From positions 579,904 through 643,903 of the forward strand of contig CANLUT010000002.1 in assembly GCA_947494335.1 (NCBI GenBank): a stretch of DNA of 64,000 nucleotides. The letters are read 5' to 3'. The notes below the pieces were generated by a model. That model saw only the letters and a program-made list of their open reading frames with translations. It was not told the origin of the DNA and did not search any database. This DNA is from Oligoflexales bacterium. GTDB lineage: Bacteria > Bdellovibrionota_B > Oligoflexia > Oligoflexales > RGVZ01. Positions 1 to 64,000 of this stretch are shown piece by piece. Made by a program: the position numbers and the translations under genes. Position 1 is the first letter of the stretch. Every line of letters starts with the position of its first letter.

Positions 1-188
1 TGAAGGGCTTTCTTGTAAGACTCGACTGCCTCCCGTAGAAGGCCGTCTTTTGCAAACTGGTTACCTTGTTGAACAAAATTCTCTTGAGCAGTATCCGTCT
101 TTTGAGCCGACACTTGCTGAATGGTTTGACAACTAATCGCAACAATTGCGGACGCAAATAAACTGACCCAAAGTCGTTTGGACTGCAT
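1..188 (-). CDS. Lipoprotein, N-terminal fragment (gene runs off the window start)
   Basis: The minus-strand ATG (complement of 186-188) opens a frame reading MQSKRLWVSLFASAIVAISCQTIQQ..., a signal peptide with a lipobox-like Cys. A TPR-like stretch, FAKDGLLREAVESYKKAL, follows. It is absent from the ORF track because it is open-ended. Confidence 0.45.
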   Translation of the reverse strand, partial: MQSKRLWVSLFASAIVAISCQTIQQVSAQKTDTAQENFVQQGNQFAKDGLLREAVESYKKAL

Positions 189-222
189 GCGACAAATCTC
201 CTTAATATGTCCTAATTATAAC

Positions 223-251
223 AAAAAAAGCCTGAGTCAGTTACTCAGGCT
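223..251 (-). terminator. Rho-independent terminator downstream of the 279-611 gene
   Basis: Perfect 9-bp stem AGCCTGAGT / ACTCAGGCT (229-237 / 243-251) with a 5-nt loop. The A-run at 223-229 is the T-tract on the minus strand. Confidence 0.6.
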
Positions 252-278
252 ACTTTTTGCTTAATACTTTTGGCCGCT

Positions 279-611
279 TCAATCGGTGGTGTAGAACTCT
301 TCAAAGAGAGACCAGCAGCGACTATCATTAGAGTAAAACGATAGATTAATTTTGGCCTTGGTCCATTCCTTGTAATTGGCCATTTTATATGAGTAATAAC
401 GGAGGGATAGGTTGCCGTTGCGTCCTGTAGTCATAGAGTCTGGCGTCGGCATAAAGTCATCTAAAAAATAGCACTCATTACCGGCATTCTTCATGTAGGG
501 AACGTGCACGGCCGTCGCTGTCAGGTCCGAGGCAAAGAATGCTGCTCGACACGATGAGATCGCAGCAAGAAGCGCAAGCCCAAGCAGTCTTTTAGCTAAT
601 TTATCGCTCAT
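279..611 (-). CDS. Hypothetical small secreted protein or lipoprotein
   Basis: 110-aa ORF. The N-terminus LLGLALLAAISSC looks like a signal peptide with a lipobox. A terminator follows. No family recognised. Confidence 0.5.
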   Translation of the reverse strand: MSDKLAKRLLGLALLAAISSCRAAFFASDLTATAVHVPYMKNAGNECYFLDDFMPTPDSMTTGRNGNLSLRYYSYKMANYKEWTKAKINLSFYSNDSRCWSLFEEFYTTD

Positions 612-715
612 AACGATCCCTGTTTTATGCTAAAAATATCTTCATGAGATCTTGTCGGAGTATTCCAAAAAACCTTTAGATCCAAAGCTACACGAGGGTT
701 TGAAACAAAGGAGTC

Positions 716-1891
716 TTGATGTTGAGGAAAATTAAAATTTTGAGCTCTTTGCTAGTCATTTCCTGTACTACCCCAGAGACCAAGCAGATCGAATCAAATT
801 GGGGTGAGCTCGGCAAGGCGGGAAAGATTACCTGTAATCAGTGGCCGGTCAGGGAAACGGAGCTGGACGTTTCCCAGATGTTGGCATCGTCTACTGTCGG
901 TGGTGGATTTATTGCAACCATGAGAATGCGAAACGGCAGTCAAATTCCTGTATTTGCAGATGGAAAATCGTCTTCAGATTTGGATGGCGAAGAGTTTGTC
1001 ACGCTGCCGATTGGCCGTTTTGCGCACGTAGTCGGTCTCGCTGAATGGGCTGGAGAACCCATAGCCTTTATCATTCAGAATCGAAATGATCGTGCGTGGC
1101 TAGAGATTCGTGCTGTGAGAAATAATCGTTTGGTCTCCAGGATGCCAACCCCGATTGAGGGCGACGTTTACTCTGGAAGGATTTCGCTGACTGCAAAAGG
1201 TTGGTGGCTTCAGTTAAACCACGGTGAAGCAGAGGCTTCATTTGTTAAGGTCACTCCCGAGGCTGATTCAGAGTGGCGTTTTTCTTTAGCTCCTTTAAAG
1301 ACGTCAACTCGATTTGCTTCCATTGTCTCAAATGGTTCGGATTTGGCCGGGCATGTGGTCGAGTTTGTGCGAGGTAAAAATGACAATGTCAGCCAATTTA
1401 AAGTCACCAAGCTAGATAATAGCGGAAAACCTAAAAATCTGGGTACCGTCAACGTGCCAACTAAAGGCGGTCTGGAAAGCTGGTCAGCCGCGGCGATCGG
1501 TAGCCGGTTGATGTTGGCCGTGGTTCGCGGAGACTCCATGATTGGTCAGGCTTCGCTGATTGTGGCAGCCATTGCTGGTACAGGGGGGGAGCTAAAACTG
1601 GAGTGGAGTAAGGAGTTTCCCTTTGATGACGTGCACTTAGCAGAGCCAGCGTGGGTCGGTGATGGTTCCAAAGCCATGATCGGCATCATGAAATGGATGG
1701 ACGGGGAGGGCGCTCTCAGTCGTTTCCGGGTTGACGCCTATAAGGTGGACGCGTTAGGGGATGTTGGAGTGTTTGAAAAAGGCACGGTACTGGTGGCTGG
1801 TTATCTGAATGAACGTTCGGATGGTGTTGGGGCCTTCAGATATCGTGAAAATGAACTTTGGAAGTACAAAATTTGCAAGCTGACACTTTAA
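716..1891 (+). CDS. Hypothetical lipoprotein
   Basis: 391-aa ORF. The N-terminus MLRKIKILSSLLVISCTTPE is a signal peptide with a lipobox Cys. No family recognised. Confidence 0.6.
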   Translation: MMLRKIKILSSLLVISCTTPETKQIESNWGELGKAGKITCNQWPVRETELDVSQMLASSTVGGGFIATMRMRNGSQIPVFADGKSSSDLDGEEFVTLPIGRFAHVVGLAEWAGEPIAFIIQNRNDRAWLEIRAVRNNRLVSRMPTPIEGDVYSGRISLTAKGWWLQLNHGEAEASFVKVTPEADSEWRFSLAPLKTSTRFASIVSNGSDLAGHVVEFVRGKNDNVSQFKVTKLDNSGKPKNLGTVNVPTKGGLESWSAAAIGSRLMLAVVRGDSMIGQASLIVAAIAGTGGELKLEWSKEFPFDDVHLAEPAWVGDGSKAMIGIMKWMDGEGALSRFRVDAYKVDALGDVGVFEKGTVLVAGYLNERSDGVGAFRYRENELWKYKICKLTL

Positions 1892-2775
1892 ATCAGAACG
1901 GCGGTATCCTGAAGACTCTCGAAGTCTTCGCTGCTGATATCAAGCTGTCGCACAGTATTTTTGCTTTGCCGTTTGTTGGCGTCGCGTTAACCATGACAGG
2001 ATTATCCGGACTAACCGCCACGAGATGTTTGCAGATTGTGACGTGTATGATTTTGGCGCGAAGCTTTGCAATGGGTGCCAATCGTTATCTTGATCGACAC
2101 ATTGATAAGGAAAATGAGCGAACTAAATCTCGCGCACTACCTGCGGGGCGCGTCAATGAATCTGCTTACCTGCTTGTTACTTTGTGTTGTGCGGTAGCTT
2201 TTGTACTCATGGCCTTTACTCTGTCAAATCTGGCAGGATTTTTGTCACCGCTATTACTGTTGGTGTTGGGCTTTTATAGTTTGATGAAGAAGATTTCATG
2301 GGGCACACACTGGTATCTTGGTTTTTGCTTGGGTTTGGCGCCCATTGCCACGCAGTTGGCTCTGTACGACGAGGTTACTCGGCCCATCATTTTACTGGGT
2401 ATGGCAGTGACATTTTGGACTGCCGGTTTCGACATTTTATACAGTCTCCAGGACCGAGAGTTTGATCGTAGTAACGGTCTTCACAGTGCTCCGGCTATGC
2501 TTGGCCACAAGAAAGCAATTTGGCTAAGCAGACTATCTTTTGTCGCTATGATTTTATGCTTAAATTTTGCTGGCCGTGATTTTGGCGCAGGATTTTTGTG
2601 GGGTCTTGGCGTTGTCTTTGTTGCCTTGATACTTGGTTTTGAGCATTGGCTAATCAGGGATGCAATGACGCAGGGAACGTCTAAAAAAATTAATGTCGCT
2701 TTTTTTAATCTGAATGCGCTGGTGAGTGTCGTGTTTTTATTTTTTGCGCTGCTAGATTTTTACGGGAAGTCCTAA
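1858..2775 (+). CDS. UbiA-family aromatic polyprenyltransferase (UbiA/MqnP-like)
   Basis: Polytopic membrane protein with the UbiA Asp-rich motifs NRYLDRHIDKENERT and DILYSLQDREFD. A ubiX-like gene follows 1 nt downstream. The 5' end overlaps the previous gene by 34 nt, so the true start may lie further downstream. Confidence 0.8.
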   Translation: MEVQNLQADTLNQNGGILKTLEVFAADIKLSHSIFALPFVGVALTMTGLSGLTATRCLQIVTCMILARSFAMGANRYLDRHIDKENERTKSRALPAGRVNESAYLLVTLCCAVAFVLMAFTLSNLAGFLSPLLLLVLGFYSLMKKISWGTHWYLGFCLGLAPIATQLALYDEVTRPIILLGMAVTFWTAGFDILYSLQDREFDRSNGLHSAPAMLGHKKAIWLSRLSFVAMILCLNFAGRDFGAGFLWGLGVVFVALILGFEHWLIRDAMTQGTSKKINVAFFNLNALVSVVFLFFALLDFYGKS

Positions 2776-2776
2776 C

Positions 2777-3382
2777 ATGCGCCCCGTTCAAAAAATAATG
2801 ATTGGCGTAACTGGGGCTTCGGGCTCCATTTATGCAGAGCGTCTGATTCAGCTTTTGTTAGGATCTGTGGATCGAATTTATTTGGTTGTTACTGAGACGG
2901 GAGAAAAAGTCGCAGCCCATGAGCTATCGTCCGATTCAATCCTGAGACGAAGTTTCTCTGGAGCTCTCTCTAAAAAAGAGCTCACCATTATTCGAATATT
3001 CAAAATCAATGATCTATTTGCTCCCTGTGCAAGCGGTACCGCAGCTCCTGATGCGATGGTAGTGACTCCCTGTAGCATGGGAACATTAGCGCGAATATCA
3101 ACCGGTGTTTCGAGCAACTTACTGGAGCGAAGTGCAGATGTGGTGCTCAAGCAAAAACGCCGATTGATTGTTTGTCCAAGGGAGATGCCATTCAATTTAA
3201 TTCATTTACGAAACATGACTGCGTTGGCGGAGGCAGGAGCGGAGATTTTGCCGCTGATGCCAGGCTTTTACCAAAAGCCAAAATCACTTGAGGACCTGGT
3301 CAATTTCTGTGTTGGAAAGATTCTTGAGCAGCTAGATATTCCACACGATTTATATAAACCATGGAACAGTCGGATGATGTAG
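2777..3382 (+). CDS. ubiX: Flavin prenyltransferase UbiX/Pad1 family
   Basis: 201 aa. IGVTGASGSIYAERL and VTPCSMGTLARI are typical of UbiX flavoproteins. Tightly coupled to the upstream UbiA-like gene. Confidence 0.85.
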   Translation: MRPVQKIMIGVTGASGSIYAERLIQLLLGSVDRIYLVVTETGEKVAAHELSSDSILRRSFSGALSKKELTIIRIFKINDLFAPCASGTAAPDAMVVTPCSMGTLARISTGVSSNLLERSADVVLKQKRRLIVCPREMPFNLIHLRNMTALAEAGAEILPLMPGFYQKPKSLEDLVNFCVGKILEQLDIPHDLYKPWNSRMM

Positions 3383-3390
3383 CTTGCTCA

Positions 3391-4659
3391 TCAAGAGCTA
3401 AGAGAATACTTCATCTTTAAGGAATCAAGAGTTGATTTGATCAGCTGCTGATGAGCAAAATCAGTCGTTTCTAAGTCAATTTCAACGTCTACATCGCTAT
3501 AGTACATCGCGCCAAAATGTCTGTTGTGCCTGAGATCAATCAAGTTAGCACCTGTGCTGCCAAGGGCTTTTAAAAGCTCAGCCAACTGCCCAGGTCGGTC
3601 AGCCATTCTTACAGTGAATCGCATCATTCTGCCTGTTGTGATGAGTCCGCGGTTAGCGATACGTCCAAGCAGCGTTACATCTATGTTGCCCCCTGAAATA
3701 ACACAACAAACGGGCCTGCCGCCGGCTAGCTTCTTTATATGCTCACCGTGAACCTGAAGTGCAGCAACACCGGCTGCACCACAACCTTCGGCCAGCACAT
3801 GGTCTTTCTCCATTAAGCTCATGATTGCTGCAGCGATCTCATCATCTGAAACAAGTAAAACTTCATCCAAATAATGCATTGCTAGTGAAAGGGTTCTGGA
3901 GCTCGGTCTTTTAACGGCAATCCCGTCAGCGATCGTCATGCCAGACGTACTTCCGGTTACTTTTTGAGCGGCAATGGATTGTTTCATTGCAGGAAATGCC
4001 TCTGTTTGAACACCGATTATTTTGATATCTGGTCGTATAGTCTTTGCCACGCAACTGATACCGCCTGCAAGGCCTCCCCCGCCGATCGGTATAACAATGG
4101 CCCCAATATTAGGTAGTTGATCAAGAATCTCAAGTCCAGCCGTACCTTGCCCGTTAATCACAGCAGCATCAGCGAATGCGTGAACTAATAGTCCCCCGTT
4201 ATCCTTTTGATATTGGGACGCAGCAGCATACGCGTCGTCGTACACGGTTCCGGTCAAAACAACCTGCGCACCGTGGGATTTCGTCGCCGAAACTTTAACG
4301 ATAGGGGTTCTCTCTGGCATGAATATCTTTGCTTTTCTTCCAAGTAACTTAGAAATGTAAGCAACGCCCTGAGCGTGGTTGCCAGCACTTGCCGCGATCA
4401 CCTCTTCCCCGGGATGACCTTGGTGAGAAAGCAGTGAGTTTGCTGCACCTCGAATCTTAAATGATCCGCTGATATTAAAATTTTCGAGTTTATAGTAGAT
4501 CTCGAAGCCGAGAAGAGCCGTATTAGACAGGCTTTTAGATACGGGTGTTGGAGGAACATAGGGAGCAATACGCAATCTAGCCTGCTGAATCTCATTGAGA
4601 TTCACCTCCTGTTTGGTGATGTTCCAATCCAGTGGTGGTGCAGCTTCATGGAGCGACAT
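3391..4659 (-). CDS. ilvA: Threonine dehydratase (PLP-dependent, with C-terminal ACT-like domain)
   Basis: Motifs SGSFKIRGA (PLP lysine), SAGNHAQG and PIGGGGL, plus a C-terminal regulatory domain. I moved the start to ATG 4659 (MSLHEAAPP...). The 93-codon upstream extension in the ORF track looks non-coding and would overlap the gene at 4738. Confidence 0.85.
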   Translation of the reverse strand: MSLHEAAPPLDWNITKQEVNLNEIQQARLRIAPYVPPTPVSKSLSNTALLGFEIYYKLENFNISGSFKIRGAANSLLSHQGHPGEEVIAASAGNHAQGVAYISKLLGRKAKIFMPERTPIVKVSATKSHGAQVVLTGTVYDDAYAAASQYQKDNGGLLVHAFADAAVINGQGTAGLEILDQLPNIGAIVIPIGGGGLAGGISCVAKTIRPDIKIIGVQTEAFPAMKQSIAAQKVTGSTSGMTIADGIAVKRPSSRTLSLAMHYLDEVLLVSDDEIAAAIMSLMEKDHVLAEGCGAAGVAALQVHGEHIKKLAGGRPVCCVISGGNIDVTLLGRIANRGLITTGRMMRFTVRMADRPGQLAELLKALGSTGANLIDLRHNRHFGAMYYSDVDVEIDLETTDFAHQQLIKSTLDSLKMKYSLSS

Positions 4660-4737
4660 AAAACCTCTCAATAGTATAAAATAGTAGATGTATCCGAATT
4701 TCAGACACCCTCCCATCATAATTGTAAAGGGTCGCCC

Positions 4738-5454
4738 ATGTCTACCGTATGGCTCGTTGGTCAACCTGATGATTGGCAAGATGAATTTGCCGAGACTCTG
4801 TCTGGTTTTTTTGGTATCCGGCGGATTGCCGGCCTTAGAAACTTTGGTCGATTGATAACAATTGCTGACGAGCCAGTAGATCAATGTGCATATTGCATCA
4901 TAAGGCTGACCCCATCTGATCCTGTCATGAGTATTCATGCCTCTCTATCCAGATTTTTACGTGAACATCACCCATCACAAGTCTGTGTTGTGGGTGATTT
5001 GACTAACGAACAGCGTAGCTTGCTGGAAGGACTGGGCGTTGCGAATATTGGATGGCCTAGTGATATGATTCAAACAGCAAAACTTATAAAGTCGCTCATT
5101 AGACCATCTGGGCGTAACTCCGGGGCATCATCTCGATCCGATTTCATAACATTTGGCGATGTAGAAATAAATATACCCAAAGGCCGTCTTAGAATCCTAG
5201 CTACTGGTGTTGATGAACCCCTGACGCCAAAAGAAATCAGAATTGTACAGGTGCTTTCGTCTGCTATGAATACGGCCATAGGGAGAGACGAGCTTATCGA
5301 CCAGGTGTGGGCTGGCTTGAAAGTATCCTCTAGCACTGTTGACAGTCATATGTCGAGATTAAGGAAAAAATTTGAGCAAAGCTTCGAATGCCAGCTTGAA
5401 ACCAAATACGGCTGTGGATGGATTCTTTCAGTCAGCGGCGCTGCAAATCGATAA
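4738..5454 (+). CDS. OmpR/PhoB-family winged-helix DNA-binding protein with an atypical (pseudo-)receiver N-terminus
   Basis: The C-terminus LTPKEIRIVQVLSSAMNTAIGRDELIDQVWAG...VDSHMSRLRKKF matches the Trans_reg_C pattern. The N-terminal half has a receiver-like beta/alpha pattern, but I cannot place a phospho-acceptor Asp. Confidence 0.7.
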   Translation: MSTVWLVGQPDDWQDEFAETLSGFFGIRRIAGLRNFGRLITIADEPVDQCAYCIIRLTPSDPVMSIHASLSRFLREHHPSQVCVVGDLTNEQRSLLEGLGVANIGWPSDMIQTAKLIKSLIRPSGRNSGASSRSDFITFGDVEINIPKGRLRILATGVDEPLTPKEIRIVQVLSSAMNTAIGRDELIDQVWAGLKVSSSTVDSHMSRLRKKFEQSFECQLETKYGCGWILSVSGAANR

Positions 5455-5461
5455 TATTTTG

Positions 5462-7642
5462 CTATACAGCTGAAAGTGGTTTTTTAGGCGTAGAGCTCTC
5501 GTTATTTTCTACAAGCTTATTGTCATCAATTCCCAGATCAAATACTGCCAAAGTTTGAGGTTTCGCATCGTCCAAGTCTAGAGCCAATTCCTGTATTACA
5601 GGAATTGGTGCGATGGCTTGTGGAGGCGGCGGCGGAACGTTCTGAGATTCGGACATATTATTAATCGTAACATTGGACGGCCTAACCCATGCCTTGCTGA
5701 CTTCTGCAACGACGATGGTGACATCGTCTTGAAGATTTTCGCTACCGAAAAATTGCTGGCCAAGTGTTAACGTTCGACTCTTTATCTCTAGAATATTTTG
5801 ATCGCCCCAGGTCGATACCGCGTCAACAAGCGCCTTTCGTCCAATTGGATCGCGATCAACTAGTTGATTTTCAATAAGACCGTCAGTAAATAGGAATATC
5901 TTATCGCCTGGGTAAAAATCCATCGACTTCTCGTTATAAGTGATCTCTTTGTCGACACCTAATGGTGTTCCCTGCAAAGTTACGGTAATTGGGACCGTTG
6001 GCATCTTTTGACTCATTCTTCTTGCAGATTTTCCCAGCCGAGGGTCATCTTTGTTTCCTGTTAAAATGAATGGAAAGTTATGACCAGCATTCGCATAGGT
6101 CACTTTGCCCGTATTAAAATCGAACACTGCCACAAAAAATGTCATGCTGATTTTGCCGTCGACGGCATCCATAATAATAGAGTTTAGACGTCTAAGAAGT
6201 GTTGCAGGAGATGGGTCCAATCCGGTGTTCTCGCTCAAGAAGATAGATACTGATTGACAGACGGCGTAAGCAATTGCTGTGACAAGAGCGGCTGGGGCCC
6301 CGTGTCCCATCGCGTCTGCGATGTACATTAGCTCCACGCCTTCTTTGATGGTGTAATGTCCCCACAGGTCTCCGCCACATTCAGTTGCCGGTTGATAACT
6401 TCCGGTCACAGCAAGGTGGGTTTTCACGATGTCCTTTTTGGGGAAAAAGGTTGATTGAACCATTCTGGCGGTTTCGAGCTCCTTCTCAAATCTCGCCTTT
6501 TCAACTTCTTGACTCATAAGCATCTGAATTCGAGTGGCCATGTTGTTCACGCTATGGCTTAATTCAGAAACCTCGTCACTACTTCGGGGCTGAACGCGAA
6601 CAGAGAAATTTCCACTTGCGATTTTTGCAGTAGCAGAGACCAAGTCTCGTAGATTTTTTGTGATGCCATTGGCAGATATAAAGCTTGTCATCGCAGCAAG
6701 AAGAAATATTAAAACGCCCCAGAGAGCCGACCTAATGTATGTCTTTTGAACGACCTGAAATGCTGCAGCTCTGTCCCGCTCAACAATAGTCAGGAGGCGA
6801 AATCCCCTAGGCGTCTGCGCAAAGGATCCTATTTTTGCCTTGCCGTCAGCGCTAGAGAATTCCGGTGAAAAGCCTGATGGTGCGCGACGCATCAAAGCCA
6901 TTTTCACGAGCTCGTGTCTTTCGACCGGCTTTTTGCTAAATAACCGCTGCTCATTAGTTGACGCAAATATTGAGCCATCAGTTGTGATCACGTAACCGTT
7001 TGTTGTTCGGCTTTGAGGTAGCGACAACTGGATTTTTGTCATTGTAGCGGCTGCCATCATCATTGCAAATTTCGATGTCTGACCTGGAATTCTAAAACGG
7101 ACAGCAATCAGGGCTGTTGGAGTCTCTGTCTGTGGCGAAACATTTTTAATAAAGCGATCACCCTCGAATCGTCCTGGATTTACTGCCAAAAAATTAGCAA
7201 GCTCGTTCATCGATCCATCCAGAGACTTTATCTGATCAGGTTTCAGCGGCATGTCCTTGTTTTTTTCAACCATCTGTTGTGCTTGCCGTAGTACCTTGTA
7301 GTTTTTCCCATCGATGAGATAAAGCTTTAGAATGATGAAGTCTCTCTCTGCTCGCATGGCACCTTGAAGCTCTAAATCATTGCCTTGCGTATCTGTTTTA
7401 GATGCCGTCATCTTTGAGGTTGTCACCGAAAGCTGCCCGATCCAGCCCTCTAGAATTCCGGAAATGTCGGCGGAAGATCTCTCGGCAATCACATTCGTCG
7501 ATTCTTCGATGGTCTGCAGAATGTAGGCGCTAAATTTATTTGTAAACTGAAGCGTTAAAGGGATCACGCTTAGCAATACGACGATTGTCATCAAGTATGC
7601 GAGTTTTGCTGTCAGTGAATGTCGGGCTGGGCGCTGCGACAT
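5462..7642 (-). CDS. Membrane sensor with HAMP domain and PP2C/SpoIIE-type Ser/Thr phosphatase domain (RsbU-like)
   Basis: N-terminal TM, a roughly 270-aa periplasmic region, a second TM, then a HAMP-like segment (ASGNFSVRVQPRSSDEVSELSHSVNNMA). SpoIIE motifs follow: GGDLWG...YIADAMGHGAPAAL, NAGHNFP, LFTDGLIE. Confidence 0.8.
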   Translation of the reverse strand: MSQRPARHSLTAKLAYLMTIVVLLSVIPLTLQFTNKFSAYILQTIEESTNVIAERSSADISGILEGWIGQLSVTTSKMTASKTDTQGNDLELQGAMRAERDFIILKLYLIDGKNYKVLRQAQQMVEKNKDMPLKPDQIKSLDGSMNELANFLAVNPGRFEGDRFIKNVSPQTETPTALIAVRFRIPGQTSKFAMMMAAATMTKIQLSLPQSRTTNGYVITTDGSIFASTNEQRLFSKKPVERHELVKMALMRRAPSGFSPEFSSADGKAKIGSFAQTPRGFRLLTIVERDRAAAFQVVQKTYIRSALWGVLIFLLAAMTSFISANGITKNLRDLVSATAKIASGNFSVRVQPRSSDEVSELSHSVNNMATRIQMLMSQEVEKARFEKELETARMVQSTFFPKKDIVKTHLAVTGSYQPATECGGDLWGHYTIKEGVELMYIADAMGHGAPAALVTAIAYAVCQSVSIFLSENTGLDPSPATLLRRLNSIIMDAVDGKISMTFFVAVFDFNTGKVTYANAGHNFPFILTGNKDDPRLGKSARRMSQKMPTVPITVTLQGTPLGVDKEITYNEKSMDFYPGDKIFLFTDGLIENQLVDRDPIGRKALVDAVSTWGDQNILEIKSRTLTLGQQFFGSENLQDDVTIVVAEVSKAWVRPSNVTINNMSESQNVPPPPPQAIAPIPVIQELALDLDDAKPQTLAVFDLGIDDNKLVENNESSTPKKPLSAV

Positions 7643-7751
7643 AATGCTCCGTTCCTTGGATGTTCAACGGTGTCATCGGTCGTCTATCCAGGAAGTTGAG
7701 AGTGAAAACTAAACTTTCGGCGAAATTTACCGATAGAGAAATGGTTGGGAG

Positions 7752-9800
7752 ATGGATGATAATTTTTGTCAAAAGGGTAAATTCGGGAATAAATACTTGA
7801 ATTCTTCAACGTTTAAAAACTTCGTGATAGTGCTTTGGCTGGCTGCCGTCTTCGGTGTCGGGAGCCTCCTTATGTTTGAAGATAAGTTTTTTGCCTTGTC
7901 GGGGACTCCCATTGCAAAGGTCGGCAAGATGCAAAATCACGTGACATATCGCAGTGAGGAGGACACAAGATGGAAATTCATCGGCGATACAAACCAGTTT
8001 TTATTTGACGGAGATCGCTTGGCAACAGGCAGAAAATCTCAAGCCATGATTGATTTTGGTGATGGAAGAGTTGCTAACATTGGAGAAGATACAACGGTTA
8101 GCTTAAGTGCCATCAGACAACAAAATGGATTGACTTACATTCTTAGCATGCCATCGGGATCTGTTGGAATTGAGAAGAGCAAAACTGCAGGCGCAAGTGC
8201 AGCCCAGTTCCCAATTATAATCCGCTCGGGTGGACGAGATTTTTATATTGAACCTGAGGAAGAAAAAGGTGTTCTAAGAAGTGAAAAAGGCATTCAGGAG
8301 TTTAAAGGAAAGCGAACAAATTTTGTCAAAACCTCGGCATTGGCTCGGTCAAAAAGCCGAGTCAATGTGTCAGCTCCGACTAATGGCGCTGCACAGACTT
8401 CCACAAATTTGACTTCATCAGGCGCTGGGCCCGGTTTAGTAGGAAATCCTGTTGAAGATGGATTGAACGGGGATAATGGGGTCGTTGAGGCTCAAGCAGA
8501 TGATTTGGCTCAATTAGATGCGCCACCGATTGCGAGTTTGTCTCCCGTCCTATTGGAGAAAATTGCGACTGACCTTGCCATCACTATCCCAGATCCCGTG
8601 CCTGCGCCATCTGCGCTCGGATTAGCCGGGGCTGCGACTCCGGCTGTGCAAACCCCAATCTCTGAGAGTTCGTTGCTAGCAAATTCATCTAAAAAGATAA
8701 GTGACTTGACTTCAAAATCGACAAAAGAGTCGCAAAAGTCTGCTAATAGCAAGTCGGGTACTGCGCCAACGAAGGTTGCCTCAAGAATACCTGATGGTAC
8801 GTTTAACTTGGCTTCCAAATCCGGAGTCGGTCTTTCTGCCGTAAAGAAGGCTGCTCCGGTATCACCCCCACCGCCAGCTGTTGGTGGGACAGAAATTAAA
8901 CTTGACACGTCTGCTGCGACAGCAATTTATTACTCCTTTAAACCTCTATCACAGATTAAAGGACCACTTGGTGATCTTGGCTGGAAGCCACCTGCTTCAA
9001 CTCCTCCCGGATGGCAGCCTCTTTTAGAACTCAGCAATGGCTCCTCGAAAAGACAGATAACGGATGTGAAGGGTGGTCAAAGAAATCTCAGCGTTGAAGA
9101 ATTCGGAGCCTTGAGCGCAAACAGTGTGGTGGATGGCCTTGCGTGCGCAGACTTAGGCGTCCGCGGTGGATCTAGGATATCGGATGCTAGTGGCCAGAGG
9201 GTATCCATTGGAAAAGAGGAATTTAAAATTAAGGTTTGCTCTTATCGCGATGCTTTGAATAACGTCCCTCTAGCGGTTGGTGTATCTACGCTTGAGGGAG
9301 GATCCCCGATGCGTCCGATCGCCTTTCCGCGCCCAGCAGCAACTGACTTGAGATTTCAGATGATTACTAATTCTCCGACATCATATCTAACGCTATTGCC
9401 TTTGATGGAGAGGAGTCCGAACTTTCGTGTAGGTAAAGTCTCCGGATTCTCTCAGTCTGGAATCTTTATAGCTAAGGATGGCAAGATAATCATGCAACTT
9501 GCAGGATCTGGATTTACTGCCAAAGCCGCTGATGCAATGCTGAAGTTAACAGGAGGGGATTTTGTATATAAAGGACCCCGCTCAGCTCTTTATGACGCGA
9601 CATCCTACACGGCTGATCAACTAAAAGACTGGGTTTCTAAAAGTGTTGATGGCGGACGCAAAGTTTATGTCCATCGTTTGGGAAATCTTCTTCCGATTAG
9701 CAAAGATTTTCTTGAGGAGCGACGCGAAGTGGCGGTTTTTGTGAAAAATGTTGCTTCCCAGTTGTTCACCGAAAAAGTAGAGATCATTGCGTTTCGCTAG
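7752..9800 (+). CDS. Membrane-anchored protein with FecR-like domain and a long Pro/Ala/Ser-rich linker
   Basis: 682-aa ORF with an N-terminal TM (FVIVLWLAAVFGVGSLLMF). The FecR-like segment is LATGRKSQAMIDFGDGRVANIGEDTTVSL. Low-complexity P/A/S-rich region at about aa 200-380. The C-terminal domain is unrecognised. Confidence 0.55.
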   Translation: MDDNFCQKGKFGNKYLNSSTFKNFVIVLWLAAVFGVGSLLMFEDKFFALSGTPIAKVGKMQNHVTYRSEEDTRWKFIGDTNQFLFDGDRLATGRKSQAMIDFGDGRVANIGEDTTVSLSAIRQQNGLTYILSMPSGSVGIEKSKTAGASAAQFPIIIRSGGRDFYIEPEEEKGVLRSEKGIQEFKGKRTNFVKTSALARSKSRVNVSAPTNGAAQTSTNLTSSGAGPGLVGNPVEDGLNGDNGVVEAQADDLAQLDAPPIASLSPVLLEKIATDLAITIPDPVPAPSALGLAGAATPAVQTPISESSLLANSSKKISDLTSKSTKESQKSANSKSGTAPTKVASRIPDGTFNLASKSGVGLSAVKKAAPVSPPPPAVGGTEIKLDTSAATAIYYSFKPLSQIKGPLGDLGWKPPASTPPGWQPLLELSNGSSKRQITDVKGGQRNLSVEEFGALSANSVVDGLACADLGVRGGSRISDASGQRVSIGKEEFKIKVCSYRDALNNVPLAVGVSTLEGGSPMRPIAFPRPAATDLRFQMITNSPTSYLTLLPLMERSPNFRVGKVSGFSQSGIFIAKDGKIIMQLAGSGFTAKAADAMLKLTGGDFVYKGPRSALYDATSYTADQLKDWVSKSVDGGRKVYVHRLGNLLPISKDFLEERREVAVFVKNVASQLFTEKVEIIAFR

Positions 9801-10158
9801 CAGATTCGCTTAGCTTTTTTCGCCAGACTTCTTTTTTGTAAAACTTGCCTCTAAATTTTCTGTGATTCGGATTATTTACGAGAAATCCGCGTCCTCGTTC
9901 ATCGTCCACCCAGTCGATGGAACTTCCGGCGACGAATTCCATGCTGCGCTGATCACAAATCAAGCGAATATCACTTTCAATTTGATATACAACGTCTGTT
10001 GGGTCTTCGTGATCAAATGTAACCCCATAGTCGAAACCGTCACAACCTTTGCCGGCTAAATAGACACGGAGATGTTTGCCAAAATACTCTGGCTCATCAG
10101 CTACCAATTTGCGAGTTGCTTCGATAGCACTAGCTGTCAGAGTTAAAGAATTTGACAT
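9784..10158 (-). CDS. HesB/IscA-like (A-type carrier fold) protein lacking the C-terminal CGC motif
   Basis: LRVYLAGKGCDGFDYGVTFD...FLVNNPN matches the IscA/HesB pattern. Start set to ATG 10158 (MSNSLTLT...), with GGGAGA upstream. The 3' end overlaps the convergent gene by 17 nt. Confidence 0.65.
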   Translation of the reverse strand: MSNSLTLTASAIEATRKLVADEPEYFGKHLRVYLAGKGCDGFDYGVTFDHEDPTDVVYQIESDIRLICDQRSMEFVAGSSIDWVDDERGRGFLVNNPNHRKFRGKFYKKEVWRKKLSESASETQ

Positions 10159-10224
10159 GGCTAAAAATCTCCCTAACGCATCTTTGTGGAACACCGTATA
10201 CTAGATGGATAATCAGTTTGGATA

Positions 10225-11598
10225 TTGTTTTCAATGACCAGTATATTTTCTTATATATTTCAGCTTGTTGTGGTCAGCTTGGCGCTGGGTGGTAAAGCCT
10301 CTGCGGCCCCCGTCCTGGCTTTTGGGGACCTTCGGGGACACATGGAGCCATGTGGCTGTGATCCGCGAACCGATGTTGGCGGGTTGAAACGCATATCGGC
10401 GTCTTTGATTCGATACAGGTCTGAGCACCCTAACCTCATTGTGGTTCATTCAGGTAATTTATTCCCAAAAGTTATCAAAGATAAAACGGAAGCGGACGGG
10501 ATATCTCGCTCTTTGGAGCGTCTTAGTCCAGACGCATCATTAATCAACGAAATTGAGTGGGGTCTTCTCTCATCCGGCGAAAAATTGCCAAATGTGAAGT
10601 GGGTGCTCTCGAATATCAGCGATAATGCTAAGGTTGGTGATCTGAGCCAACTTATACGGCTGAATGGTGTAGAGATTTTTGGATACCTCGGGCGCGTTGA
10701 TAAGAATTTACGGCAGTTTGATACTGATCTTCTTAAGAAATGGAAAGCTCAATCAAAAATCACAAATATTGAAAGTCGAGTTCTGATTTTCTCGGGAAGT
10801 GGCGCAGAACTTGAAAAAATTGTGAAATCTAAATTTTTCGGAGTCATCATCAGCTCGAATCCCACTAAGCTCGGTATTGAAATGGGTGACCAAGAGCAAC
10901 GCGATGAAGAATCCCTTACGAGACGTTTCAAAAATAGGTTCCTCGCGTGGTCTGTTCCATATGGCGGCGGTGGATTTTTGCGACAAGGCGGTCTTGAATT
11001 GACGGCGCCACCAAAGACTCTGGCTTCTTCACTTGCTGCAACGGGTGAGAATAAAAGTGCTGCTAAGGCTAGTATAACGGCATTAACCAGCATCCAGCCA
11101 CTTCACTGGCTTAAATTGGGCGAAGAAAATGGCGCTCCGGAGGGTGTCACGAAGATTTTTGATGATGTTCGTGAGGCAAACAGAAGAAAATTTAGACTCT
11201 TAGCCGAGCAAAGGGTTAGGGATCTTCCGATGTCTGGTTTTATTGGTGCTGAGGCATGCGCTAATTGTCATGCCTCGTCCTATGATTCCTGGAAGAAATC
11301 CAAGCACTCCTCTGCTATGGCATCGCTACTGAAAAGAGAACGTCACGAAGATTCAGGGTGTGTTGAGTGTCACGTTGTCGGATTCACAGCCAAAGGTGGT
11401 TATGTGAATGAACAAAAGAGTCCAAACTTCTCTAATGTACAGTGTGAGAACTGTCATGGCCCCCGCAGGGAACATGCGTCAAATCCATCTGTATCCCCAA
11501 AGGTAGATGCACGCGCCAGCTGTGCAGAGTGTCATACTCCTCCACATTCGCCAGGATTTGAGATGAAAAGTTATTGGAAAATGATTGAGCACAAATAG
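10225..11598 (+). CDS. Secreted tetrahaem c-type cytochrome with N-terminal metallophosphoesterase-like domain
   Basis: Signal peptide, then FGDLRGHMEPCGCD (5'-nucleotidase/calcineurin-like start). Four CXXCH sites in the last roughly 110 aa: CANCH, CVECH, CENCH, CAECH. Confidence 0.75.
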   Translation: MFSMTSIFSYIFQLVVVSLALGGKASAAPVLAFGDLRGHMEPCGCDPRTDVGGLKRISASLIRYRSEHPNLIVVHSGNLFPKVIKDKTEADGISRSLERLSPDASLINEIEWGLLSSGEKLPNVKWVLSNISDNAKVGDLSQLIRLNGVEIFGYLGRVDKNLRQFDTDLLKKWKAQSKITNIESRVLIFSGSGAELEKIVKSKFFGVIISSNPTKLGIEMGDQEQRDEESLTRRFKNRFLAWSVPYGGGGFLRQGGLELTAPPKTLASSLAATGENKSAAKASITALTSIQPLHWLKLGEENGAPEGVTKIFDDVREANRRKFRLLAEQRVRDLPMSGFIGAEACANCHASSYDSWKKSKHSSAMASLLKRERHEDSGCVECHVVGFTAKGGYVNEQKSPNFSNVQCENCHGPRREHASNPSVSPKVDARASCAECHTPPHSPGFEMKSYWKMIEHK

Positions 11599-11600
11599 GT

Positions 11601-12581
11601 CTAAGTTGTTTTAAGAAGTGACCTGATCAAAGTTCTAGCTGCTCGGCCGCAATGTTCACCAGAGCGGTCGACCTCGTCTCGTGTTCTCTGTAAAGTTGAA
11701 TTGAATTTTGGGTGTGAATTAAGTAGGGACTCCAATTCGTTGCTAATTTCCTGTGACAGCCATTCACGTGTCTGCTGCTTTCGCTTGGTTTCGAAAAATC
11801 CAAGCTTCTTTCTTTGTTCAGCTAGATGATCCATGTGCTTCCAAGCCTCCTGAATTCCTTGGCATTTATGAGAGCTCACAAGTATCACGTCTGGGCGTGT
11901 TGAATCGTCAGTTCTAGTTAGAGAGACTGCACGCAAAAGATCATTGCGTGCAATTTCTGCAGCTGGCTTGGTTTCCCCATCGGCCTTGGTTACAACGATT
12001 AAATCAGCAAGTTCCATGACTCCCTTTTTTAGTCCTTGCAGCTCATCACCACTGAGGGGCTGATGAAGTTGGACAAACAGATCAGTCATGCTGGCTGCGA
12101 GAACCTCAGATTGACCGATGCCCACGGTTTCGATCAAGATAACCTCATAACCAGCAGCTTCACAAAGGAGGATGGTCTCCCGCGTGTGGCGTGCAACACC
12201 ACCTAATGCACCAGAAGATGGCGATGGTCGGATGAAGCAGAAATCAGATTTCGCAAGTTCCTCCATCCGTGTTTTATCACCAAGTATGCTCCCTCCCGTA
12301 ATGGGAGAAGATGGATCAATTGCCAAGACGGCAATTTTCTTTCCTGATTTGACGAGAAAAAGTCCTAGAGACTCAATAAAGCTACTTTTTCCTACTCCGG
12401 GTGGTCCGCTGATGGCTATGCGCAGGGAATTGCCGCAAGTAGGCAGTAACTTCGCCAATATTTCTTCGGCCTCCGCTCGGTGTTCAGGACGGGTGCTTTC
12501 GGTTAATGTTATTGCCCGTGCAAGCCAAAGTCGCGATCCAGACTGGATTTCCTGAATGTACTTCTCGGACGTGATCCTCAC
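11601..12581 (-). CDS. meaB: Methylmalonyl-CoA mutase-associated GTPase MeaB/ArgK
   Basis: Walker [10 protein letters not shown], plus [10 protein letters not shown] and VVTKAD. Overlaps the upstream mutase gene by 4 nt. Confidence 0.85.
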
Positions 12582-14728
12582 TTCAAGCCTTTCTCCAGAA
12601 AATCCAAAATGCTCTCAGCACACTGAGGTATGGGAGTCCCGGGGCCGAATATGGCAGCACATCCGGCTGTTTTGAGAAATTCATAGTCCTGAGTTGGAAT
12701 AATACCCCCGACAACAACCTTGATTCGCTCACCGCCGTTTTTTCGCAGCGCTCCGATTAATTCTGGAACTAGTGTCTTATGACCAGCCGCTTGGCTTGAG
12801 ATGCCCACTACGTGCACGTCATTTTCAATCGCTTCTTTTGCGGCCTCTTCCGGAGTTTGAAACATCGGCCCAATGTCGACGTCAAACCCAAGATCAGCAA
12901 GTCCGGTGGCGATGACTTTTGCCCCGCGGTCATGCCCGTCCTGTCCAAGCTTGCAGACGAGAATTCTGGGTCGACGGCCGGATTTTTGAGCGAATAATGC
13001 AGTGCGTTTGCGGATTTTTTCAATCACGTCTTGTCCCCCAAAAGCTGACGAGTAGACGGCGCTAATTGTTTGGATGGTTGCCTTATGGCGACCAAAGACT
13101 TCAGCAAGTGTTTCACTGATTTCACCGAGTGTTGCTCTAGCTTTAGCTGCGATCACTGATTGCTCAAGAAGGTTGCCGGTGCCTGATTGTGCCAAATCCC
13201 TCAACTGATCGAGAGCTCTGCGCACGGATTTTTCATCACGTGATTTGCGCACCTCTTCAAGGCGTTTGATCTGTGATTCCCTGACAGATGTATTATCAAC
13301 GTCTCGGACTTGCAGGTCGCCTTGACTTTGATGAGCCTGGTATTTATTGACGCCGATGATGACATCAGTTCCACTGTCGATTCGAGCCTGCTTTTTCGCA
13401 GCACTCTCTTCAATGCGAAGTTTTGGAATGCCTTTATTGATCGCTTGTACCATGCCCCCGCTGTCTTGCACTTCTTTCATCAATTCTTTTGCGCGGACTA
13501 CGAGATCGTGAGTGAGTCGCTCCATGAAAAAACTACCGCCAAACGGGTCAACTGTATGACAGATGTCAGTTTCTTCTTGAATGATCAATTGCGTGTTACG
13601 AGCGATTCGAGCTGAAAATTCTGACGGGAGTGCAATGGCTTCATCCAAAGCGTTGGTGTGCAGTGACTGTGTTCCTCCGAAGACGGCAGCCATAGCCTCA
13701 ATCGTTGTGCGGATGACGTTATTGTAAGGATCTTGCTCGGTCAGTGAATATCCGGATGTCTGACAGTGAGTTCGCAGCATCATGGACTGAGGGTTTTTTG
13801 GTTTGAATTGTTTCATGACATCGTGCCACAGAAATCTTGCCGCACGAAGTTTGGCGATTTCCATATAGAAATTCATTCCAATCGCAAAAAAGAACGATAG
13901 TCGTGGTGCGAAATCGTCGATATCAAGGCCTCTTGCCAAGGCAGTTTTTACGTATTCCATTCCGTCAGCGATTGTATAGGCAAGCTCAAGGGCGCTGTCT
14001 GCGCCTGCTTCTTGCATGTGATAACCACTGATACTAATGCTGTTAAACTTTGGCATGTGCCTTGATGTGTACTCGATAACATCCCCAACTATGCGCATAC
14101 TTGGTTCTGGTGGGTAGATGTACGTGTTTCGTACCATGTATTCTTTCAAGATATCGTTTTGAATGGTGCCAGACAGTTTTGAGGCCGAAACCCCTTGTTC
14201 CTCTGCTGCTACAATGTAGAAAGCCATGATCGGTAAAACAGCGCCGTTCATGGTCATGCTCACACTCATTTCATCAAGTGGGATTCCGTTAAAAAGAATT
14301 TTCATATCTTCAACGGAGTCAATGGCAACTCCCGCCTTTCCGACGTCGCCGCGAACACGGGGATGGTCGGAGTCGTAACCGCGATGCGTTGCTAGATCAA
14401 ACGCAACGCTAAGGCCCTTTTGACCAGCAGCGAGATTGCGTCGATAGAATGCGTTACTCTCCTCAGCAGTACTGAAACCAGCATATTGTCTGATAGTCCA
14501 GGGTCGATGTGTGTACATCGTGGCTCGCGGTCCGCGCGTAAACGGAGCAAGGCCCGGAAGAGTGTTTGTGAAATCTGACAGCTCTGTCAGATGCTCTTTG
14601 GAGTAGAGGGGGCTAATGGGAACGCCTTCAGGCGTTTCTTTGTTTAAGGAATCAACACTATCCACCCGAAGCTCTTTAGCGGCTAGTTTGGCCCAGGCAT
14701 CGAGGGGTTGTTTCTGTTCTTGGGTCAT
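12578..14728 (-). CDS. scpA: Methylmalonyl-CoA mutase, single-chain (catalytic plus B12-binding domains)
   Basis: [47 protein letters not shown], and a C-terminal B12 motif [13 protein letters not shown]. Confidence 0.9.
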
Positions 14729-14748
14729 AAAATTAGAGTCTCCGCGGT

Positions 14749-14777
14749 TTGTGGTACAGCGCGTTACCGCTTATAAT
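14749..14777 (+). promoter_or_regulatory. Candidate sigma70-type promoter for cls
   Basis: TTGTGG (14749-14754), a 17-nt spacer, then a perfect TATAAT (14772-14777), about 85 nt upstream of the cls ATG. Pattern match only. Confidence 0.3.
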
Positions 14778-14861
14778 TTAACACATATAGAATTTCTTTA
14801 GTATTGCCAATGATTTAGGCGTCACCGACGCAAAAATGACGAGACCTCGCTGGGGCGCTTA

Positions 14862-16349
14862 ATGGATCTATTTGATCTGAAATTTCAAAGTAATTTAGCT
14901 GAGTTTAGTGACCTTGCAATACTAGGCCTAAGTTTTATCTTGGCCGCTCATATTCTGCTCAAAAAGCAGGAGCCAGTGGTTTGTTTGAGCTGGCTTCTAG
15001 GTGTTTCTACTTTTCCCCTTTTGACGGCTATTTGCTATGTCGGTTTTGGAATTAATCCTTTTGAGCAATATGCAGCCCGAAAGCGTGCGTCAAAACACCT
15101 GGCGGGACTTCGCCGGGTTAGATTGCCGCGCGAACAGATTATCCACAGCAATGATATGGCGCTAAGATCTCATGATTTTTCAGGATTTGATCGGACCGCC
15201 TTGTGGGTATCCATGCTGCATGGCTCAGCGATTCAAACAGGTAACGAGGCGGAGATTCTTGTCAACAGTACGAGTGCCTTTGGAGCTGCGAAGGCTGCGA
15301 TCGAGAGTGCAAAAGAATTTATTCTGATTCAGTTTTATCAGATTCAAGTCGACACAGTCGGTGTTCAGTTTTTGGATTTGCTTGCTGAAAAGTCGAAGGC
15401 GGGAGTCAAAGTTTATGTTTTGTTTGATGCCTTGGGGTCCCACCGCCTAAAGACCAGTTTGATTAGAAAGTATCGGGATAAAGGAATTGAAATCAATCGG
15501 TTCCTGGAGGTGCATCCCATTAAAAGACGGTTTCAGATTAACTGGCGTAACCACCGTAAGCTCATCGTTGTCGATGGGCGAATAGCCTTTACTGGCGGCT
15601 TCAACGTCGGCCAAATGTATCTGGAGGGCCCCGACCCGGAACGTCCAAAATGGTTTGACCTGATCTTTCGAGTTAGGGGGAGCGTGATTGGAGATTTGAT
15701 CGCAATTTTTGCGGAAGACTGGCATTTTACAACTGGAAAGACGATTCCCGCTGATTATCTTGAACGCCACCTTGAGAAGTCTCCTCCAAAGACTGACTCA
15801 AAGAATCTTTTGCAGATTATTCCAAGTGGACCGTCGGAAAATAATGCTCCCTTCTATTCGACCTTTATCGGAGTGCTTCATGAGGCTAGGCGACGCGTTT
15901 GGATTATGACGCCTTATTTTGTTCCCGATAAGGAGCTTCTTCATGCTATGCGGATGGCGGTCGCTAGGGGTGTCCACGTACGCGTTATTGTTCCAAAACA
16001 CTCAAATCATCCAATTACGGACTTATGTGCACATTCTTACTTTGGGGAGCTTCATCGGTATGGTGTTGACCTCCAGCGATATGTGCCAGGTGTTTGTCAT
16101 GGGAAGCTTTTGTTGGCTGACGATGATCTGATACTGGCAGGGTCGAGTAACTTGGATTATCGGAGTTTTTTCCTGAATTTCGAAACAGATCTGCTGATGA
16201 GAGATCGCGCTCTTGCGGCTCAGATAAGCGAGATTTTGGAGGGGGTCTCTAAACATTGCGTTCCCCTTAGTCCGGATGATGTCTCGCCTAAGCGTGTTGC
16301 ACGTTTGCTTTTTAGGCGAATTATGAGACTCTTTGCTCCGCTGATGTAA
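14862..16349 (+). CDS. cls: Cardiolipin synthase (PLD superfamily)
   Basis: Two N-terminal TM helices and two HKD motifs: HRKLIVVDG and HGKLLLADD. Confidence 0.85.
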   Translation: MDLFDLKFQSNLAEFSDLAILGLSFILAAHILLKKQEPVVCLSWLLGVSTFPLLTAICYVGFGINPFEQYAARKRASKHLAGLRRVRLPREQIIHSNDMALRSHDFSGFDRTALWVSMLHGSAIQTGNEAEILVNSTSAFGAAKAAIESAKEFILIQFYQIQVDTVGVQFLDLLAEKSKAGVKVYVLFDALGSHRLKTSLIRKYRDKGIEINRFLEVHPIKRRFQINWRNHRKLIVVDGRIAFTGGFNVGQMYLEGPDPERPKWFDLIFRVRGSVIGDLIAIFAEDWHFTTGKTIPADYLERHLEKSPPKTDSKNLLQIIPSGPSENNAPFYSTFIGVLHEARRRVWIMTPYFVPDKELLHAMRMAVARGVHVRVIVPKHSNHPITDLCAHSYFGELHRYGVDLQRYVPGVCHGKLLLADDDLILAGSSNLDYRSFFLNFETDLLMRDRALAAQISEILEGVSKHCVPLSPDDVSPKRVARLLFRRIMRLFAPLM

Positions 16350-16381
16350 TTGCCAAGAATAGCGGAGGGCTAAGCTACTTC

Positions 16382-17380
16382 ATGTTTTGCTACTGGCAAA
16401 AACAGATTGTTCTGTGGTTTGTCGTCACTTTTTTCCTTCCGATAGAGGGCGTCGCTCGTCCTAGCAAGGAAGAGAAAGCCCGTCGACGGTCGGCTTTTTG
16501 GGGCGTCTTTTCTGACACATATCGCGCATCAGGGTGCCTTGGATTTAAACCGGTGGACCTCGCTTGTGCAAAAGCAGCGCTGAATGATGCTTTGGTTCAT
16601 GCAGATGTTATTGAAATCTCAGTAACAGATAAGGATCTTGGTTTTTCAAAAAGACTGAAGTTAATTCAGGGAAAAGTTGATGCTGCAGATGTTCTGCAAG
16701 CTCAATCAGAGATCAAGGGGTTTTTGAGATCACTTTTTGTTGAGTTTGCCGAGGCATCAGCTCCCGTGGTGCAACCTGATAAAAATCTCGGACAGAAAGT
16801 GTACAAAGATTACTGTGCGAGCTGTCACGGTGACGAAATGAGTGGTCAAGGGAAACTAGCTGGGAAATTGAAGCGTATTCCGCCCTCACTTAACCGTAGC
16901 GATCGATCTGGCACTCAGTTTCCTTTTGGGATCTACGCAGTCATGATTCATGGTACAGATGATGGAGAAATGACATCCTTGTTGGATGTGTTGACAGTCG
17001 ATGAGCTTTGGTCTGTTGCATTCTATGTTGCTAGCTTTCGTTTTAATGATCTGAAGTCTTTCGGAGACTCAGCTGAGCGCGAGAAGCTATTAGCCCAAGG
17101 CGATACATTTGCTTTGTCAGCTTTAGCGATGGCTACAGATGAAGACCTTGAAGCAATTTTACAAGGTCGCGGGATTTGTACCGAGTGTCAAAGCGCGCTT
17201 TATTCATTGCGCTCTGAATTTCCTTGGCAAGTGTCTACCAGCCGGCTGGATCCAGACGTTAAAGCACCTCGGGATCAGAGCGAGTACCGGGCTTTAGTGA
17301 TTCTTTTAATTATGGTCATTTTAGTTTCTGCGGGGTTTATTTACATTCTCAAACGAACTGGTCGTGTCGACGATCGTTAG
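16382..17380 (+). CDS. Monohaem c-type cytochrome domain protein with C-terminal membrane anchor
   Basis: Signal peptide, a single CASCH haem site, and a C-terminal TM (ALVILLIMVILVSAGFIYIL). Confidence 0.6.
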   Translation: MFCYWQKQIVLWFVVTFFLPIEGVARPSKEEKARRRSAFWGVFSDTYRASGCLGFKPVDLACAKAALNDALVHADVIEISVTDKDLGFSKRLKLIQGKVDAADVLQAQSEIKGFLRSLFVEFAEASAPVVQPDKNLGQKVYKDYCASCHGDEMSGQGKLAGKLKRIPPSLNRSDRSGTQFPFGIYAVMIHGTDDGEMTSLLDVLTVDELWSVAFYVASFRFNDLKSFGDSAEREKLLAQGDTFALSALAMATDEDLEAILQGRGICTECQSALYSLRSEFPWQVSTSRLDPDVKAPRDQSEYRALVILLIMVILVSAGFIYILKRTGRVDDR

Positions 17381-17492
17381 CTTCACAAGAGAATGCTGAA
17401 ATTACAGCAATTTAACGTGTTCTGATTAATTCTCAATGACGCCGCTTGTGCGTTGTCTGGTTTGTTGCTAAATCTGTCGATCTAGCAACGAT

Positions 17493-17567
17493 GGTCCCGT
17501 GGTGAAATGGATCTCATGGCACCCTCCGAAGGTGTAGTTGCAGGTTCGATTCCTGCCGGGACCGCCA
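17493..17567 (+). tRNA. tRNA-Arg (anticodon CCG)
   Basis: Hand-folded cloverleaf. Acceptor GGTCCCG/CGGGACC, anticodon stem GCACC/GGTGT, loop CTCCGAA (anticodon CCG), T arm GCAGG-TTCGATT-CCTGC, and an encoded CCA. Confidence 0.85.
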
Positions 17568-17575
17568 TCCATGTG

Positions 17576-17618
17576 AAAAACGCCTCCGTCTCATGTTCCT
17601 GAGACGGAGGCGTTTTAT
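17576..17618. terminator. Bidirectional rho-independent terminator between tRNA-Arg and yceI
   Basis: A 14-bp perfect stem CGCCTCCGTCTCAT.../...GAGACGGAGGCG (17581-17612), flanked by an A-run on the 5' side and a T-run on the 3' side. Confidence 0.7.
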
Positions 17619-17629
17619 TGAGATTGCAA

Positions 17630-18238
17630 TTATTTGGCAGCAAAAATGGCGGATGCAAATTGGAGTTTGACCGTTAGGTTAACTTTATCTGAGATCATTT
17701 TGTCGCCTAGGTTTTTAAAAAACTTACCGGAGCCGTAGCGCACGTTCCATTTTGTACGATCGAACTCTAAGTCCGCGGTAGCTGTTTTGCCATCAATGCT
17801 TGGCTTTGCGATAAAGTTGATTGGATGGGTTTCACTTTTGAGAGTTAGATCTGCGGTCACTTTGTAAGAGCCGTCCTTTTGAAGGCTGGCTTTTTTAAAA
17901 GTAAGAGTTGATGTTGGAAATTTTGCAACATCAAAGAAGTCGTCTGATTTCAAATGTCCGACCAATTTTGCGTTATATTCTTTATCAGTCAAATCAAGAT
18001 TAATAATGGAAGCCATATCGACGACGACTTTGCCACCCGCGAGATTCTTACCATCCATCTGGACTTCGCCTTCTTTAATAGCGATGGTTCCATTGTGAGA
18101 ACTACCTGTGACTTTACTTCCCTTCCACTCGACCACACTAGCGGCACTATCGATCATAAAAGACTTTGCGGCAAATGATGGTGTACCCGAAAACGATATA
18201 ATGGCTGTTAAAGCTAAAAGCTTGATTGAACGGAACAT
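17630..18238 (-). CDS. yceI: YceI-family periplasmic polyisoprenoid-binding protein
   Basis: Signal peptide. IDSAASVVEWKGSKVTGSSHNGTI... and KDGSYKVTADLTLKSETHPI fit the YceI pattern. Confidence 0.85.
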   Translation of the reverse strand: MFRSIKLLALTAIISFSGTPSFAAKSFMIDSAASVVEWKGSKVTGSSHNGTIAIKEGEVQMDGKNLAGGKVVVDMASIINLDLTDKEYNAKLVGHLKSDDFFDVAKFPTSTLTFKKASLQKDGSYKVTADLTLKSETHPINFIAKPSIDGKTATADLEFDRTKWNVRYGSGKFFKNLGDKMISDKVNLTVKLQFASAIFAAK

Positions 18239-18317
18239 GAGAATCTCCTGGCTAAAAATTTTGACGATACGTTATCCAAACGTGGCTCCAAGGATAGCAT
18301 TCTTTTTCTGATAATGT

Positions 18318-19694
18318 CTAGGCGCGCGGTCCAGTCATCATTGTTGAAATGTAGCGCTCTAAAACTGGTCTAGGAGCAAACGTGGCGTCCAGTTTCTGAA
18401 GGATGGTGAACAGTCCACCAATCTTTCTGTCCAAAAAAATCAGTTCCTGTGGAGGACGGCGAATGCCTTGTTCATACAGAAGACTCTTAACCTTATCGGC
18501 AGCTCGTTGTGCTAATTGGGTGCGTCCCCACATGTATGCGCTATCGTCCAAGAATGGTTCTGCAATCAGTTTTGAAATTGCATAAAAAGATTGAATATCG
18601 GACTCTGTGTCATCGTCTCTCATAATTTTGAGTGATCTTAGAGCGTCAAATAGCCGTTGAGCGTCCTTCTTAAAAACAACTGCATCAATAATGGAATGAT
18701 AGTCTTTGACGAAGGATTGCGGAAATGTCCGGACTGCACCAAAATCAAGCAATACCCATTGATCCTGTCCGTCCTCACTGATCTTGATACGGTAATTTCC
18801 AAAGTGAGGATCTGTTTGCACAGTGCGAAACTTAAAAAATTCCATAAAGAAAAGTTCGAGTATCGCCTCTCCTAGCCGATCTCGACGAGATTGCGGGAGG
18901 TTCATGACGTCAGAGCTATCAACATCATATCCCTCCTGAAACGATGTAAAAATCACGCGCTTTGTTGAGAATTCTCTATTTACCTCCGGGACGACAAACC
19001 GATTGTCGCTAGCAAGCCACTGTGCAAATTGCTCTGTTGCATCGGCTTCCTTTGAATAGTCGACTTCCCGGTGCAGCATGGCGCGTATCTCGGCAAACAG
19101 TCCGTCAAGATTCATATCTTTAGGAATGAATCGAAGTATCGAAAAAATTCGCTTCAATATTGCCAAGTCGCTATCAATAGATTTATCGACACCGGGATAT
19201 TGAACTTTCATGCACCATGTATGCTTATCGCCTGGGACTTTAACCTTGTACACTTGGCCAATTGATGCGGCTCCTAACGGAGTTGGGTCTATGGAGAGCT
19301 GCGTAAATTTTTCCATCCCTAGTGATCTCTTCGTCGACGCCATCATGACTTCAAAACTCACAGGAGGTGAGTCTTTTTGCAGGGATTTCAGGATATCCCG
19401 GACCTCAGGTGGTAAAAAATGTTCGCCATAGATGCTGAATAGCTGACCCGCTTTTTGAAGAGATCCTTTCAATTTACCGAGTTCTGCTGTCAAGCGTGTT
19501 GCTTGATCAATTAGAAAACGCCGAGATAGCTCAGATTTTTCATCTGATTTGATAAAGCTTTTAATAGACAGTAGCGCAGCGTCAGCGCCGGCTTTAAGCG
19601 ATAATGAGAGGAGCCGCGACGAGCGAGAGAAAGAGGATGTGATCAATTCATTTAGGATCCCATCGTCAGTATTTTTATTTTTCTTTCGCGCCAT
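18318..19694 (-). CDS. ABC1/UbiB-family atypical kinase
   Basis: AASIGQVYKV plus the downstream ABC1 kinase-like core (DPHFGNY, LLDFG). Start set to ATG 19694 (MARKKNK...), which is preceded by AGGAGA. The longer track ORF would overlap the divergent gene. Confidence 0.8.
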   Translation of the reverse strand: MARKKNKNTDDGILNELITSSFSRSSRLLSLSLKAGADAALLSIKSFIKSDEKSELSRRFLIDQATRLTAELGKLKGSLQKAGQLFSIYGEHFLPPEVRDILKSLQKDSPPVSFEVMMASTKRSLGMEKFTQLSIDPTPLGAASIGQVYKVKVPGDKHTWCMKVQYPGVDKSIDSDLAILKRIFSILRFIPKDMNLDGLFAEIRAMLHREVDYSKEADATEQFAQWLASDNRFVVPEVNREFSTKRVIFTSFQEGYDVDSSDVMNLPQSRRDRLGEAILELFFMEFFKFRTVQTDPHFGNYRIKISEDGQDQWVLLDFGAVRTFPQSFVKDYHSIIDAVVFKKDAQRLFDALRSLKIMRDDDTESDIQSFYAISKLIAEPFLDDSAYMWGRTQLAQRAADKVKSLLYEQGIRRPPQELIFLDRKIGGLFTILQKLDATFAPRPVLERYISTMMTGPRA

Positions 19695-19784
19695 CTTGGA
19701 AATATCTCCTCTGTCTGGGAGAATTATAGGGAATATTTTTGAAAAAGTCGCTTTTACAGAGTTTACGATATTTGGGGGCAATAA

Positions 19785-20585
19785 ATGAAAATACTGACTA
19801 CGAAACAATTATTCCTCTCGTTGCACTTTTTCGTAGCCTTTTATTGCAGCAGTACACTCGCTAATCCTGTTTCTGTAGATATGGAGCTTCCCTACAAATA
19901 TATTAGCTTTATCGTGAAAGATGCTAAAACGGGCAAGCCGATCAGCGAAGGCCGCGAAGATCTCAGGCAAGAAAATGGTTATATGACAAAGACTACCAAG
20001 TACTGGCTATTTGGCGACCGAAATAAGTCCGTGATTCAGGAAGAGACATGTTCATTTGAGTTGAAATCGCTTCGGCCAAAATATTACAAATTCCAGAACG
20101 CGAAGACTGGCGAATTTGTCTCGTTAACTGGGCCTAATGAGTCGGCCTTCGCCGAAAGTCTCCGTTACAAAGACGCTGCTGATAAACCAGAAGTTTCGGG
20201 CACATTCGCATGGAAAAGTGGCATGATTTTTGGCAAGACACTACATCATTTGATTGTCCGCTCCTGGCCAAAGCTGGTGAAAAATGATCATGAATCATTC
20301 CCTCTCTATGTACCCATGAAGAGAGATCAGTATGTTTTCAGAGTTTCGAAAAAGTCCGATAAGACTGCAGGTGATGTCGTCACGAGAGTGATATCTCTTG
20401 AGCCAGATAACTGGGCTTTTAGACAGCTGGCTCCCTCCATGCTCTTCTTTTACGCCGAGAAAAACGGTGTACCGACAGTGGTTCGATATGAGGGTCCAAC
20501 AACCGTCACAGTGGACAAGGACTCAGATCGCAAAGTGGTCATTGAATTCGCCTACGATTCCGAAATCTCAGGAGCTGCGCTTTAG
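19785..20585 (+). CDS. Hypothetical secreted protein
   Basis: 266-aa ORF with a signal peptide (LFLSLHFFVAFYCSSTLA). No family recognised. Confidence 0.55.
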   Translation: MKILTTKQLFLSLHFFVAFYCSSTLANPVSVDMELPYKYISFIVKDAKTGKPISEGREDLRQENGYMTKTTKYWLFGDRNKSVIQEETCSFELKSLRPKYYKFQNAKTGEFVSLTGPNESAFAESLRYKDAADKPEVSGTFAWKSGMIFGKTLHHLIVRSWPKLVKNDHESFPLYVPMKRDQYVFRVSKKSDKTAGDVVTRVISLEPDNWAFRQLAPSMLFFYAEKNGVPTVVRYEGPTTVTVDKDSDRKVVIEFAYDSEISGAAL

Positions 20586-23500
20586 GGCTTAGGCGAAGAT
20601 TCCTCTGTTGGTGTCTCGCCAGGGTTGCGTCCGCATGCAGAGTATATTTTCATGTAGGACCATGATGTAGATTCGGGCATGAACTTAATCGTCTGGATTT
20701 GGGCCTGTCGCAGTGCGAGGCAGGGGTCGCCCTTTTGCTGAAGGAAGCGATAGAAGTTTTTTGTGACAAAAAGTGTATCACTTTGGTTTTTAGGCGCATC
20801 ACTTCCGATGAAGTCTCTAATGCCTCGTTCAAATAGCGCTTCAGCAACAGTATCGCTATCGGTCGGTTGTGAAAAATACGCAAGCTTAATGCTGTCATTA
20901 CCAATCAATAATTCATCTACACGGATTGCCCCGGTCTTCGTCTGCTTCGAATTGAGCTGAATTTCAGATAGTTTTGGTTCAACGGCATTGGTGTCGTATT
21001 TTGCCGAGATATGAAGAAGATTTTTGCCGCCCAAAGCAGCCTGTACTTTATTTTTCGACATGCCGTCATCATAGAGAATTTGGGAGTCTGGGAAGAATCT
21101 TGGTAAAAGTGTACGCTCCTTAGAGAGAAATGATTTTTTATCTTGGGGAGTCAATACACCCAACACCTTGAGCAGACGGTTATCAGCAAAGTCAATATTT
21201 TTTTGCTGCGGGGTTATATACCCAATGGGCAAATATGAGATTTCAACCGACTCAACCAGATATTTTCCTGATAGTTGTAATCCAGCAAATGGAATGGCAG
21301 ATGTCGTTCGGGTGCTAATTACTCTGAGCCGATCAGAGCGGACAATATCTGCTTGTATCGGACGTAAAAGTGACTCCGAAAGTTGATTTAAAGATCTTTC
21401 TTGAATCTGTTTGTCGCCCAAAGAAAGATCTGTGAGAGTTCTCTCGAGCTCACTTCTCCGTAAATTTAGCTTTCTGTACTCAAGCTTTCGATTCACCAGG
21501 CGGAAAATATGGCTAGATCTTTCTCCGAAGAAATACGCAACAACCAGGCCATCCTTAGAGAGCTGGTTGGCCACATTAATAAACTTTTCTGCCCCTTTGG
21601 AAGAGCTTTTCCCTATATTGTACTCCTTGAGCTTTAACTCGAAATCCAAGGATGTCTCAAATGCCTGGTTCTTGAGATCACTTGATAAGAGCGCCTCAAT
21701 ATAGCGCTCATGAACATCTAGGTAAGATACTTGAGCAATCGAATTGGAGCTGAATTCGGCCTTTAATACGCCGACGGGCATCTTTGAAATATAGTCGTAG
21801 GACTGCTTTAGAAACTCGAGCGAGGTATTATACTTGTTCTGTTTTAGGGCCAGGAGTCCCAGTCCGTATTGAGCGCGCCACTTGAGATTCAAAATCTGAA
21901 ATCGACCTGCTACGTCAAGAGCCACTGAGAGTTTCTTTTCCGCCTCTTCTGTTTGCCCCAGCATGACTAGAATGTCTGCCTCGACCAAAAGAGTAAATAT
22001 GTAGGCGTATCGAATACCTTTGATCACAGGTTTTGAAAGTGATTTATCTAACAGGACTCTGGCGCTTTTAGGGTCGCCGCTCATTCCAATGACAAGTGCA
22101 AGATTAGCGGTTTCTGTGATTGAGAAGGGAACATTTTGGGGATCAATTTTGGCTAGTTCTTCATTGATCGTTATCGCTGATTCGAACAGGGCGGCTGCCT
22201 TTGAGAACTCGCCCCATTGTCTATGCCAGTGGGCAAGGTTGTGCCGAAGGTCTCGTTCAACGATTTTCTGTTTTGTCTCGATCGCCTGTAAAATACTTGA
22301 GTTGAATAGCGCCAGGGATTCCGTTCGTTTTCCTTCTGCCGCCAAAATCATGGCCCTAAGATTGTTTGTTCTTAACTTAAGCGATGCGGAAGTCTGATCG
22401 CTCTTAACTCGAGATATTTGCTTTGCGGCCTCGTTCAGATGAAACTTTGCCTCCGAGAGCCGACTTTGCCAATATAAAGACTCCGCAAGAGCATTATGTA
22501 GTTCCGCAAGTTCGGTCGCGGCTAGGCGTGCGCTATCCTCTTTAAGTAATGCAATCAAAAGATTCTGAGCATTAGTTTCTTCATGAGACTGAATTAAAAT
22601 TCGCGCTGTAACCAATCTAATTTCTAAGCGGACACTTTGACTATTTTGTACCAGTCCGATTTTGTCAGCCTCCGAAAGCAGTTTTTTTGCCTCGGCGAAG
22701 TCGAAAAGCTCATAGGCGTTAATCTTTGCTAATCTCAGATTGCATATGGCTAATTTTCCCCAGTCCTTAGCTTTTTGGTAATATCCCTTGGCAGTGAGAA
22801 GACTTTTAATTGCCTCATCAAATCTGCGCCTTTGCTGATGAATGATTCCCTGTAAATCATGGACTCTTGCCAAATCATCTGGCTTGAGTGTACTGGCCTG
22901 TTTTGATGAAAGAACCCGTGCCAAGATCCGCTCTGCATCGTCAAATCTTCCGCCTTTTTGTTGAATCTCAGCGGCTTCAATGTCCTTTAAAGTCGATTGA
23001 TCCTTTTTTAGTTCCTCAGAAAAGTGGCGTTGCGCATTCAAAAAGTAGACCAAGTCAGTTTTGTTATTTTGTTCAAGTGCAGTGTGATAGGCCAAGTTTG
23101 AGGCTTTATAAAGCTCCTCTTTGTTTCCTGAAAGCCATGCATAATAGAATGACTCGCGGGCTCGAAGGTATGCCAATTCCGGCTCCCCCGATCTTTTTGA
23201 CGTCTCAGATTCAGCCATCGCCCGCTGAAAATATTTCGACGACTGCTCATTGGCTACCTTGGCATTAACCCCCGGGTATCCGATAATTAAGGCTTGATCG
23301 AATAGATCCTGACTTACATCTTCCAATGGTGATTCATAAAATTGTGCCCTCAGAGACGTATTTGCAGTGTTCTCAATTTTTCTAGTGATGACGAGGGGTC
23401 TTGTTTTCCCTGTAGCCACGCCCTGCAAAAATCCCCGGAAAAACTGTGATCCAGAATCATTTTCTGAGATTAGCTCTGCATCAAAATGAAGAGGGCGATT

Positions 23501-26500
23501 GGCGATGATGTTTGGTAGAAAATCTGGGCTTGGAATAAACGAGATGGTTAATTTAGGACGCGACTTCGACCACCTGAGGATTTGTTCAAAGATCAAAGTG
23601 TTATCGGTTACAACATAGAGGCGGTCGATGGTTTTATTGCCCACCCGCTCGTTTAGAATTTTACTGATTGAATTTTGGTTGACGGATTTTGTCTCTGAAT
23701 CAGGTGCAATGGTTCGGATTCCTTCTTCTCCCATTGGAGAAATGAAAGACAGGGTGACGACTCCGTCATCACCTTTGTAGAACGTGACCATAACTTCTGA
23801 GGCATTGAGAGCTGCGCCAATTCGCTCCGCTTTTCCAATTCGGAACAGCTCAGAAACCTGAGACGTTATTTGATTTTGGCTTTCGCCCTGGCCTCCTTGA
23901 ATGATGAGGCGAGACATGATCGAAAAGTATTGGCGTAGAAGTCGTAACTTAGCGTCGGCGTCAGCATCGTTTTTGGCCAGTTGTGTCTCCACACATGTGC
24001 GCATTAATGTGGCATCGTTTTCAAGGATCTTTCCTCCTGAGCTTACATGAGAGGATAAAGCCTCGATGGCTTGGGTGCACAGACCTCGTGTGGCCAGGTA
24101 TTTCCAGGCAAGACCAGGCCTTGAGACGGCGGATCTTCGAAACTCAATGTGTGAGCTGAGAATTTCCTGGCGATTTGGATTCTTAGCAGCCTCGTCACGA
24201 TCCAGATTTAGGTTCGCGCTATTGACGAATGGTAGCTCTAGCCCGAGTTTCTGCGCCAAGAGGATCGACTCCTGAAACTTTGACTGCGCGATCGATCGTC
24301 TTTCATCTGTGGTGAGAATGTCTGAGGATATAATCTGTGCTAGTACCGAGTTCAGCGCAGCAGCGGCTAGCGATGCGTCACGATTACCAGAGGCCACTGG
24401 TTTTGAAAGTTCGTTGAGGGCCTGCGTTAACTGCTTTTCAATTTGGGCTTGCTCTTCTTTTGGTAGGGTCTTTAAGTCAGCGCGTCGAAGCTGAGTTCGC
24501 GCAAGGTCAAGAAGATTTATCCATTCAGACCTCGATGGGAACTCCTGGCCTTTTGAACGTAGGGTCTGCGCATATCCTAAACCTTCACTAAAATGCTTCA
24601 TTGCTTCTGGAAGCTGCCCCATGTTGGCGAGAAGGTATCCGAGATTATTATGAGACACTGCAAGATCTTCTGATAAATAGCCTTCTCCAAATCCGAATTT
24701 TTTTCCTCTTTTACGTTTCTCGTTTAGAAGCGCTATTTTCTGAATCAACTCGTCCTGCGCCTTTTTCAGGTCCCCTTGTCCTTCCCGTATTTGAGCTCTG
24801 AATGAGGCGATCTGAATTTTTTGATCTAAAGAGGTGAAACCCCGCGCCGCAGAATTCTCGCCAGCTATATCAATAAGAATTCCGTCGGATGTCTTAAGGT
24901 TATCTTCAGTTTTGATTTCGGCTAACAGGATTTCTGCTTTTGCGTATTGCTCGAGCGCCTGTTCACGTTTGCTGGCCATCATGAAGCAGTAGGCAATATT
25001 GATTCTTGTTGTGACCAAGTTGGCCTTGTTTCCCAGTTTTGATTGAACCTCAAGAAGTTTAGAGTAGGCTACCCTTGCTTCTTCGACTTTCCCTTGCTCC
25101 CGTAAGGTCAATGCGAGTGCGTCAATAGCGTAAGCCTTATCGATGTCGCTACCGTATGATATTGCAAGCTGCAGTGAGCGTTTTTGCATCGTTTCGGCTA
25201 CTTTCAATTCGTCAGCAAAAAACGCAGAACGACCAGCATGGCGGAATAAACGCATTTCAGATCTCTGGTCAGCAAATGGTCTAAGCTGCAGCATAGATAT
25301 GCGCCTCAGGTAGTGCCTCAGGCTCAGAGTAAAGGTTTGGTTTTCAAAATACGAGTTAGCTAATTGGAGTGAGAGCTCGGCCTTATCGGCTGATTCCTCG
25401 TCTGCTAAGTAGTATGCCGTCAAGCTTGAATCGATGGAGAGTTCGAACCAATTGGGGTCTGAAAATCCAAAAAATGACTTTGTATTGGTCCAGGAGGATG
25501 CGAGCCTTCCTGTAAATGATTTGTCCATGCTTTCAGCTTGAGCGCTGTGCGCCTTTTCAAGATAGAGTTTTCCAAGAAGTTTGTGGAACTGCGGTATTTG
25601 TCCGTTTATCTGCCTAGCGTTTTCCAGAATTTCAATAGCCTCCGAGATAGCTTTTGTCCTTATACTGGATGTTGTTCGTTTCTGTTTTTGCAATGCATAG
25701 GCGAGTAAGTAAAGTCGAACGGGATCTCGCGGCGCTTCTTCCGACAAGGTCCGTCGAGATTTTATCGTGGTTGAAAGCTCATCCAGAACTTCAGCAACAT
25801 CAATCATGCCTTCTTGAGCCGATATGTTGCCTGGATTGATCTCCGTAGATTTTTCAAATGCTCTTCGAGCAAGTGCGCTTTCACCTTCGTTTAGAAGAAT
25901 TCGACCACGCCTGACATAAAATTCCGATTCCATTTGAGCCGCTTCGCTGCGATCTGAATAGGTAGATTTTTTTATTGCTTCGCGCAAATCGTCAAAAACA
26001 GCGAGAACGATTGAAATTCGACCATTCGATTCTTCTCTTTTTATCAGAAACCGGGCGGCTTCAAGATATATGTGAGGCGGGGCCTCTGCTTCCTTTAAAA
26101 GTAATCTGTATTCGCTACTCGCAGCGTCCGCCTTATCGGTTAGTGCCATGACTTCGCCAAGGCGTTTTCGAATGTACCCACGAAGCGTTCCCGACCCTCG
26201 ACATCTTTCTAAAATGTCATTCAATTTCGAAATGGCCTCTGGATCATTTGGTTTTATTGCGTCCATGAGGTCGATGGCAGCATAGTGTAGCGTCGTCTTT
26301 TCTCCCGGAAATTTGCGCTCTAATTGGATTAGAACGGCTGTTGCCTCTTGGAGTCGTCGTCTTGCGGCTTCAATGCGAACCAGGTAGCCTAATGCCTTGG
26401 CTGCGTCATATTGATGGTGAGACGACTCCCCCGCAATAGATCTCAAAGTGATTTCAGCCAAGCGAAAGTCGCCCTTCGTTGCTGCGATTTCACTCAAGAC

Positions 26501-27940
26501 AATGTCGGCTTTTATCCGAATTTGTTCCGAAACAGCTGATGTCTGCGTTTTTCTACCCTTAATGCTTTTTGCAACACTTTCCCATTCATTCAAACGTGTC
26601 GAGAAGTCGTCTGGCTGTGGAAGTTCTGGGTCAGGGAAGCGATAAGGCGAGATCTTTAACGATAACATTTGAAGGTCGGCGATGGACTGAAGATCTTGGT
26701 TGTCTCGAAACTCGTCCGCAATTTTTTTACGCAGGTTACTCGCCTCAATTCTTCGACCTAGTTCAGTCAACCATGCGAGTTCCTTGAGTGCTAATTCACC
26801 AGCTAGTTTTTGATCATTATTTTGTGCAGCCAGTGCGGCGCCTCGACGTAGAACGAATAATTTATCGTCGTCATCATTCACCTTTTCGAAAGTCTCACTG
26901 ACATCCACGAGTGAGGTTTGACTTTTGACGTGGCCAAAATCCGGTAGCCGATAAATGTCTAAGCTGTCTGAATCTTCGCTAGCAAAGTAAATATACGGTG
27001 AGAAGCTACGCGGATAAAATGCTGATCTTGAGCTGCTCGATAATGGAGCGATCTTGAAAGACTCAAGAGACGTCTTCCGCTCGACTTGTGCCGATGTTCT
27101 CAGGCTCCAAATGGTCGGTCGGTCCTCTGGAGTCAACTGGCCGTCACTATTTGTATCATCTGCGTAGCGAATAAAGGTGACCGTATCGTTGTCTGAGGAG
27201 AAATTCGGGTGGCCATCTTGTCCCATTATACCGTCTGTAAGGGGGTGCTCCTGACTATTTGTCAGGCTATAAAGATACAGTCGCCCGCCTCTTGAATAGA
27301 CGATCTTTGTTCCATCGGGGCTCACGCTTGGGTAATCGCCGCGGATTTCTGCAAGACTTGAAATTTTAGCTTCCTTATCCACATTAGCCAAATATAGCCT
27401 AGGCTCCTTGTTGCCCATTTCCCGTGCTGAAAAAACAATTTTCTTGCTATTCGGAAACCATGCAGGGCTGCGGTTTTCCAGTTCGCGCAGGTTGATGTCA
27501 ATAAGTGTTGGTTCAATGATTCCGCCCAAATTCGAGATATTTGCACCCATTTCCATAATGTGAATGGCACCGGCAGCATTTGTTCTTCTTGAAACGAATG
27601 CTATATATTTGCCATTTGGTGACATGACGGGGGAAAAGTCATCGGCAGGATGACTGGTTATCGGCGTCCCATAGCCCCCTCGGGTCTTCTTAACAAAGAT
27701 GTCCTTATTTCCGTTACGGTCTGATGTATAAAACATATAAGACCCGTTTGGTGACAGAGTCGGGCTGAAGTTTGATTCGTTTCCGATTGTGATTCTTGTT
27801 GGGCTTTCGAAGGTTTCGTTTAGTTGCGGTAAACCAAACTCGGTTTTGGACGTGTACCTTCTGCTCGCGCAGTTATATGCTGAAAACGCGAAAAGACTCG
27901 CTAAAATAGTAATTTTAAGATTTCTAGAAATGAATCTCAT
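20582..27940 (-). CDS. Giant lipoprotein: TolB-like beta-propeller, extended TPR arrays and a C-terminal CHAT-like domain with degenerate catalytic residues
   Basis: Start set to ATG 27940 (MRFISRNLKITILASLFAFSAYNC, a lipobox), 2 nt after the upstream stop. PD40/TolB-type repeats include FSPTLSPNGSYMFYTSDRNG, FSPVMSPNGKYIAFVSRR and PSVSPDGTKIVYS. Many TPR-like helices follow. The last 323 aa match the CHAT pattern (LRVISTRTTSAIPFAGL, ISYLP, LLHISAKYD, KLAYFSQPTD, FYRFL...ALRQAQ). Confidence 0.8.
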   Translation of the reverse strand: MRFISRNLKITILASLFAFSAYNCASRRYTSKTEFGLPQLNETFESPTRITIGNESNFSPTLSPNGSYMFYTSDRNGNKDIFVKKTRGGYGTPITSHPADDFSPVMSPNGKYIAFVSRRTNAAGAIHIMEMGANISNLGGIIEPTLIDINLRELENRSPAWFPNSKKIVFSAREMGNKEPRLYLANVDKEAKISSLAEIRGDYPSVSPDGTKIVYSRGGRLYLYSLTNSQEHPLTDGIMGQDGHPNFSSDNDTVTFIRYADDTNSDGQLTPEDRPTIWSLRTSAQVERKTSLESFKIAPLSSSSRSAFYPRSFSPYIYFASEDSDSLDIYRLPDFGHVKSQTSLVDVSETFEKVNDDDDKLFVLRRGAALAAQNNDQKLAGELALKELAWLTELGRRIEASNLRKKIADEFRDNQDLQSIADLQMLSLKISPYRFPDPELPQPDDFSTRLNEWESVAKSIKGRKTQTSAVSEQIRIKADIVLSEIAATKGDFRLAEITLRSIAGESSHHQYDAAKALGYLVRIEAARRRLQEATAVLIQLERKFPGEKTTLHYAAIDLMDAIKPNDPEAISKLNDILERCRGSGTLRGYIRKRLGEVMALTDKADAASSEYRLLLKEAEAPPHIYLEAARFLIKREESNGRISIVLAVFDDLREAIKKSTYSDRSEAAQMESEFYVRRGRILLNEGESALARRAFEKSTEINPGNISAQEGMIDVAEVLDELSTTIKSRRTLSEEAPRDPVRLYLLAYALQKQKRTTSSIRTKAISEAIEILENARQINGQIPQFHKLLGKLYLEKAHSAQAESMDKSFTGRLASSWTNTKSFFGFSDPNWFELSIDSSLTAYYLADEESADKAELSLQLANSYFENQTFTLSLRHYLRRISMLQLRPFADQRSEMRLFRHAGRSAFFADELKVAETMQKRSLQLAISYGSDIDKAYAIDALALTLREQGKVEEARVAYSKLLEVQSKLGNKANLVTTRINIAYCFMMASKREQALEQYAKAEILLAEIKTEDNLKTSDGILIDIAGENSAARGFTSLDQKIQIASFRAQIREGQGDLKKAQDELIQKIALLNEKRKRGKKFGFGEGYLSEDLAVSHNNLGYLLANMGQLPEAMKHFSEGLGYAQTLRSKGQEFPSRSEWINLLDLARTQLRRADLKTLPKEEQAQIEKQLTQALNELSKPVASGNRDASLAAAALNSVLAQIISSDILTTDERRSIAQSKFQESILLAQKLGLELPFVNSANLNLDRDEAAKNPNRQEILSSHIEFRRSAVSRPGLAWKYLATRGLCTQAIEALSSHVSSGGKILENDATLMRTCVETQLAKNDADADAKLRLLRQYFSIMSRLIIQGGQGESQNQITSQVSELFRIGKAERIGAALNASEVMVTFYKGDDGVVTLSFISPMGEEGIRTIAPDSETKSVNQNSISKILNERVGNKTIDRLYVVTDNTLIFEQILRWSKSRPKLTISFIPSPDFLPNIIANRPLHFDAELISENDSGSQFFRGFLQGVATGKTRPLVITRKIENTANTSLRAQFYESPLEDVSQDLFDQALIIGYPGVNAKVANEQSSKYFQRAMAESETSKRSGEPELAYLRARESFYYAWLSGNKEELYKASNLAYHTALEQNNKTDLVYFLNAQRHFSEELKKDQSTLKDIEAAEIQQKGGRFDDAERILARVLSSKQASTLKPDDLARVHDLQGIIHQQRRRFDEAIKSLLTAKGYYQKAKDWGKLAICNLRLAKINAYELFDFAEAKKLLSEADKIGLVQNSQSVRLEIRLVTARILIQSHEETNAQNLLIALLKEDSARLAATELAELHNALAESLYWQSRLSEAKFHLNEAAKQISRVKSDQTSASLKLRTNNLRAMILAAEGKRTESLALFNSSILQAIETKQKIVERDLRHNLAHWHRQWGEFSKAAALFESAITINEELAKIDPQNVPFSITETANLALVIGMSGDPKSARVLLDKSLSKPVIKGIRYAYIFTLLVEADILVMLGQTEEAEKKLSVALDVAGRFQILNLKWRAQYGLGLLALKQNKYNTSLEFLKQSYDYISKMPVGVLKAEFSSNSIAQVSYLDVHERYIEALLSSDLKNQAFETSLDFELKLKEYNIGKSSSKGAEKFINVANQLSKDGLVVAYFFGERSSHIFRLVNRKLEYRKLNLRRSELERTLTDLSLGDKQIQERSLNQLSESLLRPIQADIVRSDRLRVISTRTTSAIPFAGLQLSGKYLVESVEISYLPIGYITPQQKNIDFADNRLLKVLGVLTPQDKKSFLSKERTLLPRFFPDSQILYDDGMSKNKVQAALGGKNLLHISAKYDTNAVEPKLSEIQLNSKQTKTGAIRVDELLIGNDSIKLAYFSQPTDSDTVAEALFERGIRDFIGSDAPKNQSDTLFVTKNFYRFLQQKGDPCLALRQAQIQTIKFMPESTSWSYMKIYSACGRNPGETPTEESSPKP

Positions 27941-27942
27941 GA

Positions 27943-28521
27943 TTATTGCTTGACCGTCCACCGATTGCCCACATTGAACCAATGTCCTGTTGGAGATTTC
28001 TCAAAGATATCTCGCGCAAAATTTGTACGAATTTGAGATTCCTCCGAATCTTTTGACTTGGCCTCGTCGGTGATTGAGCTCTTCCAAATAATGCCGCGAT
28101 CACGATTTTCCTCGTCTATCAATGCCTCGGCCAGCTTGATTTGCTCGGGTGACGCCTGCGTAACTCCGCCGAGGGATTTTGGGAGCAAGCCGACAGAACC
28201 GTCAGAAGTTTCTCCGATGATTCCGTTATCTTTGAGTTCTTTAATATCGTCAGCATTGAACTCTCGGTTTTTCTGTGCGCGCTCGAGCTCGACGGTTGCT
28301 AGAGACTTTCGTTGTGACTTTACCTCAATATCCTTTGAAGTTTTTTCAAAGTTAGTAACGATAAGGTCGTCTTCAAGCTCTCGATAGTTCCCCATGATCT
28401 GATTCTCTAGTGCTGTTTTTTGAGATGTCAGCTCAAATTTGAAGGAGCAAGCGCTTAGAAGTAGTGCGCTCGTGATTGTTAGGATTCGAAGTTCCGGTAA
28501 GCGATTAGTGTGCAGAATCAT
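27943..28521 (-). CDS. DUF1318/YdbL-like lipoprotein
   Basis: Lipobox LLLSAC. GIIGETSDGSVGLLPK, EALIDEENRDRGIIW and the C-terminal GHWFNVGNRWTVKQ resemble E. coli YdbL family features. Overlaps the upstream gene by 17 nt. Confidence 0.55.
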   Translation of the reverse strand: MILHTNRLPELRILTITSALLLSACSFKFELTSQKTALENQIMGNYRELEDDLIVTNFEKTSKDIEVKSQRKSLATVELERAQKNREFNADDIKELKDNGIIGETSDGSVGLLPKSLGGVTQASPEQIKLAEALIDEENRDRGIIWKSSITDEAKSKDSEESQIRTNFARDIFEKSPTGHWFNVGNRWTVKQ

Positions 28522-31500
28522 TTGTGTCCTCGCCCTGTTCTCGGAAGTTGTTAATTAGCTTTGCAATAGGAAATCCCTGGAGTTTTGGCGTTGGAATCGG
28601 CGCAGACAGAAGTCTTAAATTCACATCTAAGCCAATTTCCCCGTTTTTGATTGGAACGGAAACAAGTTTTACATCACCAAAATTCAAAGCAGTTTTGATT
28701 GCGCTAATCGTCGCATCTCGGTCGCCTGGATCAATGTAATAAAGAATCATTCTCAGTTGGTCTTTTCCGATGGAGGTAATGCTCAGGCCTCCCTGCATGT
28801 CCCCAGTTCTCAAATCATAGTTAAGGTGTGCGGCTGCATCAATTAGCGGATTATTGGATGAGAGTATGTTTTTAGATTTTTTTCTAAGCCCAGGCACAGT
28901 CTTTACTAGCTTCTCGGTATTTATACGAGTTGCGTGAAAGGATGTTTTTAGGCTCGTGGGCCGCTCATCGAATGCGAGCTTGAAGTCAGCGTGAAGCTTT
29001 CCTCCTAAAAAGGATGCAACCGCATTGTTAATCGCAAGTTGGTTTTGTGTTAGCTCCAGATCAACTTCGATGTTTTCGATATTTAGATTCATGGCCCGAG
29101 CTGATCGTACTTTTATGGGTCTTCTTTGGGTATAAAACTCACGAAAGTTCGCGTAGTCTTGATTGAGTGTAATTCGCGTGTCGCCTGTTACGGCTGGTTT
29201 AATTCGTGTTAGATAATTATTGGCCTCATTAATTACGGCATCGTCGTCGATGGCGCCTAATTCTGTTTGGGTGCCATCGTCGGCTGTTGTGTTACGATCT
29301 TGCTTGGTTGGGGTAGTGCTGAATTTTTTAAATGATGAGATCTGAATTGCTTGCTGGAGGGGGATTGTGCCTGAAATGTCTTGAATCTCGGCGCTTATAT
29401 TTGGACTGTCTTGGGACTGAAATGAAGCGCTGACGTTTTGCAGGTCAATTAGCGCGGTCAGGTTGGCTGTGTCCATATCCGAAGATGAGATGAGGACATC
29501 TGTCTTGACGGAGCCCTTTGCATCAAATCCTTTAACAAACCCTCTAGGGATATCATCAACCGATACTTTAGTTTTCACATTGAAACTTGTCGGCTGCTGC
29601 TCATCATCTAATGTCAGCTCAGCTGCTGATTCGACTGCGGTGGCCAAGTCTGGCAGCGCGATCTTTAGGCTTTGAATGTTGAGATTGCGCAGGGAGCTTG
29701 TGTTTCCTGATGAGGTAAGTTTTATGTTTGTGAGTGGTTTATTAAGCGCAGATGGGATATCCACTCTCCCAACTGAAAACTCTGCATTAAAGGACGTTTT
29801 GATGGAGTTTAAAATCTTAGCGAGGCTATAGGATAAGTTGGCGTTGCTTACTAAATTAGTTTTTAGATCAACCCCATGAACGCGAACTTCGTGAGTTTTC
29901 TTCGCCTTACCTTCAATTTGTGCGCCAGCCACGTCAATTGTTTGGCGGATGCTAGTTGAGAGTTTTCTTTCCGATCCGTCGATATTGAGACTGTAACCTG
30001 CCTTTTTTACGAATGCTCGATTGGCTGGGATTGCGAGCGAAAGATCCGTTATAGTTAAGGCGGTTTCGTGCCTTAGCTTTAGTGCATTTGTTTTTGGATT
30101 GAAATGACCTTTTCCGTCAATGAGGCCGGATCCTTTTATTTCCGACTTGAATGCAAGTTGGCCCTTTATGTCTTCTGGCACAAATTTAGGAATCAGCATT
30201 CTCGACGCATTTGCTTTGATTTGGGACCAAATTTTCTCGAATGATGGTATCGCGGCTTCGTTGGTCACTTCAAAGGTTTGACAGCCGTCATTGCATTTGG
30301 CAATTAGTTGTTGGGATAGCAACTCACCTAATTTGAGTCTCTGATGCAGAAATAGGGATCTGAGGCTATCTGCACTGTCGGCGTCCACCTCGAAAGAAAA
30401 TGGCACGCTTACAGGTTCAAAGGAGTCTCCCTCAACTCCAACGTTTCCAATATTGATAGCTAACTTTGAGGTGGCTGTTGTCGGCAGGGGGAAATGAAGG
30501 CCGTTGGTCATTGAGGCTGTGATATTACGAAGGTAAGCGGTATTGTTTTGGTTTTCTTTTTTGAAACGGAAGTTTAGTGATTCGAGGCTATGACTCATCT
30601 TTGATGAGATTTGGATATTGTCAGTCTCTTTTCTGTTTTCTTCGAACTGGTAAGCAAAGTTGTAGTTAGCCATCGATAAGCCCATCGAAGGAAGTGATGC
30701 TTGCAATTTTTTTCCTTCGATCACAGCGGATGTTATGTTTGGCATTAATAGGTAGAGTTTTGATTCAGATATATTTTGGGCGACCTGATCAGGTCTTACA
30801 TTGCCAGCGATTTTGCTGATAGCGATATTTATTTCTCCGTCTGATTTTAATTCAAAAGGTAGCAGTTTTGACAGATTGCTGGGTAGTTTCATGGTTAATC
30901 TAGTTTGGTGGCTTGCCGAATAGCTGAGGATTTTGTCGTCTTCTGAGTTTGGATATATCGAGAGATTTGTTTCGGATCTGAGGAGCTCATCCAATATTTT
31001 TAATCTTATTTTTCTTATATCAAATCCGCCTAGTTTCTCATTGGCCACCATTTGAAGACTTAAGTTTGAGCTAAGCTTATCGGTCAGAATATTATTCATG
31101 GCTAGATTCTGTAGGCTTATGCCCAACTCTGCATCTAGATGGCGCCAGTATGCCGATAGGTTTACTAAAGCCGATAAGTCAGTCAAAGTGACTTTTTTTC
31201 CGTCTTGAAGAATGTTGACGTCTAGATGTTGGATCCCGATTTTTGTTGCTTTTATGCGGATTGGTATCCAAAACATTTTGGATAGACTTCTTATGACTCC
31301 GCCAATCGGTACGGATTCACTCGAAGCTCCAGGCTGTTGTGGTTGTGATTTACCCGATTTAATTCTGTAAAGAGTGATTCCTTGGAATTCGGATTTGGCG
31401 TAGTCACCATTTACTGCGATTATTCCGCCATGTATCTGGGCTCGCGTAATTCGCAGGGTGCCATAGAGAAGTGCCCAAAGATTGTAATGTAGCCTAAACT

Positions 31501-31813
31501 CTTTTATGTGTATGAACTCTTTAGCCGGGATCTGACGCACAGTTCCGTCGATTTGTGGTGGTTGAAATTTTATGTTCCTACCTGTAAATCCTCGGAACGC
31601 ATTGAAGTCCAATGCTTCAATAGCAAGTTTTCCACCGGTCTCTTCGGCAACACTTTTCTCCAGGAGACGGAGCACTTTTTGAGTGTCAGTCACCAGATAA
31701 AGAGTCACGGCTAATGTTATGACGATGGTCGCTCCAGCTGCGAACAGCGCAAGCAACCAGCGAAGTATTGTTCGCCACACGTTTAACGCTCCTAAGAGAG
31801 CCGTAAATATCAA
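28505..31813 (-). CDS. AsmA-like / YdbH-like large inner-membrane-anchored envelope protein
   Basis: 1102 aa with a single N-terminal TM (LLALFAAGATIVITLAVTLYLV). The remainder is long, beta-rich and repetitive. The assignment rests on this architecture and on synteny with the ydbL-like gene, not on a motif. TTG start as in the ORF track. Confidence 0.5.
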   Translation of the reverse strand: MIFTALLGALNVWRTILRWLLALFAAGATIVITLAVTLYLVTDTQKVLRLLEKSVAEETGGKLAIEALDFNAFRGFTGRNIKFQPPQIDGTVRQIPAKEFIHIKEFRLHYNLWALLYGTLRITRAQIHGGIIAVNGDYAKSEFQGITLYRIKSGKSQPQQPGASSESVPIGGVIRSLSKMFWIPIRIKATKIGIQHLDVNILQDGKKVTLTDLSALVNLSAYWRHLDAELGISLQNLAMNNILTDKLSSNLSLQMVANEKLGGFDIRKIRLKILDELLRSETNLSIYPNSEDDKILSYSASHQTRLTMKLPSNLSKLLPFELKSDGEINIAISKIAGNVRPDQVAQNISESKLYLLMPNITSAVIEGKKLQASLPSMGLSMANYNFAYQFEENRKETDNIQISSKMSHSLESLNFRFKKENQNNTAYLRNITASMTNGLHFPLPTTATSKLAINIGNVGVEGDSFEPVSVPFSFEVDADSADSLRSLFLHQRLKLGELLSQQLIAKCNDGCQTFEVTNEAAIPSFEKIWSQIKANASRMLIPKFVPEDIKGQLAFKSEIKGSGLIDGKGHFNPKTNALKLRHETALTITDLSLAIPANRAFVKKAGYSLNIDGSERKLSTSIRQTIDVAGAQIEGKAKKTHEVRVHGVDLKTNLVSNANLSYSLAKILNSIKTSFNAEFSVGRVDIPSALNKPLTNIKLTSSGNTSSLRNLNIQSLKIALPDLATAVESAAELTLDDEQQPTSFNVKTKVSVDDIPRGFVKGFDAKGSVKTDVLISSSDMDTANLTALIDLQNVSASFQSQDSPNISAEIQDISGTIPLQQAIQISSFKKFSTTPTKQDRNTTADDGTQTELGAIDDDAVINEANNYLTRIKPAVTGDTRITLNQDYANFREFYTQRRPIKVRSARAMNLNIENIEVDLELTQNQLAINNAVASFLGGKLHADFKLAFDERPTSLKTSFHATRINTEKLVKTVPGLRKKSKNILSSNNPLIDAAAHLNYDLRTGDMQGGLSITSIGKDQLRMILYYIDPGDRDATISAIKTALNFGDVKLVSVPIKNGEIGLDVNLRLLSAPIPTPKLQGFPIAKLINNFREQGEDTNDSAH

Positions 31814-31914
31814 GGATAATTAAAGTATATCAGTTTTCGGCGGGGGCACGTAGAGGCGCTACTAGGCTGAAATGCTCACCTTACAACGGTTTGACTTGTC
31901 TACAGATAGGTCAA

Positions 31915-33003
31915 CTATTTCTGGTTATTCCAAAAGCGAACTGACCATGGAGAGCGCTCAACAGCCTTAATTCCCATGCTCGAAGCAGTTTTAAGGATGG
32001 CCTCAAAGTCGTGACTGATGGTTGCTCCAGCTTTTTGAGTGACCTCGTCTTCTGTGGGCAAATCAAAATCATTGGCCCCAAAGTTGAGACCAAGTAATGC
32101 ATCAGCATTCTTGGTGAGAACAGATGTGCGGATATTTCGAATGTTGTGGAGGTAGATACGACTAACAGCCAACCAGCGAAGATATTCGTTCGTTGAAATT
32201 TCATTTCCACCGAACTCATTGTTCCAAGGCTTGTAGGTCCAACATAGAAAGCTTGCGAGTGTACCACCGACGCGGTCTTGGAACGCTCGCAGAGACTCCA
32301 AATGATTTAGTCGTTCATCCAGTGTTTCGTCAAAGCCAATAACCATGGTCGCTGTTGAGCCCATTCCGGCCCGCAAGATGGCCTCTTGGCCATTAAAGTA
32401 ATCCTCAACCGTGAATTTTCCTGGGCTGTGACGCTTGCGGAAACTATTATCCATTATTTCTGCGCCGCCTCCAGTAACCCAGCGCGTACCGCTTGCCGCA
32501 AGGATCTGAGCGCCTTCGTCGTAACTGAGTTTCGACACCTTGCAAGAGAACATAAACTCAGCAACGGTCATCTCGTAAAACTCAAGGTCAGTGTAGCGTC
32601 TTCTCACTTCTGAGAATAGTTGCGCGTAGTCGGTGATCTTTAGTTTTGGATGAAAACCACCGTTGAAGCCAACCAGTTTTCCGCCGAGCTGCACGAGTGC
32701 ATTAATTTTCTCGCACACTTGATCAGTACTTAGAAGGTATGTGTCCTTAGCGTGAGGTAGTCTATAAAAAGAGCAGTAGTCACATTTGGCAACGCATACA
32801 TTGGTGTAATTGACGATCGCCATGATCAGGTAGCTTGCTTCGTCTAGCGAATGAAATCGCGATTTGACGGATGTTGAGAGTTCGCTCAGTTGCTCGTCTG
32901 TGGCTTCAAGGAAGAGAAAGCCAGCGTCCTGGCGTGTTATCGGTAAGCCAGACAAAACCTTCTTTTCAATTTGATCCAGGACAGCCATGACGCTTGTTCT
33001 CAT
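31915..33003 (-). CDS. Radical-SAM futalosine-pathway enzyme (MqnE/MqnC, CofH-like family)
   Basis: CVAKCDYCSFY is a CX3CX2C radical-SAM site. The size (362 aa) and the remaining pattern (GGFHP, TATMVIG) fit aminofutalosine synthase or cyclic dehypoxanthinyl-futalosine synthase. Confidence 0.8.
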   Translation of the reverse strand: MRTSVMAVLDQIEKKVLSGLPITRQDAGFLFLEATDEQLSELSTSVKSRFHSLDEASYLIMAIVNYTNVCVAKCDYCSFYRLPHAKDTYLLSTDQVCEKINALVQLGGKLVGFNGGFHPKLKITDYAQLFSEVRRRYTDLEFYEMTVAEFMFSCKVSKLSYDEGAQILAASGTRWVTGGGAEIMDNSFRKRHSPGKFTVEDYFNGQEAILRAGMGSTATMVIGFDETLDERLNHLESLRAFQDRVGGTLASFLCWTYKPWNNEFGGNEISTNEYLRWLAVSRIYLHNIRNIRTSVLTKNADALLGLNFGANDFDLPTEDEVTQKAGATISHDFEAILKTASSMGIKAVERSPWSVRFWNNQK

Positions 33004-33266
33004 AAAATAGTGGTCGCAACAGTCACAAAATAGCTGGATAGCAGGGGTTTGCCACTGAATTTTTCAAGAAATTTTTAAGAATTTATTTAATCATTTTCTA
33101 TCGAGCTATTAATATCGATGCAGTATGTGTTTAAAAAACTAAGGAATTCATGCATTTAAAAGAAAATGGGGGCTTGCATGTTGCCGACAAAGCCACTAGA
33201 AACTCGGCGTTCGATGGGCAGGGTGCCCCCAGTAGTATTACTTTTAATCGAAGGAGAACGCACACG

Positions 33267-33746
33267 ATGGATCTGCTTCACTTCATGAAAGAGGAGTATT
33301 CGGCAATTAGGTCCGAATTTCCGGCGCTGGTTGCCAATGATATCCCGCAAGTTTTGTCGGGTAAGGCGCTTGATCAGTTTATGACGCGTGTTGAGCTTGT
33401 GACTAGAGTTGGCGGCGAGCTTGTGATTCCAGAGTTGGTCGATGCAGGCCGGGGAGCTTCTGCTGCGGCAATGCTGGCAGAAGAGCAAACCAAAGTGATT
33501 CGTCGCTTGGTTGCATCTTACAGCAAGCACCGGGAGCTTCCAGAGCCGAAAATTATTGAGATATTTCGGAAGGTTGGCCGACACCTAGACCAGATGGAAA
33601 AGGTTGTTCTGCCATTGGTTCGAGAGCTTATTCCCACGGCAGTCCGCGAGGAAATCGGCGAGATCGCATTGGATTACCGCGAAGACTTGGCGGCAGTTAA
33701 TGTGAAACCGGCTAGCAGCAAGCTCAAGACCACAATAAGCGCTTGA
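33267..33746 (+). CDS. Hypothetical protein (weakly hemerythrin-like helical protein)
   Basis: Start set to ATG 33267, preceded by AAGGAGAA 8 nt upstream. The MDLLHFMKEEYSAIRSEF... and HLDQMEKVVLPLV pattern only loosely resembles the HHE domain. Confidence 0.45.
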   Translation: MDLLHFMKEEYSAIRSEFPALVANDIPQVLSGKALDQFMTRVELVTRVGGELVIPELVDAGRGASAAAMLAEEQTKVIRRLVASYSKHRELPEPKIIEIFRKVGRHLDQMEKVVLPLVRELIPTAVREEIGEIALDYREDLAAVNVKPASSKLKTTISA

Positions 33747-33875
33747 CCGTGCTGAAAGTTTTGGGGTATCAGAGGTGTCTTCAACTTGCGCGGAATGTCT
33801 TGGTTAGACCCAAGGCGGAGTAGTTTAAGTCGTTGATTTTGTGAGAAGAATGTATTCGATATTTTGGGTGAGTCC

Positions 33876-34280
33876 ATGAAAAATCTGATTATCAATAAGT
33901 TTGAAAAGCGCGTGTTCAAAGACGTTAAGCCTCTACCTGAGTTCCGCTCTGGTGACACAGTTCGCGTCCATTACAAAATTCAGGAAGGCGCTGATGCTTC
34001 CAAGTTTCGTATTCAGACCTACGAAGGTGTCGTCACTCGTTACCGCAAAGGTACTGCAGGCGGATCTTTCACTGTAAGGAAAATCTCCGCAGCAGGCGTT
34101 GGTGTCGAGCGCGTATTCCCAACGATGAGCCCCCTCGTCGATAAGGTTGAAATTGTGGCGCAAGGCCGCGTTCGTCGCAGCCGTCTTTATTATCTTCGTG
34201 ATCTCTCTGGTAAGGCTGCTCGTATTCGTAGCCGTTACTTGGGTGGTGAGAGCGAAGTCCAAGCTAAGACTGAAGGATAA
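33876..34280 (+). CDS. rplS: 50S ribosomal protein L19
   Basis: [16 protein letters not shown]...RIQTYEGVV...[16 protein letters not shown] is the L19 signature. ATG at 33876. Confidence 0.9.
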
Positions 34281-34305
34281 TTCGGCGTCGTTTATTTTAC
34301 GTATG

Positions 34306-34338
34306 AAAGCCCCGCTGCATTGGTCAGCGGGGCTTTTC
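34306..34338 (+). terminator. Rho-independent terminator after rplS
   Basis: AAAGCCCCGCTG-cattggt-CAGCGGGGCTTTT: a 9-12 bp GC-rich stem followed by a T-tract. Confidence 0.7.
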
Positions 34339-34358
34339 TATTCCCAGTTAGCAATCTT

Positions 34359-34865
34359 TCAGTCGGCAAGAATGTTGGGCCAGCGATAAGCTGTCAGCTC
34401 TTGTTTCCAACTGTAAATATCGATGGCAATAAGATCGACGCTGATCGTTTGACAATGGCGTCCCTGACGCGGAGGTTGACTAGCCACGTAAGCCATTCCG
34501 CGATGAAGAGACTGCTGTTTGCTGCGATTCATCCAAGATGCCGTCGTGTTCATATCTGGAGGCTCTGATGGGTTTAGTCTGGTCTTGATCTCAAGGATCT
34601 GAATCGATTTCATTCGCTGTAATACGATATCAAGTTCAAACCCTGTGTGACGAAGATTACGGAATAGCAAAGTAAACCCATCCTGTTCGGCCCATTTGGC
34701 CACAATGTTTTCCCCCAGTTGACCTAATGATTTCTGATCGAGTTTTTTTAATGTCAATTCAGACCAGCGATGACGCATGGAGACAGATTCAATGGCAGCA
34801 TTTCCTAACCAAAACGCATGCCGAGTCTGCGACTGATAGTGATCTATCATTGTAGAGAATTCCAA
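34359..34865 (-). CDS. YraN-family (UPF0102) endonuclease-like protein
   Basis: GQLGENIVAKWAEQDGFTLLFRNLRHTGFELDIVL fits the YraN pattern, and it sits in the classic position downstream of rnhB. The start is uncertain; an internal ATG at 34778 is also possible. Confidence 0.6.
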   Translation of the reverse strand: MEFSTMIDHYQSQTRHAFWLGNAAIESVSMRHRWSELTLKKLDQKSLGQLGENIVAKWAEQDGFTLLFRNLRHTGFELDIVLQRMKSIQILEIKTRLNPSEPPDMNTTASWMNRSKQQSLHRGMAYVASQPPRQGRHCQTISVDLIAIDIYSWKQELTAYRWPNILAD

Positions 34866-34878
34866 CGTTTTGAAAACG

Positions 34879-35526
34879 TCACGGGTTTGTGACGATGTCT
34901 CTTATCGGAGCAAAATTTCGACGGTGTAAATCACAGATTCCGTGGGAGTGAATGGCCGCAATATGATCGGCTGTGCCGTAGCCAACGTGGCGATCAAAAC
35001 CCCATTGGGGATGAAGGGCAGCCTGAGTTTGCATCAATTGATCGCGAAACTCTTTGGCAACAATTGAAGCTGCTGCGATGGAGTAACAGAGGCTATCACC
35101 CTTTACGACAGTGACCTGACGGAGGGTTTGATTCGCAATCTTTTGATTGCCGTCAACCAATAGGACTCCAGGCTTTTCTGACTTCAAGCTATCTATTGCG
35201 CGGTTCATGGCGAGGAACGTCGCTGGTAGAATACCGTGTCCCTCAATTTCTCTTTCTGATGCTAGACCAATAGCCTTGCCGATACTGATCTCATCAATCA
35301 GTTGGATAAGTTCTGCTCGTTGTTTTGCAGACAAAGTTTTGCTGTCGCGAATTCTTGCTTTTGTTTTGGTATCGAGGCTGTCAAGCCGAGTGTAATCAAG
35401 CATCACGCAGGCTGCGACGACTGGACCTGCGATACAGCCGCGCCCCACTTCGTCGACGCCAGCCGGGTCTAGGCCTTGATCTAGCCAAAAGCGTTCGATC
35501 GCGCCTTTTTCTTTGGGCACTACCAC
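34879..35526 (-). CDS. rnhB: Ribonuclease HII
   Basis: GVDEVGRGCIAGPVVAA, DSKTLS and ASIVAK motifs. Confidence 0.9.
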   Translation of the reverse strand: MVVPKEKGAIERFWLDQGLDPAGVDEVGRGCIAGPVVAACVMLDYTRLDSLDTKTKARIRDSKTLSAKQRAELIQLIDEISIGKAIGLASEREIEGHGILPATFLAMNRAIDSLKSEKPGVLLVDGNQKIANQTLRQVTVVKGDSLCYSIAAASIVAKEFRDQLMQTQAALHPQWGFDRHVGYGTADHIAAIHSHGICDLHRRNFAPIRDIVTNP

Positions 35527-35546
35527 GTCGACTTGAGTCCTGTTAA

Positions 35547-35873
35547 TTAGAGAGCCTTAGTCAGCATATCGACCAGTTTAGCCTTTGGCACTGCGCCAAC
35601 AGCGCTATCGACAACTTTACCGTTTTTCATGATGACAAGATATGGAATCGAGCGGACGCCAAATTGTGACGGTGTATTGGCATTTTCATCGACATTCATC
35701 TTCGCAATCGTAACTTTACCTTTAAACTCTTCTGCGAGTTGCTCGAGAGTTGGCGCGATGGCAACGCAAGGGCCGCACCATGGAGCCCAGAAGTCCACCA
35801 GAACCGGAACTGAAGATTTTACTACAGCAGACTCGAAGTTTGAGTCTGTAACGTTAATGGTATTCTGACCCAT
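35547..35873 (-). CDS. trxA: Thioredoxin
   Basis: 108 aa with the WAPWCGPC active site. Confidence 0.92.
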   Translation of the reverse strand: MGQNTINVTDSNFESAVVKSSVPVLVDFWAPWCGPCVAIAPTLEQLAEEFKGKVTIAKMNVDENANTPSQFGVRSIPYLVIMKNGKVVDSAVGAVPKAKLVDMLTKAL

Positions 35874-35991
35874 GATGATGTCTCCAAATGAAGTACTTTG
35901 AACGCTTATTCAAACCAAGACGAAGCCTTTTGTAAAGCGACGATCGACATAAAAACAACAAACTGCTCAAAAAAAAGGCTGATTGTTATAA

Positions 35992-37017
35992 TTAGCTGAC
36001 TTTAACAGTTAATCCAGGGCCACCAACCACCACATCCATGACCTGGCCCCCGGCATTTGTCATAGCTTTTGAGACTTTTTCCGTGAGTTCGCGCGGACAG
36101 AAGACACCCATGACACCACCGCCGCCCGCACCGCAAACTCTCGTAAACATCGCACCGGCATCCTTGGCTGCGATGTCAACCCGTTTTGTTTCCTCGGTTT
36201 CAATCTTAGGCCAAAGTGCGGTTCTTAGCAGCCACTCGCGTTTAGACGCAGCAATCGCCTCTTTCCACATTTTTTTGGAGACCGCTTCGGCGCAATCAGC
36301 AGCTTCGTGGCCAATGGCGGCAATTTTTTCGAGAAGTCCTTGGTCACCATCGAAGATGCGCTTGAAAATTTCCCAGTTGTTAATGGCGCTGGCTCTTGAT
36401 TTGCCGCTGTAGCAGCAAATCAGGTTAAAGTCCTGCCCCTCCCAGATTGAACCTGGAAGCGTGGTAACAGTTGTGCGCCCAAACGGAAATTCGATGATGT
36501 TTATGCCACCACGCATGCCGCCCCAGTAGTCTTGAACGCCGGTTGGCGCATGTATGACTCGCGACTCCACGTCTTGGGCCGTTCGGACCAGCTCAAACTC
36601 ATCGGGAATTTTATAGGATGGTTCAAACTGTTTGCGCGCTTGAGCAATTGCTCCAACGAATGCGACAGAGAGGCAGCTAGATCCCCCTAAACCTGCTCCA
36701 GCCGGTGATCTTGCGCTGGTTTTGATTTTTATCGCTGGGAGATTCTTGTTCCAAAATGCGCTTAGCAGAAGCGAGAAAAGGCGAAGCTTTGATGAACTGA
36801 TAATTTGTTCAAAAGTCCCGCTATCAGAAATTTTTTGGTCAGTACTTTCAAAATAAAACAATTTGTCAGGAGAGGGTGTCATTTCAACAGAGGCTTCGAG
36901 ACTCACGGCAACGTTGACGGTCGCTTTGCGGTCCAAAAGGTTATGAATGGGCCAAAGGTCAATTGTTCCTCCCGCTAGGTCGACGCGAGTGGGTGCAATG
37001 GAGTTGATTTTGAACAT
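35992..37017 (-). CDS. GHMP-family sugar kinase (HddA/fucokinase-like)
   Basis: N-terminal APTRVDLAGGTIDLWP and the GHMP ATP motif SPAGAGLGGSSCLSVA. Confidence 0.7.
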   Translation of the reverse strand: MFKINSIAPTRVDLAGGTIDLWPIHNLLDRKATVNVAVSLEASVEMTPSPDKLFYFESTDQKISDSGTFEQIISSSKLRLFSLLLSAFWNKNLPAIKIKTSARSPAGAGLGGSSCLSVAFVGAIAQARKQFEPSYKIPDEFELVRTAQDVESRVIHAPTGVQDYWGGMRGGINIIEFPFGRTTVTTLPGSIWEGQDFNLICCYSGKSRASAINNWEIFKRIFDGDQGLLEKIAAIGHEAADCAEAVSKKMWKEAIAASKREWLLRTALWPKIETEETKRVDIAAKDAGAMFTRVCGAGGGGVMGVFCPRELTEKVSKAMTNAGGQVMDVVVGGPGLTVKVS

Positions 37018-37063
37018 TTTTAATTCCCCATGTTTTTATGTGGTAAAATTGTAACATGACAAA

Positions 37064-37630
37064 ATGGGTGACGCTCTTGTGTGGAGTGAGGTTCAGTTGA
37101 CTATAAAGCATTTATTTGACCAAAAACGCATGCGCGTCTGTCATTGGAACGCAACTCCAGGATTTATTTCTGCAGCTTCTGCTGCCATCGAGCATCACCT
37201 TAAACTTTTAATAAAATTAGATATGGTTGAGGTGCGTTCGCTAGACGACCCCAACCTAAGGCCGGCTGATGTGCTGTTTATTTCAGCAGATGGTATTGAG
37301 GACGAACAGTATCCCGTATGGCTAAAAGGTATAAGTACTCGAATTCCCAAGGCTCACGGCATTCCTGTACCTACGATTATTTTTGGTAATATTTCGTCGG
37401 CTGTCCAGTCAGAGATTCTGCGATGGGCAGTTGAAGGCAATTGGTATTTTGATATTGTCGACCCCGGCCATGTCTCAAGCTTAACTGTGCGTGTTGCCAA
37501 CTTCCTAAGGGTTCATGATCACCTTCATGAGATCCGGCGCATGAGTATCGCCAGCAAGACTTTGGAGGACAAGGTTGCGGACATGGAAAAACAAATTGAG
37601 CAAATATTGAAAGGCCCCACCAAGCCGTGA
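37064..37630 (+). CDS. Hypothetical protein (receiver-like fold with C-terminal coiled coil; weak)
   Basis: 188-aa ORF. VLFISADG and PTIIFGN resemble CheY beta3/beta4, followed by a helical tail. Its stop overlaps the next start (GTGA). Confidence 0.45.
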   Translation: MGDALVWSEVQLTIKHLFDQKRMRVCHWNATPGFISAASAAIEHHLKLLIKLDMVEVRSLDDPNLRPADVLFISADGIEDEQYPVWLKGISTRIPKAHGIPVPTIIFGNISSAVQSEILRWAVEGNWYFDIVDPGHVSSLTVRVANFLRVHDHLHEIRRMSIASKTLEDKVADMEKQIEQILKGPTKP

Positions 37631-37917
37631 CCATGATTGACGCCAAAAATATGTCCGACGAAGGTTTAATCGCACATTATGTGATTGAGCTTCTTGGAGC
37701 CGGACATTTCCTGTCCCATGATGACTACGCGCGGCTTGGAAAGTGGCGTGAACTGTCTTCGTCAACTGATGAGCTGCTTCTCGTCTTAGATGAAGTCCTG
37801 TCCGCAAAAATTATGAAATCTCGTCAAAAGGGCAAAAAAGTTTTTTCTCTCTCCTCGATCAGCAAAACTATGGAAAAAAGGCTGAGTGAGCGAAAAATGC
37901 TCGTTCAAGGGGCTTAA
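37627..37917 (+). CDS. Hypothetical small protein
   Basis: 96-aa ORF, translationally coupled on both sides. Alternative ATG at 37633. No family recognised. Confidence 0.4.
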   Translation: MTMIDAKNMSDEGLIAHYVIELLGAGHFLSHDDYARLGKWRELSSSTDELLLVLDEVLSAKIMKSRQKGKKVFSLSSISKTMEKRLSERKMLVQGA

Positions 37918-37918
37918 C

Positions 37919-38314
37919 ATGTCAAAAACTACTGATGTCGATATGGACAAGATTGTCGAAAGATTGAAAATAGACCGCATCAAGCGGCATATTTTTTTAT
38001 GTACTGGAGACAAATGTTGTTCGGCAGAGACTGGCATGAAAACCTGGGAGTTCCTTAAAAAACGAACTAAGGATGCTGATGCCGTTGAGGCTGGAGTTTA
38101 CCGAACAAAGGTTGGTTGTCTTCGCATTTGCCGCGAAGGTCCTATAGCTCTCGTTTACCCCGAAGGGGTTTGGTACAAAAATGTCACGGTTGACGCATGC
38201 GAGAAAATCATCGATCAGCATTTGATCTGTGGACAAATTGTGGAAGAACTAAAAATCGCCGAGCATTCATTACATCTGGATTTATCGTCAGGTGGCCAAT
38301 GGGACACCCCCTAG
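37919..38314 (+). CDS. Thioredoxin-like [2Fe-2S] ferredoxin family protein
   Basis: HIFLCTGDKCC and GCLRICREGP give the CX4C...CX3C cysteine pattern of thioredoxin-fold 2Fe-2S ferredoxins. The ATG at 37919 lies 1 nt after the upstream stop. Confidence 0.6.
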   Translation: MSKTTDVDMDKIVERLKIDRIKRHIFLCTGDKCCSAETGMKTWEFLKKRTKDADAVEAGVYRTKVGCLRICREGPIALVYPEGVWYKNVTVDACEKIIDQHLICGQIVEELKIAEHSLHLDLSSGGQWDTP

Positions 38315-38423
38315 AAACTCAGATTTGCTTACCATTGTCGGGTTTTGCTAAAAGCGCGTAATTTAAGCATCAGGTTGTGCAGCATAAAATTTATGACAAA
38401 AATTGAAATCAAGGCTCGGTTTC

Positions 38424-38438
38424 ATTGACGTCGTCAAT
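38424..38438. promoter_or_regulatory. Perfect 7-1-7 palindrome ATTGACG-T-CGTCAAT upstream of the rhodopsin gene (candidate operator overlapping a -35-like TTGACG)
   Basis: Read directly from the sequence. It lies 84-98 nt upstream of the ATG at 38522. TTGACG, an 18-nt spacer, then GACAAT could be a promoter. Confidence 0.3.
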
Positions 38439-38521
38439 TTAAATATGAGACAATCTACTGAGGAATTCACATTAATGTTCAGTGTCTAGGTTGCTAATTT
38501 AATTTGGAGTGGAGTCAAAGT

Positions 38522-39283
38522 ATGACGGAACTAACAGCAGCGCAGTTTTCGCTCGTTTACAACATGTTTTCTTTAACCATTGCTAGTATGGGGGCAGCAT
38601 TCATCTTCTTCCTAGCATCTAGGTCGCAAGTCGCGCCGAAATACCGTGGTGCGCTTACAGTGTCATCGTTGGTGGTGGCGATTGCTTGCTATCACTATTT
38701 CCGTATCTTCAATAGCTGGAACGAAGCGTTTACCTTAAGCGGCGCAGTCTACACGCCATCTGGGAAACCATTCAACGATGCTTACCGCTATGTTGATTGG
38801 CTTTTGACAGTTCCTCTACTTCTTGTTGAACTCGTTGCAGTATTGGCTTTGCCAAAAAATCAGCGCGAAGGCCTCTTTGGTAAGCTAGCTATCGCGGCTT
38901 TCCTGATGATTGCACTTGGTTACCCTGGTGAAGTCGCTACAGATAACACAACTCGCGCCATTTGGGGCACACTGTCTTCGATCCCATTCGCATACATCCT
39001 AATGATCCTTTGGGGCAAATTGGGTGCAGCAATCGAAAGCCAGCCAGGCGAGGCTAAAGTCTACTTGACTAATATCCGCCTACTACTTCTTTTGACTTGG
39101 GGCTTCTACCCAATCACCTACATGCTTCCGATGTTCGGCATTGACCCACAATCCTCGGTTGTTGGTATTCAGGTTGGATATGCTGTCGCTGACGTGCTTG
39201 CAAAAGCCTTCTACGGCGTTATGATCTACTGGATCGCAAGAGCTAAGTCAGAAAACGAAGGTTTCGCTGACGCTGCCCACTAA
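38522..39283 (+). CDS. Microbial rhodopsin, proteorhodopsin/xanthorhodopsin-type outward proton pump (DTE motif)
   Basis: Seven TM helices. RYVDWLLTVPLLLVE gives D92/T96/E103 (the DTE motif). H58 sits in CYHYF (the PR/XR-clade His). L100 is at the spectral-tuning site. ADVLAK gives D224 and the Schiff-base K228. WGFYPITY is in helix F. The ATG at 38522 follows GGAGTGGAG. The track's TTG at 38504 is less likely. Confidence 0.9.
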   Translation: MTELTAAQFSLVYNMFSLTIASMGAAFIFFLASRSQVAPKYRGALTVSSLVVAIACYHYFRIFNSWNEAFTLSGAVYTPSGKPFNDAYRYVDWLLTVPLLLVELVAVLALPKNQREGLFGKLAIAAFLMIALGYPGEVATDNTTRAIWGTLSSIPFAYILMILWGKLGAAIESQPGEAKVYLTNIRLLLLLTWGFYPITYMLPMFGIDPQSSVVGIQVGYAVADVLAKAFYGVMIYWIARAKSENEGFADAAH

Positions 39284-39323
39284 TTTGGCAGCTGGTCGCA
39301 TGAGCGTCCTAAAGTGCATTTGA

Positions 39324-41372
39324 TTAAACCGCCTTCGCTGAAAAGCGAGGCGGTTTTTTCTTCAGAAATCTTTTCATGACCGGCGCATGAGACGCAGTTA
39401 AAGCTCCGATCCCTAAGAAAACGATCTTCCAAATTTGTTGACTACCGCCTGAGCGCGCATAGAGCCAGGCGAGCAGAAGAATCCCTACAAGGCTCAAGGT
39501 CGTGTAGGGGAGACTTTTTAACAGGTATTGCTTAGATGACCAGCCTTTTGCAGCTCGTTGGACCGCAATAGAATCCCAGCCGTGCCAGAATGCGAAGAAA
39601 CAAAAAAACCCAGGCAGTAGAGGTAGCGCCAAGGTTGAAGCGGCGAGCGCCAATGTAGCGGGCATTCCGATCACAGACCTACCAAGAGTCTTACGCTCAT
39701 ATCGATCAAAAATCGCGGACACAAACAGTGCTGCAACGAAAACAAGTACGCCGCATGCGCGCGCGGCCTCCAAGGTGATTCCCTCGATTGAAAGCGAATC
39801 ACCAAGAATTAACTGAATAATCGAATTGGCCTCCTGCCAATGGACTAGAACACCAAAGGTTGCGGCAAAAAAACCCCATACCCAAGCTAACACGCGGCTC
39901 CAAGTGGCATTCTTCGAGCTTTTTATGGCACGAATCCAGTTTGCCTCGCCGAAATGATCTGCAGATTGGAACAGGAAAAATGCTAACGCCATCGGGGGAA
40001 ATACAAACCAAGTGAGAATAAACAGTGCTATGGAGCCAAGATAAACACCATAAAACTGATAGGGTCTTTGAGCTGTGGGCTCAAGGAGATGATCTACGCT
40101 GCCGTGCCCAATTCCAGTCGTTAACAGACCTATGATGGGAATCGTCCATCCGGCCAAACCACCAAGTGTCCAATGAAGAACGAGACTGGCCGACGCCGCA
40201 AATATAAACGGATACAAAACTAAAAGACTACGTAAAAATGGAGCCCAAGGCAGACCAAAAAATATTCTAATTTCTTCAGTAAATTTCGATTTTTCATCAA
40301 GGAATAAGAGGATTTTTGAGGGACTATTCGCAGAGAAAAGAATGCAAAATACTTTCGAGATCATTTCTCCATTTGTTCTGATAATTCGCAGAAGAAGTGC
40401 GTCATAAACCTGAAAGCGAAAATGTCCGTAGGACGTGGTCGCTAAACCAGTCAAATGCCGAAGGTTTCTCTGGAAAGAGTAGCCTGTGCTTGCTTTGACC
40501 ATACCAGCAGCACTACCAATGACCTGGATAACTGAACTAGAGTCAGACCCTGGGAATTTCGGCTCCGCATTGAGAGTCATGGGAATAGCACCTGATTCTA
40601 CCTTGAGGATTTGGAAGTCTGGTAAGCAAAGCTTGCTAGAAATATATTCTCGAAGTATTGACTCACACTTTTCCAATGAGATCCTGTTGGCTGCAAACAC
40701 CGTAAATTCGACCAAAGCGCGACGTCGATCAAACGGTAAAACATACACAAAGCGAACTTCGCCGCGTTGTTCAAGCCTAAAATCCATCAAGTCCACTATT
40801 TGCGGATCAAAGTAATCCCGCTCTGTTTCAAGTTCAAAACCGAGGAAATACTGTAATAATTCGGACTTTTCGACAGTCACAGAATTATAGATACGCTTGG
40901 CTGAAAACGTCTGGCCAGACGCGGTCGTGACGACGGCTATCCTCTCTGCGTTGACCTCCTCGGGTCGCTCTAGAATCTCGGTGACAGAATCTTTGAGTTT
41001 TTGAAATCTTATATCGTTTTCGAGTCTTTGCTTGATTTTGATTAGGAGGCGGTCCCCGGGAATTCTCTCGTAGTAGTAATCACCAAAGTTACAGATAATT
41101 GGCCGACCATCTGTCGAAGTTATCCGAAATTTCTCCCAGCGGTTTTCGATACAATCTGAATAACGATGGGGAGTGGTTGTTTTAAGGCGCCATGAGGCAA
41201 ATGTCTTGGATGAAAGCGACTCAGGGTCTGGATCGATGATCGCAACTCGAAGATCTTTTGACGGGTCATCTGCAAGAATATCGGCTTGCATCAGACCCGC
41301 TAACCCACCACCAACGATTATGACGTCGAAATCTGTCAAATTGGAGACCATTTTATCAGCCTCCCTTTCCAC
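39324..41372 (-). CDS. Fusion protein: lycopene beta-cyclase (CrtY family) N-terminal, Brp/Blh beta-carotene 15,15'-dioxygenase C-terminal
   Basis: Cyclase half (about aa 1-385): FAD fold DVIIVGGGLAGL, FVYVLPFDRRRALVEFTVF, VIGSAAGMVKASTGYSF. Blh half (about aa 385-682): polytopic, with conserved His motifs GIGHGSVDH, QSADHFGE and FAFWHGWDS. One uninterrupted frame. Alternative ATG at 41351. Confidence 0.85.
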   Translation of the reverse strand: MEREADKMVSNLTDFDVIIVGGGLAGLMQADILADDPSKDLRVAIIDPDPESLSSKTFASWRLKTTTPHRYSDCIENRWEKFRITSTDGRPIICNFGDYYYERIPGDRLLIKIKQRLENDIRFQKLKDSVTEILERPEEVNAERIAVVTTASGQTFSAKRIYNSVTVEKSELLQYFLGFELETERDYFDPQIVDLMDFRLEQRGEVRFVYVLPFDRRRALVEFTVFAANRISLEKCESILREYISSKLCLPDFQILKVESGAIPMTLNAEPKFPGSDSSSVIQVIGSAAGMVKASTGYSFQRNLRHLTGLATTSYGHFRFQVYDALLLRIIRTNGEMISKVFCILFSANSPSKILLFLDEKSKFTEEIRIFFGLPWAPFLRSLLVLYPFIFAASASLVLHWTLGGLAGWTIPIIGLLTTGIGHGSVDHLLEPTAQRPYQFYGVYLGSIALFILTWFVFPPMALAFFLFQSADHFGEANWIRAIKSSKNATWSRVLAWVWGFFAATFGVLVHWQEANSIIQLILGDSLSIEGITLEAARACGVLVFVAALFVSAIFDRYERKTLGRSVIGMPATLALAASTLALPLLPGFFCFFAFWHGWDSIAVQRAAKGWSSKQYLLKSLPYTTLSLVGILLLAWLYARSGGSQQIWKIVFLGIGALTASHAPVMKRFLKKKPPRFSAKAV
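39326..39359 (+). terminator. Rho-independent terminator for the rhodopsin gene, embedded in the 3' codons of the convergent crtY-blh gene
   Basis: AAACCGCCTTCGC-tgaaaa-GCGAGGCGGTTTTTT: a stem with one bulge followed by a T6 tract. Confidence 0.6.
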
Positions 41373-42493
41373 TCATAGCGACCACTCTGACTGGTCCTTA
41401 GGGCCTTGTAAGCAGCGATGTCCAATAGCAGTAAACTGAGCGGGTGCAGCAGTAGATCACGAAGTGGCATCATAAAACATTTAGCCACTAAAACCCTGCT
41501 CAAAGCCAACAAACAAAGTGAAATAAAGGCCAACTCGGGTCGAAAAAAATAACCCCAAATTGGAAATAGAAAAACAAAATTAATAAATCCGATAACGCAT
41601 CTAAAAACCGACGGTGTACCACCACCGATCGCCACTAGATTTTTCGAAAATCCAGCCAAGGTAGCCCGCCAATCGGGGTACATCGATACCCGAATGTGAC
41701 TCGCTGAGAGAACTGGCTGAAGACCACGACCTGTGACTCGGTGAATCTGACGCGCCAGTTCGACGTCCTCTAACGGGGTCGAACCAAGACCTCGGTGACC
41801 GCCGCTTTTACAATAGTCCCTCTTGAAGATGGCGACCCATTGCCCATTTGCCATCTGCATCGATTGCAAGGGTAAGCGCCACGAGCAAAACAAGGGTAGC
41901 GACATCATTAATGGAAGATGCATAATCCATGGTATCAGTAAACGCTCACGCAAGCCTTGGCACGACTGTGCTGGTAAAGCCGATAACCCGGACATTAGCT
42001 CGCGCGCCCGTGGCTGCATCAAGAGATCTACGGTACAACGAACAGCGCTGGGCGAGGGTCGCACATCGGCGTCGCAGAAAATTAAAATATCTCCATTAGC
42101 TAAGTCGGCAAGTTGTGCGCAAGCATGAGCTTTCCCCGAGATTTCTTTACTATCGTTCCATGGGACTCCCCGCACGATCTTTAATGGGATAGTAGTATTT
42201 GACAAGAACGAGTTTGCAATCGCTGAGGAGTCGTCGTGAGACTCGTCATCTAAAATAATCACCTCCATTGGTCTGTAAGTTGATGCCAGCAGATTCGTCA
42301 GAAGGTGGGGGATATTTTCGGCCTCATTTCGAACAGGTATGAGTAAACTGACCAGGGGTTTTTCACCTGAATATTCAGTCACACTTCCCAGTTTAGTTGC
42401 AAAAATTGCATTAAGGATGACCATTATCGTGGAGATAACAATGACCGAGAATGAAATCAAACTTACGATGTTACTGAGGAGGGTTAGATCCAT
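41336..42493 (-). CDS. Family-2 glycosyltransferase (candidate carotenoid glycosyltransferase, CruC/CruG-like)
   Basis: VSLLIPVRNEAENI...VIILDDESHDDS and FCDADV are GT2 (GT-A) motifs, with C-terminal TM helices. Overlaps both neighbours within the crt operon. Confidence 0.7.
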   Translation of the reverse strand: MDLTLLSNIVSLISFSVIVISTIMVILNAIFATKLGSVTEYSGEKPLVSLLIPVRNEAENIPHLLTNLLASTYRPMEVIILDDESHDDSSAIANSFLSNTTIPLKIVRGVPWNDSKEISGKAHACAQLADLANGDILIFCDADVRPSPSAVRCTVDLLMQPRARELMSGLSALPAQSCQGLRERLLIPWIMHLPLMMSLPLFCSWRLPLQSMQMANGQWVAIFKRDYCKSGGHRGLGSTPLEDVELARQIHRVTGRGLQPVLSASHIRVSMYPDWRATLAGFSKNLVAIGGGTPSVFRCVIGFINFVFLFPIWGYFFRPELAFISLCLLALSRVLVAKCFMMPLRDLLLHPLSLLLLDIAAYKALRTSQSGRYEWKGRLIKWSPI

Positions 42494-43152
42494 CGGTGGA
42501 CGCCTCCTGCTAGTAAAGTCTGGGGTGCGTTCAAGGATGCTACATCTAAAATTTTTGTGACTTCAGTCTCTAAAGTTTTATGATCAACTTCAGTACGCGC
42601 GCTATCAATTGGTTGACCGGCGTAAATGAAGGCCGTCGGCCTCTCATGATTCATAGGCTCAATGTGCAGCCCAATAGGAACGTACTGAACCCGACCTGTA
42701 ATTTTAGATAGTATTTCAATTCCACGCAGAAAGCCGAGTGGCCGTTGCCGCAGTGGTGATATTTTCCCTTGTGGGAAAAATGTTAGAGTCCGATAAGGAT
42801 TACTGGCAACCAGGTCTCGAAACTGCATAAAAGCTCGACGCACACTTGTTGGATTTCCCGGCTCTATTCCAAAGCAACCCACCTTGCGTAAGATTGGGAA
42901 TTTCGCAAGTTCGCTTTCCAGCATCAATGAGAAGATACCGGATCCAGGCCTCAGGCGATTTTGGACTTCAAAGCAGAAAAAACCATCCCACCAGCTAATA
43001 TGATTTGGCACCAATATAACTGGTACCTCAGGATTCAGTTGACCAATGGCGTTTTTCAAATCGAAATGTATAGATGCAAAACATTTCTGGTACTTCCAAT
43101 GGAGGTACCGATCCCAAAACCATCGGACAATGTCGTTATGTCGAGGTGCCAC
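42484..43152 (-). CDS. PlsC-type acyltransferase (candidate carotenoid-glycoside acyltransferase, CruD-like)
   Basis: HX4D motif in VPNHISWWDGF, and FFPQGK. The functional assignment is by context. Confidence 0.65.
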   Translation of the reverse strand: MAPRHNDIVRWFWDRYLHWKYQKCFASIHFDLKNAIGQLNPEVPVILVPNHISWWDGFFCFEVQNRLRPGSGIFSLMLESELAKFPILRKVGCFGIEPGNPTSVRRAFMQFRDLVASNPYRTLTFFPQGKISPLRQRPLGFLRGIEILSKITGRVQYVPIGLHIEPMNHERPTAFIYAGQPIDSARTEVDHKTLETEVTKILDVASLNAPQTLLAGGVHRWI

Positions 43153-44017
43153 GGGTCAATAATCCGAGCTGCAAAGTCCCTCGCGTGAAACTAAAAAGAC
43201 AGAGTAATAATAGTGTAACGGTCGTAAGAACAACAGGTGACCAGGCTGATCCAGCAATTGAAAGACCAACCGGAAGGGACAGGCTTAACAAGTAAAATTT
43301 GGCAGGCCACGAACGCTCAAAGCGATGGCCATAATTTGATAAACCCAAAATCTCAAAACTGAGGAATATTAAAAAGCCGGTGAGCAACCATCCAAAAAGA
43401 TTTCTGACGGCAACTCCTAAGAAAAAGACCCCAGACTCTTCCCAAATCCAGTAAGGAGTTAACTGACTCATGGCAGGCTCCAGGGTGAAATCCCAGGCGA
43501 CTAGGAGCAATGATGCTATGATGATCCGTCCGAGGGGATGCGCCAAGCGACCTATAGAGCCTCGAGAGGCTCTCAGAGGTTTAGGCCCAAGAATCTGATT
43601 TGCTAGCAGATAACAACACAGAGCCATGCAAAACCAACTCACAGGAATCAACACAGGAACTTTATCGCCAAGCTTCCATCCAAGGAGGCTCGTATAGGAA
43701 TATTTGCCAAACGGGATACCGTAGCTTGTGCCGCCAAATTCCATAAAAAAACTGATCAAAAAAGCAGGCAGAAAGTACACCAGCCAACGCCAGCCCAAAA
43801 CTTTGTGGGCGGCCCTTATGCACAACCAAAAGCAAAGAAGAATCTGCAATCTAGCAAAAAGCGGGTATGATATGGCATAAATTGGCGGAGACCACGGATA
43901 GCGCGCAAAAAGCTCTGGATGTAGCGTAAAAGTTGCGTATCCAAAAATTGATATGGCATTAATGAAAAGCAAGGCCCACATTGGGGAGAAGAATAGCACA
44001 TGAGTCACTCGGGGCAA
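43136..44017 (-). CDS. Carotenoid biosynthesis membrane protein, DUF422/CruF-like (candidate carotenoid 1',2'-hydratase)
   Basis: Polytopic. GGTSYGIPFGKYSYTSLLGW and LEPAMS...WIWEESGVFFLGVAVRNLFGW resemble the Caroten_synth/CruF family. The track start is TTG 44017. ATG 43981 (MWALLFIN...) is a plausible alternative. Confidence 0.6.
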   Translation of the reverse strand: MPRVTHVLFFSPMWALLFINAISIFGYATFTLHPELFARYPWSPPIYAISYPLFARLQILLCFWLCIRAAHKVLGWRWLVYFLPAFLISFFMEFGGTSYGIPFGKYSYTSLLGWKLGDKVPVLIPVSWFCMALCCYLLANQILGPKPLRASRGSIGRLAHPLGRIIIASLLLVAWDFTLEPAMSQLTPYWIWEESGVFFLGVAVRNLFGWLLTGFLIFLSFEILGLSNYGHRFERSWPAKFYLLSLSLPVGLSIAGSAWSPVVLTTVTLLLLCLFSFTRGTLQLGLLTRGTST

Positions 44018-44761
44018 GGATATTTAGGACGTACGACAGTCATCAGCAGTGACAGCACAGCTCCGGCCTTAGGATGTTTAGTCGTTACCACATGGGTTGT
44101 AAGCCTTTGGTATGCGTTTACGCGCGTTCAAACAGGTGTTTTCCCTGACTCTTTAGCCAGCATTGCCTTAATGCTCTGGATGCAGTTTCTTTATTGTGGT
44201 CTATTTATCGTGACCCACGATGCCTGCCATGGCACTGCGTGGCCCGGAAATCCGAGGCTGAATCGATGGCTGGGGAAAACTACAGCGATGCTGTATGCGG
44301 CCTTTGATTTCGATCATCTGGTCCCGAAGCACCTTGCTCATCACGCTCATGTTGCAACCCTCCAAGATCCAGATTTCCACGATAATACTCGGCAGGGGAG
44401 AGGTTTTTCCGCCTGGGGTTGGCGATTTTTTAAGCATTATCTGAGCCTAAGGCAAATTCTTATCATGATGGCTGTGGCTCAGATTTTTTTTCATGTGCTG
44501 AATATACCGGAGAGAAACGTCATCCAATTTTGGATCGTCCCAGCTATTTTGAGTGGCATGCAGCTCTTTCTATTCGGCACTTGGCTACCACACAGGCCAA
44601 AAGCTGGTGAAGAGTTTCCCGATCGTCATCACGCGAGAGACTCTGGACTACCTTGGTTATTATCACTCGTTTCCTGCTGGCATTTCGGCTACCATCATAT
44701 TCATCACTTGAAACCCAGCGTGCCTTGGTACAGGTTACCGTCCTATAGGAGGCGAAAATGA
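44000..44761 (+). CDS. crtW: Beta-carotene 4-ketolase, CrtW type
   Basis: Fatty-acid-desaturase-type His boxes in CrtW arrangement: FIVTHDACHG, KHLAHHAH, DPDFH, WLPHRP and HFGYHHIHHL..PWYRLP. Confidence 0.85.
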   Translation: MSHSGQGYLGRTTVISSDSTAPALGCLVVTTWVVSLWYAFTRVQTGVFPDSLASIALMLWMQFLYCGLFIVTHDACHGTAWPGNPRLNRWLGKTTAMLYAAFDFDHLVPKHLAHHAHVATLQDPDFHDNTRQGRGFSAWGWRFFKHYLSLRQILIMMAVAQIFFHVLNIPERNVIQFWIVPAILSGMQLFLFGTWLPHRPKAGEEFPDRHHARDSGLPWLLSLVSCWHFGYHHIHHLKPSVPWYRLPSYRRRK

Positions 44762-44964
44762 AATTGCGATCGATCTTAATGTGGACCACGGGTGGCGCGT
44801 TGTTTGGAGTCGCCTTCGGAGCGATAGCTTCTATCTTTCAAGGTGGTCCAGATATGATGCGAGGTATCCAGGAATCATGGTGGTGGTTTGGCGTCGCTGG
44901 ATTTTTGATATCAACGATCGGCAACGGCAGCGATCCCGCGAGTGGCTCTAGTCAATCTCATTGA
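44758..44964 (+). CDS. Small two-TM membrane protein, translationally coupled to crtW
   Basis: The ATG overlaps the crtW stop (ATGA), with AGGAGG 5 nt upstream. 68 aa with two hydrophobic helices (GGALFGVAFGAIASIF; WWWFGVAGFLISTIG). Its last 54 nt overlap the 3' end of convergent crtB. Confidence 0.45.
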   Translation: MKLRSILMWTTGGALFGVAFGAIASIFQGGPDMMRGIQESWWWFGVAGFLISTIGNGSDPASGSSQSH

Positions 44965-45822
44965 CCCCAGTCCTTTGATCTTGAATACAAGTAATAGACC
45001 CTGAGCGACTGCGACTAACTTGCCCAGATTCGAAACCACAGTTCGCCTGCGGAACGCAGATTCTGGATTTACTTTCGCAGATCGCAACAGTTTATGCCCA
45101 ATTCGCTGATAAACCTTACCTGCGATTGCAATGGCAAAAGACACTCTCCAAGGCAGCCAGTAGATCCCTTGAAATCCATGTTCATACAACTCGTCTGCTC
45201 TTCGAAGTAGTTTGTTGACCGCATAGTGCGCAATTTCAGGATTGGTCGACAAAACCTTTGCGTCGATATTAACCAAAAGATCTTTGGGTATATAGATGCG
45301 ACCAATACTTGCATCGGCTTGGATATCTCGGGCGATGTTAGTCAACTGCATCGCAGAGCCCAGAGAAATAGCGTGAGCACTTGCCTGGTCAGGATGAGCT
45401 CCGAGAAGTGGGCACATCATAAGTCCTACGACGCCCGCGACACGAAAGCAATACTGTTCGAGCTCTTTGAGATTCCCGTAGCGGCAGCCTTCCACATCCA
45501 TGCGCATACCGGCAATGAATTCTGATCGCTGCCAGTCATCTAGCCAAAGCGGTCCAGAAAGAGCTGCATTTACTGACCCACGATTTTCCATCAGGGAAAG
45601 TCGTGCCTCTGCCGACTGCGAGTCAGGTGCATCATCGATGGCGTCATCACAGCGCCTACACCACTGATAAAGAAGTAAGACTTTGTCTCGGCAGCTCTTC
45701 GGCAGGAAAAGTGAGGCTAAGGAGAAACTTTTTGAGCCTTGCTTGATGACTTCAGCTGGAGACGAAGTAAAGTTAATTGTTTGTGAGTAAGTCATGCGTC
45801 GCTCCCGGCTCGCGACTTCCAA
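44911..45822 (-). CDS. crtB: Phytoene synthase
   Basis: YCFRVAGVVGLMMCPLLG and AMQLTNIARDIQADASIGRIYIP are squalene/phytoene synthase signatures. Alternative ATG at 45795. Confidence 0.9.
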   Translation of the reverse strand: MEVASRERRMTYSQTINFTSSPAEVIKQGSKSFSLASLFLPKSCRDKVLLLYQWCRRCDDAIDDAPDSQSAEARLSLMENRGSVNAALSGPLWLDDWQRSEFIAGMRMDVEGCRYGNLKELEQYCFRVAGVVGLMMCPLLGAHPDQASAHAISLGSAMQLTNIARDIQADASIGRIYIPKDLLVNIDAKVLSTNPEIAHYAVNKLLRRADELYEHGFQGIYWLPWRVSFAIAIAGKVYQRIGHKLLRSAKVNPESAFRRRTVVSNLGKLVAVAQGLLLVFKIKGLGSMRLTRATRGIAAVADR

Positions 45823-47329
45823 CGGGGAGAGCTGCCTTCAAGTCTTGAAGTACCAAAGATGCAGTAGCCTTAGCCGAGTTGACGACTCCTGGAACGCCGG
45901 CGCCTGGATGAGTCCCAGCCCCTGTAAAGTACATTCCAGCAACTCGACCATCGCGGTTATGAGTGCGAAAGAATGCGCTTTGCCAGAGTACGGGTTCACT
46001 GGAAAACGCTGAGCCCAGGTGTGAGTTTAATTCAAATTTGAAATCCAACGGAGTGAAAATCTTCTGAGTCACAATGTGCTTGCGCAGGTCGGGAGCGTAA
46101 TGTTGCTCAATATAACTTAATATACGGTCTGCGTAGGCTGGGCCTTCCTTTTGCCAGTCTAAATGAAGATTTCCGAGGTGCGGCACTGGAGATAGAACGT
46201 AAAATGCTTCACACCCTTCAGGCGCCATCCCTGGATCAGTCCGCGTCGGAGCATGCAAGTAGAGAGAAAAATCATCCGGGATTTTACTAGCCTTGGAAAA
46301 GATTTGACTCAAAAGTCCACGGTAGGACTTTCCGAAAAGAATATTATGATGTGCAAGCTCTGGATACTGTTTGTTAGTACCAAAATACACTAAGAATAAT
46401 GACATGCTTTGCGAGTGACTAAGAACCTTCTTTCGTCCTTGCTCTGCCTCGGGGGCGTTTCTTAGAAGATGGCTGTACGTGTGTACAACATCCGCGTTGG
46501 AAACAACAACATCACAAGGCCATACGCCGCTTGCAGTTTTCACACCACTAACGTGACCCTCAGTTGTGATGATCTCCTCCACTGGCGACGATAATCGAAC
46601 CTCACCACCGAGCTCTTCAAAGAGTCTGACTAATGCACGAACCAAAGCACCCGTGCCACCGCGTGGGAAGAAGACACCCCACTTTCGCTCAAGATAGTGG
46701 ATCAAAGTATAAATAGAAGACGTTTTAAAAGGGTTGCCGCCAACCAATAGCGTGTGAAAACTGAAGGCTTGACGGAGCTGAGGATCCTTGATGAAACGTG
46801 CGACCGTCTTGAAAACTGAGCGATGAGCGCTTAGTTTGGCTAGCTGCGGAGCGACACGGATCATGCTCCACCAGTTTAGGAACGGCACGTGGGCTAGTTT
46901 CGTGTAACCCTCGTCAAAAACCTCTTTTGAATATTTCAGAAATCTGGAGTAGCCATCCGTATCTTGTGGGGATTTTTTTTGAATTTGATCAAAAGTGCTT
47001 ACGGGGTCGTTGGAGTAATCAAATGAAAACCCATTCTCCCAGAATAATCGATAGAAGGGCGTCACAGGCATCATCTCGACGTAGTCTTCCATCCTTTTAC
47101 CGGCACAGTCGAAAAGTTCTCGCAAACAGTCTGGAGCAGTGATGACAGTCGGTCCGGCGTCAAACGTAAAGCCTTTGTCCCGGTAAACGTATGCCCGGCC
47201 TCCGGGTTGATCCCGTTTTTCAAACACTACAACCTGATGGCCTGCCGCTTGCAATCGGATGGCGGCAGCAAGACCTCCAAACCCACTTCCAATGACAGCA
47301 ATACGAGCAGAGTTCTTATTTTTATGCAT
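45773..47329 (-). CDS. crtI: Phytoene desaturase
   Basis: N-terminal IAVIGSGFGGLAAAIRL and the C-terminal CrtI signature FTGAGTHPGAGVPGV. Confidence 0.9.
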   Translation of the reverse strand: MHKNKNSARIAVIGSGFGGLAAAIRLQAAGHQVVVFEKRDQPGGRAYVYRDKGFTFDAGPTVITAPDCLRELFDCAGKRMEDYVEMMPVTPFYRLFWENGFSFDYSNDPVSTFDQIQKKSPQDTDGYSRFLKYSKEVFDEGYTKLAHVPFLNWWSMIRVAPQLAKLSAHRSVFKTVARFIKDPQLRQAFSFHTLLVGGNPFKTSSIYTLIHYLERKWGVFFPRGGTGALVRALVRLFEELGGEVRLSSPVEEIITTEGHVSGVKTASGVWPCDVVVSNADVVHTYSHLLRNAPEAEQGRKKVLSHSQSMSLFLVYFGTNKQYPELAHHNILFGKSYRGLLSQIFSKASKIPDDFSLYLHAPTRTDPGMAPEGCEAFYVLSPVPHLGNLHLDWQKEGPAYADRILSYIEQHYAPDLRKHIVTQKIFTPLDFKFELNSHLGSAFSSEPVLWQSAFFRTHNRDGRVAGMYFTGAGTHPGAGVPGVVNSAKATASLVLQDLKAALPVGSREPGATHDLLTNN

Positions 47330-48380
47330 ATGCAGTCATCACTTTCTGTGCCAGCTCTCGTAGCGAGGATATTGCCGCCACTTGCGCGCTAGTTTCGACG
47401 ATACAATTTAACTGATCCAAACATGTTTCGAATTCTGTCGTTGCTAATTCATGAGCCTTCTCGACGACTCGCTTTAAGAGTAATGAATCATCACTAGAAA
47501 TTTGATTAGGATTTCCCATCAAGTGCTGAAATCTCATAAATTCCGCCGCTTCAAGTTCTCTGGCAGCTACAGCCCAAACCCAGGAAGGCCTGACTAGTGG
47601 CCTACTGATCGTTTGATTCTTATTTTTTGGCGATACATCTCCAATGTCGTTAAACATCTGTAAGGCCACGCCGAAACGCTGACCGAATTTTGCCAGACAG
47701 CGGCGTCTCATTGAGTCCGCCTCACCCACGATTGCGCCTAATTCAGCACACATACCAGTTAGCTCGCCAGTCTTCAGTTCTATCGCTGCAACGGAAATAT
47801 CGAGCGCTTTCTGTTGAGAGCATTGGGTCATGTCGTGGCCAAGGTCAAGAGCCTGCCCCTGATGAGCGTACAGCATGGTCTTGTGGAAAAGACGGTAGAT
47901 CTCGAGCTCAACGGATGGATTAAGAGCCTGCTGACGCAGTAAATCTATTGGCCAAAAATAAAGCCAGTTCGCCGCATTGATGGTACGTGGAACTCCGATC
48001 TGCATATGCAGCGCCGCCTTGCCGCGGCGCATTTCGTCTGCATCTTGGATGTCATCGATCATGAGTGAGCCAGCATGCAAGGCTTCAACCACGCATGCCA
48101 AGCAGTCGAGAAGTGATTGCTGGCTTGCGATCAAGGGTTCAGCCTTAGTATTGGCGATAGTAAATCCAATGTGAACTAGTTGCGCACGAACCTGCTTGGA
48201 ATTACGACTTGCAAACTCACGAACCGGTGCTACCAAAGCAGCGTCTAAACTAGGATCAGAGGCGCTCGGTAGATGAGCAGCTAAAATAGGCACTAGCTCG
48301 GACCGGGTGTTATTATTTTGCAAGTATGTTTTATGATTTATCACCGGGAGAAGGGTAATAGATGTCTCAGTCGGGGTCAA
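47322..48380 (-). CDS. crtE: Polyprenyl (geranylgeranyl) diphosphate synthase
   Basis: First Asp-rich motif LMIDDIQDADEMRRGK. The second motif is degenerate (FNDIGD). First gene of the crtE-crtI-crtB unit, with an 8-nt overlap onto crtI. TTG start in the ORF track. Confidence 0.8.
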   Translation of the reverse strand: MTPTETSITLLPVINHKTYLQNNNTRSELVPILAAHLPSASDPSLDAALVAPVREFASRNSKQVRAQLVHIGFTIANTKAEPLIASQQSLLDCLACVVEALHAGSLMIDDIQDADEMRRGKAALHMQIGVPRTINAANWLYFWPIDLLRQQALNPSVELEIYRLFHKTMLYAHQGQALDLGHDMTQCSQQKALDISVAAIELKTGELTGMCAELGAIVGEADSMRRRCLAKFGQRFGVALQMFNDIGDVSPKNKNQTISRPLVRPSWVWAVAARELEAAEFMRFQHLMGNPNQISSDDSLLLKRVVEKAHELATTEFETCLDQLNCIVETSAQVAAISSLRELAQKVMTAYA

Positions 48381-48609
48381 GAAGTGTGAGTAAAAAGATG
48401 TATCCGAGTGGAGTCTAGTTTTTTAAATTTTTGCACTGATTACCCAGTGTCGGGCTGGTCGGGCAAATCCACATAAGTTCCAGACATTAAATAGATAACT
48501 CCTCATCACGATCAAGATGGACTGGACGAGCGTTGATAATTTAAGTGGTCTTTTTCGGTCCATGGGAGTTTTGATGGGCTCGATCTTTGACTGTTATCAA
48601 TGCGATCAT

Positions 48610-49743
48610 CTACTCGGTCAAAGATCTCAATCTTTTCGGATGAAAAATTGCTTGTACGGTTTTAGATCTGCCGTTAGCTATAAATTCCGAAAGTCCTCGC
48701 CCGGCTGCGCAGCCCAGGGTGAGTCCTGAGCCCATGTAGCCGCTGGCCATCAGAACTCTTGAATCATTATACATGGGTCCAATGATTGGAATTTCATCGC
48801 AAGCCCTAAGCTCAAGAAGTGCTTGCTGCTGTGTCGGCTTCGAAAGTTTCACATCAAAGAGCGACTCAATTCTTTGCTTGACGGTGCTAGTGATCTTTTC
48901 GTCTAGATGCGCTCGGCTTGCCTCTACGCCAGCCCACTTTCTTAGATACCTCGCTCCACCGGCGCGAAGCTTTCTGTCCGAGGTGACTGAAATCCAGTAT
49001 TGGCTAAAATCCGCGAGTAGAAGGTTGCCAGGAGTCAAAAACGGATGCCCTCCATCAAACTCAAACTCCGCCCACTGGTCGGCATGATTGACTAGGCAGG
49101 ATTCCATGTTGGGAATGATTTTTTTGATTCCAAGGTGACTTGCTACCACAACAACTTCTGCCGTCAGCGTTGTTCCTGAAGACGTGACAACCGAGATATG
49201 GCGAGGAGCTGTTTCAATTCTGATGACTTCCTCTGGAAAAATCTTTCTACTAAGGTCTTCTTCCATATGACGCAGTAAGGATCCTATATTGATTGATGCG
49301 GAAGCCGCACCATCCGACTGGTAGGTCAGTTTTCGTGTCCCGCGCCCATCAAGACTTACAGAGCTTGGAAAGCCATTGCTGGCAAGCCAAGAGCTGGCGA
49401 CGGCCATCTCCTGTGCTTCCATATCTGACTGGGTGAGCCGGTAAACCCGCCCCGCGTGGTGGTTAACTTTAAACTGAGTTATCAGATCCATTAAATCTGA
49501 AAAGCCGATACGACCGAGCCTTAACAGGTTTCTTGCAGCGTCCTCGCCGTGCCCGTGCACCGTTCGAGAGATGTTATCCAAAGTGGAAATGGCTGCGTAG
49601 CCCGAGTTTATAGAGGCGCAGTTGGTAAAGTCGCGACTCGGAGCAACAAAGCAAAAAGATCCAATGCCATAGCGCTTCAGGTGAAAGCCTGTACTCAGAC
49701 CCGTAATACCCCTTCCAATTATGATGACGTCGAATGCTTCCAT
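48610..49743 (-). CDS. FAD-dependent oxidoreductase (DAO/glycine-oxidase-like family)
   Basis: N-terminal dinucleotide fold FDVIIIGRGITGLSTG. 377 aa. Confidence 0.7.
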   Translation of the reverse strand: MEAFDVIIIGRGITGLSTGFHLKRYGIGSFCFVAPSRDFTNCASINSGYAAISTLDNISRTVHGHGEDAARNLLRLGRIGFSDLMDLITQFKVNHHAGRVYRLTQSDMEAQEMAVASSWLASNGFPSSVSLDGRGTRKLTYQSDGAASASINIGSLLRHMEEDLSRKIFPEEVIRIETAPRHISVVTSSGTTLTAEVVVVASHLGIKKIIPNMESCLVNHADQWAEFEFDGGHPFLTPGNLLLADFSQYWISVTSDRKLRAGGARYLRKWAGVEASRAHLDEKITSTVKQRIESLFDVKLSKPTQQQALLELRACDEIPIIGPMYNDSRVLMASGYMGSGLTLGCAAGRGLSEFIANGRSKTVQAIFHPKRLRSLTE

Positions 49744-49836
49744 GAGGGCTTAAATAAGGGTTTGTTAGCCTGTAAACTCGATCAAAACAATGTTAAGCTA
49801 CATCGTACGTCAATTCCACTAACAACGGGTAAGAAT

Positions 49837-51345
49837 ATGGTCCTCTTGTCAAGGAAGTTTGTCTCATCATTTATCGTTACAACTACGATGTCTGTTTCAA
49901 CGTTGGTCTTGGGCGCATCCCTTGACGTTATTGGATGGGGACCGACCTCGCATATCAAAGCCAAGAAAGAACCACCCACCTGGCTTGGGGATGATCCCAT
50001 CCTGGGTCGTCTGGCTTGTCCTGCCATTTTGCGACTTGAAGGTGATCAGCTAAAAAATGACGCCCTACTTCTCAAGGTAAATCCTTCGGTGGAAAAGGTT
50101 GGTTCAGGTGAGCGTTGGACTCTGACCCTGCGCCCAGGTTTGCGTTGGTGGTCGGGATTTCCGATAGATGCTTCGTCATTATCCAATTGGCTTAAAACAG
50201 CTCTTCCGCAGGCCGTAACGGAACGGTTGAGTGCCGCTTTTCCAGCGGACGTCACATTTTCGGTTGCCGGCCCATTGGCAGTCAGAATTGATTTTCCGAT
50301 GGCCCCGAACTTTGGTCCTTACGTCCTTTCTGGCATCAGCTTGATGCGCCCTACTTCAGATGAAGGGTTTGAGTGTGCTGGTTTGTACTCAATGAATGTC
50401 ATGCCGTACGGTGTAGATCTTATTTTGAACAAAGGTTACACGGCAAAGTACGATACGATAAAAGTATACGGGTCTAGCACGGCCCTTGGCACAAGTTCGG
50501 CCGGTATTAAGTTTTCCATGGCCAATCAGGCATCTAAGGCATCTGCAACGGCTATTGAAACCAAACAGTGCACAAACCGCATCGATATACCTCTGTTCAC
50601 GACATTAATCTGGAATCCTTCCTCGCCTCTCTCATCGTCAGCGCTGCTTAGGCAGGGTTTGACCATGGCGACTCCTCGAGGAGAGATTTTGAGAACTGCT
50701 GCTGGCGACATTGGTTCTCTGGTCTCGGCTCCTATTCTGCGTTCGCATCCTGGCTACAATTCAAAAACATTGATTCGCCCTTACAACTTGGAGGCGGCAT
50801 CTCAGATTTTTGAACAGGCTGGCTACAAGCAGGCTCACATCGGTCTTCCGCGTGCTAAAACTGCTGATAAACCGGTTTCCATCCAGATTGCCCGCATGAG
50901 CGGCCGCCAGGACTTGGTTGAAAAGATTATCAATGACTCGTTCGCCTCTCTTGGAATTGAGACCCACTTTGATGATATTTCCAATAAAAACGAAAAATTT
51001 GATGCCGTCATGGCTGGGATTTTCATTCCAATGCTATCTCAGGACTTGAGGTCTGTGGCACACACATCAGCCATCAAAACGGCCGGTAAAAACGGTCTTT
51101 CCTTTCCTTTTGAGTATCAGGGTGATAAGAAGCTGGACGAACTGTTAGACGACTACTCGGTGTCATTGACGAGAGACAATGCTGACTTCGGGCTGCTCAG
51201 AAAAGTTCATGAACGATGGTTCGAGGTTGAACCATGGACTGTGGTGATGGCTCATCAGTACTGCGTCGAATCGAAGGGACTTAATCTCCCTAAGAAGCTA
51301 AATACACGAGATGCAGACTGGTTCCGTCGCTTGACCGTTGATTAA
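49837..51345 (+). CDS. Secreted solute-binding-protein family 5-like protein
   Basis: Start set to ATG 49837 (MVLLSRKFVSSFIV..., a signal peptide). ERWTLTLRPGLRWWSGFPIDA resembles the SBP_bac_5 pattern. The track's upstream extension overlaps the previous gene. Confidence 0.5.
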   Translation: MVLLSRKFVSSFIVTTTMSVSTLVLGASLDVIGWGPTSHIKAKKEPPTWLGDDPILGRLACPAILRLEGDQLKNDALLLKVNPSVEKVGSGERWTLTLRPGLRWWSGFPIDASSLSNWLKTALPQAVTERLSAAFPADVTFSVAGPLAVRIDFPMAPNFGPYVLSGISLMRPTSDEGFECAGLYSMNVMPYGVDLILNKGYTAKYDTIKVYGSSTALGTSSAGIKFSMANQASKASATAIETKQCTNRIDIPLFTTLIWNPSSPLSSSALLRQGLTMATPRGEILRTAAGDIGSLVSAPILRSHPGYNSKTLIRPYNLEAASQIFEQAGYKQAHIGLPRAKTADKPVSIQIARMSGRQDLVEKIINDSFASLGIETHFDDISNKNEKFDAVMAGIFIPMLSQDLRSVAHTSAIKTAGKNGLSFPFEYQGDKKLDELLDDYSVSLTRDNADFGLLRKVHERWFEVEPWTVVMAHQYCVESKGLNLPKKLNTRDADWFRRLTVD

Positions 51346-51377
51346 ATGGGAAGCCTTGCGCGAAGTATGGCCGCGAG

Positions 51378-52157
51378 GTGTCCTGGGGAACGAAGCATCC
51401 AGTGATTGTTTTAAAATCTGACTTTGAAATTGATAAGATGCGGTCTGCCGGACGCCTGGCAGCTGAAACGTTGGCTATGATTGAAAAGCATATCCGGCCG
51501 GGCATTTCCACGCTGGAGTTAAATGATATCTGCCATGACTTCACAGTAAGTCGCGGCGCAGTCTGCGCGCCCCTCAATTACCGGGGTTATCCAAAGAGTA
51601 TTTGTACTTCGGTCAATGACGTCGTTTGTCACGGAATTCCCAATTCCAAACAAGTTTTAAAGGACGGCGACATCATCAATGTGGATGTTACTCCAATATT
51701 GGATGGCTACCACGGCGATGCGTCTAAAACTTTTTTTGTCGGGAGCAATGTCTCGACTGCCGCGAGAGAGCTGGTAAAAGTAACAGAAGAATGCCTAGAG
51801 ATCGGCATCAGTCAAATTCGAGTTGGAGCTCGAATTGGTGACATCGGGTATGCCATTCAAGAACACGCAGAAAAACATGGTTACAGTGTCGTCCGCGATT
51901 TTGTGGGGCATGGTATCGGTAAGGTGTTTCACGAGGATCCGCAGGTCCCTCACTACGGTGAGGCCGGAAAAGGTGTCCGCATTGAGCCTGGAATGACCTT
52001 TACTGTGGAGCCAATGATCAATGCGGGTGATTACCGCTGCAAAATTCTCAAAGATAAGTGGACTGCTGTGACGGTAGACAGAAGTCTATCGGCTCAATTT
52101 GAGCACACGATCGCAATTCGCAGTAACGGAGCGGTCGAGATTCTGACCCTGCCCTGA
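51378..52157 (+). CDS. map: Methionine aminopeptidase type I
   Basis: VCHGIPN, DVTPILDGYHGD, VGHGIG, FTVEPMIN and QFEHT are the metal ligands and signature. GTG start. Confidence 0.9.
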   Translation: MSWGTKHPVIVLKSDFEIDKMRSAGRLAAETLAMIEKHIRPGISTLELNDICHDFTVSRGAVCAPLNYRGYPKSICTSVNDVVCHGIPNSKQVLKDGDIINVDVTPILDGYHGDASKTFFVGSNVSTAARELVKVTEECLEIGISQIRVGARIGDIGYAIQEHAEKHGYSVVRDFVGHGIGKVFHEDPQVPHYGEAGKGVRIEPGMTFTVEPMINAGDYRCKILKDKWTAVTVDRSLSAQFEHTIAIRSNGAVEILTLP

Positions 52158-52158
52158 T

Positions 52159-52461
52159 TCATTGGTTCGCAGAATCCTCTGACAAGGAATTCACATAGAG
52201 CGCCAATTCATCTTCATAAATCATGTCTGGGGCTGCGAGTCTCGACTTGATTTCTTCAATTTTTGCGTACGCACTGGCTGCAATTTGTGCTGGGGTGCTA
52301 GCCTCTTTAAGACCAGCTTTTTGTAAAGTTTTGAGAGCCTCATCGGGGTCAGAGACCATCTTCTCGTAGTGCGCGAGTCGAATGCCACGGAGCATTTTTA
52401 TCTCGTGTAAGGTTTCTTGATCTAGAACAGCATCCACAATAATTTTTACGGCAGTCATCAT
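52159..52461 (-). CDS. Hypothetical small helical protein
   Basis: 100-aa ORF. No family recognised. Confidence 0.4.
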   Translation of the reverse strand: MMTAVKIIVDAVLDQETLHEIKMLRGIRLAHYEKMVSDPDEALKTLQKAGLKEASTPAQIAASAYAKIEEIKSRLAAPDMIYEDELALYVNSLSEDSANQ

Positions 52462-52886
52462 CTAGTGGCTCCAACACGTCAGGGCTGGTCGCCCGAAAGG
52501 ACGACGCTGACCCCATCAAGCAATGTCTGGGCCAAGTCTTAAAATATTGAAATTAATGATATAAATATTTGTCCAGGGCATTGAAATCGACTCAATCCCA
52601 TAAACTTTGTAGGTTGTTTTGACACCGCCGAAATATGGAAATCTTGACCTCGTTCAAATTTAAACTGTAATTATAGTGACTTGAGGGGGGGTGTTCGGGT
52701 TTTTGTTAAATAGCCAAAATCATTGAGAAAATTGGGATTGAAGGCCAAAAAGCATCATATATCTTAATTTTTTTAGCCCTTTATGACCTCTTAACAATCA
52801 TAATTTAGAGTAAATGTGGGATTATCAAGTTGCCATCTTTGTATCTGTTTTGTATCTGGAACTGACGATCGGGGGAGGTCCATTTT

Positions 52887-53744
52887 ATGTCTCAGAGCAT
52901 TGTTTCAGGTCAGGGTCGAAGCTACCGGATGCGTGCCGTTGAGGGGGTCAAGCAAGGCCTCGGATGGCTAAATCCCGCCTACAAAGATTTTCAATATCGT
53001 GTTCCTGTGAACTTTACTCGGGGTCACTTCACCGTAAAAACGGTGGAATCCAAGCGTGAGCTTTGGCAAGTAATGACGCTACGATACGAAGTTTTTCATC
53101 GTGAATATATGAACAAATTGATTCCATTTGGGATCGACCGGGACCGTTATGACATTTCGGCCGATCACTTGGCTATTATTGATAACCGTATCAATAAAAT
53201 AGTTGGCACCTATCGACTCATCCCGAGTCATCGAACAAGTGACTTCTACTCGATGACGGAGTTTGACATTTCCGACCTCGTCTCCCGGGAGGGTGTAAAA
53301 GTCGAATTAAGTCGAGCGTGTATCCACAAGGACTACCGCAATGGCGCCATTATTACGTTACTTTGGCGCGGAATTATTGAGTATTTGAATGCCGCTGGTG
53401 CGCGCTGGCTTTTCGGTATGGGCAGTGTGAAGACGATAAATCCTGATGAAATCACAGAGGTTTATAAGTGTTTTACCGATGAGGGTTCCGTTGATCATTC
53501 GTTTATGATTCCTGCGAAAGCCAATTACCGCATCGATGATTTTGCTAAGCGTCTGGAGCGTGCTCAAGTGACGGACCGTGCTCGGGAGTTGGTTCCAACC
53601 TTGGTCAAATCCTATGTTCGAGCTGGTGCGGTCATTGTGGGCGACCCTGCAATCGACTTGGCATTCAACTGCAGTGACCTATTTGTCATTTTGGATGTGT
53701 CAAAGTTATCAGCAGCATACAATCGTAAGTATCAAGTAAACTGA
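52887..53744 (+). CDS. GNAT-type N-acyl amino acid synthase (OlsB/hemolysin-like, Acetyltransf_5 type)
   Basis: RYEVFHREY...DRDRYD...HLAIID....IVGTYRLIP and ELSRACIHKDYRNG fit the OlsB-like N-acyltransferase pattern. Confidence 0.6.
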   Translation: MSQSIVSGQGRSYRMRAVEGVKQGLGWLNPAYKDFQYRVPVNFTRGHFTVKTVESKRELWQVMTLRYEVFHREYMNKLIPFGIDRDRYDISADHLAIIDNRINKIVGTYRLIPSHRTSDFYSMTEFDISDLVSREGVKVELSRACIHKDYRNGAIITLLWRGIIEYLNAAGARWLFGMGSVKTINPDEITEVYKCFTDEGSVDHSFMIPAKANYRIDDFAKRLERAQVTDRARELVPTLVKSYVRAGAVIVGDPAIDLAFNCSDLFVILDVSKLSAAYNRKYQVN

Positions 53745-53886
53745 ACGAAATTTGATTGAGATTTCTCGTTTGCCAAACCCCGTAAAGCCTTGAGCTGAGC
53801 GGGGTTCTTGGTTTTTTCGACCAGAACAGCGTAAAATAAAGGTATCCATAAAATGAATATCCCCTCTTTTTTGGGAGCACACACCA

Positions 53887-54948
53887 GTGACGGTCGAAGT
53901 TTCAAGATCGCTCTTACTTCATCTTCCCGAGCTCATAGAAATCCAGCGATTGGTATCCCATGCTGCAAAAGATTTGGTGCGCGTCGAAGAACTGGTCACG
54001 GTTCGCCACAAGGACTTGTCGCTGCCGGTGATGGCCCTTGAAATTGGTAGTAAAGATCCAAAATCGCCAGCGTTTTTCCTTACAGGTGGAGTCCATGGTC
54101 TTGAGCGCATTGGAACGCGCGTTATCATCTCTTATCTCAAAACGTTAACCCATTTGGCCCATTGGGACGCATCAACTCGAGAGCTCTTAGCCCGAGTTCG
54201 GTTTTGTCTGATACCCATTGTAAATCCCATTGGCATGTACCTGGGGCGCCGTTCTAATGGTAACGGCATAGATTTAATGAGAAATGCTCCTGTAGAGGCG
54301 CAAGCAGGCAGCCGCGTCGGAATTGCTGGAGGCCACCGGATCTCCAATCGATTGCCTTGGTATCGAGGCTCTGTAGGTGCTCACATGGAGATCGAAAACC
54401 AGGCCTTTGTAAAGTATTTTGAGGAGACTTTTGCGAAGTCATCGTCTGTCATTGCCCTTGACGTCCACAGCGGCTTTGGCGCCGTTGACCGCATCTGGTT
54501 TCCCTATGCTCGGACAACTGCCCCCTTTCCAAATCTTCAGGAGGTCTTTCTCCTAAACCAAATGCTAGACAAAGTTTATCCCCATCATATCTACAAGGTC
54601 GAGCCGCAGTCAGCTAGCTACACAACCCACGGAGATGTCTGGGACTATCTTTATGACCGCAGGCGTGTGGCAGGTGGTTCGGTGTTTTTGCCTCTGACAC
54701 TGGAGCTCGGTTCCTGGCTCTGGATCAAGAAAAATCCTCGCCAGCTGTTCTCTGGGCTCGGGATCTTTAACCCTTTACTGCCTCACCGGACTTCCCGAAT
54801 CCTGAGGCGGCATCTTCTTCTATTGGATTTTCTTATGAGAGCGGCCGCCACTCCCGCCATGTGGTGCCAGGGGCTCGGTGCCCATTACTCCGCTGACGAC
54901 ATCCAGCGGATGGCTAATGCTCGCTGGTATGAGAAAAAGGCTGCTTGA
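53887..54948 (+). CDS. M14-like zinc carboxypeptidase / AstE-AspA-like hydrolase family protein
   Basis: GGVHGLERIG is an HxxE zinc motif; NPIG and LDVHSG are also present. GTG start. Confidence 0.5.
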   Translation: MTVEVSRSLLLHLPELIEIQRLVSHAAKDLVRVEELVTVRHKDLSLPVMALEIGSKDPKSPAFFLTGGVHGLERIGTRVIISYLKTLTHLAHWDASTRELLARVRFCLIPIVNPIGMYLGRRSNGNGIDLMRNAPVEAQAGSRVGIAGGHRISNRLPWYRGSVGAHMEIENQAFVKYFEETFAKSSSVIALDVHSGFGAVDRIWFPYARTTAPFPNLQEVFLLNQMLDKVYPHHIYKVEPQSASYTTHGDVWDYLYDRRRVAGGSVFLPLTLELGSWLWIKKNPRQLFSGLGIFNPLLPHRTSRILRRHLLLLDFLMRAAATPAMWCQGLGAHYSADDIQRMANARWYEKKAA

Positions 54949-54965
54949 GCGGCCTTTCTTTTTTT
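54937..54965 (+). terminator. Rho-independent terminator
   Basis: AAGGCTGC-ttga-GCGGCCTT hairpin followed by TCTTTTTTTT. It overlaps the stop codon of the upstream gene. Confidence 0.5.
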
Positions 54966-54996
54966 AAATAATCCTCCAATAAATTCCTAATATCCC

Positions 54997-55026
54997 TTGA
55001 CACCAACACGTCTCAAGGGATACATA
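54997..55026 (+). promoter_or_regulatory. Candidate promoter of the S10 ribosomal protein operon
   Basis: Perfect -35 TTGACA (54997-55002), a 17-18 nt spacer, then ATACAT/TACATA. The -35 lies inside the inverted repeat CCCTTGA(12 nt)TCAAGGG. A leader of about 135 nt precedes rpsJ. Confidence 0.35.
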
Positions 55027-55161
55027 CGGCGTCTCTATTTTTCAGGCACGCCTGCTTAGCCAAGCCTCTGCCATCTAAATCGCAAGCCCCGCGACGCTCG
55101 GTTACCCTGAAAAAAGAATAAGTTCAGTAAGTTGTGAACCATCTTTACAGGGTCTCAAAAC

Positions 55162-55479
55162 ATGGAAAATCAAAACATCAGAATCCGTTTACGTGGCTAT
55201 GACCACAAGCTGATCGACAACGCAGCTGCGGACATCGTCGAGCGCGCCAAGAGAACTGGTGCTCGTGTCGCCGGTCCGATTCCGTTGCCAACTGCCATCA
55301 GCCGCTACACAGTCCTCCGCAGTCCACACGTGGACAAGAAGAGCCGTGAGCAGTTTGAAATTCGTACGCACAAGCGCATGCTCGATATCCTCGAAGCAAA
55401 GCAGCAAACCATTGACGCACTCATGAAGCTAGACTTGGCTTCTGGTGTCGACGTCGATATCAAGCTGACTAAGAAGTAA
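55162..55479 (+). CDS. rpsJ: 30S ribosomal protein S10
   Basis: [14 protein letters not shown]...GPIPLPT...[14 protein letters not shown]. Confidence 0.95.
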
Positions 55480-55523
55480 GAAGCGTTTGTTCTCGTTAAC
55501 CCCGTAGAAAGCAGGTCTGAGAA

Positions 55524-56162
55524 ATGACTACTCCAAAAGGATTGGTAGCTAAAAAGATCGGAATGACACGCATGGTCGGCAAAGACGGCCAGATGATTGC
55601 TGTCACTCTGCTCCAAGTTGAAAACCAGAAAGTAACAAAAGTTCTAACCAAAGAGCGTGATGGATATGACGCTTATCAAGTTGGTTACAAGGAAACTAAA
55701 GAGAAGAATCTTGGAAAGCCTGACGTTGCGCGTATGCGTAAGGTCAATGTGAATGAAAACTTCACATGCTTTAAAGAATTCCGCACTGAAGCGCCTGTGG
55801 CTATTGAGCTCGGTACTCAGTTGACAACGGATCTACTAAACGGCGTTACAGCTGTGGACGTGACCGGACTCACAAAGGGCCGTGGATTCTCCGGCTCTGT
55901 TAAGCGTTGGGATACGGCTGTTGGTCGTTGGTCACACGGTTCTCGTTTCCACCGCAGTCCAGGATCTCTTGGTACACGTACCACTCCAGGTCGCGTATTC
56001 ATGGGTAAAAAGATTCCTGGTGTTTATGGAACCGAGCAAGTCACAATCCAAAACCTAAACGTTGTGGATGTTGATGCAGAAAACAGCTTGATCGCGTTAA
56101 GTGGCGCCGTACCGGGACACCGTAACGGTTACCTTTTCATCAAACCATCCATCAAAGCGTGA
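55524..56162 (+). CDS. rplC: 50S ribosomal protein L3
   Basis: [12 protein letters not shown]...; GKGFSG..KRW. Confidence 0.95.
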
Positions 56163-56181
56163 TCGGAGAGGAAGGTAACAA

Positions 56182-56823
56182 ATGGGAACTCAAATGGAAA
56201 TTCAAGTAAAAGATATCAGTGGCAAGGCCGTAAAGAAAGTTGCTCTTTCGAGTGACGTCTTTGGTGTTGAGATGAATGAACACCTTCTTCATCTTGTTGT
56301 AAAAGCTTACCAGGCAAATCGTCGTCAGGGTACTCATGCTACCAAGACAAAAGCGATGGTAGCTGGTGGTGGAAAGAAGCCATTCAAGCAAAAAGGAACT
56401 GGCGAAGCGCGTCAAGGCTCAAGCCGTTCTCCTTTGAATCCAGGCGGCGGTGTATCGCATGGTCCACAACCACGTGACTACAATGAGAAGGTCAATGCCC
56501 GTTCGAAGCAAGTGGCTCTGGCTGTCGCGCTTAGCGATAAAGTACGCCACAACCGCTTGATTGTTGTCGATGACTTCAAAGTTGCTGGCAAGCCTAGCAC
56601 TAAGCACGTTGTTAATGCTCTCAAAGCTCTGAAAGCAGAGAAAGCTTTGGTTCTTGATGAGCGCAAAGACGACTTACTCTTCCGTTCGACTCGCAACATT
56701 CACGGTGCAGCTTGCGTTGCTCCAGCCGAAGTCAATGCTGAGCACGTTCTACGTTACGAAAACTTTGTCATCAGCATAACTGGACTTGACGCTCTCCAGC
56801 AGCGCTTTCAAGGGGGCAAATAA
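56182..56823 (+). CDS. rplD: 50S ribosomal protein L4
   Basis: QGTHATKTKAMVAGGGKKPFKQKGTGEARQGS. Alternative ATG at 56194. Confidence 0.93.
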   Translation: MGTQMEIQVKDISGKAVKKVALSSDVFGVEMNEHLLHLVVKAYQANRRQGTHATKTKAMVAGGGKKPFKQKGTGEARQGSSRSPLNPGGGVSHGPQPRDYNEKVNARSKQVALAVALSDKVRHNRLIVVDDFKVAGKPSTKHVVNALKALKAEKALVLDERKDDLLFRSTRNIHGAACVAPAEVNAEHVLRYENFVISITGLDALQQRFQGGK

Positions 56824-57110
56824 TGAATTCGTTTCAAATTCTCTCTAAGCCAGTATTGTCCGAGAAGAGTACGCTCGTTCGTGAGGACCTGAAGCAGTAC
56901 ACCTTCAAAGTCGATCTTCGCGCTACGAAGACAGATGTTCGCAAAGCGATCGAGACTGTTTACGGAGTTAAAGTTGTCAAAGTTCAAACTTTGATCACAC
57001 GCGGCAAAGTAGTTCGTAAGGGAAACAGCGTTTCTCTGACGAGCAAGACAAAGAAAGCGGTAGTGACACTTGTCGAAGGTGCGAAGCTTCCGTTGTTTGA
57101 AGAGCAATAA
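56823..57110 (+). CDS. rplW: 50S ribosomal protein L23
   Basis: L23 pattern (LSEKST...YTFKVD..ATKTDVRKAIE). The ATG overlaps the rplD stop. Confidence 0.93.
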   Translation: MNSFQILSKPVLSEKSTLVREDLKQYTFKVDLRATKTDVRKAIETVYGVKVVKVQTLITRGKVVRKGNSVSLTSKTKKAVVTLVEGAKLPLFEEQ

Positions 57111-57136
57111 AACAAAGCTGATAAGGAAAACCAGAA

Positions 57137-57964
57137 ATGGCTATCAAGCAATACAAACCAACTACTCCAGGTCGTCGCGGCGCCTCCGTCGTCGACTTCT
57201 CGCAGCTCGACAAAGTGAAGCCACTTTCTCAAGCGCTTGAGAGTATGAAAGAGCACTCCGGTCGTAACAACACCGGTCGCATCACAATCCGTCATCAAGG
57301 CGGCGGAGCTCGTCGTCACTATCGTTTGATCGACTGGCGTCGTGACAAACTCGATATTGTCGGCAAGGTTGAGTACGTTGAGTACGATCCGAACCGCAGC
57401 GCATTCATCGCGCGCGTTCTCTACAAAGACGGTGATCGTCGCTACATTCTTTGTCCAGATGGCCTTGCCAAGGGTGACGAAGTTGTAAGTTCCAAGACGG
57501 CTGACGTTAAGGTCGGCAACGCAATGCCTCTGAGCAATGTTCCTGTTGGTACATTCGTTCACAACATTGAAATGCGTCCCGGTAAAGGCGGCCAAATGGC
57601 TCGCTCAGCTGGTACCTACGCTCAGCTGATGGGTCGTGTAGAAGGCTACGCTCAGCTTCGTATGCCAAGTGGTGAAATGCGCCGCGTTCCAGAAGAATGC
57701 TTCGCCTCCATTGGTCAGGTAGGAAACAAAGATCACTTCAACGAGACGATCGGTAAAGCAGGTCGTAGCCGTTGGCTTGGTATCCGTCCAACTGTTCGCG
57801 GTTGTACGATGAACCCTGTTGACCATCCGCACGGTGGTGGTGAGGGTCGCGGTAAGGGTGGTAAGCACCCAGTATCTCCTTGGGCACAGCCAACCAAGGG
57901 TTACAAAACTCGTAAGAACAAGCGTACCGCGAAGAACATCATTCGCGATCGTCGTCAGAAGTAA
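57137..57964 (+). CDS. rplB: 50S ribosomal protein L2
   Basis: GRNN.GRIT.RHQGGG; [13 protein letters not shown]. Confidence 0.96.
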
Positions 57965-57979
57965 TAGGAGGACACGCAC

Positions 57980-58252
57980 GTGGCTCGTTCACTCAAAAAA
58001 GGTCCGTTTGTTGATAATTACCTGTTCAAAAAGGCTGAACAGGGAAAGAAAGATAAAAAGCCTATCAAGACGTGGAGCCGTCGCTCTACGATTCTCCCAG
58101 AGTTTGTTGGTTTGACCTTCGCTGTGCACAACGGCAACAAGTTCGTAACGATTCCTGTTACTGAGCACATGGTTGGTCATAAGTTTGGCGAATTTGCTCC
58201 GACTCGTACCTTCCATGGTCACGGGGACGACAAAAAAGCCCCTAAAGCGTAA
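57980..58252 (+). CDS. rpsS: 30S ribosomal protein S19
   Basis: [11 protein letters not shown]...VHNGNKF...[15 protein letters not shown] start. Confidence 0.95.
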
Positions 58253-58271
58253 TTGAGAGAGGCAGATCATT

Positions 58272-58601
58272 ATGTATCAGGCAGTACTCAAGAATGTTCG
58301 TATATCGCCCCGCAAGATGCGTCTTGTCGCGGACCTAGTCCGTGGAAAACAAGTCCAGCTTGCGATGGACACGTTGCAGCTCACCAATAAGAAGGGTGCG
58401 CGCATCATGTCTAAAGTTTTGAAGTCAGCGATCAGCAACGCTTCAGACGTGGCAACTATTGATGTGGATCGTCTACATATCGCGGAAGTGACTGTAGATA
58501 TGGGGCCGGCCCTCCGGCGCTTCATTCCTCGCGCACAGGGTCGCGCGACACCGGTCAAAAAGCGGATGTCGCATGTAACTCTGCGTGTCAAGGAAGTCTG
58601 A
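58272..58601 (+). CDS. rplV: 50S ribosomal protein L22
   Basis: ISPRKMRLVADLVRGK...RAQGRATPVKKRMSHVT. Confidence 0.95.
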   Translation: MYQAVLKNVRISPRKMRLVADLVRGKQVQLAMDTLQLTNKKGARIMSKVLKSAISNASDVATIDVDRLHIAEVTVDMGPALRRFIPRAQGRATPVKKRMSHVTLRVKEV

Positions 58602-58632
58602 TTAAACTCAAGAAAGGAAGAGGTCAGAAAGC

Positions 58633-59271
58633 GTGGGACAGAAAGTAAATCCAATTGGTTTTAGATTAGGCATCACTCGTACGTGGTCATCTCGCTGGTT
58701 TGCGGACAATAAATACAAGTCCCTTCTCCAGGAAGACATTGAGATCCGTAAGTTTATCAATAAGAAGTTCGAAGCCGCTGGCGTTTCCCATGTGGAAATT
58801 GAGCGCGCAGCTCGTAACCTTAAGATTAACATCCACAGCAGCCGCCCCGGTATCATCATCGGTAAGAAAGGCGCTGGAGCTGACGATCTTAAGAAGGAAA
58901 TCGTAACGAAGTGCAAGATCAAGTCCGGTGATCCAGTTCTAAACGTATTTGAAGTAAAGAAGCCTGACTTGGACGCTAAACTCGTTGCTGAAAATATTCG
59001 TCAGCAGCTTGAAAAGCGCGTGTCGTTCCGCCGTGCAATGAAAAAGGCGATGACACAGTCGATTAAAGCTGGCGCAAAAGGCATTAAGGTCAGTCTTTCA
59101 GGACGCCTTGGTGGAGCAGACATGTCCCGCACAGAGCGCTATATGGAAGGTCGTGTTCCTCTCCATACGATGCGCGCTGATATCGACTATGCAACAGCTG
59201 AAGCTTACACAACTTATGGCCTAACAGGCGTTAAGGTGTGGATCTTCAAAGGCGACATTCTTACTAACTGA
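58633..59271 (+). CDS. rpsC: 30S ribosomal protein S3
   Basis: [12 protein letters not shown]; GRLGGA.M.R.E...GRVPLHT. GTG start. Confidence 0.95.
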
Positions 59272-59299
59272 TTTTTACTTAAGCTGAGAGGAAAGCACA

Positions 59300-59722
59300 A
59301 TGCTAGCCCCTAAGAGATTAAAATACCGCAAGTCCCACAAAGGACGCATCAAGGGTAAGGCCAAAGGCGGCACCGAGTTGACAAAAGGTGACTACGGTCT
59401 AATGGCTCTTGAATCTGGCAAGGTGACTGCTCGTCAAATCGAAGCAGCCCGTATTGCCATGACCCGTCACATTAAGCGTGGTGGAGAAGTTCTAATCAAG
59501 ATCTTCCCAGATAAGCCTATCACCAAGAAGCCTGCGGAGACCCGAATGGGCTCTGGTAAAGGTGGCGTAGAGTACTACATCGCGGTGATCAAACCAGGCA
59601 AAATCCTTTATGAAATGGCCGGTGTCGATAAGGCTGTGGCGTCTGAGGCTCTCGGCCTTGCCGCTGCCAAGCTCAACATCAAGACGAAACTCATCACCAG
59701 ACAAGATGATCCGTGGGGTTAA
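59300..59722 (+). CDS. rplP: 50S ribosomal protein L16
   Basis: [16 protein letters not shown]...RMGSGKG. Confidence 0.95.
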
Positions 59723-59725
59723 GTT

Positions 59726-59953
59726 ATGGATATCAATAAGCTAAATGTAAAAGAAGTGCGCGCCATGGACTCCAAGAAAATTGGAGATGCTGCCAAGTTG
59801 ATTCGTAAAGAGCTTGTCGGCCTTCGTATGGACGTGTATAACGCCGGTCCACAGTCTAAGAGCAAGTCTCGTAACCTGCGTAAGACGCTGGCTCGCCTGC
59901 TCACAGTCAGTGGTGAGAAGACCAACGCAGTCGCTCAAAAAAGCAAGAAATAA
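59726..59953 (+). CDS. rpmC: 50S ribosomal protein L29
   Basis: Position between L16 and S17, with an L29-like helical pattern (ELVGLRMD...SRNLRKTLARLLTV). Confidence 0.85.
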   Translation: MDINKLNVKEVRAMDSKKIGDAAKLIRKELVGLRMDVYNAGPQSKSKSRNLRKTLARLLTVSGEKTNAVAQKSKK

Positions 59954-59965
59954 TAAGAGGCAACA

Positions 59966-60232
59966 ATGAGTCAGGCATCCGAAACCAACAAAACTGTAAA
60001 AGAAATTCGCTGCGTTGTAACCAGCGACAAGATGGCGAAGTCCCGCGTTGGCGTCGTCGAGCGCCTAGTGAAGCACCCGCTCGCAGGCAAGTACATCCGT
60101 CGTCGCACGAAGCTAATGTTTCATGATGACACGAATCAATCAAAGATTGGTGACGAGGTGATCATCACCCCTAGCCGTCCATTGAGTGCAAGAAAGAAGT
60201 TCACCTTGGTACGAGTTGTACGTAAGGCGTAA
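59966..60232 (+). CDS. rpsQ: 30S ribosomal protein S17
   Basis: [38 protein letters not shown]. Confidence 0.93.
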
Positions 60233-60290
60233 TTTAGGTTCGATTGGGTGCTTGTATCAAGCAAGCGCGAAACTTATAGGAGCGAACGAA

Positions 60291-60662
60291 ATGATCCAGA
60301 TGGAAACAGTCCTCGCGGCAGGGGACAACTCAGGAGCTAAGAGGCTGAAGTGCTTCAAAGTGCTGGGTGGAAGTAAGAAGAAGTATGCCTCCGTCGGCGA
60401 TATCATCGTAGTCTCGGTCAAAGAGGCGGTCGCCAACAGCAAGGTAGCAAAAGGCTCCGTGCACAAGGCAGTCGTTGTCCGCACTACGAAAGAAATCAAG
60501 CGCAAAGATGGTTCTACCATCCGCTTTGATCAGAATGCTGCGGTACTCATCAAAGGCAAAGATAACGAGCCAGTCGGCACCCGTATTTTCGGGCCGGTAG
60601 CACGTGAAGTTCGTGTAGCGGGTTTTGGTCGCATTGCGTCCCTCGCTCCCGAAGTATTGTAA
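60291..60662 (+). CDS. rplN: 50S ribosomal protein L14
   Basis: [17 protein letters not shown]...; ends ...IASLAPEVL. Start set to ATG 60291 after TAGGAG. The track's 35-codon extension is spurious. Confidence 0.95.
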
Positions 60663-60698
60663 TTGACACTCAACGATTGTTCGAAAGTGAGAACAACA

Positions 60699-61244
60699 AT
60701 GGATATGCCAAGACTTCAAAAACAGTATGAAAAAGATTTCCGCGCAGCTCTCGTAAAAGAGCTGGGTCTCAAAAACGTGATGCAGGTCCCACAATTGAAA
60801 AAAATCGTGGTCAACATCGGTCAAGGGGAAGCGACTCAGAACATCAAAACTCTGGAAGCTGCTGCCGCTGAGTTAGCTGCCATCACTGGCCAAAAGCCGG
60901 TTTTGACTCGCGCTAAGAAGAGCATCGCAACATTTAAACTTCGTCAGGGTGCACCGATCGGTTGCTCGGTGACTCTTCGCCGTGCGCGCATGTGGGAATT
61001 CCTCGACCGTTTTATCAACGTGTCTGTTCCTCGCGTTCGCGACTTTAAGGGATTCACCCCGAAAGCGTTTGACGGTCGTGGAAACTACACTGTCGGTGTG
61101 AAAGAGCAGATTATTTTCCCGGAAATCGATTATGACAAGGTCGACAAAATCCGTGGAATGGGGATTACTTTTGTAACGAGCTCTGAAAACGACGCTCATG
61201 CAAAAGCCCTGCTTGATAAATTCAACTTCCCGTTCCGTAAATAA
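60699..61244 (+). CDS. rplE: 50S ribosomal protein L5
   Basis: [38 protein letters not shown]... Start at ATG 60699 or 60705. Confidence 0.93.
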
Positions 61245-61273
61245 TCAGGACGCCCAGAGGATAGGAGCTCAAA

Positions 61274-61459
61274 ATGGCAACTAAAGCCATGATCGAAAAA
61301 GCAAACAAGAAGCCAAAGTTTTCAACTCGTGCCTACACACGTTGCACCAATTGTGGTCGCCCCAAAGCGGTTTATCGCAAGTTCGGCGTTTGCCGTATTT
61401 GCTTCCGCTTGATGGCCCTCAAGGGACTGCTCCCGGGTGTAAAAAAGGCTTCTTGGTAA
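61274..61459 (+). CDS. rpsN: 30S ribosomal protein S14, short zinc-binding (type Z) form
   Basis: 61 aa with CTNCGRP...CRIC (four Cys). Confidence 0.93.
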
Positions 61460-61492
61460 TCAACCGACTGCAAGATTTTTGGAGATAAAAAT

Positions 61493-61891
61493 ATGCGCGC
61501 AAATGACCCAATCGCAGATCTTCTCACCAGGATCCGCAACGCACAGCAAGCAAAACACGAAGTTGTTTCTGTGCCAGCATCTATGGTGAAGATTGCTGTG
61601 ACCCACATCCTTAAGGATGAAGGCTTCATCAAAAACTATAAGTGTATCCGCGACCGCAAACAGGGCGTTATCAAAATCGCTCTTAAGTACACTGACGACG
61701 GTCAAGGCGCTATCCGCAACATTTCGCGCGTTAGCACTCCGAGTCAGCGTATCTATGTTGGCGTAGACAAAATCCCATACGTTAAAAACGGCTTGGGCGT
61801 AGCAATTCTTTCGACTCCGAAGGGTGTGATGGCTGACCGCGAGGCACGCCAGCTCAACGTCGGTGGCGAACACATCTGTTCCGTTTATTGA
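61493..61891 (+). CDS. rpsH: 30S ribosomal protein S8
   Basis: DPIADLLTRIRNA.... Confidence 0.95.
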   Translation: MRANDPIADLLTRIRNAQQAKHEVVSVPASMVKIAVTHILKDEGFIKNYKCIRDRKQGVIKIALKYTDDGQGAIRNISRVSTPSQRIYVGVDKIPYVKNGLGVAILSTPKGVMADREARQLNVGGEHICSVY

Positions 61892-61909
61892 TCGGCGGAG
61901 GAGTAAAAT

Positions 61910-62452
61910 ATGTCTCGTATTGGTAAGAAACCAGTTGAAATTGTAAAAGGCGTTGAAGTCTCCGTTAGCGGCCAGACTGTCAAGGTTAAGGGTCCAAAGG
62001 GCGCTGTAGAGCGTAAGATTCACGACTCCATGACTGCAGTTGTTGAAGGCGGAGCCGTTAAGGTTGTGCCAAAGACAGCAGGTGTTGAAGATGCCCGTTT
62101 CCACGGTCTGACTCGCACTCTTATCGCAAACATGGTTCACGGTGTGACTCAAGGCTTCTCAAAGACTCTGACACTCGTGGGCGTTGGTTACAAAGCTGCT
62201 CAAAGCGGTAAGAATATCACGCTAAACGTTGGCTACAGCCACCCAGTTGAAATCAAGGCTCCGGCTGGAGTTGAGTTGAAAATTGACAAGGCCGTCAACA
62301 TTGTTGTTTCAGGCCCAGAGAAGGAAGTTGTAGGGCAACTTGCAGCAACTATCCGCGGGATTCGTCCACCTGAGCCATATCATGGCAAGGGCATTCGATA
62401 TATGGATGAAGTGATCGTAACTAAAGTTGGTAAAGCAGCTGGTAAGAAGTAA
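61910..62452 (+). CDS. rplF: 50S ribosomal protein L6
   Basis: MSRIGKKPV...PEPYHGKGIRY. Confidence 0.95.
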   Translation: MSRIGKKPVEIVKGVEVSVSGQTVKVKGPKGAVERKIHDSMTAVVEGGAVKVVPKTAGVEDARFHGLTRTLIANMVHGVTQGFSKTLTLVGVGYKAAQSGKNITLNVGYSHPVEIKAPAGVELKIDKAVNIVVSGPEKEVVGQLAATIRGIRPPEPYHGKGIRYMDEVIVTKVGKAAGKK

Positions 62453-62488
62453 TAACTACTATCGTCCTGCTGTATAAGTGAGGAAACC

Positions 62489-62842
62489 ATGGCAAATAAA
62501 GTCGCAAAAAAGAATGAGCTTCGATTCCGTCGTAAGCTTCGCATCCGTAAAAAGATTTCGGGAACTGCAGAGCGTCCGCGCTTGTCGGTATTCCGCTCTG
62601 CTCGTCACATCACCGCTCAAGTGATTGATGACGTAACAGGTAAGACTCTCGTTGCAGTCAACTCTTATGAAGTTGGTAGCCGTGCAAACAAAGATGTTTG
62701 TACAAAAGTTGGTAAGGACCTTGCCGCGAAGTGCAAGGCTGCCAAGATCGACGCGGTTGTTTTTGATAAGAACGGTTATCGCTACCACGGTCGCATTGCA
62801 GCTCTTGCTGCAGGTGCTCGTGATGGTGGCTTGAACTTCTAA
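62489..62842 (+). CDS. rplR: 50S ribosomal protein L18
   Basis: [20 protein letters not shown]...[26 protein letters not shown]. Confidence 0.95.
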
Positions 62843-62883
62843 TTTCGTCTCAGACAACTGATAAAAGAATCGAGGAGAATCTC

Positions 62884-63486
62884 GTGGCAAAAGAACAAAA
62901 AGAAAATAAAGAAGTAAAGAGACCTGATCAGTCCGCTGGCGCAGCGGGTCAAGAAGGTGACGGTTTCCAAGACCGCGTAGTTCACATTGCGCGTGTTGCA
63001 AAGGTTGTGAAGGGCGGTCGTCGCTTTAGCTTCTCTGCTCTCGTGGTAGTGGGTGATGGCAAAGGTCGCGTTGGCTTTGGCTTAGGCAAGGCTGGCGAAG
63101 TTCCCGACGCAATCAAGAAGGGTGCAGATCAGGCTAAGAAAAATCTAGTCAAAGTCGTTGCACTTGATGGAACGATTCCATTTGACGTGACTGGCAAATT
63201 TGGTGCCGCAAAAGTTCTGATGTTCCCCGCAAAAAAGGGAACGGGAACGATTGCCGGTGGTGCGGTTCGTATCATTTGTGAATTGGCTGGTATTCAGGAT
63301 ATCGTTTGTAAGGTGCATGGCACTAAGAACTATCACTCAGTTGTTCGCGCAACTGTAAATGGTTTGACACAGCTCGTATCCCCTGACGATTATGCTGCAA
63401 CTCGAGGAAAGACGCTTGCAGAGGTTCTTCAAGTCCGTGGATCCAAAAAGAAGACAGCAGCAAAAAAGACAGCAGCAGCTAAGTAA
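62884..63486 (+). CDS. rpsE: 30S ribosomal protein S5 (with charged N- and Lys/Ala-rich C-terminal extensions)
   Basis: [42 protein letters not shown] start. The tail is [15 protein letters not shown]. Confidence 0.93.
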
Positions 63487-63538
63487 TAGAAATGCTCACT
63501 CGCAATGAGAGTGAGATGAAGAAGATAGGAGTTAGAAC

Positions 63539-63721
63539 ATGAGCCAGATTGTTGTGACGCAAAAACGCAGCCTGATCGGCCAATCCGAAGCCAACCAGCG
63601 TGTGGTGAAAGGTTTGGGTCTCGGTCGTATCGGGAAAACTAAGACTCACAAAGACAACAACTGTATCCGCGGCATGATCAACAAGGTTAAGCACCTTGTT
63701 AGCTACGAACTTAAGGCGTGA
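63539..63721 (+). CDS. rpmD: 50S ribosomal protein L30
   Basis: 60 aa; VTQKRSLIGQSEANQRVVKGLGLGRIG. Confidence 0.9.
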   Translation: MSQIVVTQKRSLIGQSEANQRVVKGLGLGRIGKTKTHKDNNCIRGMINKVKHLVSYELKA

Positions 63722-63750
63722 GACGTTGATCTCAACTAGAAGGTGATAAA

Positions 63751-64000
63751 ATGACAACGAAAACTGAAATGAAGCATCTTGGAAACCTGAGCCCTGCTCC
63801 TGGTTCCAACGTGAAGAAAAAGCGCCTTGGTCGCGGTCCAGGTAGCGGTCTCGGTAAGACGGCTGCTCGCGGTGGCAAAGGTCAGACAGCTCGCAAAGGC
63901 GGTGGTATTCGTGCTGGATTTGAGGGTGGTCAAACACCTCTTTACCGTCGTTTGCCAAAGCGTGGTTTTACAAATCCATTCCGCGTTGAGTACAACGTAG
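63751..64000 (+). CDS. rplO: 50S ribosomal protein L15, 5' part (runs off the window end)
   Basis: My own translation from ATG 63751: [73 protein letters not shown]... Absent from the ORF track because it is open-ended. Confidence 0.9.

Follow-up and report, generated by a model that had tools for sequence, protein, structure and literature searches.

A bacterial CrtY-Blh fusion gene, predicted to make retinal, beside a xanthorhodopsin-family proton pump

Results

The window, by which we mean the whole stretch of 64,000 nucleotides analysed here, carries on its minus strand a gene, crtY::blh (39324..41351; 675 codons plus stop), in which an FAD-type lycopene cyclase domain is followed by a Brp/Blh domain. 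The mechanical open reading frame reaches a GTG at 41372, and the listing of reading frames bears out the sequence-only reading that 39324..41372 is a single unbroken frame, of 682 codons when counted from that GTG. The open frame stands, but its start does not: the ATG at 41351, which would give a protein of 675 aa, is most likely the true start, because GGGAGG lies 8 nt upstream of it, a gene starting there overlaps the stop end of the preceding glycosyltransferase gene by 16 nt, and every orthologue starts at this position, with the N-terminus 'MV..'.

Profile searches with scores above curated thresholds, together with invariant catalytic signatures, upheld both enzyme identities proposed from the sequence. 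The Pfam family Lycopene_cycl (PF05834) matches aa 16-308 (E 4.2e-50; 171.4 bits, cut-off 23.4) and covers positions 1-284 of the 380 in its profile, and BCD (PF15461) matches aa 415-667 (E 3.7e-32, 112.4 bits against a cut-off of 28). The C-terminal half also fits the NCBIfam Brp/Blh profile TIGR03753, as the earlier reading had supposed, at 121.7 bits against a cut-off of 95.25 and over profile positions 2-259 of 260. All the motifs quoted in that reading are present (DVIIVGGGLAGL, FVYVLPFDRRRALVEFTVF, GHGSVDH, SADHFGE and FWHGWDS); its division into two domains holds, but its boundary at about aa 385 has to be moved, since CrtY homology ends at about residue 374 (nt ~40230) and is followed by an extra helix at residues 375-396. 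No second crtY or blh homologue was found by tblastn for CrtY-type cyclase and Blh in the 64-kb window.

Convergent with the fusion gene, on the plus strand, lies a xanthorhodopsin-family proton pump (38504..39283) with a DTE motif, the Schiff-base lysine and a glycine at the SrXR Gly156 position (the carotenoid window); it matches SrXR (3ddl) at 294 bits and Kin4B8 (7ytb) at 283 bits. The other neighbours are a family-2, carotenoid glycosyltransferase-like glycosyltransferase (41336..42493, minus strand; the right family, below the equivalog cut-off), a carotenoid glycoside acyltransferase-like acyltransferase (42484..43152, minus strand), a CruF-like carotenoid 1',2'-hydratase (43136..44017, minus strand; PF04240 E 1e-43, NF045693 139 bits, below cut-off), a CrtW-like beta-ring 4-ketolase (44000..44761, plus strand; NF045690 224 bits, below the cut-off of 350), the phytoene synthase CrtB (44911..45822, minus strand), a phytoene desaturase of the CrtI family (45773..47329, minus strand; TIGR02734 664 bits against a cut-off of 238) and a CrtE-like polyprenyl (GGPP) synthase (47322..48380, minus strand). 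The CruF-like hydratase acts on an acyclic psi-end. The CrtI-family gene is the only desaturase in the window's carotenoid cluster, where no separate 3',4'-desaturase was found. With crtW, cruF, acyltransferase and glycosyltransferase genes beside a xanthorhodopsin, the cluster is expected, by analogy, to be salinixanthin-like, and this whole set of neighbours fits the earlier suggestion that one cyclase feeds both retinal and a monocyclic antenna.

A rhodopsin immediately adjoins the fusion in the window and likewise at each of the 17 related loci that continue beyond the fusion gene (L001-L010, L013-L019), and the adjacent rhodopsin is a DTE proton pump in every context examined. The cluster is minimal at two loci, L015 and L016, with just rhodopsin, fusion, crtB, crtI and crtE, and there the only cyclase candidate is the N-terminal domain of the fusion. 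Syntenic clusters at L012 and L020 have a stand-alone Blh, so the fusion is dispensable and not obligatory. XR-family rhodopsins are encoded in the window and at L012, L017 and L020, and an identification of any of them with Kin4B8 was ruled out.

The CrtY domain (40230..41351, minus strand; residues 1-374) was delimited by PF05834, Foldseek and the junction alignment; stand-alone CrtY proteins end at an LPWxPFL motif, and the CrtY part of the fusion aligns up to it. Near its N-terminus lies the dinucleotide (FAD) binding motif DVIIVGGGLAGL (41292..41327, minus strand; residues 9-20), containing GGGLAGL, of which G14 and G16 are invariant among 51 fused homologues. The cyclase signature FVYVLPFDRRRALVEFTVF (40695..40751, minus strand; residues 201-219) follows the pattern FxYxxP...LxExT, in which F201, Y203, P206, E215 and T217 are invariant, and the same E[FY]T occurs in stand-alone CrtY homologues. 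The top Foldseek matches of the domain are the geranylgeranyl reductases 4opg, 3atq and 3oz2 (E ~1e-10, probability 1.0), which places the modelled domain in the PHBH/geranylgeranyl-reductase-type flavoprotein fold. Its scores fall under the NCBIfam equivalog cut-offs, at 54 bits for TIGR01789 (CrtY; cut-off 215.2) and 103.8 bits for TIGR01790 (carotene cyclase; cut-off 209.5), and thus mark a divergent cyclase, on a branch that the fusion shares with its nearest relatives, the stand-alone Bacteroidota-like CrtY homologues. We also considered whether this domain might be a general redox flavoprotein at the service of Blh, and ruled this out: the motif specific to cyclases is invariant, and the minimal clusters would otherwise lack the cyclase that they require.

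The His-bearing Blh core (39327..40163, minus strand) was defined by PF15461, TIGR03753 and invariant columns. Four histidines, His416 (40104-40106), His466 (39954-39956), His590 (39582-39584) and His655 (39387-39389), all on the minus strand, are invariant among 51 Oligoflexia-type homologues, as are their equivalents among 42 Bacteroidota-type fused homologues; the GxGxxG glycines and the cyclase Glu and Thr are likewise invariant across both of these sets. The Blh of the uncultured marine bacterium 66A03 is a characterised enzyme, whose four-His iron plane consists of His21, His78, His188 and His256 (bioRxiv 10.64898/2026.08.06.743266), and the spacing of the four residues in the fusion, 50/124/65, fits that plane, where it is 57/110/68. 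Mutation of His21, His78 or His188 to Ala lowers Blh activity to below 5% (PMC9227343). His192 of the published enzyme, which has been argued not to be an iron ligand (bioRxiv 10.64898/2026.08.06.743266), has no equivalent at +4 from His590. The AlphaFold2 model of the window protein is all-helical from residue 369, with some ten long helices, and the hydropathy profile of the protein peaks above 1.5 at several points; the 66A03 model has nine helices.

Between the two domains lies the extra hydrophobic helix SLLVLYPFIFAASASLVLHWTL (40164..40229, minus strand; residues 375-396), which precedes the first His-bearing helix of Blh and is found in both fused lineages described below; it is absent from the stand-alone CrtY and short stand-alone Blh proteins compared. 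AlphaFold2 models the window protein with a pLDDT of 90.7 and a pTM of 0.89, with junction pLDDT above 90, and a Bacteroidota-type fusion with a pLDDT of 87.3 and a pTM of 0.83. In these models the two domains are confidently predicted to form one body, with rigid packing in both lineages.

The frame is open, with zero internal stops, at nine orthologous freshwater Oligoflexales MAG loci of 57-89% identity, and dN/dS across them is 0.06-0.20 in the CrtY part, the junction and the Blh part alike, showing that purifying selection acts on both halves and on the junction. Of 310 proteins collected, 168 have two domains, always CrtY and then Blh; these two-domain proteins (more than 160) were drawn from JGI, ENA, NCBI, Logan and Tara sources. 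They fall into two deep fused lineages with only 25-30% identity between them, an Oligoflexia-type that includes the window protein and a Bacteroidota-type found in marine data as well. The fusion family is not peculiar to the window: it is large and environmentally abundant in uncultured freshwater and marine bacteria. Database labels call its members 'lycopene beta-cyclase' or 'Brp/Blh', never both.

How often did the fusion arise? In neighbour-joining trees the Oligoflexia-type CrtY domains form a clade in 100 of 100 bootstraps, the Bacteroidota-type CrtY domains are unseparated from 31 stand-alone CrtY proteins (0 of 100), and stand-alone Blh proteins are interleaved with fused Blh domains. 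The Blh domain alone, as the query of a word-indexed search, gave six matches and yielded no stand-alone Blh relatives with which to root the Bacteroidota-type lineage. On these sequences, there may have been a single fusion with later fissions, or the fusion may have arisen independently several times.

Discussion

Taken together, these observations suggest that the gene encodes a genuine, selectively maintained two-domain enzyme, which probably supplies the neighbouring rhodopsin with its retinal chromophore; the activities of both domains are predicted from their sequences. The N-terminal FAD-type CrtY domain would work at the cytoplasmic membrane face, cyclising lycopene to gamma-carotene and then beta-carotene, the extra transmembrane-like helix would tether it to the C-terminal, presumably polytopic Blh domain, and the four-His iron site of Blh would split beta-carotene at its 15,15' bond into two retinal. 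In keeping with this scheme, Blh prefers beta-carotene to gamma-carotene and readily intercepts beta-carotene intermediates in vivo. Such a tether would put the product of the cyclase beside the dioxygenase, so that beta-carotene is cleaved and neither accumulates nor is ketolated by CrtW, and we infer substrate channelling on this ground. In the xanthorhodopsin cluster the branch point to the antenna would be released gamma-carotene, whose free psi-end CruF would hydrate, blocking the second cyclisation. The presence of genes for CruF, CrtW, a glycosyltransferase and an acyltransferase implies that some monocyclic intermediate has to be released by the enzyme, so channelling cannot be obligatory.

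A more ambitious version of this reading, which we put forward tentatively, is that CrtY::Blh is a natural 'retinal synthase'. The added transmembrane helix would solve a topology problem by docking a cytoplasmic flavoprotein cyclase rigidly on a membrane dioxygenase for direct passage of beta-carotene. The architecture would have appeared or disappeared several times among Oligoflexia and Bacteroidota, and in xanthorhodopsin clusters it would set the ratio of retinal to antenna, with released gamma-carotene going to the antenna and retained gamma-carotene to beta-carotene and retinal.

Why join a cyclase to a dioxygenase at all? The strongest alternative, to which we give a real but minority chance, is that both halves are active with no kinetic channelling, the fusion serving equal expression and membrane anchoring of a peripheral cyclase, or being a near-neutral gene economy in streamlined planktonic genomes. 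It would accommodate the stand-alone Blh in otherwise syntenic clusters, the interleaving of stand-alone and fused forms in the Blh tree, the need for an intermediate to escape to the antenna pathway in the window cluster and the sporadic occurrence of CrtIB, CrtYB and CrtIBY fusions (PMC10284914), but it sits less well with the constant domain order, the conserved linker helix and the rigid, high-confidence packing predicted in two lineages at 25-30% identity, and the size and abundance of the family argue for a retained advantage.

A second alternative changes the chemistry: the N-terminal domain would be a lycopene monocyclase that makes gamma-carotene only, Blh would yield one retinal and one acyclic apocarotenal, and one monocyclic pool would serve antenna and chromophore. 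We consider this unlikely. CruF and the other downstream enzymes do need a monocyclic substrate, the cyclase scores below the CrtY equivalog cut-offs, and gamma-carotene is cleaved by Blh in vitro and in E. coli (PMC9227343; bioRxiv 10.64898/2026.08.06.743266); yet the kcat/Km of Blh is about 175-fold lower for gamma-carotene than for beta-carotene (0.55 versus 97; PMC9227343), stand-alone CrtY homologues share its cyclase motif, and the fusion is also found where no monocyclic pathway is linked to it, in the minimal clusters for retinal alone and in Bacteroidota.

It is more improbable still that Blh acts on a ketolated carotenoid, echinenone or canthaxanthin from CrtW, to supply a 4-keto-retinal chromophore. 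A CrtW is encoded in the cluster and canthaxanthin is cleaved efficiently by Blh once expression is tuned, but a cyclase fusion would favour cleavage ahead of ketolation, the fusion also occurs without crtW, and the partner xanthorhodopsin has ordinary retinal-pocket hallmarks. Finally, although crtY and blh are usually separate neighbours and some database entries are single-domain fragments (P0019, P0035), a merger of two adjacent genes by assembly or sequencing error or by a frameshift, the earlier concern about the junction, is answered by the comparative data and can be set aside as vanishingly improbable, because nine independent MAG loci and more than 160 homologues from five data sources keep the same frame, the junction is under purifying selection (omega ~0.06-0.2), and it holds a conserved, confidently modelled helix with no intergenic remnant.

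The preferred reading, a genuine two-domain retinal-forming enzyme, has to be set against the usual arrangement, in which crtY and blh are separate genes of a rhodopsin cluster (PR-crtE-crtI-crtB-crtY-blh). Both arrangements have the same two enzyme families and pathway steps, a four-His iron site and an adjoining DTE pump, whereas the fusion is one polypeptide, CrtY then Blh, with an extra hydrophobic helix. With the fusion, the classic rhodopsin photosystem of six genes becomes one of five, in uncultured bacteria that are abundant in fresh water and in the sea.

A full-text literature search of papers outside subscription-only access turned up no account of CrtY fused to Blh in bacteria. The sequence-only reading suggested that the fusion might be undescribed; in the papers searched that holds for bacterial CrtY-Blh, but a cyclase followed by Blh, with a non-homologous cyclase, has been published in a eukaryote (PMC10016063). 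The nearest precedent is this Thecamonas CrtI-CrtB-CrtYc/d-Blh protein, which likewise has a lycopene cyclase domain directly before a C-terminal Blh and whose authors infer direct conversion of beta-carotene to retinal (PMC10016063). It differs in being eukaryotic, with four domains and no bacterial operon context, and its cyclase is a membrane-embedded CrtYc/d, unrelated to the FAD-dependent CrtY flavoprotein of the fusion. Other natural fusions, fungal CrtYB, thraustochytrid CrtIBY and verrucomicrobial CrtIB, for which better metabolite transfer has been proposed (PMC10284914), also unite consecutive carotenoid/retinal pathway enzymes in rhodopsin-related clusters, but their partners are others and none joins a cyclase to a cleavage dioxygenase; CrtY-Blh is not included in the list of known natural fusions given there.

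Automated labels hide a common bifunctional architecture, and a census of the retinal pathway that counts crtY and blh as two genes could go wrong for genomes bearing the fusion. To our knowledge there is no experimental structure for either the CrtY or the Blh family, and the confident two-domain models offer a starting point for both. Synthetic enzyme fusions are already in use for retinal production, for which the natural fusion may provide a template for further engineering. In xanthorhodopsin clusters with the fusion, the split of a single cyclase's lycopene between chromophore and antenna becomes directly testable.

A further comparison for the window cluster is with Salinibacter ruber and Kin4B8, with which it shares an XR-family pump bearing the Gly156 window. 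It also encodes a putative ketolase, psi-end hydratase, glycosyltransferase and acyltransferase, as would be expected for a salinixanthin-like acyl glycoside. Salinibacter, however, uses a CrtYcd-type cyclase and has no crtY (PMC5877348), whereas the window has CrtY within the fusion. The Kin4B8 xanthorhodopsin comes from an uncultured Bdellovibrionota bacterium.

A single gene joins CrtY and Blh

On the minus strand, the frame 39324..41372 runs uninterrupted for 682 codons counted from a GTG, as the sequence-only reading had stated, and it contains every motif quoted there. The open frame of that reading stands; its start probably does not, because ATG 41351 is the better candidate: inspection of the DNA places GGGAGG 8 nt upstream of it, it lies in a 16-nt overlap with the stop-codon end of the preceding glycosyltransferase gene, and its 'MV..' is the N-terminus in all orthologues. 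Single residues named below are therefore numbered on the 675-residue protein that begins there. Pfam places Lycopene_cycl (PF05834) at aa 16-308 (E 4.2e-50) and BCD (PF15461), the Brp/Blh dioxygenase family, at aa 415-667 (E 3.7e-32), both far over their gathering scores and both as proposed from sequence for the N-terminal part and the C-terminal half; the NCBIfam Brp/Blh model TIGR03753 concurs at 121.7 bits (cut-off 95.25). TIGR01789 (CrtY) and TIGR01790 (cyclase) match as well, each under its NCBIfam cut-off, so the cyclase domain is divergent. The fusion as observed is confirmed, and the interpretation first placed on it is supported.

Could the join be an artefact of assembly or a frameshift? 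Nine loci, the closest to the window at 57-89% identity per domain, rule this out, together with the low dN/dS: the frame is open throughout them, with the CrtY and Blh tblastn segments adjoining in one frame, and comparison with the three nearest orthologues yields dN/dS values of 0.06-0.16 in the CrtY part, 0.06-0.20 in the 60-residue junction and 0.10-0.12 in the Blh part. Purifying selection is acting on both halves and on the junction. With one genome scanned per species, 10 further loci encode the full-length fusion (47-87% identity) and an eleventh, L011, is a contig-end fragment carrying the Blh part only. The loci with taxon names mostly bear the label Oligoflexales (Bdellovibrionota), and many loci come from freshwater (Lake Mendota, ELA, Rio Grande, Lac Pavin).

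A word-indexed search of 5.8 billion proteins returned about 70 full-length two-domain homologues, the best 150 matches of an exhaustive phmmer search of 1.84 billion cluster representatives include about 60 proteins with both domains (645-703 aa long), and a profile of the distant group added more than 100 further 90%-identity clusters, some from Tara Oceans. Among the first 310 proteins collected, 168 carry both domains, none of the 168 in the reverse order Blh-CrtY. Source labels name one function only, 'lycopene beta-cyclase' or 'Brp/Blh family', and the few taxon names are at MAG level (Oligoflexales, Bdellovibrio sp., Bacteroidia, Crocinitomicaceae, Saprospiraceae, Ignavibacteria).

The genes crtY and blh are usually separate. 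A 2023 paper on rhodopsin clusters of verrucomicrobia gives CrtBY and CrtIBY as the natural fusions known, adds CrtIB as a new one and makes no mention of CrtY-Blh (PMC10284914). The nearest precedent, the eukaryotic Thecamonas protein CrtI-CrtB-CrtYc/d-Blh, also places a cyclase domain before Blh, an order for which its authors suggested direct cleavage to retinal, but that cyclase is of the membrane type and non-homologous to the CrtY described here (PMC10016063). We found no account of a bacterial FAD-type CrtY-Blh fusion in a full-text collection that covers few subscription journals. Conserved and abundant, the fusion is apparently undescribed. It joins two well-understood consecutive enzymes and would overturn nothing; its linker helix hints at how the join arose. 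With it, the division between chromophore and antenna becomes open to direct test, and it has uses in the annotation of rhodopsin photosystems and in the engineering of retinal production.

Catalytic residues and predicted structure

Among the columns that do not vary in an alignment of 51 fused proteins are two glycines in the dinucleotide-binding motif (G14, G16), five residues in the cyclase motif (F201, Y203, P206, E215, T217) and four histidines (His416, His466, His590, His655); their equivalents are invariant in 42 Bacteroidota-type sequences. The spacing of the four histidines matches the His21/78/188/256 plane to which the iron site is assigned in an AlphaFold model of the characterised Blh of uncultured marine bacterium 66A03, whose His256 is conserved in 500 homologues (2026 preprint 10.64898/2026.08.06.743266); alanine at His21, His78, His188 or His192 of that enzyme lowers activity to <5% (review PMC9227343). 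AlphaFold2, given the 51-sequence alignment, models the window protein with mean pLDDT 90.7 and pTM 0.89, and with pLDDT >90 across residues 360-420 the prediction is a single rigid body that includes both domains; a Bacteroidota-type representative reaches pLDDT 87.3 and pTM 0.83. A Foldseek search of the PDB matches the N-domain model to geranylgeranyl reductases and PHBH-fold flavoenzymes, and no solved structure related in sequence to either domain was found.

Gene cluster and rhodopsin

In the window, overlapping minus-strand genes encode GGPP synthase, CrtI and CrtB, then CruF, an acyltransferase, a GT2 glycosyltransferase and the fusion, with a plus-strand CrtW ketolase gene between the two groups. 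Converging on the fusion gene is a rhodopsin gene (38504-39283, plus strand) of the xanthorhodopsin family (294 bits to Salinibacter xanthorhodopsin 3ddl, 283 bits to Kin4B8). Its product carries a DTE motif and the Schiff-base lysine, and has glycine where Gly156 marks the carotenoid window of the Salinibacter protein. The window's gene order recurs unchanged in L001-L009, within the extent of each locus; L017 has this gene set too, with crtE-crtI-crtB at the opposite flank of the rhodopsin gene. Two loci of the window's lineage hold a minimal cluster lacking antenna genes, a complete five-gene rhodopsin photosystem (L015 9274-15365; L016 9144-15548) of proteorhodopsin-like DTE rhodopsin, fusion, crtB, crtI and crtE; paired DoxX_2-family genes flank it in both. 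In L013, L014, L018 and L019 a Bacteroidota-type fusion adjoins a proteorhodopsin-like DTE rhodopsin and is the sole carotenoid gene in the vicinity. Antenna genes occur with xanthorhodopsin-type rhodopsins (72-100% identical to the window's), proteorhodopsin-like ones (28-35%) occur without them, and a rhodopsin adjoins the fusion at every locus that reaches far enough.

Several smaller features accompany the cluster. At the amino-acid level, the window xanthorhodopsin matches that of L001 (an Oligoflexales MAG from Lake Mendota) at 100% and its counterparts in L002-L009 at 88-98%. For the neighbouring carotenoid genes, identity across L001-L009 is only 50-95%, so that conservation is far stronger in the pump than in the pigment enzymes. 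Within the final codons of the fusion frame, on the strand opposite the one that encodes the fusion's basic C-terminal tail, is a terminator-like hairpin followed by a T-run (39333-39350, plus strand), which presumably serves the convergent xanthorhodopsin gene. Just upstream of that gene, a 142-aa frame (37886-38314, plus strand), conserved only in L001 among the related loci, resembles a thioredoxin-like 2Fe-2S ferredoxin (NF041612, 61 bits, under cut-off). A GHMP-family kinase gene (35992-37017, minus strand) gives weak heptose-7-phosphate kinase and mevalonate kinase matches, all far under cut-offs. A salinixanthin-like pigment would be expected to need 3',4'-desaturation. The window cluster has no separate CrtD; its sole CrtI-family desaturase (45773-47329, minus strand) has bifunctional CrtID as its second-best model, at 330 bits against a cut-off of 640. 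Either the antenna pigment may be something other than salinixanthin, or an extra step may fall to CrtI.

Proposed route to retinal

The evidence best supports a bifunctional enzyme that forms retinal, in which the CrtY domain would convert lycopene to beta-carotene and the Blh domain would cleave beta-carotene to two retinal. Pathway completeness in the minimal clusters argues for it: they require a cyclase, and apart from the fusion's N-domain they offer no candidate. In the window, CruF would act on an acyclic end; a monocyclic precursor would then have to come from this cyclase as well, so channelling cannot be absolute. We infer a branch at gamma-carotene: released molecules would have their psi-end hydrated by CruF, committing them to the keto-glycoside-ester antenna, and those retained or rebound would undergo a second cyclisation and cleavage in place. 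Tethering may also hold beta-carotene apart from CrtW. In E. coli, Blh accepts canthaxanthin and readily intercepts beta-carotene intermediates. In vitro it prefers beta-carotene over gamma-carotene about 175-fold (PMC9227343).

A helix at the junction

LPWxPFLxxL (window residue ~375) closes the stand-alone CrtY proteins, apart from short hydrophilic tails, and the short stand-alone Blh proteins P0139 and P0149 start 10-15 residues ahead of the first His-bearing helix; the first histidine of the characterised Blh is residue 21 (PMC9227343; 10.64898/2026.08.06.743266). Between these points both fused lineages carry an additional hydrophobic helix, at residues 375-396 in the window (mean Kyte-Doolittle 1.8). 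The CrtY end motif lies ~39 residues from the first-His motif in the window group and ~50 in the Bacteroidota type, and each connector holds an 18-mer of hydropathy ~2. We infer a topological adaptor and tether, which would let a cytoplasmic peripheral flavoprotein join a polytopic dioxygenase.

Two stand-alone Blh proteins of 301-303 aa, P0130 and P0137, retain the extra N-terminal helix. Their clusters (blh at L012 3955-4860 and L020 5377-6288) are otherwise syntenic with the window, with CrtW, CruF, acyltransferase, GT2 and xanthorhodopsin; in L020 blh directly borders the glycosyltransferase gene, an arrangement shared with the fusion in the window, and no crtY was found in the available sequence of either locus. 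This looks like a possible secondary loss of the cyclase part, and could equally be the pre-fusion state.

Two lineages of fusion

The Oligoflexia-type group, 40-88% identical to the window protein, which belongs to it, has CrtY domains that form a clade in 100/100 neighbour-joining bootstraps and Blh domains interleaved with stand-alone Blh proteins. The Bacteroidota-type group (25-32% identity to the window protein) has a longer connector and the cyclase motif LVELTRF, as against LVE[FY]T in the window group and stand-alone CrtY, and trees do not separate its CrtY domains from stand-alone CrtY proteins. These topologies are compatible both with one fusion followed by fissions and with several independent fusions. 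Bacteroidota-type fusions (P0315-P0414) are very abundant in public metagenomes, and some of their 90%-identity clusters have 100-500 members (up to 496); some come from Tara Oceans, and one sits on an 806-kb contig.

Follow-up and report, generated by a model that had tools for sequence, protein, structure and literature searches.

In Chlorobaculum tepidum, Maresca and Bryant reportedly characterized, in 2006, CruC (CT1987) as a chlorobactene glucosyltransferase and CruD (CT0967) as a lauroyltransferase. Salinibacter ruber and Rhodothermus marinus employ CrtY, CrtO, CruF, CruC and CruD to generate a monocyclic keto-carotenoid that is 1'-hydroxylated by CruF, glycosylated and acylated (PMC7414004, PMC5822342). 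This CruF/CruC/CruD route leads to acyl glycosides of the salinixanthin type in R. marinus, where deletion of cruF-crtB followed by restoration of crtB gives a strain whose only carotenoid is lycopene (PMC7414004, PMC5822342). Freshwater acI Actinobacteria carry a predicted "actinoxanthin" operon (acyltransferase, crtA, cruF, cruG and crtD) with an actinorhodopsin (10.1101/367102). The xanthorhodopsin (XR) Kin4B8 (PDB 7YTB) derives from an uncultured freshwater Bdellovibrionota bacterium (10.1101/2022.08.24.505090) and binds salinixanthin, although the bound pigment passes no energy on (10.1101/2022.08.24.505090; PMC12308411); XRs of this Ser208/Tyr209 type bind 3-OH xanthophylls (PMC12308411).

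The locus described here, from a freshwater Oligoflexales bacterium, appears to follow the logic of the Salinibacter and Rhodothermus pathway. At 41336-44017 on the minus strand of the window, by which we mean the whole 64-kb stretch of DNA analyzed, consecutive genes encode a CruF-family hydratase, an acyltransferase (AT) and a GT2 glycosyltransferase, and three overlaps lead from these into a crtY-blh fusion. The four minus-strand reading frames named in the original prediction are all present in the window's ORF list at the coordinates it gave. They form part of an island of approximately 11 kb, conserved in freshwater Oligoflexales, which also contains crtE-crtI-crtB, crtW and a xanthorhodopsin gene:

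38522-39283, plus strand: xanthorhodopsin gene, convergent with crtY-blh; the reading frame extends to TTG 38504
39324-41351, minus strand: crtY-blh fusion (lycopene cyclase and beta-carotene 15,15'-dioxygenase), final gene of the overlapping run
41336-41351, minus strand: GT2/crtY-blh overlap of 16 nt; GT2 stop TGA 41338-41336, crtY-blh start ATG 41351
41336-42493, minus strand: membrane GT2 glycosyltransferase gene (CruC-like, from PF00535, names of homologs and gene context)
42484-42493, minus strand: AT/GT2 overlap of 10 nt; AT stop TAA 42486-42484, GT2 start ATG 42493
42484-43152, minus strand: PlsC-fold acyltransferase gene (CruD-like, from PF01553, HX4D and FPQG motifs and carotenoid context), GTG start
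43136-43152, minus strand: cruF/AT overlap of 17 nt; cruF stop TAA 43138-43136, AT start GTG 43152
43136-43981, minus strand: cruF-family carotenoid 1',2'-hydratase gene, conserved start ATG 43981, extendable to GTG 43999 or TTG 44017
43990-43998, minus strand: extended -10-like element TGcTATTCT, 9-17 nt ahead of the cruF ATG
44000-44761, plus strand: crtW beta-ring 4-ketolase gene, divergent from cruF, start ATG 44000
44911-48380, minus strand: upstream operon of crtE (GGPP synthase), crtI and crtB, from profile searches and public gene calls

We interpret cruF, AT and GT2 as a putative psi-end decoration module that forms an overlapping unit with crtY-blh, and its predicted product, a keto-carotenoid acyl glycoside, as a rhodopsin antenna. 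We assign this reading a probability of about 0.72.

Several features distinguish the locus from its counterparts in Salinibacter and Rhodothermus. The ketolase is CrtW, of the di-iron family, rather than CrtO; cruF is free-standing rather than fused to crtB; crtY is fused to blh; and all of the genes, including that of the rhodopsin, lie in one island. The glycosyltransferase gene, too, is clustered with the others; in R. marinus, cruC has a separate genomic location. A dedicated CrtD or 2'-hydroxylase is not identifiable in the island, a property shared with Salinibacter and Rhodothermus; the predicted absence of a crtD-like desaturase was borne out by tblastn of CrtI against the 64-kb window, which returned CrtI itself only. 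Like Chlorobaculum, the locus pairs a GT2 with an enzyme of the lysophospholipid-acyltransferase family to act after 1'-hydroxylation, a likeness by family and JGI name; none of the AT relatives listed bears the CruD name. The acI Actinobacteria are likewise freshwater photoheterotrophs that combine a Gly-fenestrated XR-like pump with a carotenoid acyl glycoside operon, and in both cases reading-frame overlaps provide evidence for involvement of the acyltransferase. Their operon has crtA and crtD and no clear ketolase, whereas the Oligoflexales island has crtW and neither crtA nor crtD, and their acyltransferase carries the annotation CoA methyl esterase, in contrast to the PlsC-fold enzyme found here. 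The pathway type is already known, and the cassette is a tidy new example of it rather than a new mechanism.

Profile searches agree with the families originally proposed for the three products. CruF matches PF04240 (Caroten_synth) at 150 bits against a Pfam cutoff of 25, and among NCBIfam models it scores best with gamma-carotene 1'-hydroxylase CruF (NF045693), at 138.8 bits, below the equivalog cutoff of 400; the motifs attributed to it, GIPFGKYSYTSLLGW and NLFGW, are found in its translation. GT2 matches PF00535 (60.6 bits), and its homologs carry the JGI name chlorobactene glucosyltransferase (CruC). AT matches PF01553 (Acyltransferase) at 24 bits, barely over the Pfam cutoff of 23, and the profile search matched it to no NCBIfam model. 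The HX4D motif NHISWWDG noted earlier is present, along with FPQG; HX4D residues H51 and D56 and FPQG residues P127 and G129 are invariant among AT relatives down to 23% identity, and Q128 is nearly so. The AT family profile matches PlsC (5KYM, E 2e-4), with HX4D and FPQG aligned to the PlsC catalytic motifs. An AF2 model of AT (pLDDT 83.6) has 5KYM as its top Foldseek match (E 6.6e-6) and resembles the PlsC, LpxM and GPAT folds. Among the surrounding genes, the crtY-blh product matches PF05834 (171 bits) and PF15461 (112 bits) in the Pfam search. CrtW has NCBIfam CrtW as its top family (223.7 bits, under the equivalog cutoff of 350) and also matches PF00487.

These assignments suggest a route to the final pigment. 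The crtE, crtI and crtB operon is the source of lycopene. Acting on gamma-carotene or on the 4-keto derivative, CruF would hydrate the 1',2' double bond to give a 1'-hydroxyl; GT2 is predicted to place a sugar on this hydroxyl, and AT to join a fatty acid to the sugar as an ester. The product is most likely 4-keto-1'-hydroxy-gamma-carotene glycoside fatty-acid ester, a salinixanthin-like molecule that probably lacks the 2'-OH. It may also lack the 3',4' double bond, unless CrtI performs an extra step, and its chromophore would be shorter than that of salinixanthin because there is no 3',4'-desaturase. The island could therefore yield two chromophores, retinal (via beta-carotene and Blh) and the 4-keto monocyclic carotenoid acyl glycoside.

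The island arrangement is shared by 11 Oligoflexales-type loci (L002-L012, some ended early by contig ends) and the more distant L116; its flanks match in the closest relative only. Comparison of these loci refined the gene boundaries. The original prediction extended cruF to 44017, but a reading frame opening at TTG 44017 runs into the start of the divergent crtW, and in all 9 relatives cruF begins with ATG-TGG-GC (MWAL) at the equivalent of 43981. We consider ATG 43981 the most likely start, separated from that of crtW by 18 nt, and the extension probably an over-extended ORF; in the public gene call, cruF begins at GTG 43999. A TGnTATnCT motif precedes the cruF ATG in 9/9 sequences compared, ending 9-11 nt before it in 8 and further upstream in L008. 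We speculate that this element may act as a promoter, giving a cassette mRNA with a short leader or none. Simple scans gave 15 promoter-like sites versus 14.9 +/- 4.7 in shuffled sequence and 19 terminator-like sites versus 12.2 +/- 4.4, no clear difference in either case.

The predicted 17-nt and 10-nt overlaps can be read directly from the sequence. For the third, the prediction offered 41336-41372 or an end at 41351; the shorter, 16-nt version with ATG 41351 stands and GTG 41372 does not, because cyclase-dioxygenase homology in 9 related loci begins exactly at the codon matching ATG 41351 (GTG in L007) and the public gene call (675 aa) agrees. Across loci with 63-92% protein identity, the cruF/AT geometry (GTG start and stop position) is kept in 7 and the 16-nt GT2/crtY-blh overlap in 9. 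Judged from the sequence, the cassette overlaps exceed chance, and because they are conserved we infer that cruF, AT, GT2 and crtY-blh form one transcript with coupled translation. Alternatively, the genes may be co-transcribed but each initiated independently, with the overlaps reflecting mere genome compaction. Consistent with this, Shine-Dalgarno-like sequences precede both GT2 (AGGAGG, 6 nt upstream of the ATG and 12 nt from its first base) and crtY-blh (GGGAGG, 9 nt upstream of the ATG), the length of the AT/GT2 overlap ranges between 1 and 10 nt among related loci, and overlaps also occur between crtE and crtI (8 nt) and between crtI and crtB (23-50 nt), suggesting general compaction. 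The AT GTG, in contrast, has no Shine-Dalgarno upstream and lies 14 nt before the cruF stop, which coincides with AT codons 5-6. This junction, its exact geometry kept in 7 genomes, fits termination-reinitiation better, and we regard independent initiation throughout as unlikely, if the strongest of the alternatives.

The adjoining xanthorhodopsin gene and crtW, which the original prediction did not bring up, provide the strongest context for function, and point to an antenna role. The rhodopsin (253 aa in the public gene call) has Salinibacter xanthorhodopsin 3DDL as its top PDB match (E 7e-87). It is XR-type, with a DTE motif, the Schiff-base Lys and Gly155 aligned to Gly156 of XR, and shares with the Salinibacter protein this glycine and a Met-x-x-Met pocket. 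Its pocket reads YMLPMF, versus YMIPM in XR, YLLPM in GR and YAMGSY in Kin4B8, and every cassette-linked XR has a hydrophobic YM(L/F)PMF floor, as in the keto-carotenoid binders XR and GR. Kin4B8, whose source shares the phylum and habitat of our bacterium, belongs to the XR family, has the fenestration Gly and shows 57% identity to the window's rhodopsin, but has the polar Ser208/Tyr209 floor where the latter has Met/Phe. The window's XR is also encoded alongside crtW and the cassette, whereas flanks of up to 10 kb around Kin4B8-type XRs (90-99% identity) contain no cassette homolog; L089, alone among these loci, has a short 60-residue CrtI-like match. We propose that the keto ring of the 4-keto carotenoid acyl glycoside would dock in the glycine-opened pocket, and that the pigment probably serves as a light-harvesting antenna.

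A purely membrane-anchored photoprotectant or stabilizer, placed near the rhodopsin by a shared need of the carotene backbone for retinal, is a somewhat weaker contender, with the odds clearly against it. To assess context more broadly, we considered the best-matching 80 genome loci encoding an AT relative, with flanks up to 10 kb. No rhodopsin lies nearby in 72 of these, including loci from Deinococcus, Cytobacillus and Ignavibacteria; because the cassette is so widespread without one, it is not specific to antenna function, and such cassettes would be equally well explained by a role in the membrane or in photoprotection. Salinixanthin, moreover, transfers no energy to Kin4B8 (10.1101/2022.08.24.505090). 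Against this stand the fenestration glycine and hydrophobic keto-type pocket retained by the window's rhodopsin, and the presence within the island, conserved with it, of crtW, whose 4-keto group is required for XR/GR binding (PMC12308411). In L116, too, crtW, cruF-AT-GT2-crtYblh and XR remain together, although crtE-crtI-crtB has been relocated to the opposite flank of the rhodopsin gene.

The same 80 loci bear on what the enzymes act upon. A CruF, CrtI, CrtB, CrtW or CrtY homolog lies within the flanks in 68, and a GT2 homolog directly follows the AT relative in 55. Where the original prediction had named as adverse a match to families of phospholipid or LPS enzymes lacking any connection to carotenoids, the AT family proved to be tied to carotenoid genes in many phyla. 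That AT and GT2 modify noncarotenoid lipids (phospholipid, LPS or hopanoid, for example as PlsC or HpnB) and merely neighbor carotenoid genes is highly improbable: AT relatives bear generic lysophospholipid-acyltransferase names such as "1-acyl-sn-glycerol-3-phosphate acyltransferase" and the best NCBIfam match of GT2 is HpnB, but the latter scores 70.6 bits, far under the cutoff of 379, the AT-GT2 pair sits within carotenoid clusters with overlapping frames in at least 7 phyla, and hopanoid or lipid A genes are absent among 20 ORFs scanned in the island and its immediate flanks.

Individual loci illustrate the breadth of this association. Cytobacillus spongiae has the order cruF-AT-GT2 with 4-nt overlaps, adjoining crtI, and Deinococcus deserti has cruF-AT-DoxX-GT2 adjoining crtI and crtB; the cruF-AT-GT2 order is found on Deinococcus and Cytobacillus plasmids. 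Loci of Ignavibacteriaceae and Melioribacteraceae in our comparison contain the gene set described in the literature. In a further carotenoid cluster, which includes a MerR/B12 regulator, a 38%-identical AT relative is flanked by cruF/crtE-crtB-fusion genes on one side and a NUDIX gene on the other. The gene order within the cassette (hydratase, acyltransferase, glycosyltransferase) differs from the order of the proposed reactions.

The cassette formed by cruF, a PlsC-fold acyltransferase gene (AT) and a glycosyltransferase gene (GT2) is part of an island of about 11 kb that joins a xanthorhodopsin (XR) with a keto-type carotenoid pocket to every gene needed for retinal and for a candidate antenna pigment. 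The window lies on a 779-kb metagenomic contig whose nearest genomes are freshwater Oligoflexales metagenome-assembled genomes (MAGs), for example from Lake Mendota. The island is ordered crtE-crtI-crtB (-), crtW (+), cruF-AT-GT2-crtYblh (-), rhodopsin (+), listed here by ascending coordinate:

38522-39283, plus strand, xanthorhodopsin gene
39324-41351, minus strand, crtY-blh, a lycopene cyclase and beta-carotene 15,15'-dioxygenase fusion
41336-42493, minus strand, GT2
42484-43152, minus strand, AT
43136-43981, minus strand, cruF
44000-44761, plus strand, crtW
44911-48380, minus strand, crtE-crtI-crtB

This arrangement is conserved in 11 related loci (L002-L012), some of which end early at contig ends, and the flanks of the island are matched in the closest relative (L005) only. 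A more distant locus (L116) retains the whole crtW / cruF-AT-GT2-crtYblh / rhodopsin unit, with crtE-I-B placed on the opposite side of the rhodopsin gene.

The cassette and crtY-blh form four successive minus-strand genes, and the 17-nt and 10-nt overlaps described in the original prediction are confirmed by the ORF listing and by direct reading of the junctions. The cruF stop codon (TAA, 43138-43136) falls within AT, which starts at GTG 43152; the AT stop codon (TAA, 42486-42484) falls within GT2, whose ATG at 42493 is preceded by AGGAGG 6 nt to its 5' side. At the third junction, where the GT2 stop codon (TGA, 41338-41336) lies within the start of crtY-blh, an overlap of either 41336-41372 or 41336-41351 had been proposed. 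We favor the latter, of 16 nt, because homology in nine related loci begins at the counterpart of ATG 41351 and the public gene call for the window's own contig is 675 aa. The start of cruF also had to be moved: the ORF as listed, extending to TTG 44017, overruns the start of the divergent crtW (ATG 44000), and in all relatives the gene begins at a conserved ATG-TGG-GC, equivalent to 43981 in the window.

Among relatives with proteins 63-92% identical, the cruF stop codon falls on AT codons 5-6 and AT starts with GTG without exception in seven loci, and the GT2 stop codon lies 13-16 nt past the crtY-blh start without exception in nine. The AT/GT2 overlap varies in length from 1 to 10 nt, and overlapping frames are also kept in L116. 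Conservation of this kind speaks for an arrangement that is real and under selection, and it is in keeping with coupled translation, most of all at the AT GTG, which has no Shine-Dalgarno sequence; we infer that the run is co-transcribed and translationally coupled. Independent translation of these genes despite their overlaps is a possibility of some weight that we nevertheless consider unlikely. Scans for promoter and terminator consensus sequences gave no clear difference from shuffled sequence and are therefore uninformative on operon boundaries.

At the divergent end of the cassette, the crtW and cruF start codons are separated by 18 nt in the window (43981-44002), by 1-2 nt in several relatives and by 19 nt in L116 (spacing read in the window, L002, L009-L012 and L116), so close that each promoter must be located within the other gene. 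A sequence resembling an extended -10 element, TGnTATnCT, is conserved 9-17 nt before the cruF ATG, which has no Shine-Dalgarno sequence. These features point to a leaderless or very short-leader cruF mRNA, or to antisense interplay between the ketolase gene and the cassette.

In the pathway that we propose, CrtE, CrtB and CrtI would produce lycopene, and the CrtY part of the fusion would yield gamma- and beta-carotene. Blh would cleave beta-carotene to retinal, while CrtW would add a 4-keto group to the ring. CruF would hydrate the psi-end, giving a 1'-OH that would be glycosylated by GT2, with the sugar then esterified by the acyltransferase. The predicted pigment is thus a 4-keto-1'-hydroxy-gamma-carotene glycoside fatty-acid ester, which would be salinixanthin minus the 2'-OH and, if CrtI does not desaturate further, also minus the 3',4' double bond; CrtI scores 330 bits against the NCBIfam model for bifunctional CrtID, which has a cut-off of 640. 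The remark that a crtD-like gene is missing holds, since a search for CrtI homologues found no second CrtI/CrtD-family gene in the whole 64-kb window. We considered one more gene, 229 nt upstream of crtE and in the same orientation, for the role of the absent desaturase or hydroxylase:

48610-49743, minus strand, DAO-family FAD oxidoreductase, 377 aa

We left this gene out of the island because among related loci it is confined to L005 and its matches, to amino-acid oxidases, are weak. The type of pathway is already known. In Rhodothermus marinus, CruF, CruC and CruD make salinixanthin-type acyl glycosides, and a foreign crtB in place of cruF-crtB leads to lycopene alone (PMC7414004, PMC5822342); a similar operon has been predicted in freshwater acI Actinobacteria (10.1101/367102).

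The rhodopsin encoded beside these genes is an XR-clade sequence that carries the DTE proton-pump motif, the Schiff-base lysine and the histidine of the His-Asp pair, features expected of the antenna-binding XR subgroup I. Among solved structures it is closest to Salinibacter xanthorhodopsin (3DDL, E 7e-87), Gloeobacter rhodopsin and Kin4B8, and its segments RYVDWLLTVPLLLVE, YHYFR and ADVLAK align to 3DDL. Gly155, in IWGTLSS, aligns with LWGFLST of Salinibacter XR and corresponds to XR position 156, the glycine that opens the fenestration. Kin4B8, from an uncultured freshwater member of the Bdellovibrionota, takes 3-hydroxy xanthophylls via Ser208 and Tyr209 and binds salinixanthin without energy transfer (10.1101/2022.08.24.505090; PMC12308411). 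We therefore compared the pocket floor between types:

Pocket-floor residues by rhodopsin type
Window XR and every cassette-linked XR: YM(L/F)PMF
Salinibacter XR: YMIPM
Gloeobacter rhodopsin: YLLPM
Kin4B8-type: YAMGSY

No cassette homologue was found in the up-to-10-kb flanks of five metagenomic Kin4B8-type loci (L089-L093, 90-99% identity); one of these (L089) has a CrtI-like match of just 60 residues. Pocket type therefore goes together with linkage to crtW and the cassette, a correlation across few lineages rather than proof, and this supports an antenna role for the cassette product. The five Kin4B8-type rhodopsins themselves have Ala (MWAVLST) at the position of the fenestration Gly153 of Kin4B8 (MWGVLST), and such natural variants may differ in carotenoid binding.

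Taken jointly, these features lead us to a tentative reading, with a probability of about 0.4, in which the island encodes a self-contained two-chromophore photosystem: a host-made keto-carotenoid acyl-glycoside antenna, possibly a new salinixanthin relative, 2'-deoxy and perhaps also 3',4'-saturated, and an XR whose pocket is tuned to the keto ring. If so, this XR lineage and Kin4B8 would have diverged in antenna chemistry within one phylum, pocket residues would co-vary with linkage of the antenna pathway to the rhodopsin gene, and the overlapping frames together with the crtY-blh fusion would balance gamma-carotene flux between antenna and retinal. Native carotenoid antennas are known for few rhodopsin pumps only. 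Kin4B8 is the freshwater Bdellovibrionota xanthorhodopsin studied so far, and the antennas found for it were obtained from lake extracts rather than the host. Location of the cassette beside a keto-pocket XR in the same phylum adds to its interest and allows a direct test of whether a freshwater host makes its own antenna; the island may also bear on the selection of keto versus hydroxy carotenoids by residues of the pocket (Met/Phe versus Ser/Tyr). The serious rival is that the cassette pigment acts in photoprotection or in the membrane alone, because the cassette is common without rhodopsins; we judge this rather unlikely.

Both the two-chromophore reading and this rival take the cassette enzymes to act on carotenoids. 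The original prediction is right in substance here, and the finding is real: all of the motifs it quoted are found in the translations, and each of its three family assignments stands. The cruF product matches PF04240 (Caroten_synth) at 150.1 bits against a cut-off of 25, over profile positions 6-208 of 209. Its best match among three CruF-type NCBIfam models is gamma-carotene 1'-hydroxylase CruF (NF045693), at 138.8 bits where the equivalog cut-off is 400, ahead of archaeal hydratases at 88.8 and 51.1 bits. It is a member of the CruF family but not an NCBI equivalog, and is predicted to be a psi-end 1',2'-hydratase.

For the AT product, assigned earlier as an HX4D acyltransferase, PF01553 (Acyltransferase) is passed marginally (24 bits, cut-off 23) and no NCBIfam model matched. 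The NHxSWWD and FPQG blocks are conserved in its family, with H51 and D56 (HX4D) and P127 and G129 (FPQG) invariant in relatives down to 23% identity. The family profile matches the Thermotoga PlsC structure 5KYM (E 2e-4) with the catalytic motifs aligned, and Foldseek with the AlphaFold model (pLDDT 83.6) also returned 5KYM as the top hit (E 6.6e-6), followed by LpxM and GPAT. Large protein searches, using the single sequence or a profile of 15 diverse relatives, returned generic names only, and the name CruD is absent from the best 120 of 1394 relatives. A 146-aa AT call in a second assembly (L088) was considered as a frameshift variant; its DNA does not differ from that of the window, and the short form is only a different gene call.

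The GT2 product matches PF00535 at 60.6 bits, shows the DD (ILDDES) and DXD (CDADV) acidic motifs of the GT-A/GT2 enzyme it had been taken for, and has hydrophobic N- and C-terminal segments. Many homologues, one of them 84% identical, carry the JGI automatic name chlorobactene glucosyltransferase (CruC), for which NCBIfam holds no model. Readings as HpnB (70.6 bits, cut-off 379) and CruG (31 bits, cut-off 600) were dropped because the scores are far under the NCBIfam cut-offs, and a sequence search against solved structures was uninformative, returning generic GT-A domains only. Linkage of GT2 to carotenoid genes is conserved across related loci and annotated plasmids.

Genomic context of the AT family decides, at the level of gene neighborhoods, for a predicted carotenoid over a phospholipid function. 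In the 80 best-matching genome loci encoding an AT relative, a GT2 homologue begins directly after it in 55, and at least one of CruF, CrtI, CrtB, CrtW and CrtY lies within the flank in 68. These loci belong to Oligoflexales, Bdellovibrionales, Gemmatimonadota, Ignavibacteria/Melioribacteraceae, Spirochaetota, Bacteroidota, Acidobacteriota and others; one relative, 38% identical, is part of a carotenoid cluster that includes a MerR/B12 light regulator. On a Cytobacillus spongiae plasmid, a "carotenoid biosynthesis protein", a lysophospholipid acyltransferase and a GT2 follow one another and adjoin crtI. The same order is found on a Deinococcus deserti plasmid, with DoxX inserted between acyltransferase and GT2 and with crtI and crtB adjoining. 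Gene sets of Ignavibacteriaceae and Melioribacteraceae agree with the published three-step decoration. Ignavibacteria-type clusters carry a second CrtI-like gene right before the acyltransferase, and the AT homologue is the sole acyltransferase detected among the carotenoid genes scanned there; a cluster of this kind is reported by the Bryant laboratory to include cruD (PMC3362086), which lends indirect support to a CruD-type assignment. Matches to phospholipid or lipopolysaccharide families with no carotenoid link, named beforehand as the outcome that would count against a carotenoid role, did not materialize, and action of AT and GT2 on a non-carotenoid lipid is very unlikely. The neighborhoods thus offer a context-based function for a large "lysophospholipid acyltransferase" family now annotated in databases as phospholipid enzymes.

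Several related loci show variants of the cassette. In L001, an 858-aa fusion of polyprenyl synthase and phytoene synthase domains (5368-7944) lies between the cruF and AT homologues and adjoins a MerR/B12-binding (CarH/LitR-like) regulator. On Deinococcus deserti plasmid 2 (L085), the CruF-family gene (6562-8010) encodes 482 aa, far longer than usual, and two further FAD oxidoreductases flank the cassette. In a Bdellovibrionales MAG (L013, 8492-11643), the gene after cruF-AT-GT2, at a contig end, matches the Blh half only (residue 376 on), so the cyclase-dioxygenase fusion is not shared by the whole phylum.

Within the window, a terminator-like hairpin with a T-run (39333-39350) lies between the convergent XR and crtY-blh genes, overlapping the last crtY-blh codons, and may be a shared or bidirectional terminator. 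Other genes on the rhodopsin side of the island are:

20582-27982, minus strand, very long ORF, 2466 aa
28505-31813, minus strand, very long ORF, 1102 aa
35992-37017, minus strand, GHMP-family kinase
37064-38314, plus strand, three small overlapping ORFs upstream of the rhodopsin gene

A 192-aa ORF lies between the two very long ORFs and overlaps both. The three small ORFs are found only in L005; two of them (188 and 96 aa) have no family match, and the remaining one, of 142 aa, is similar to a thioredoxin-like 2Fe-2S ferredoxin (61 bits to NCBIfam fdxn_Clost, under the cut-off). The kinase, beside the island, has weak best matches to heptose-7-phosphate kinase and mevalonate kinase models and could be sugar-related or isoprenoid-related.
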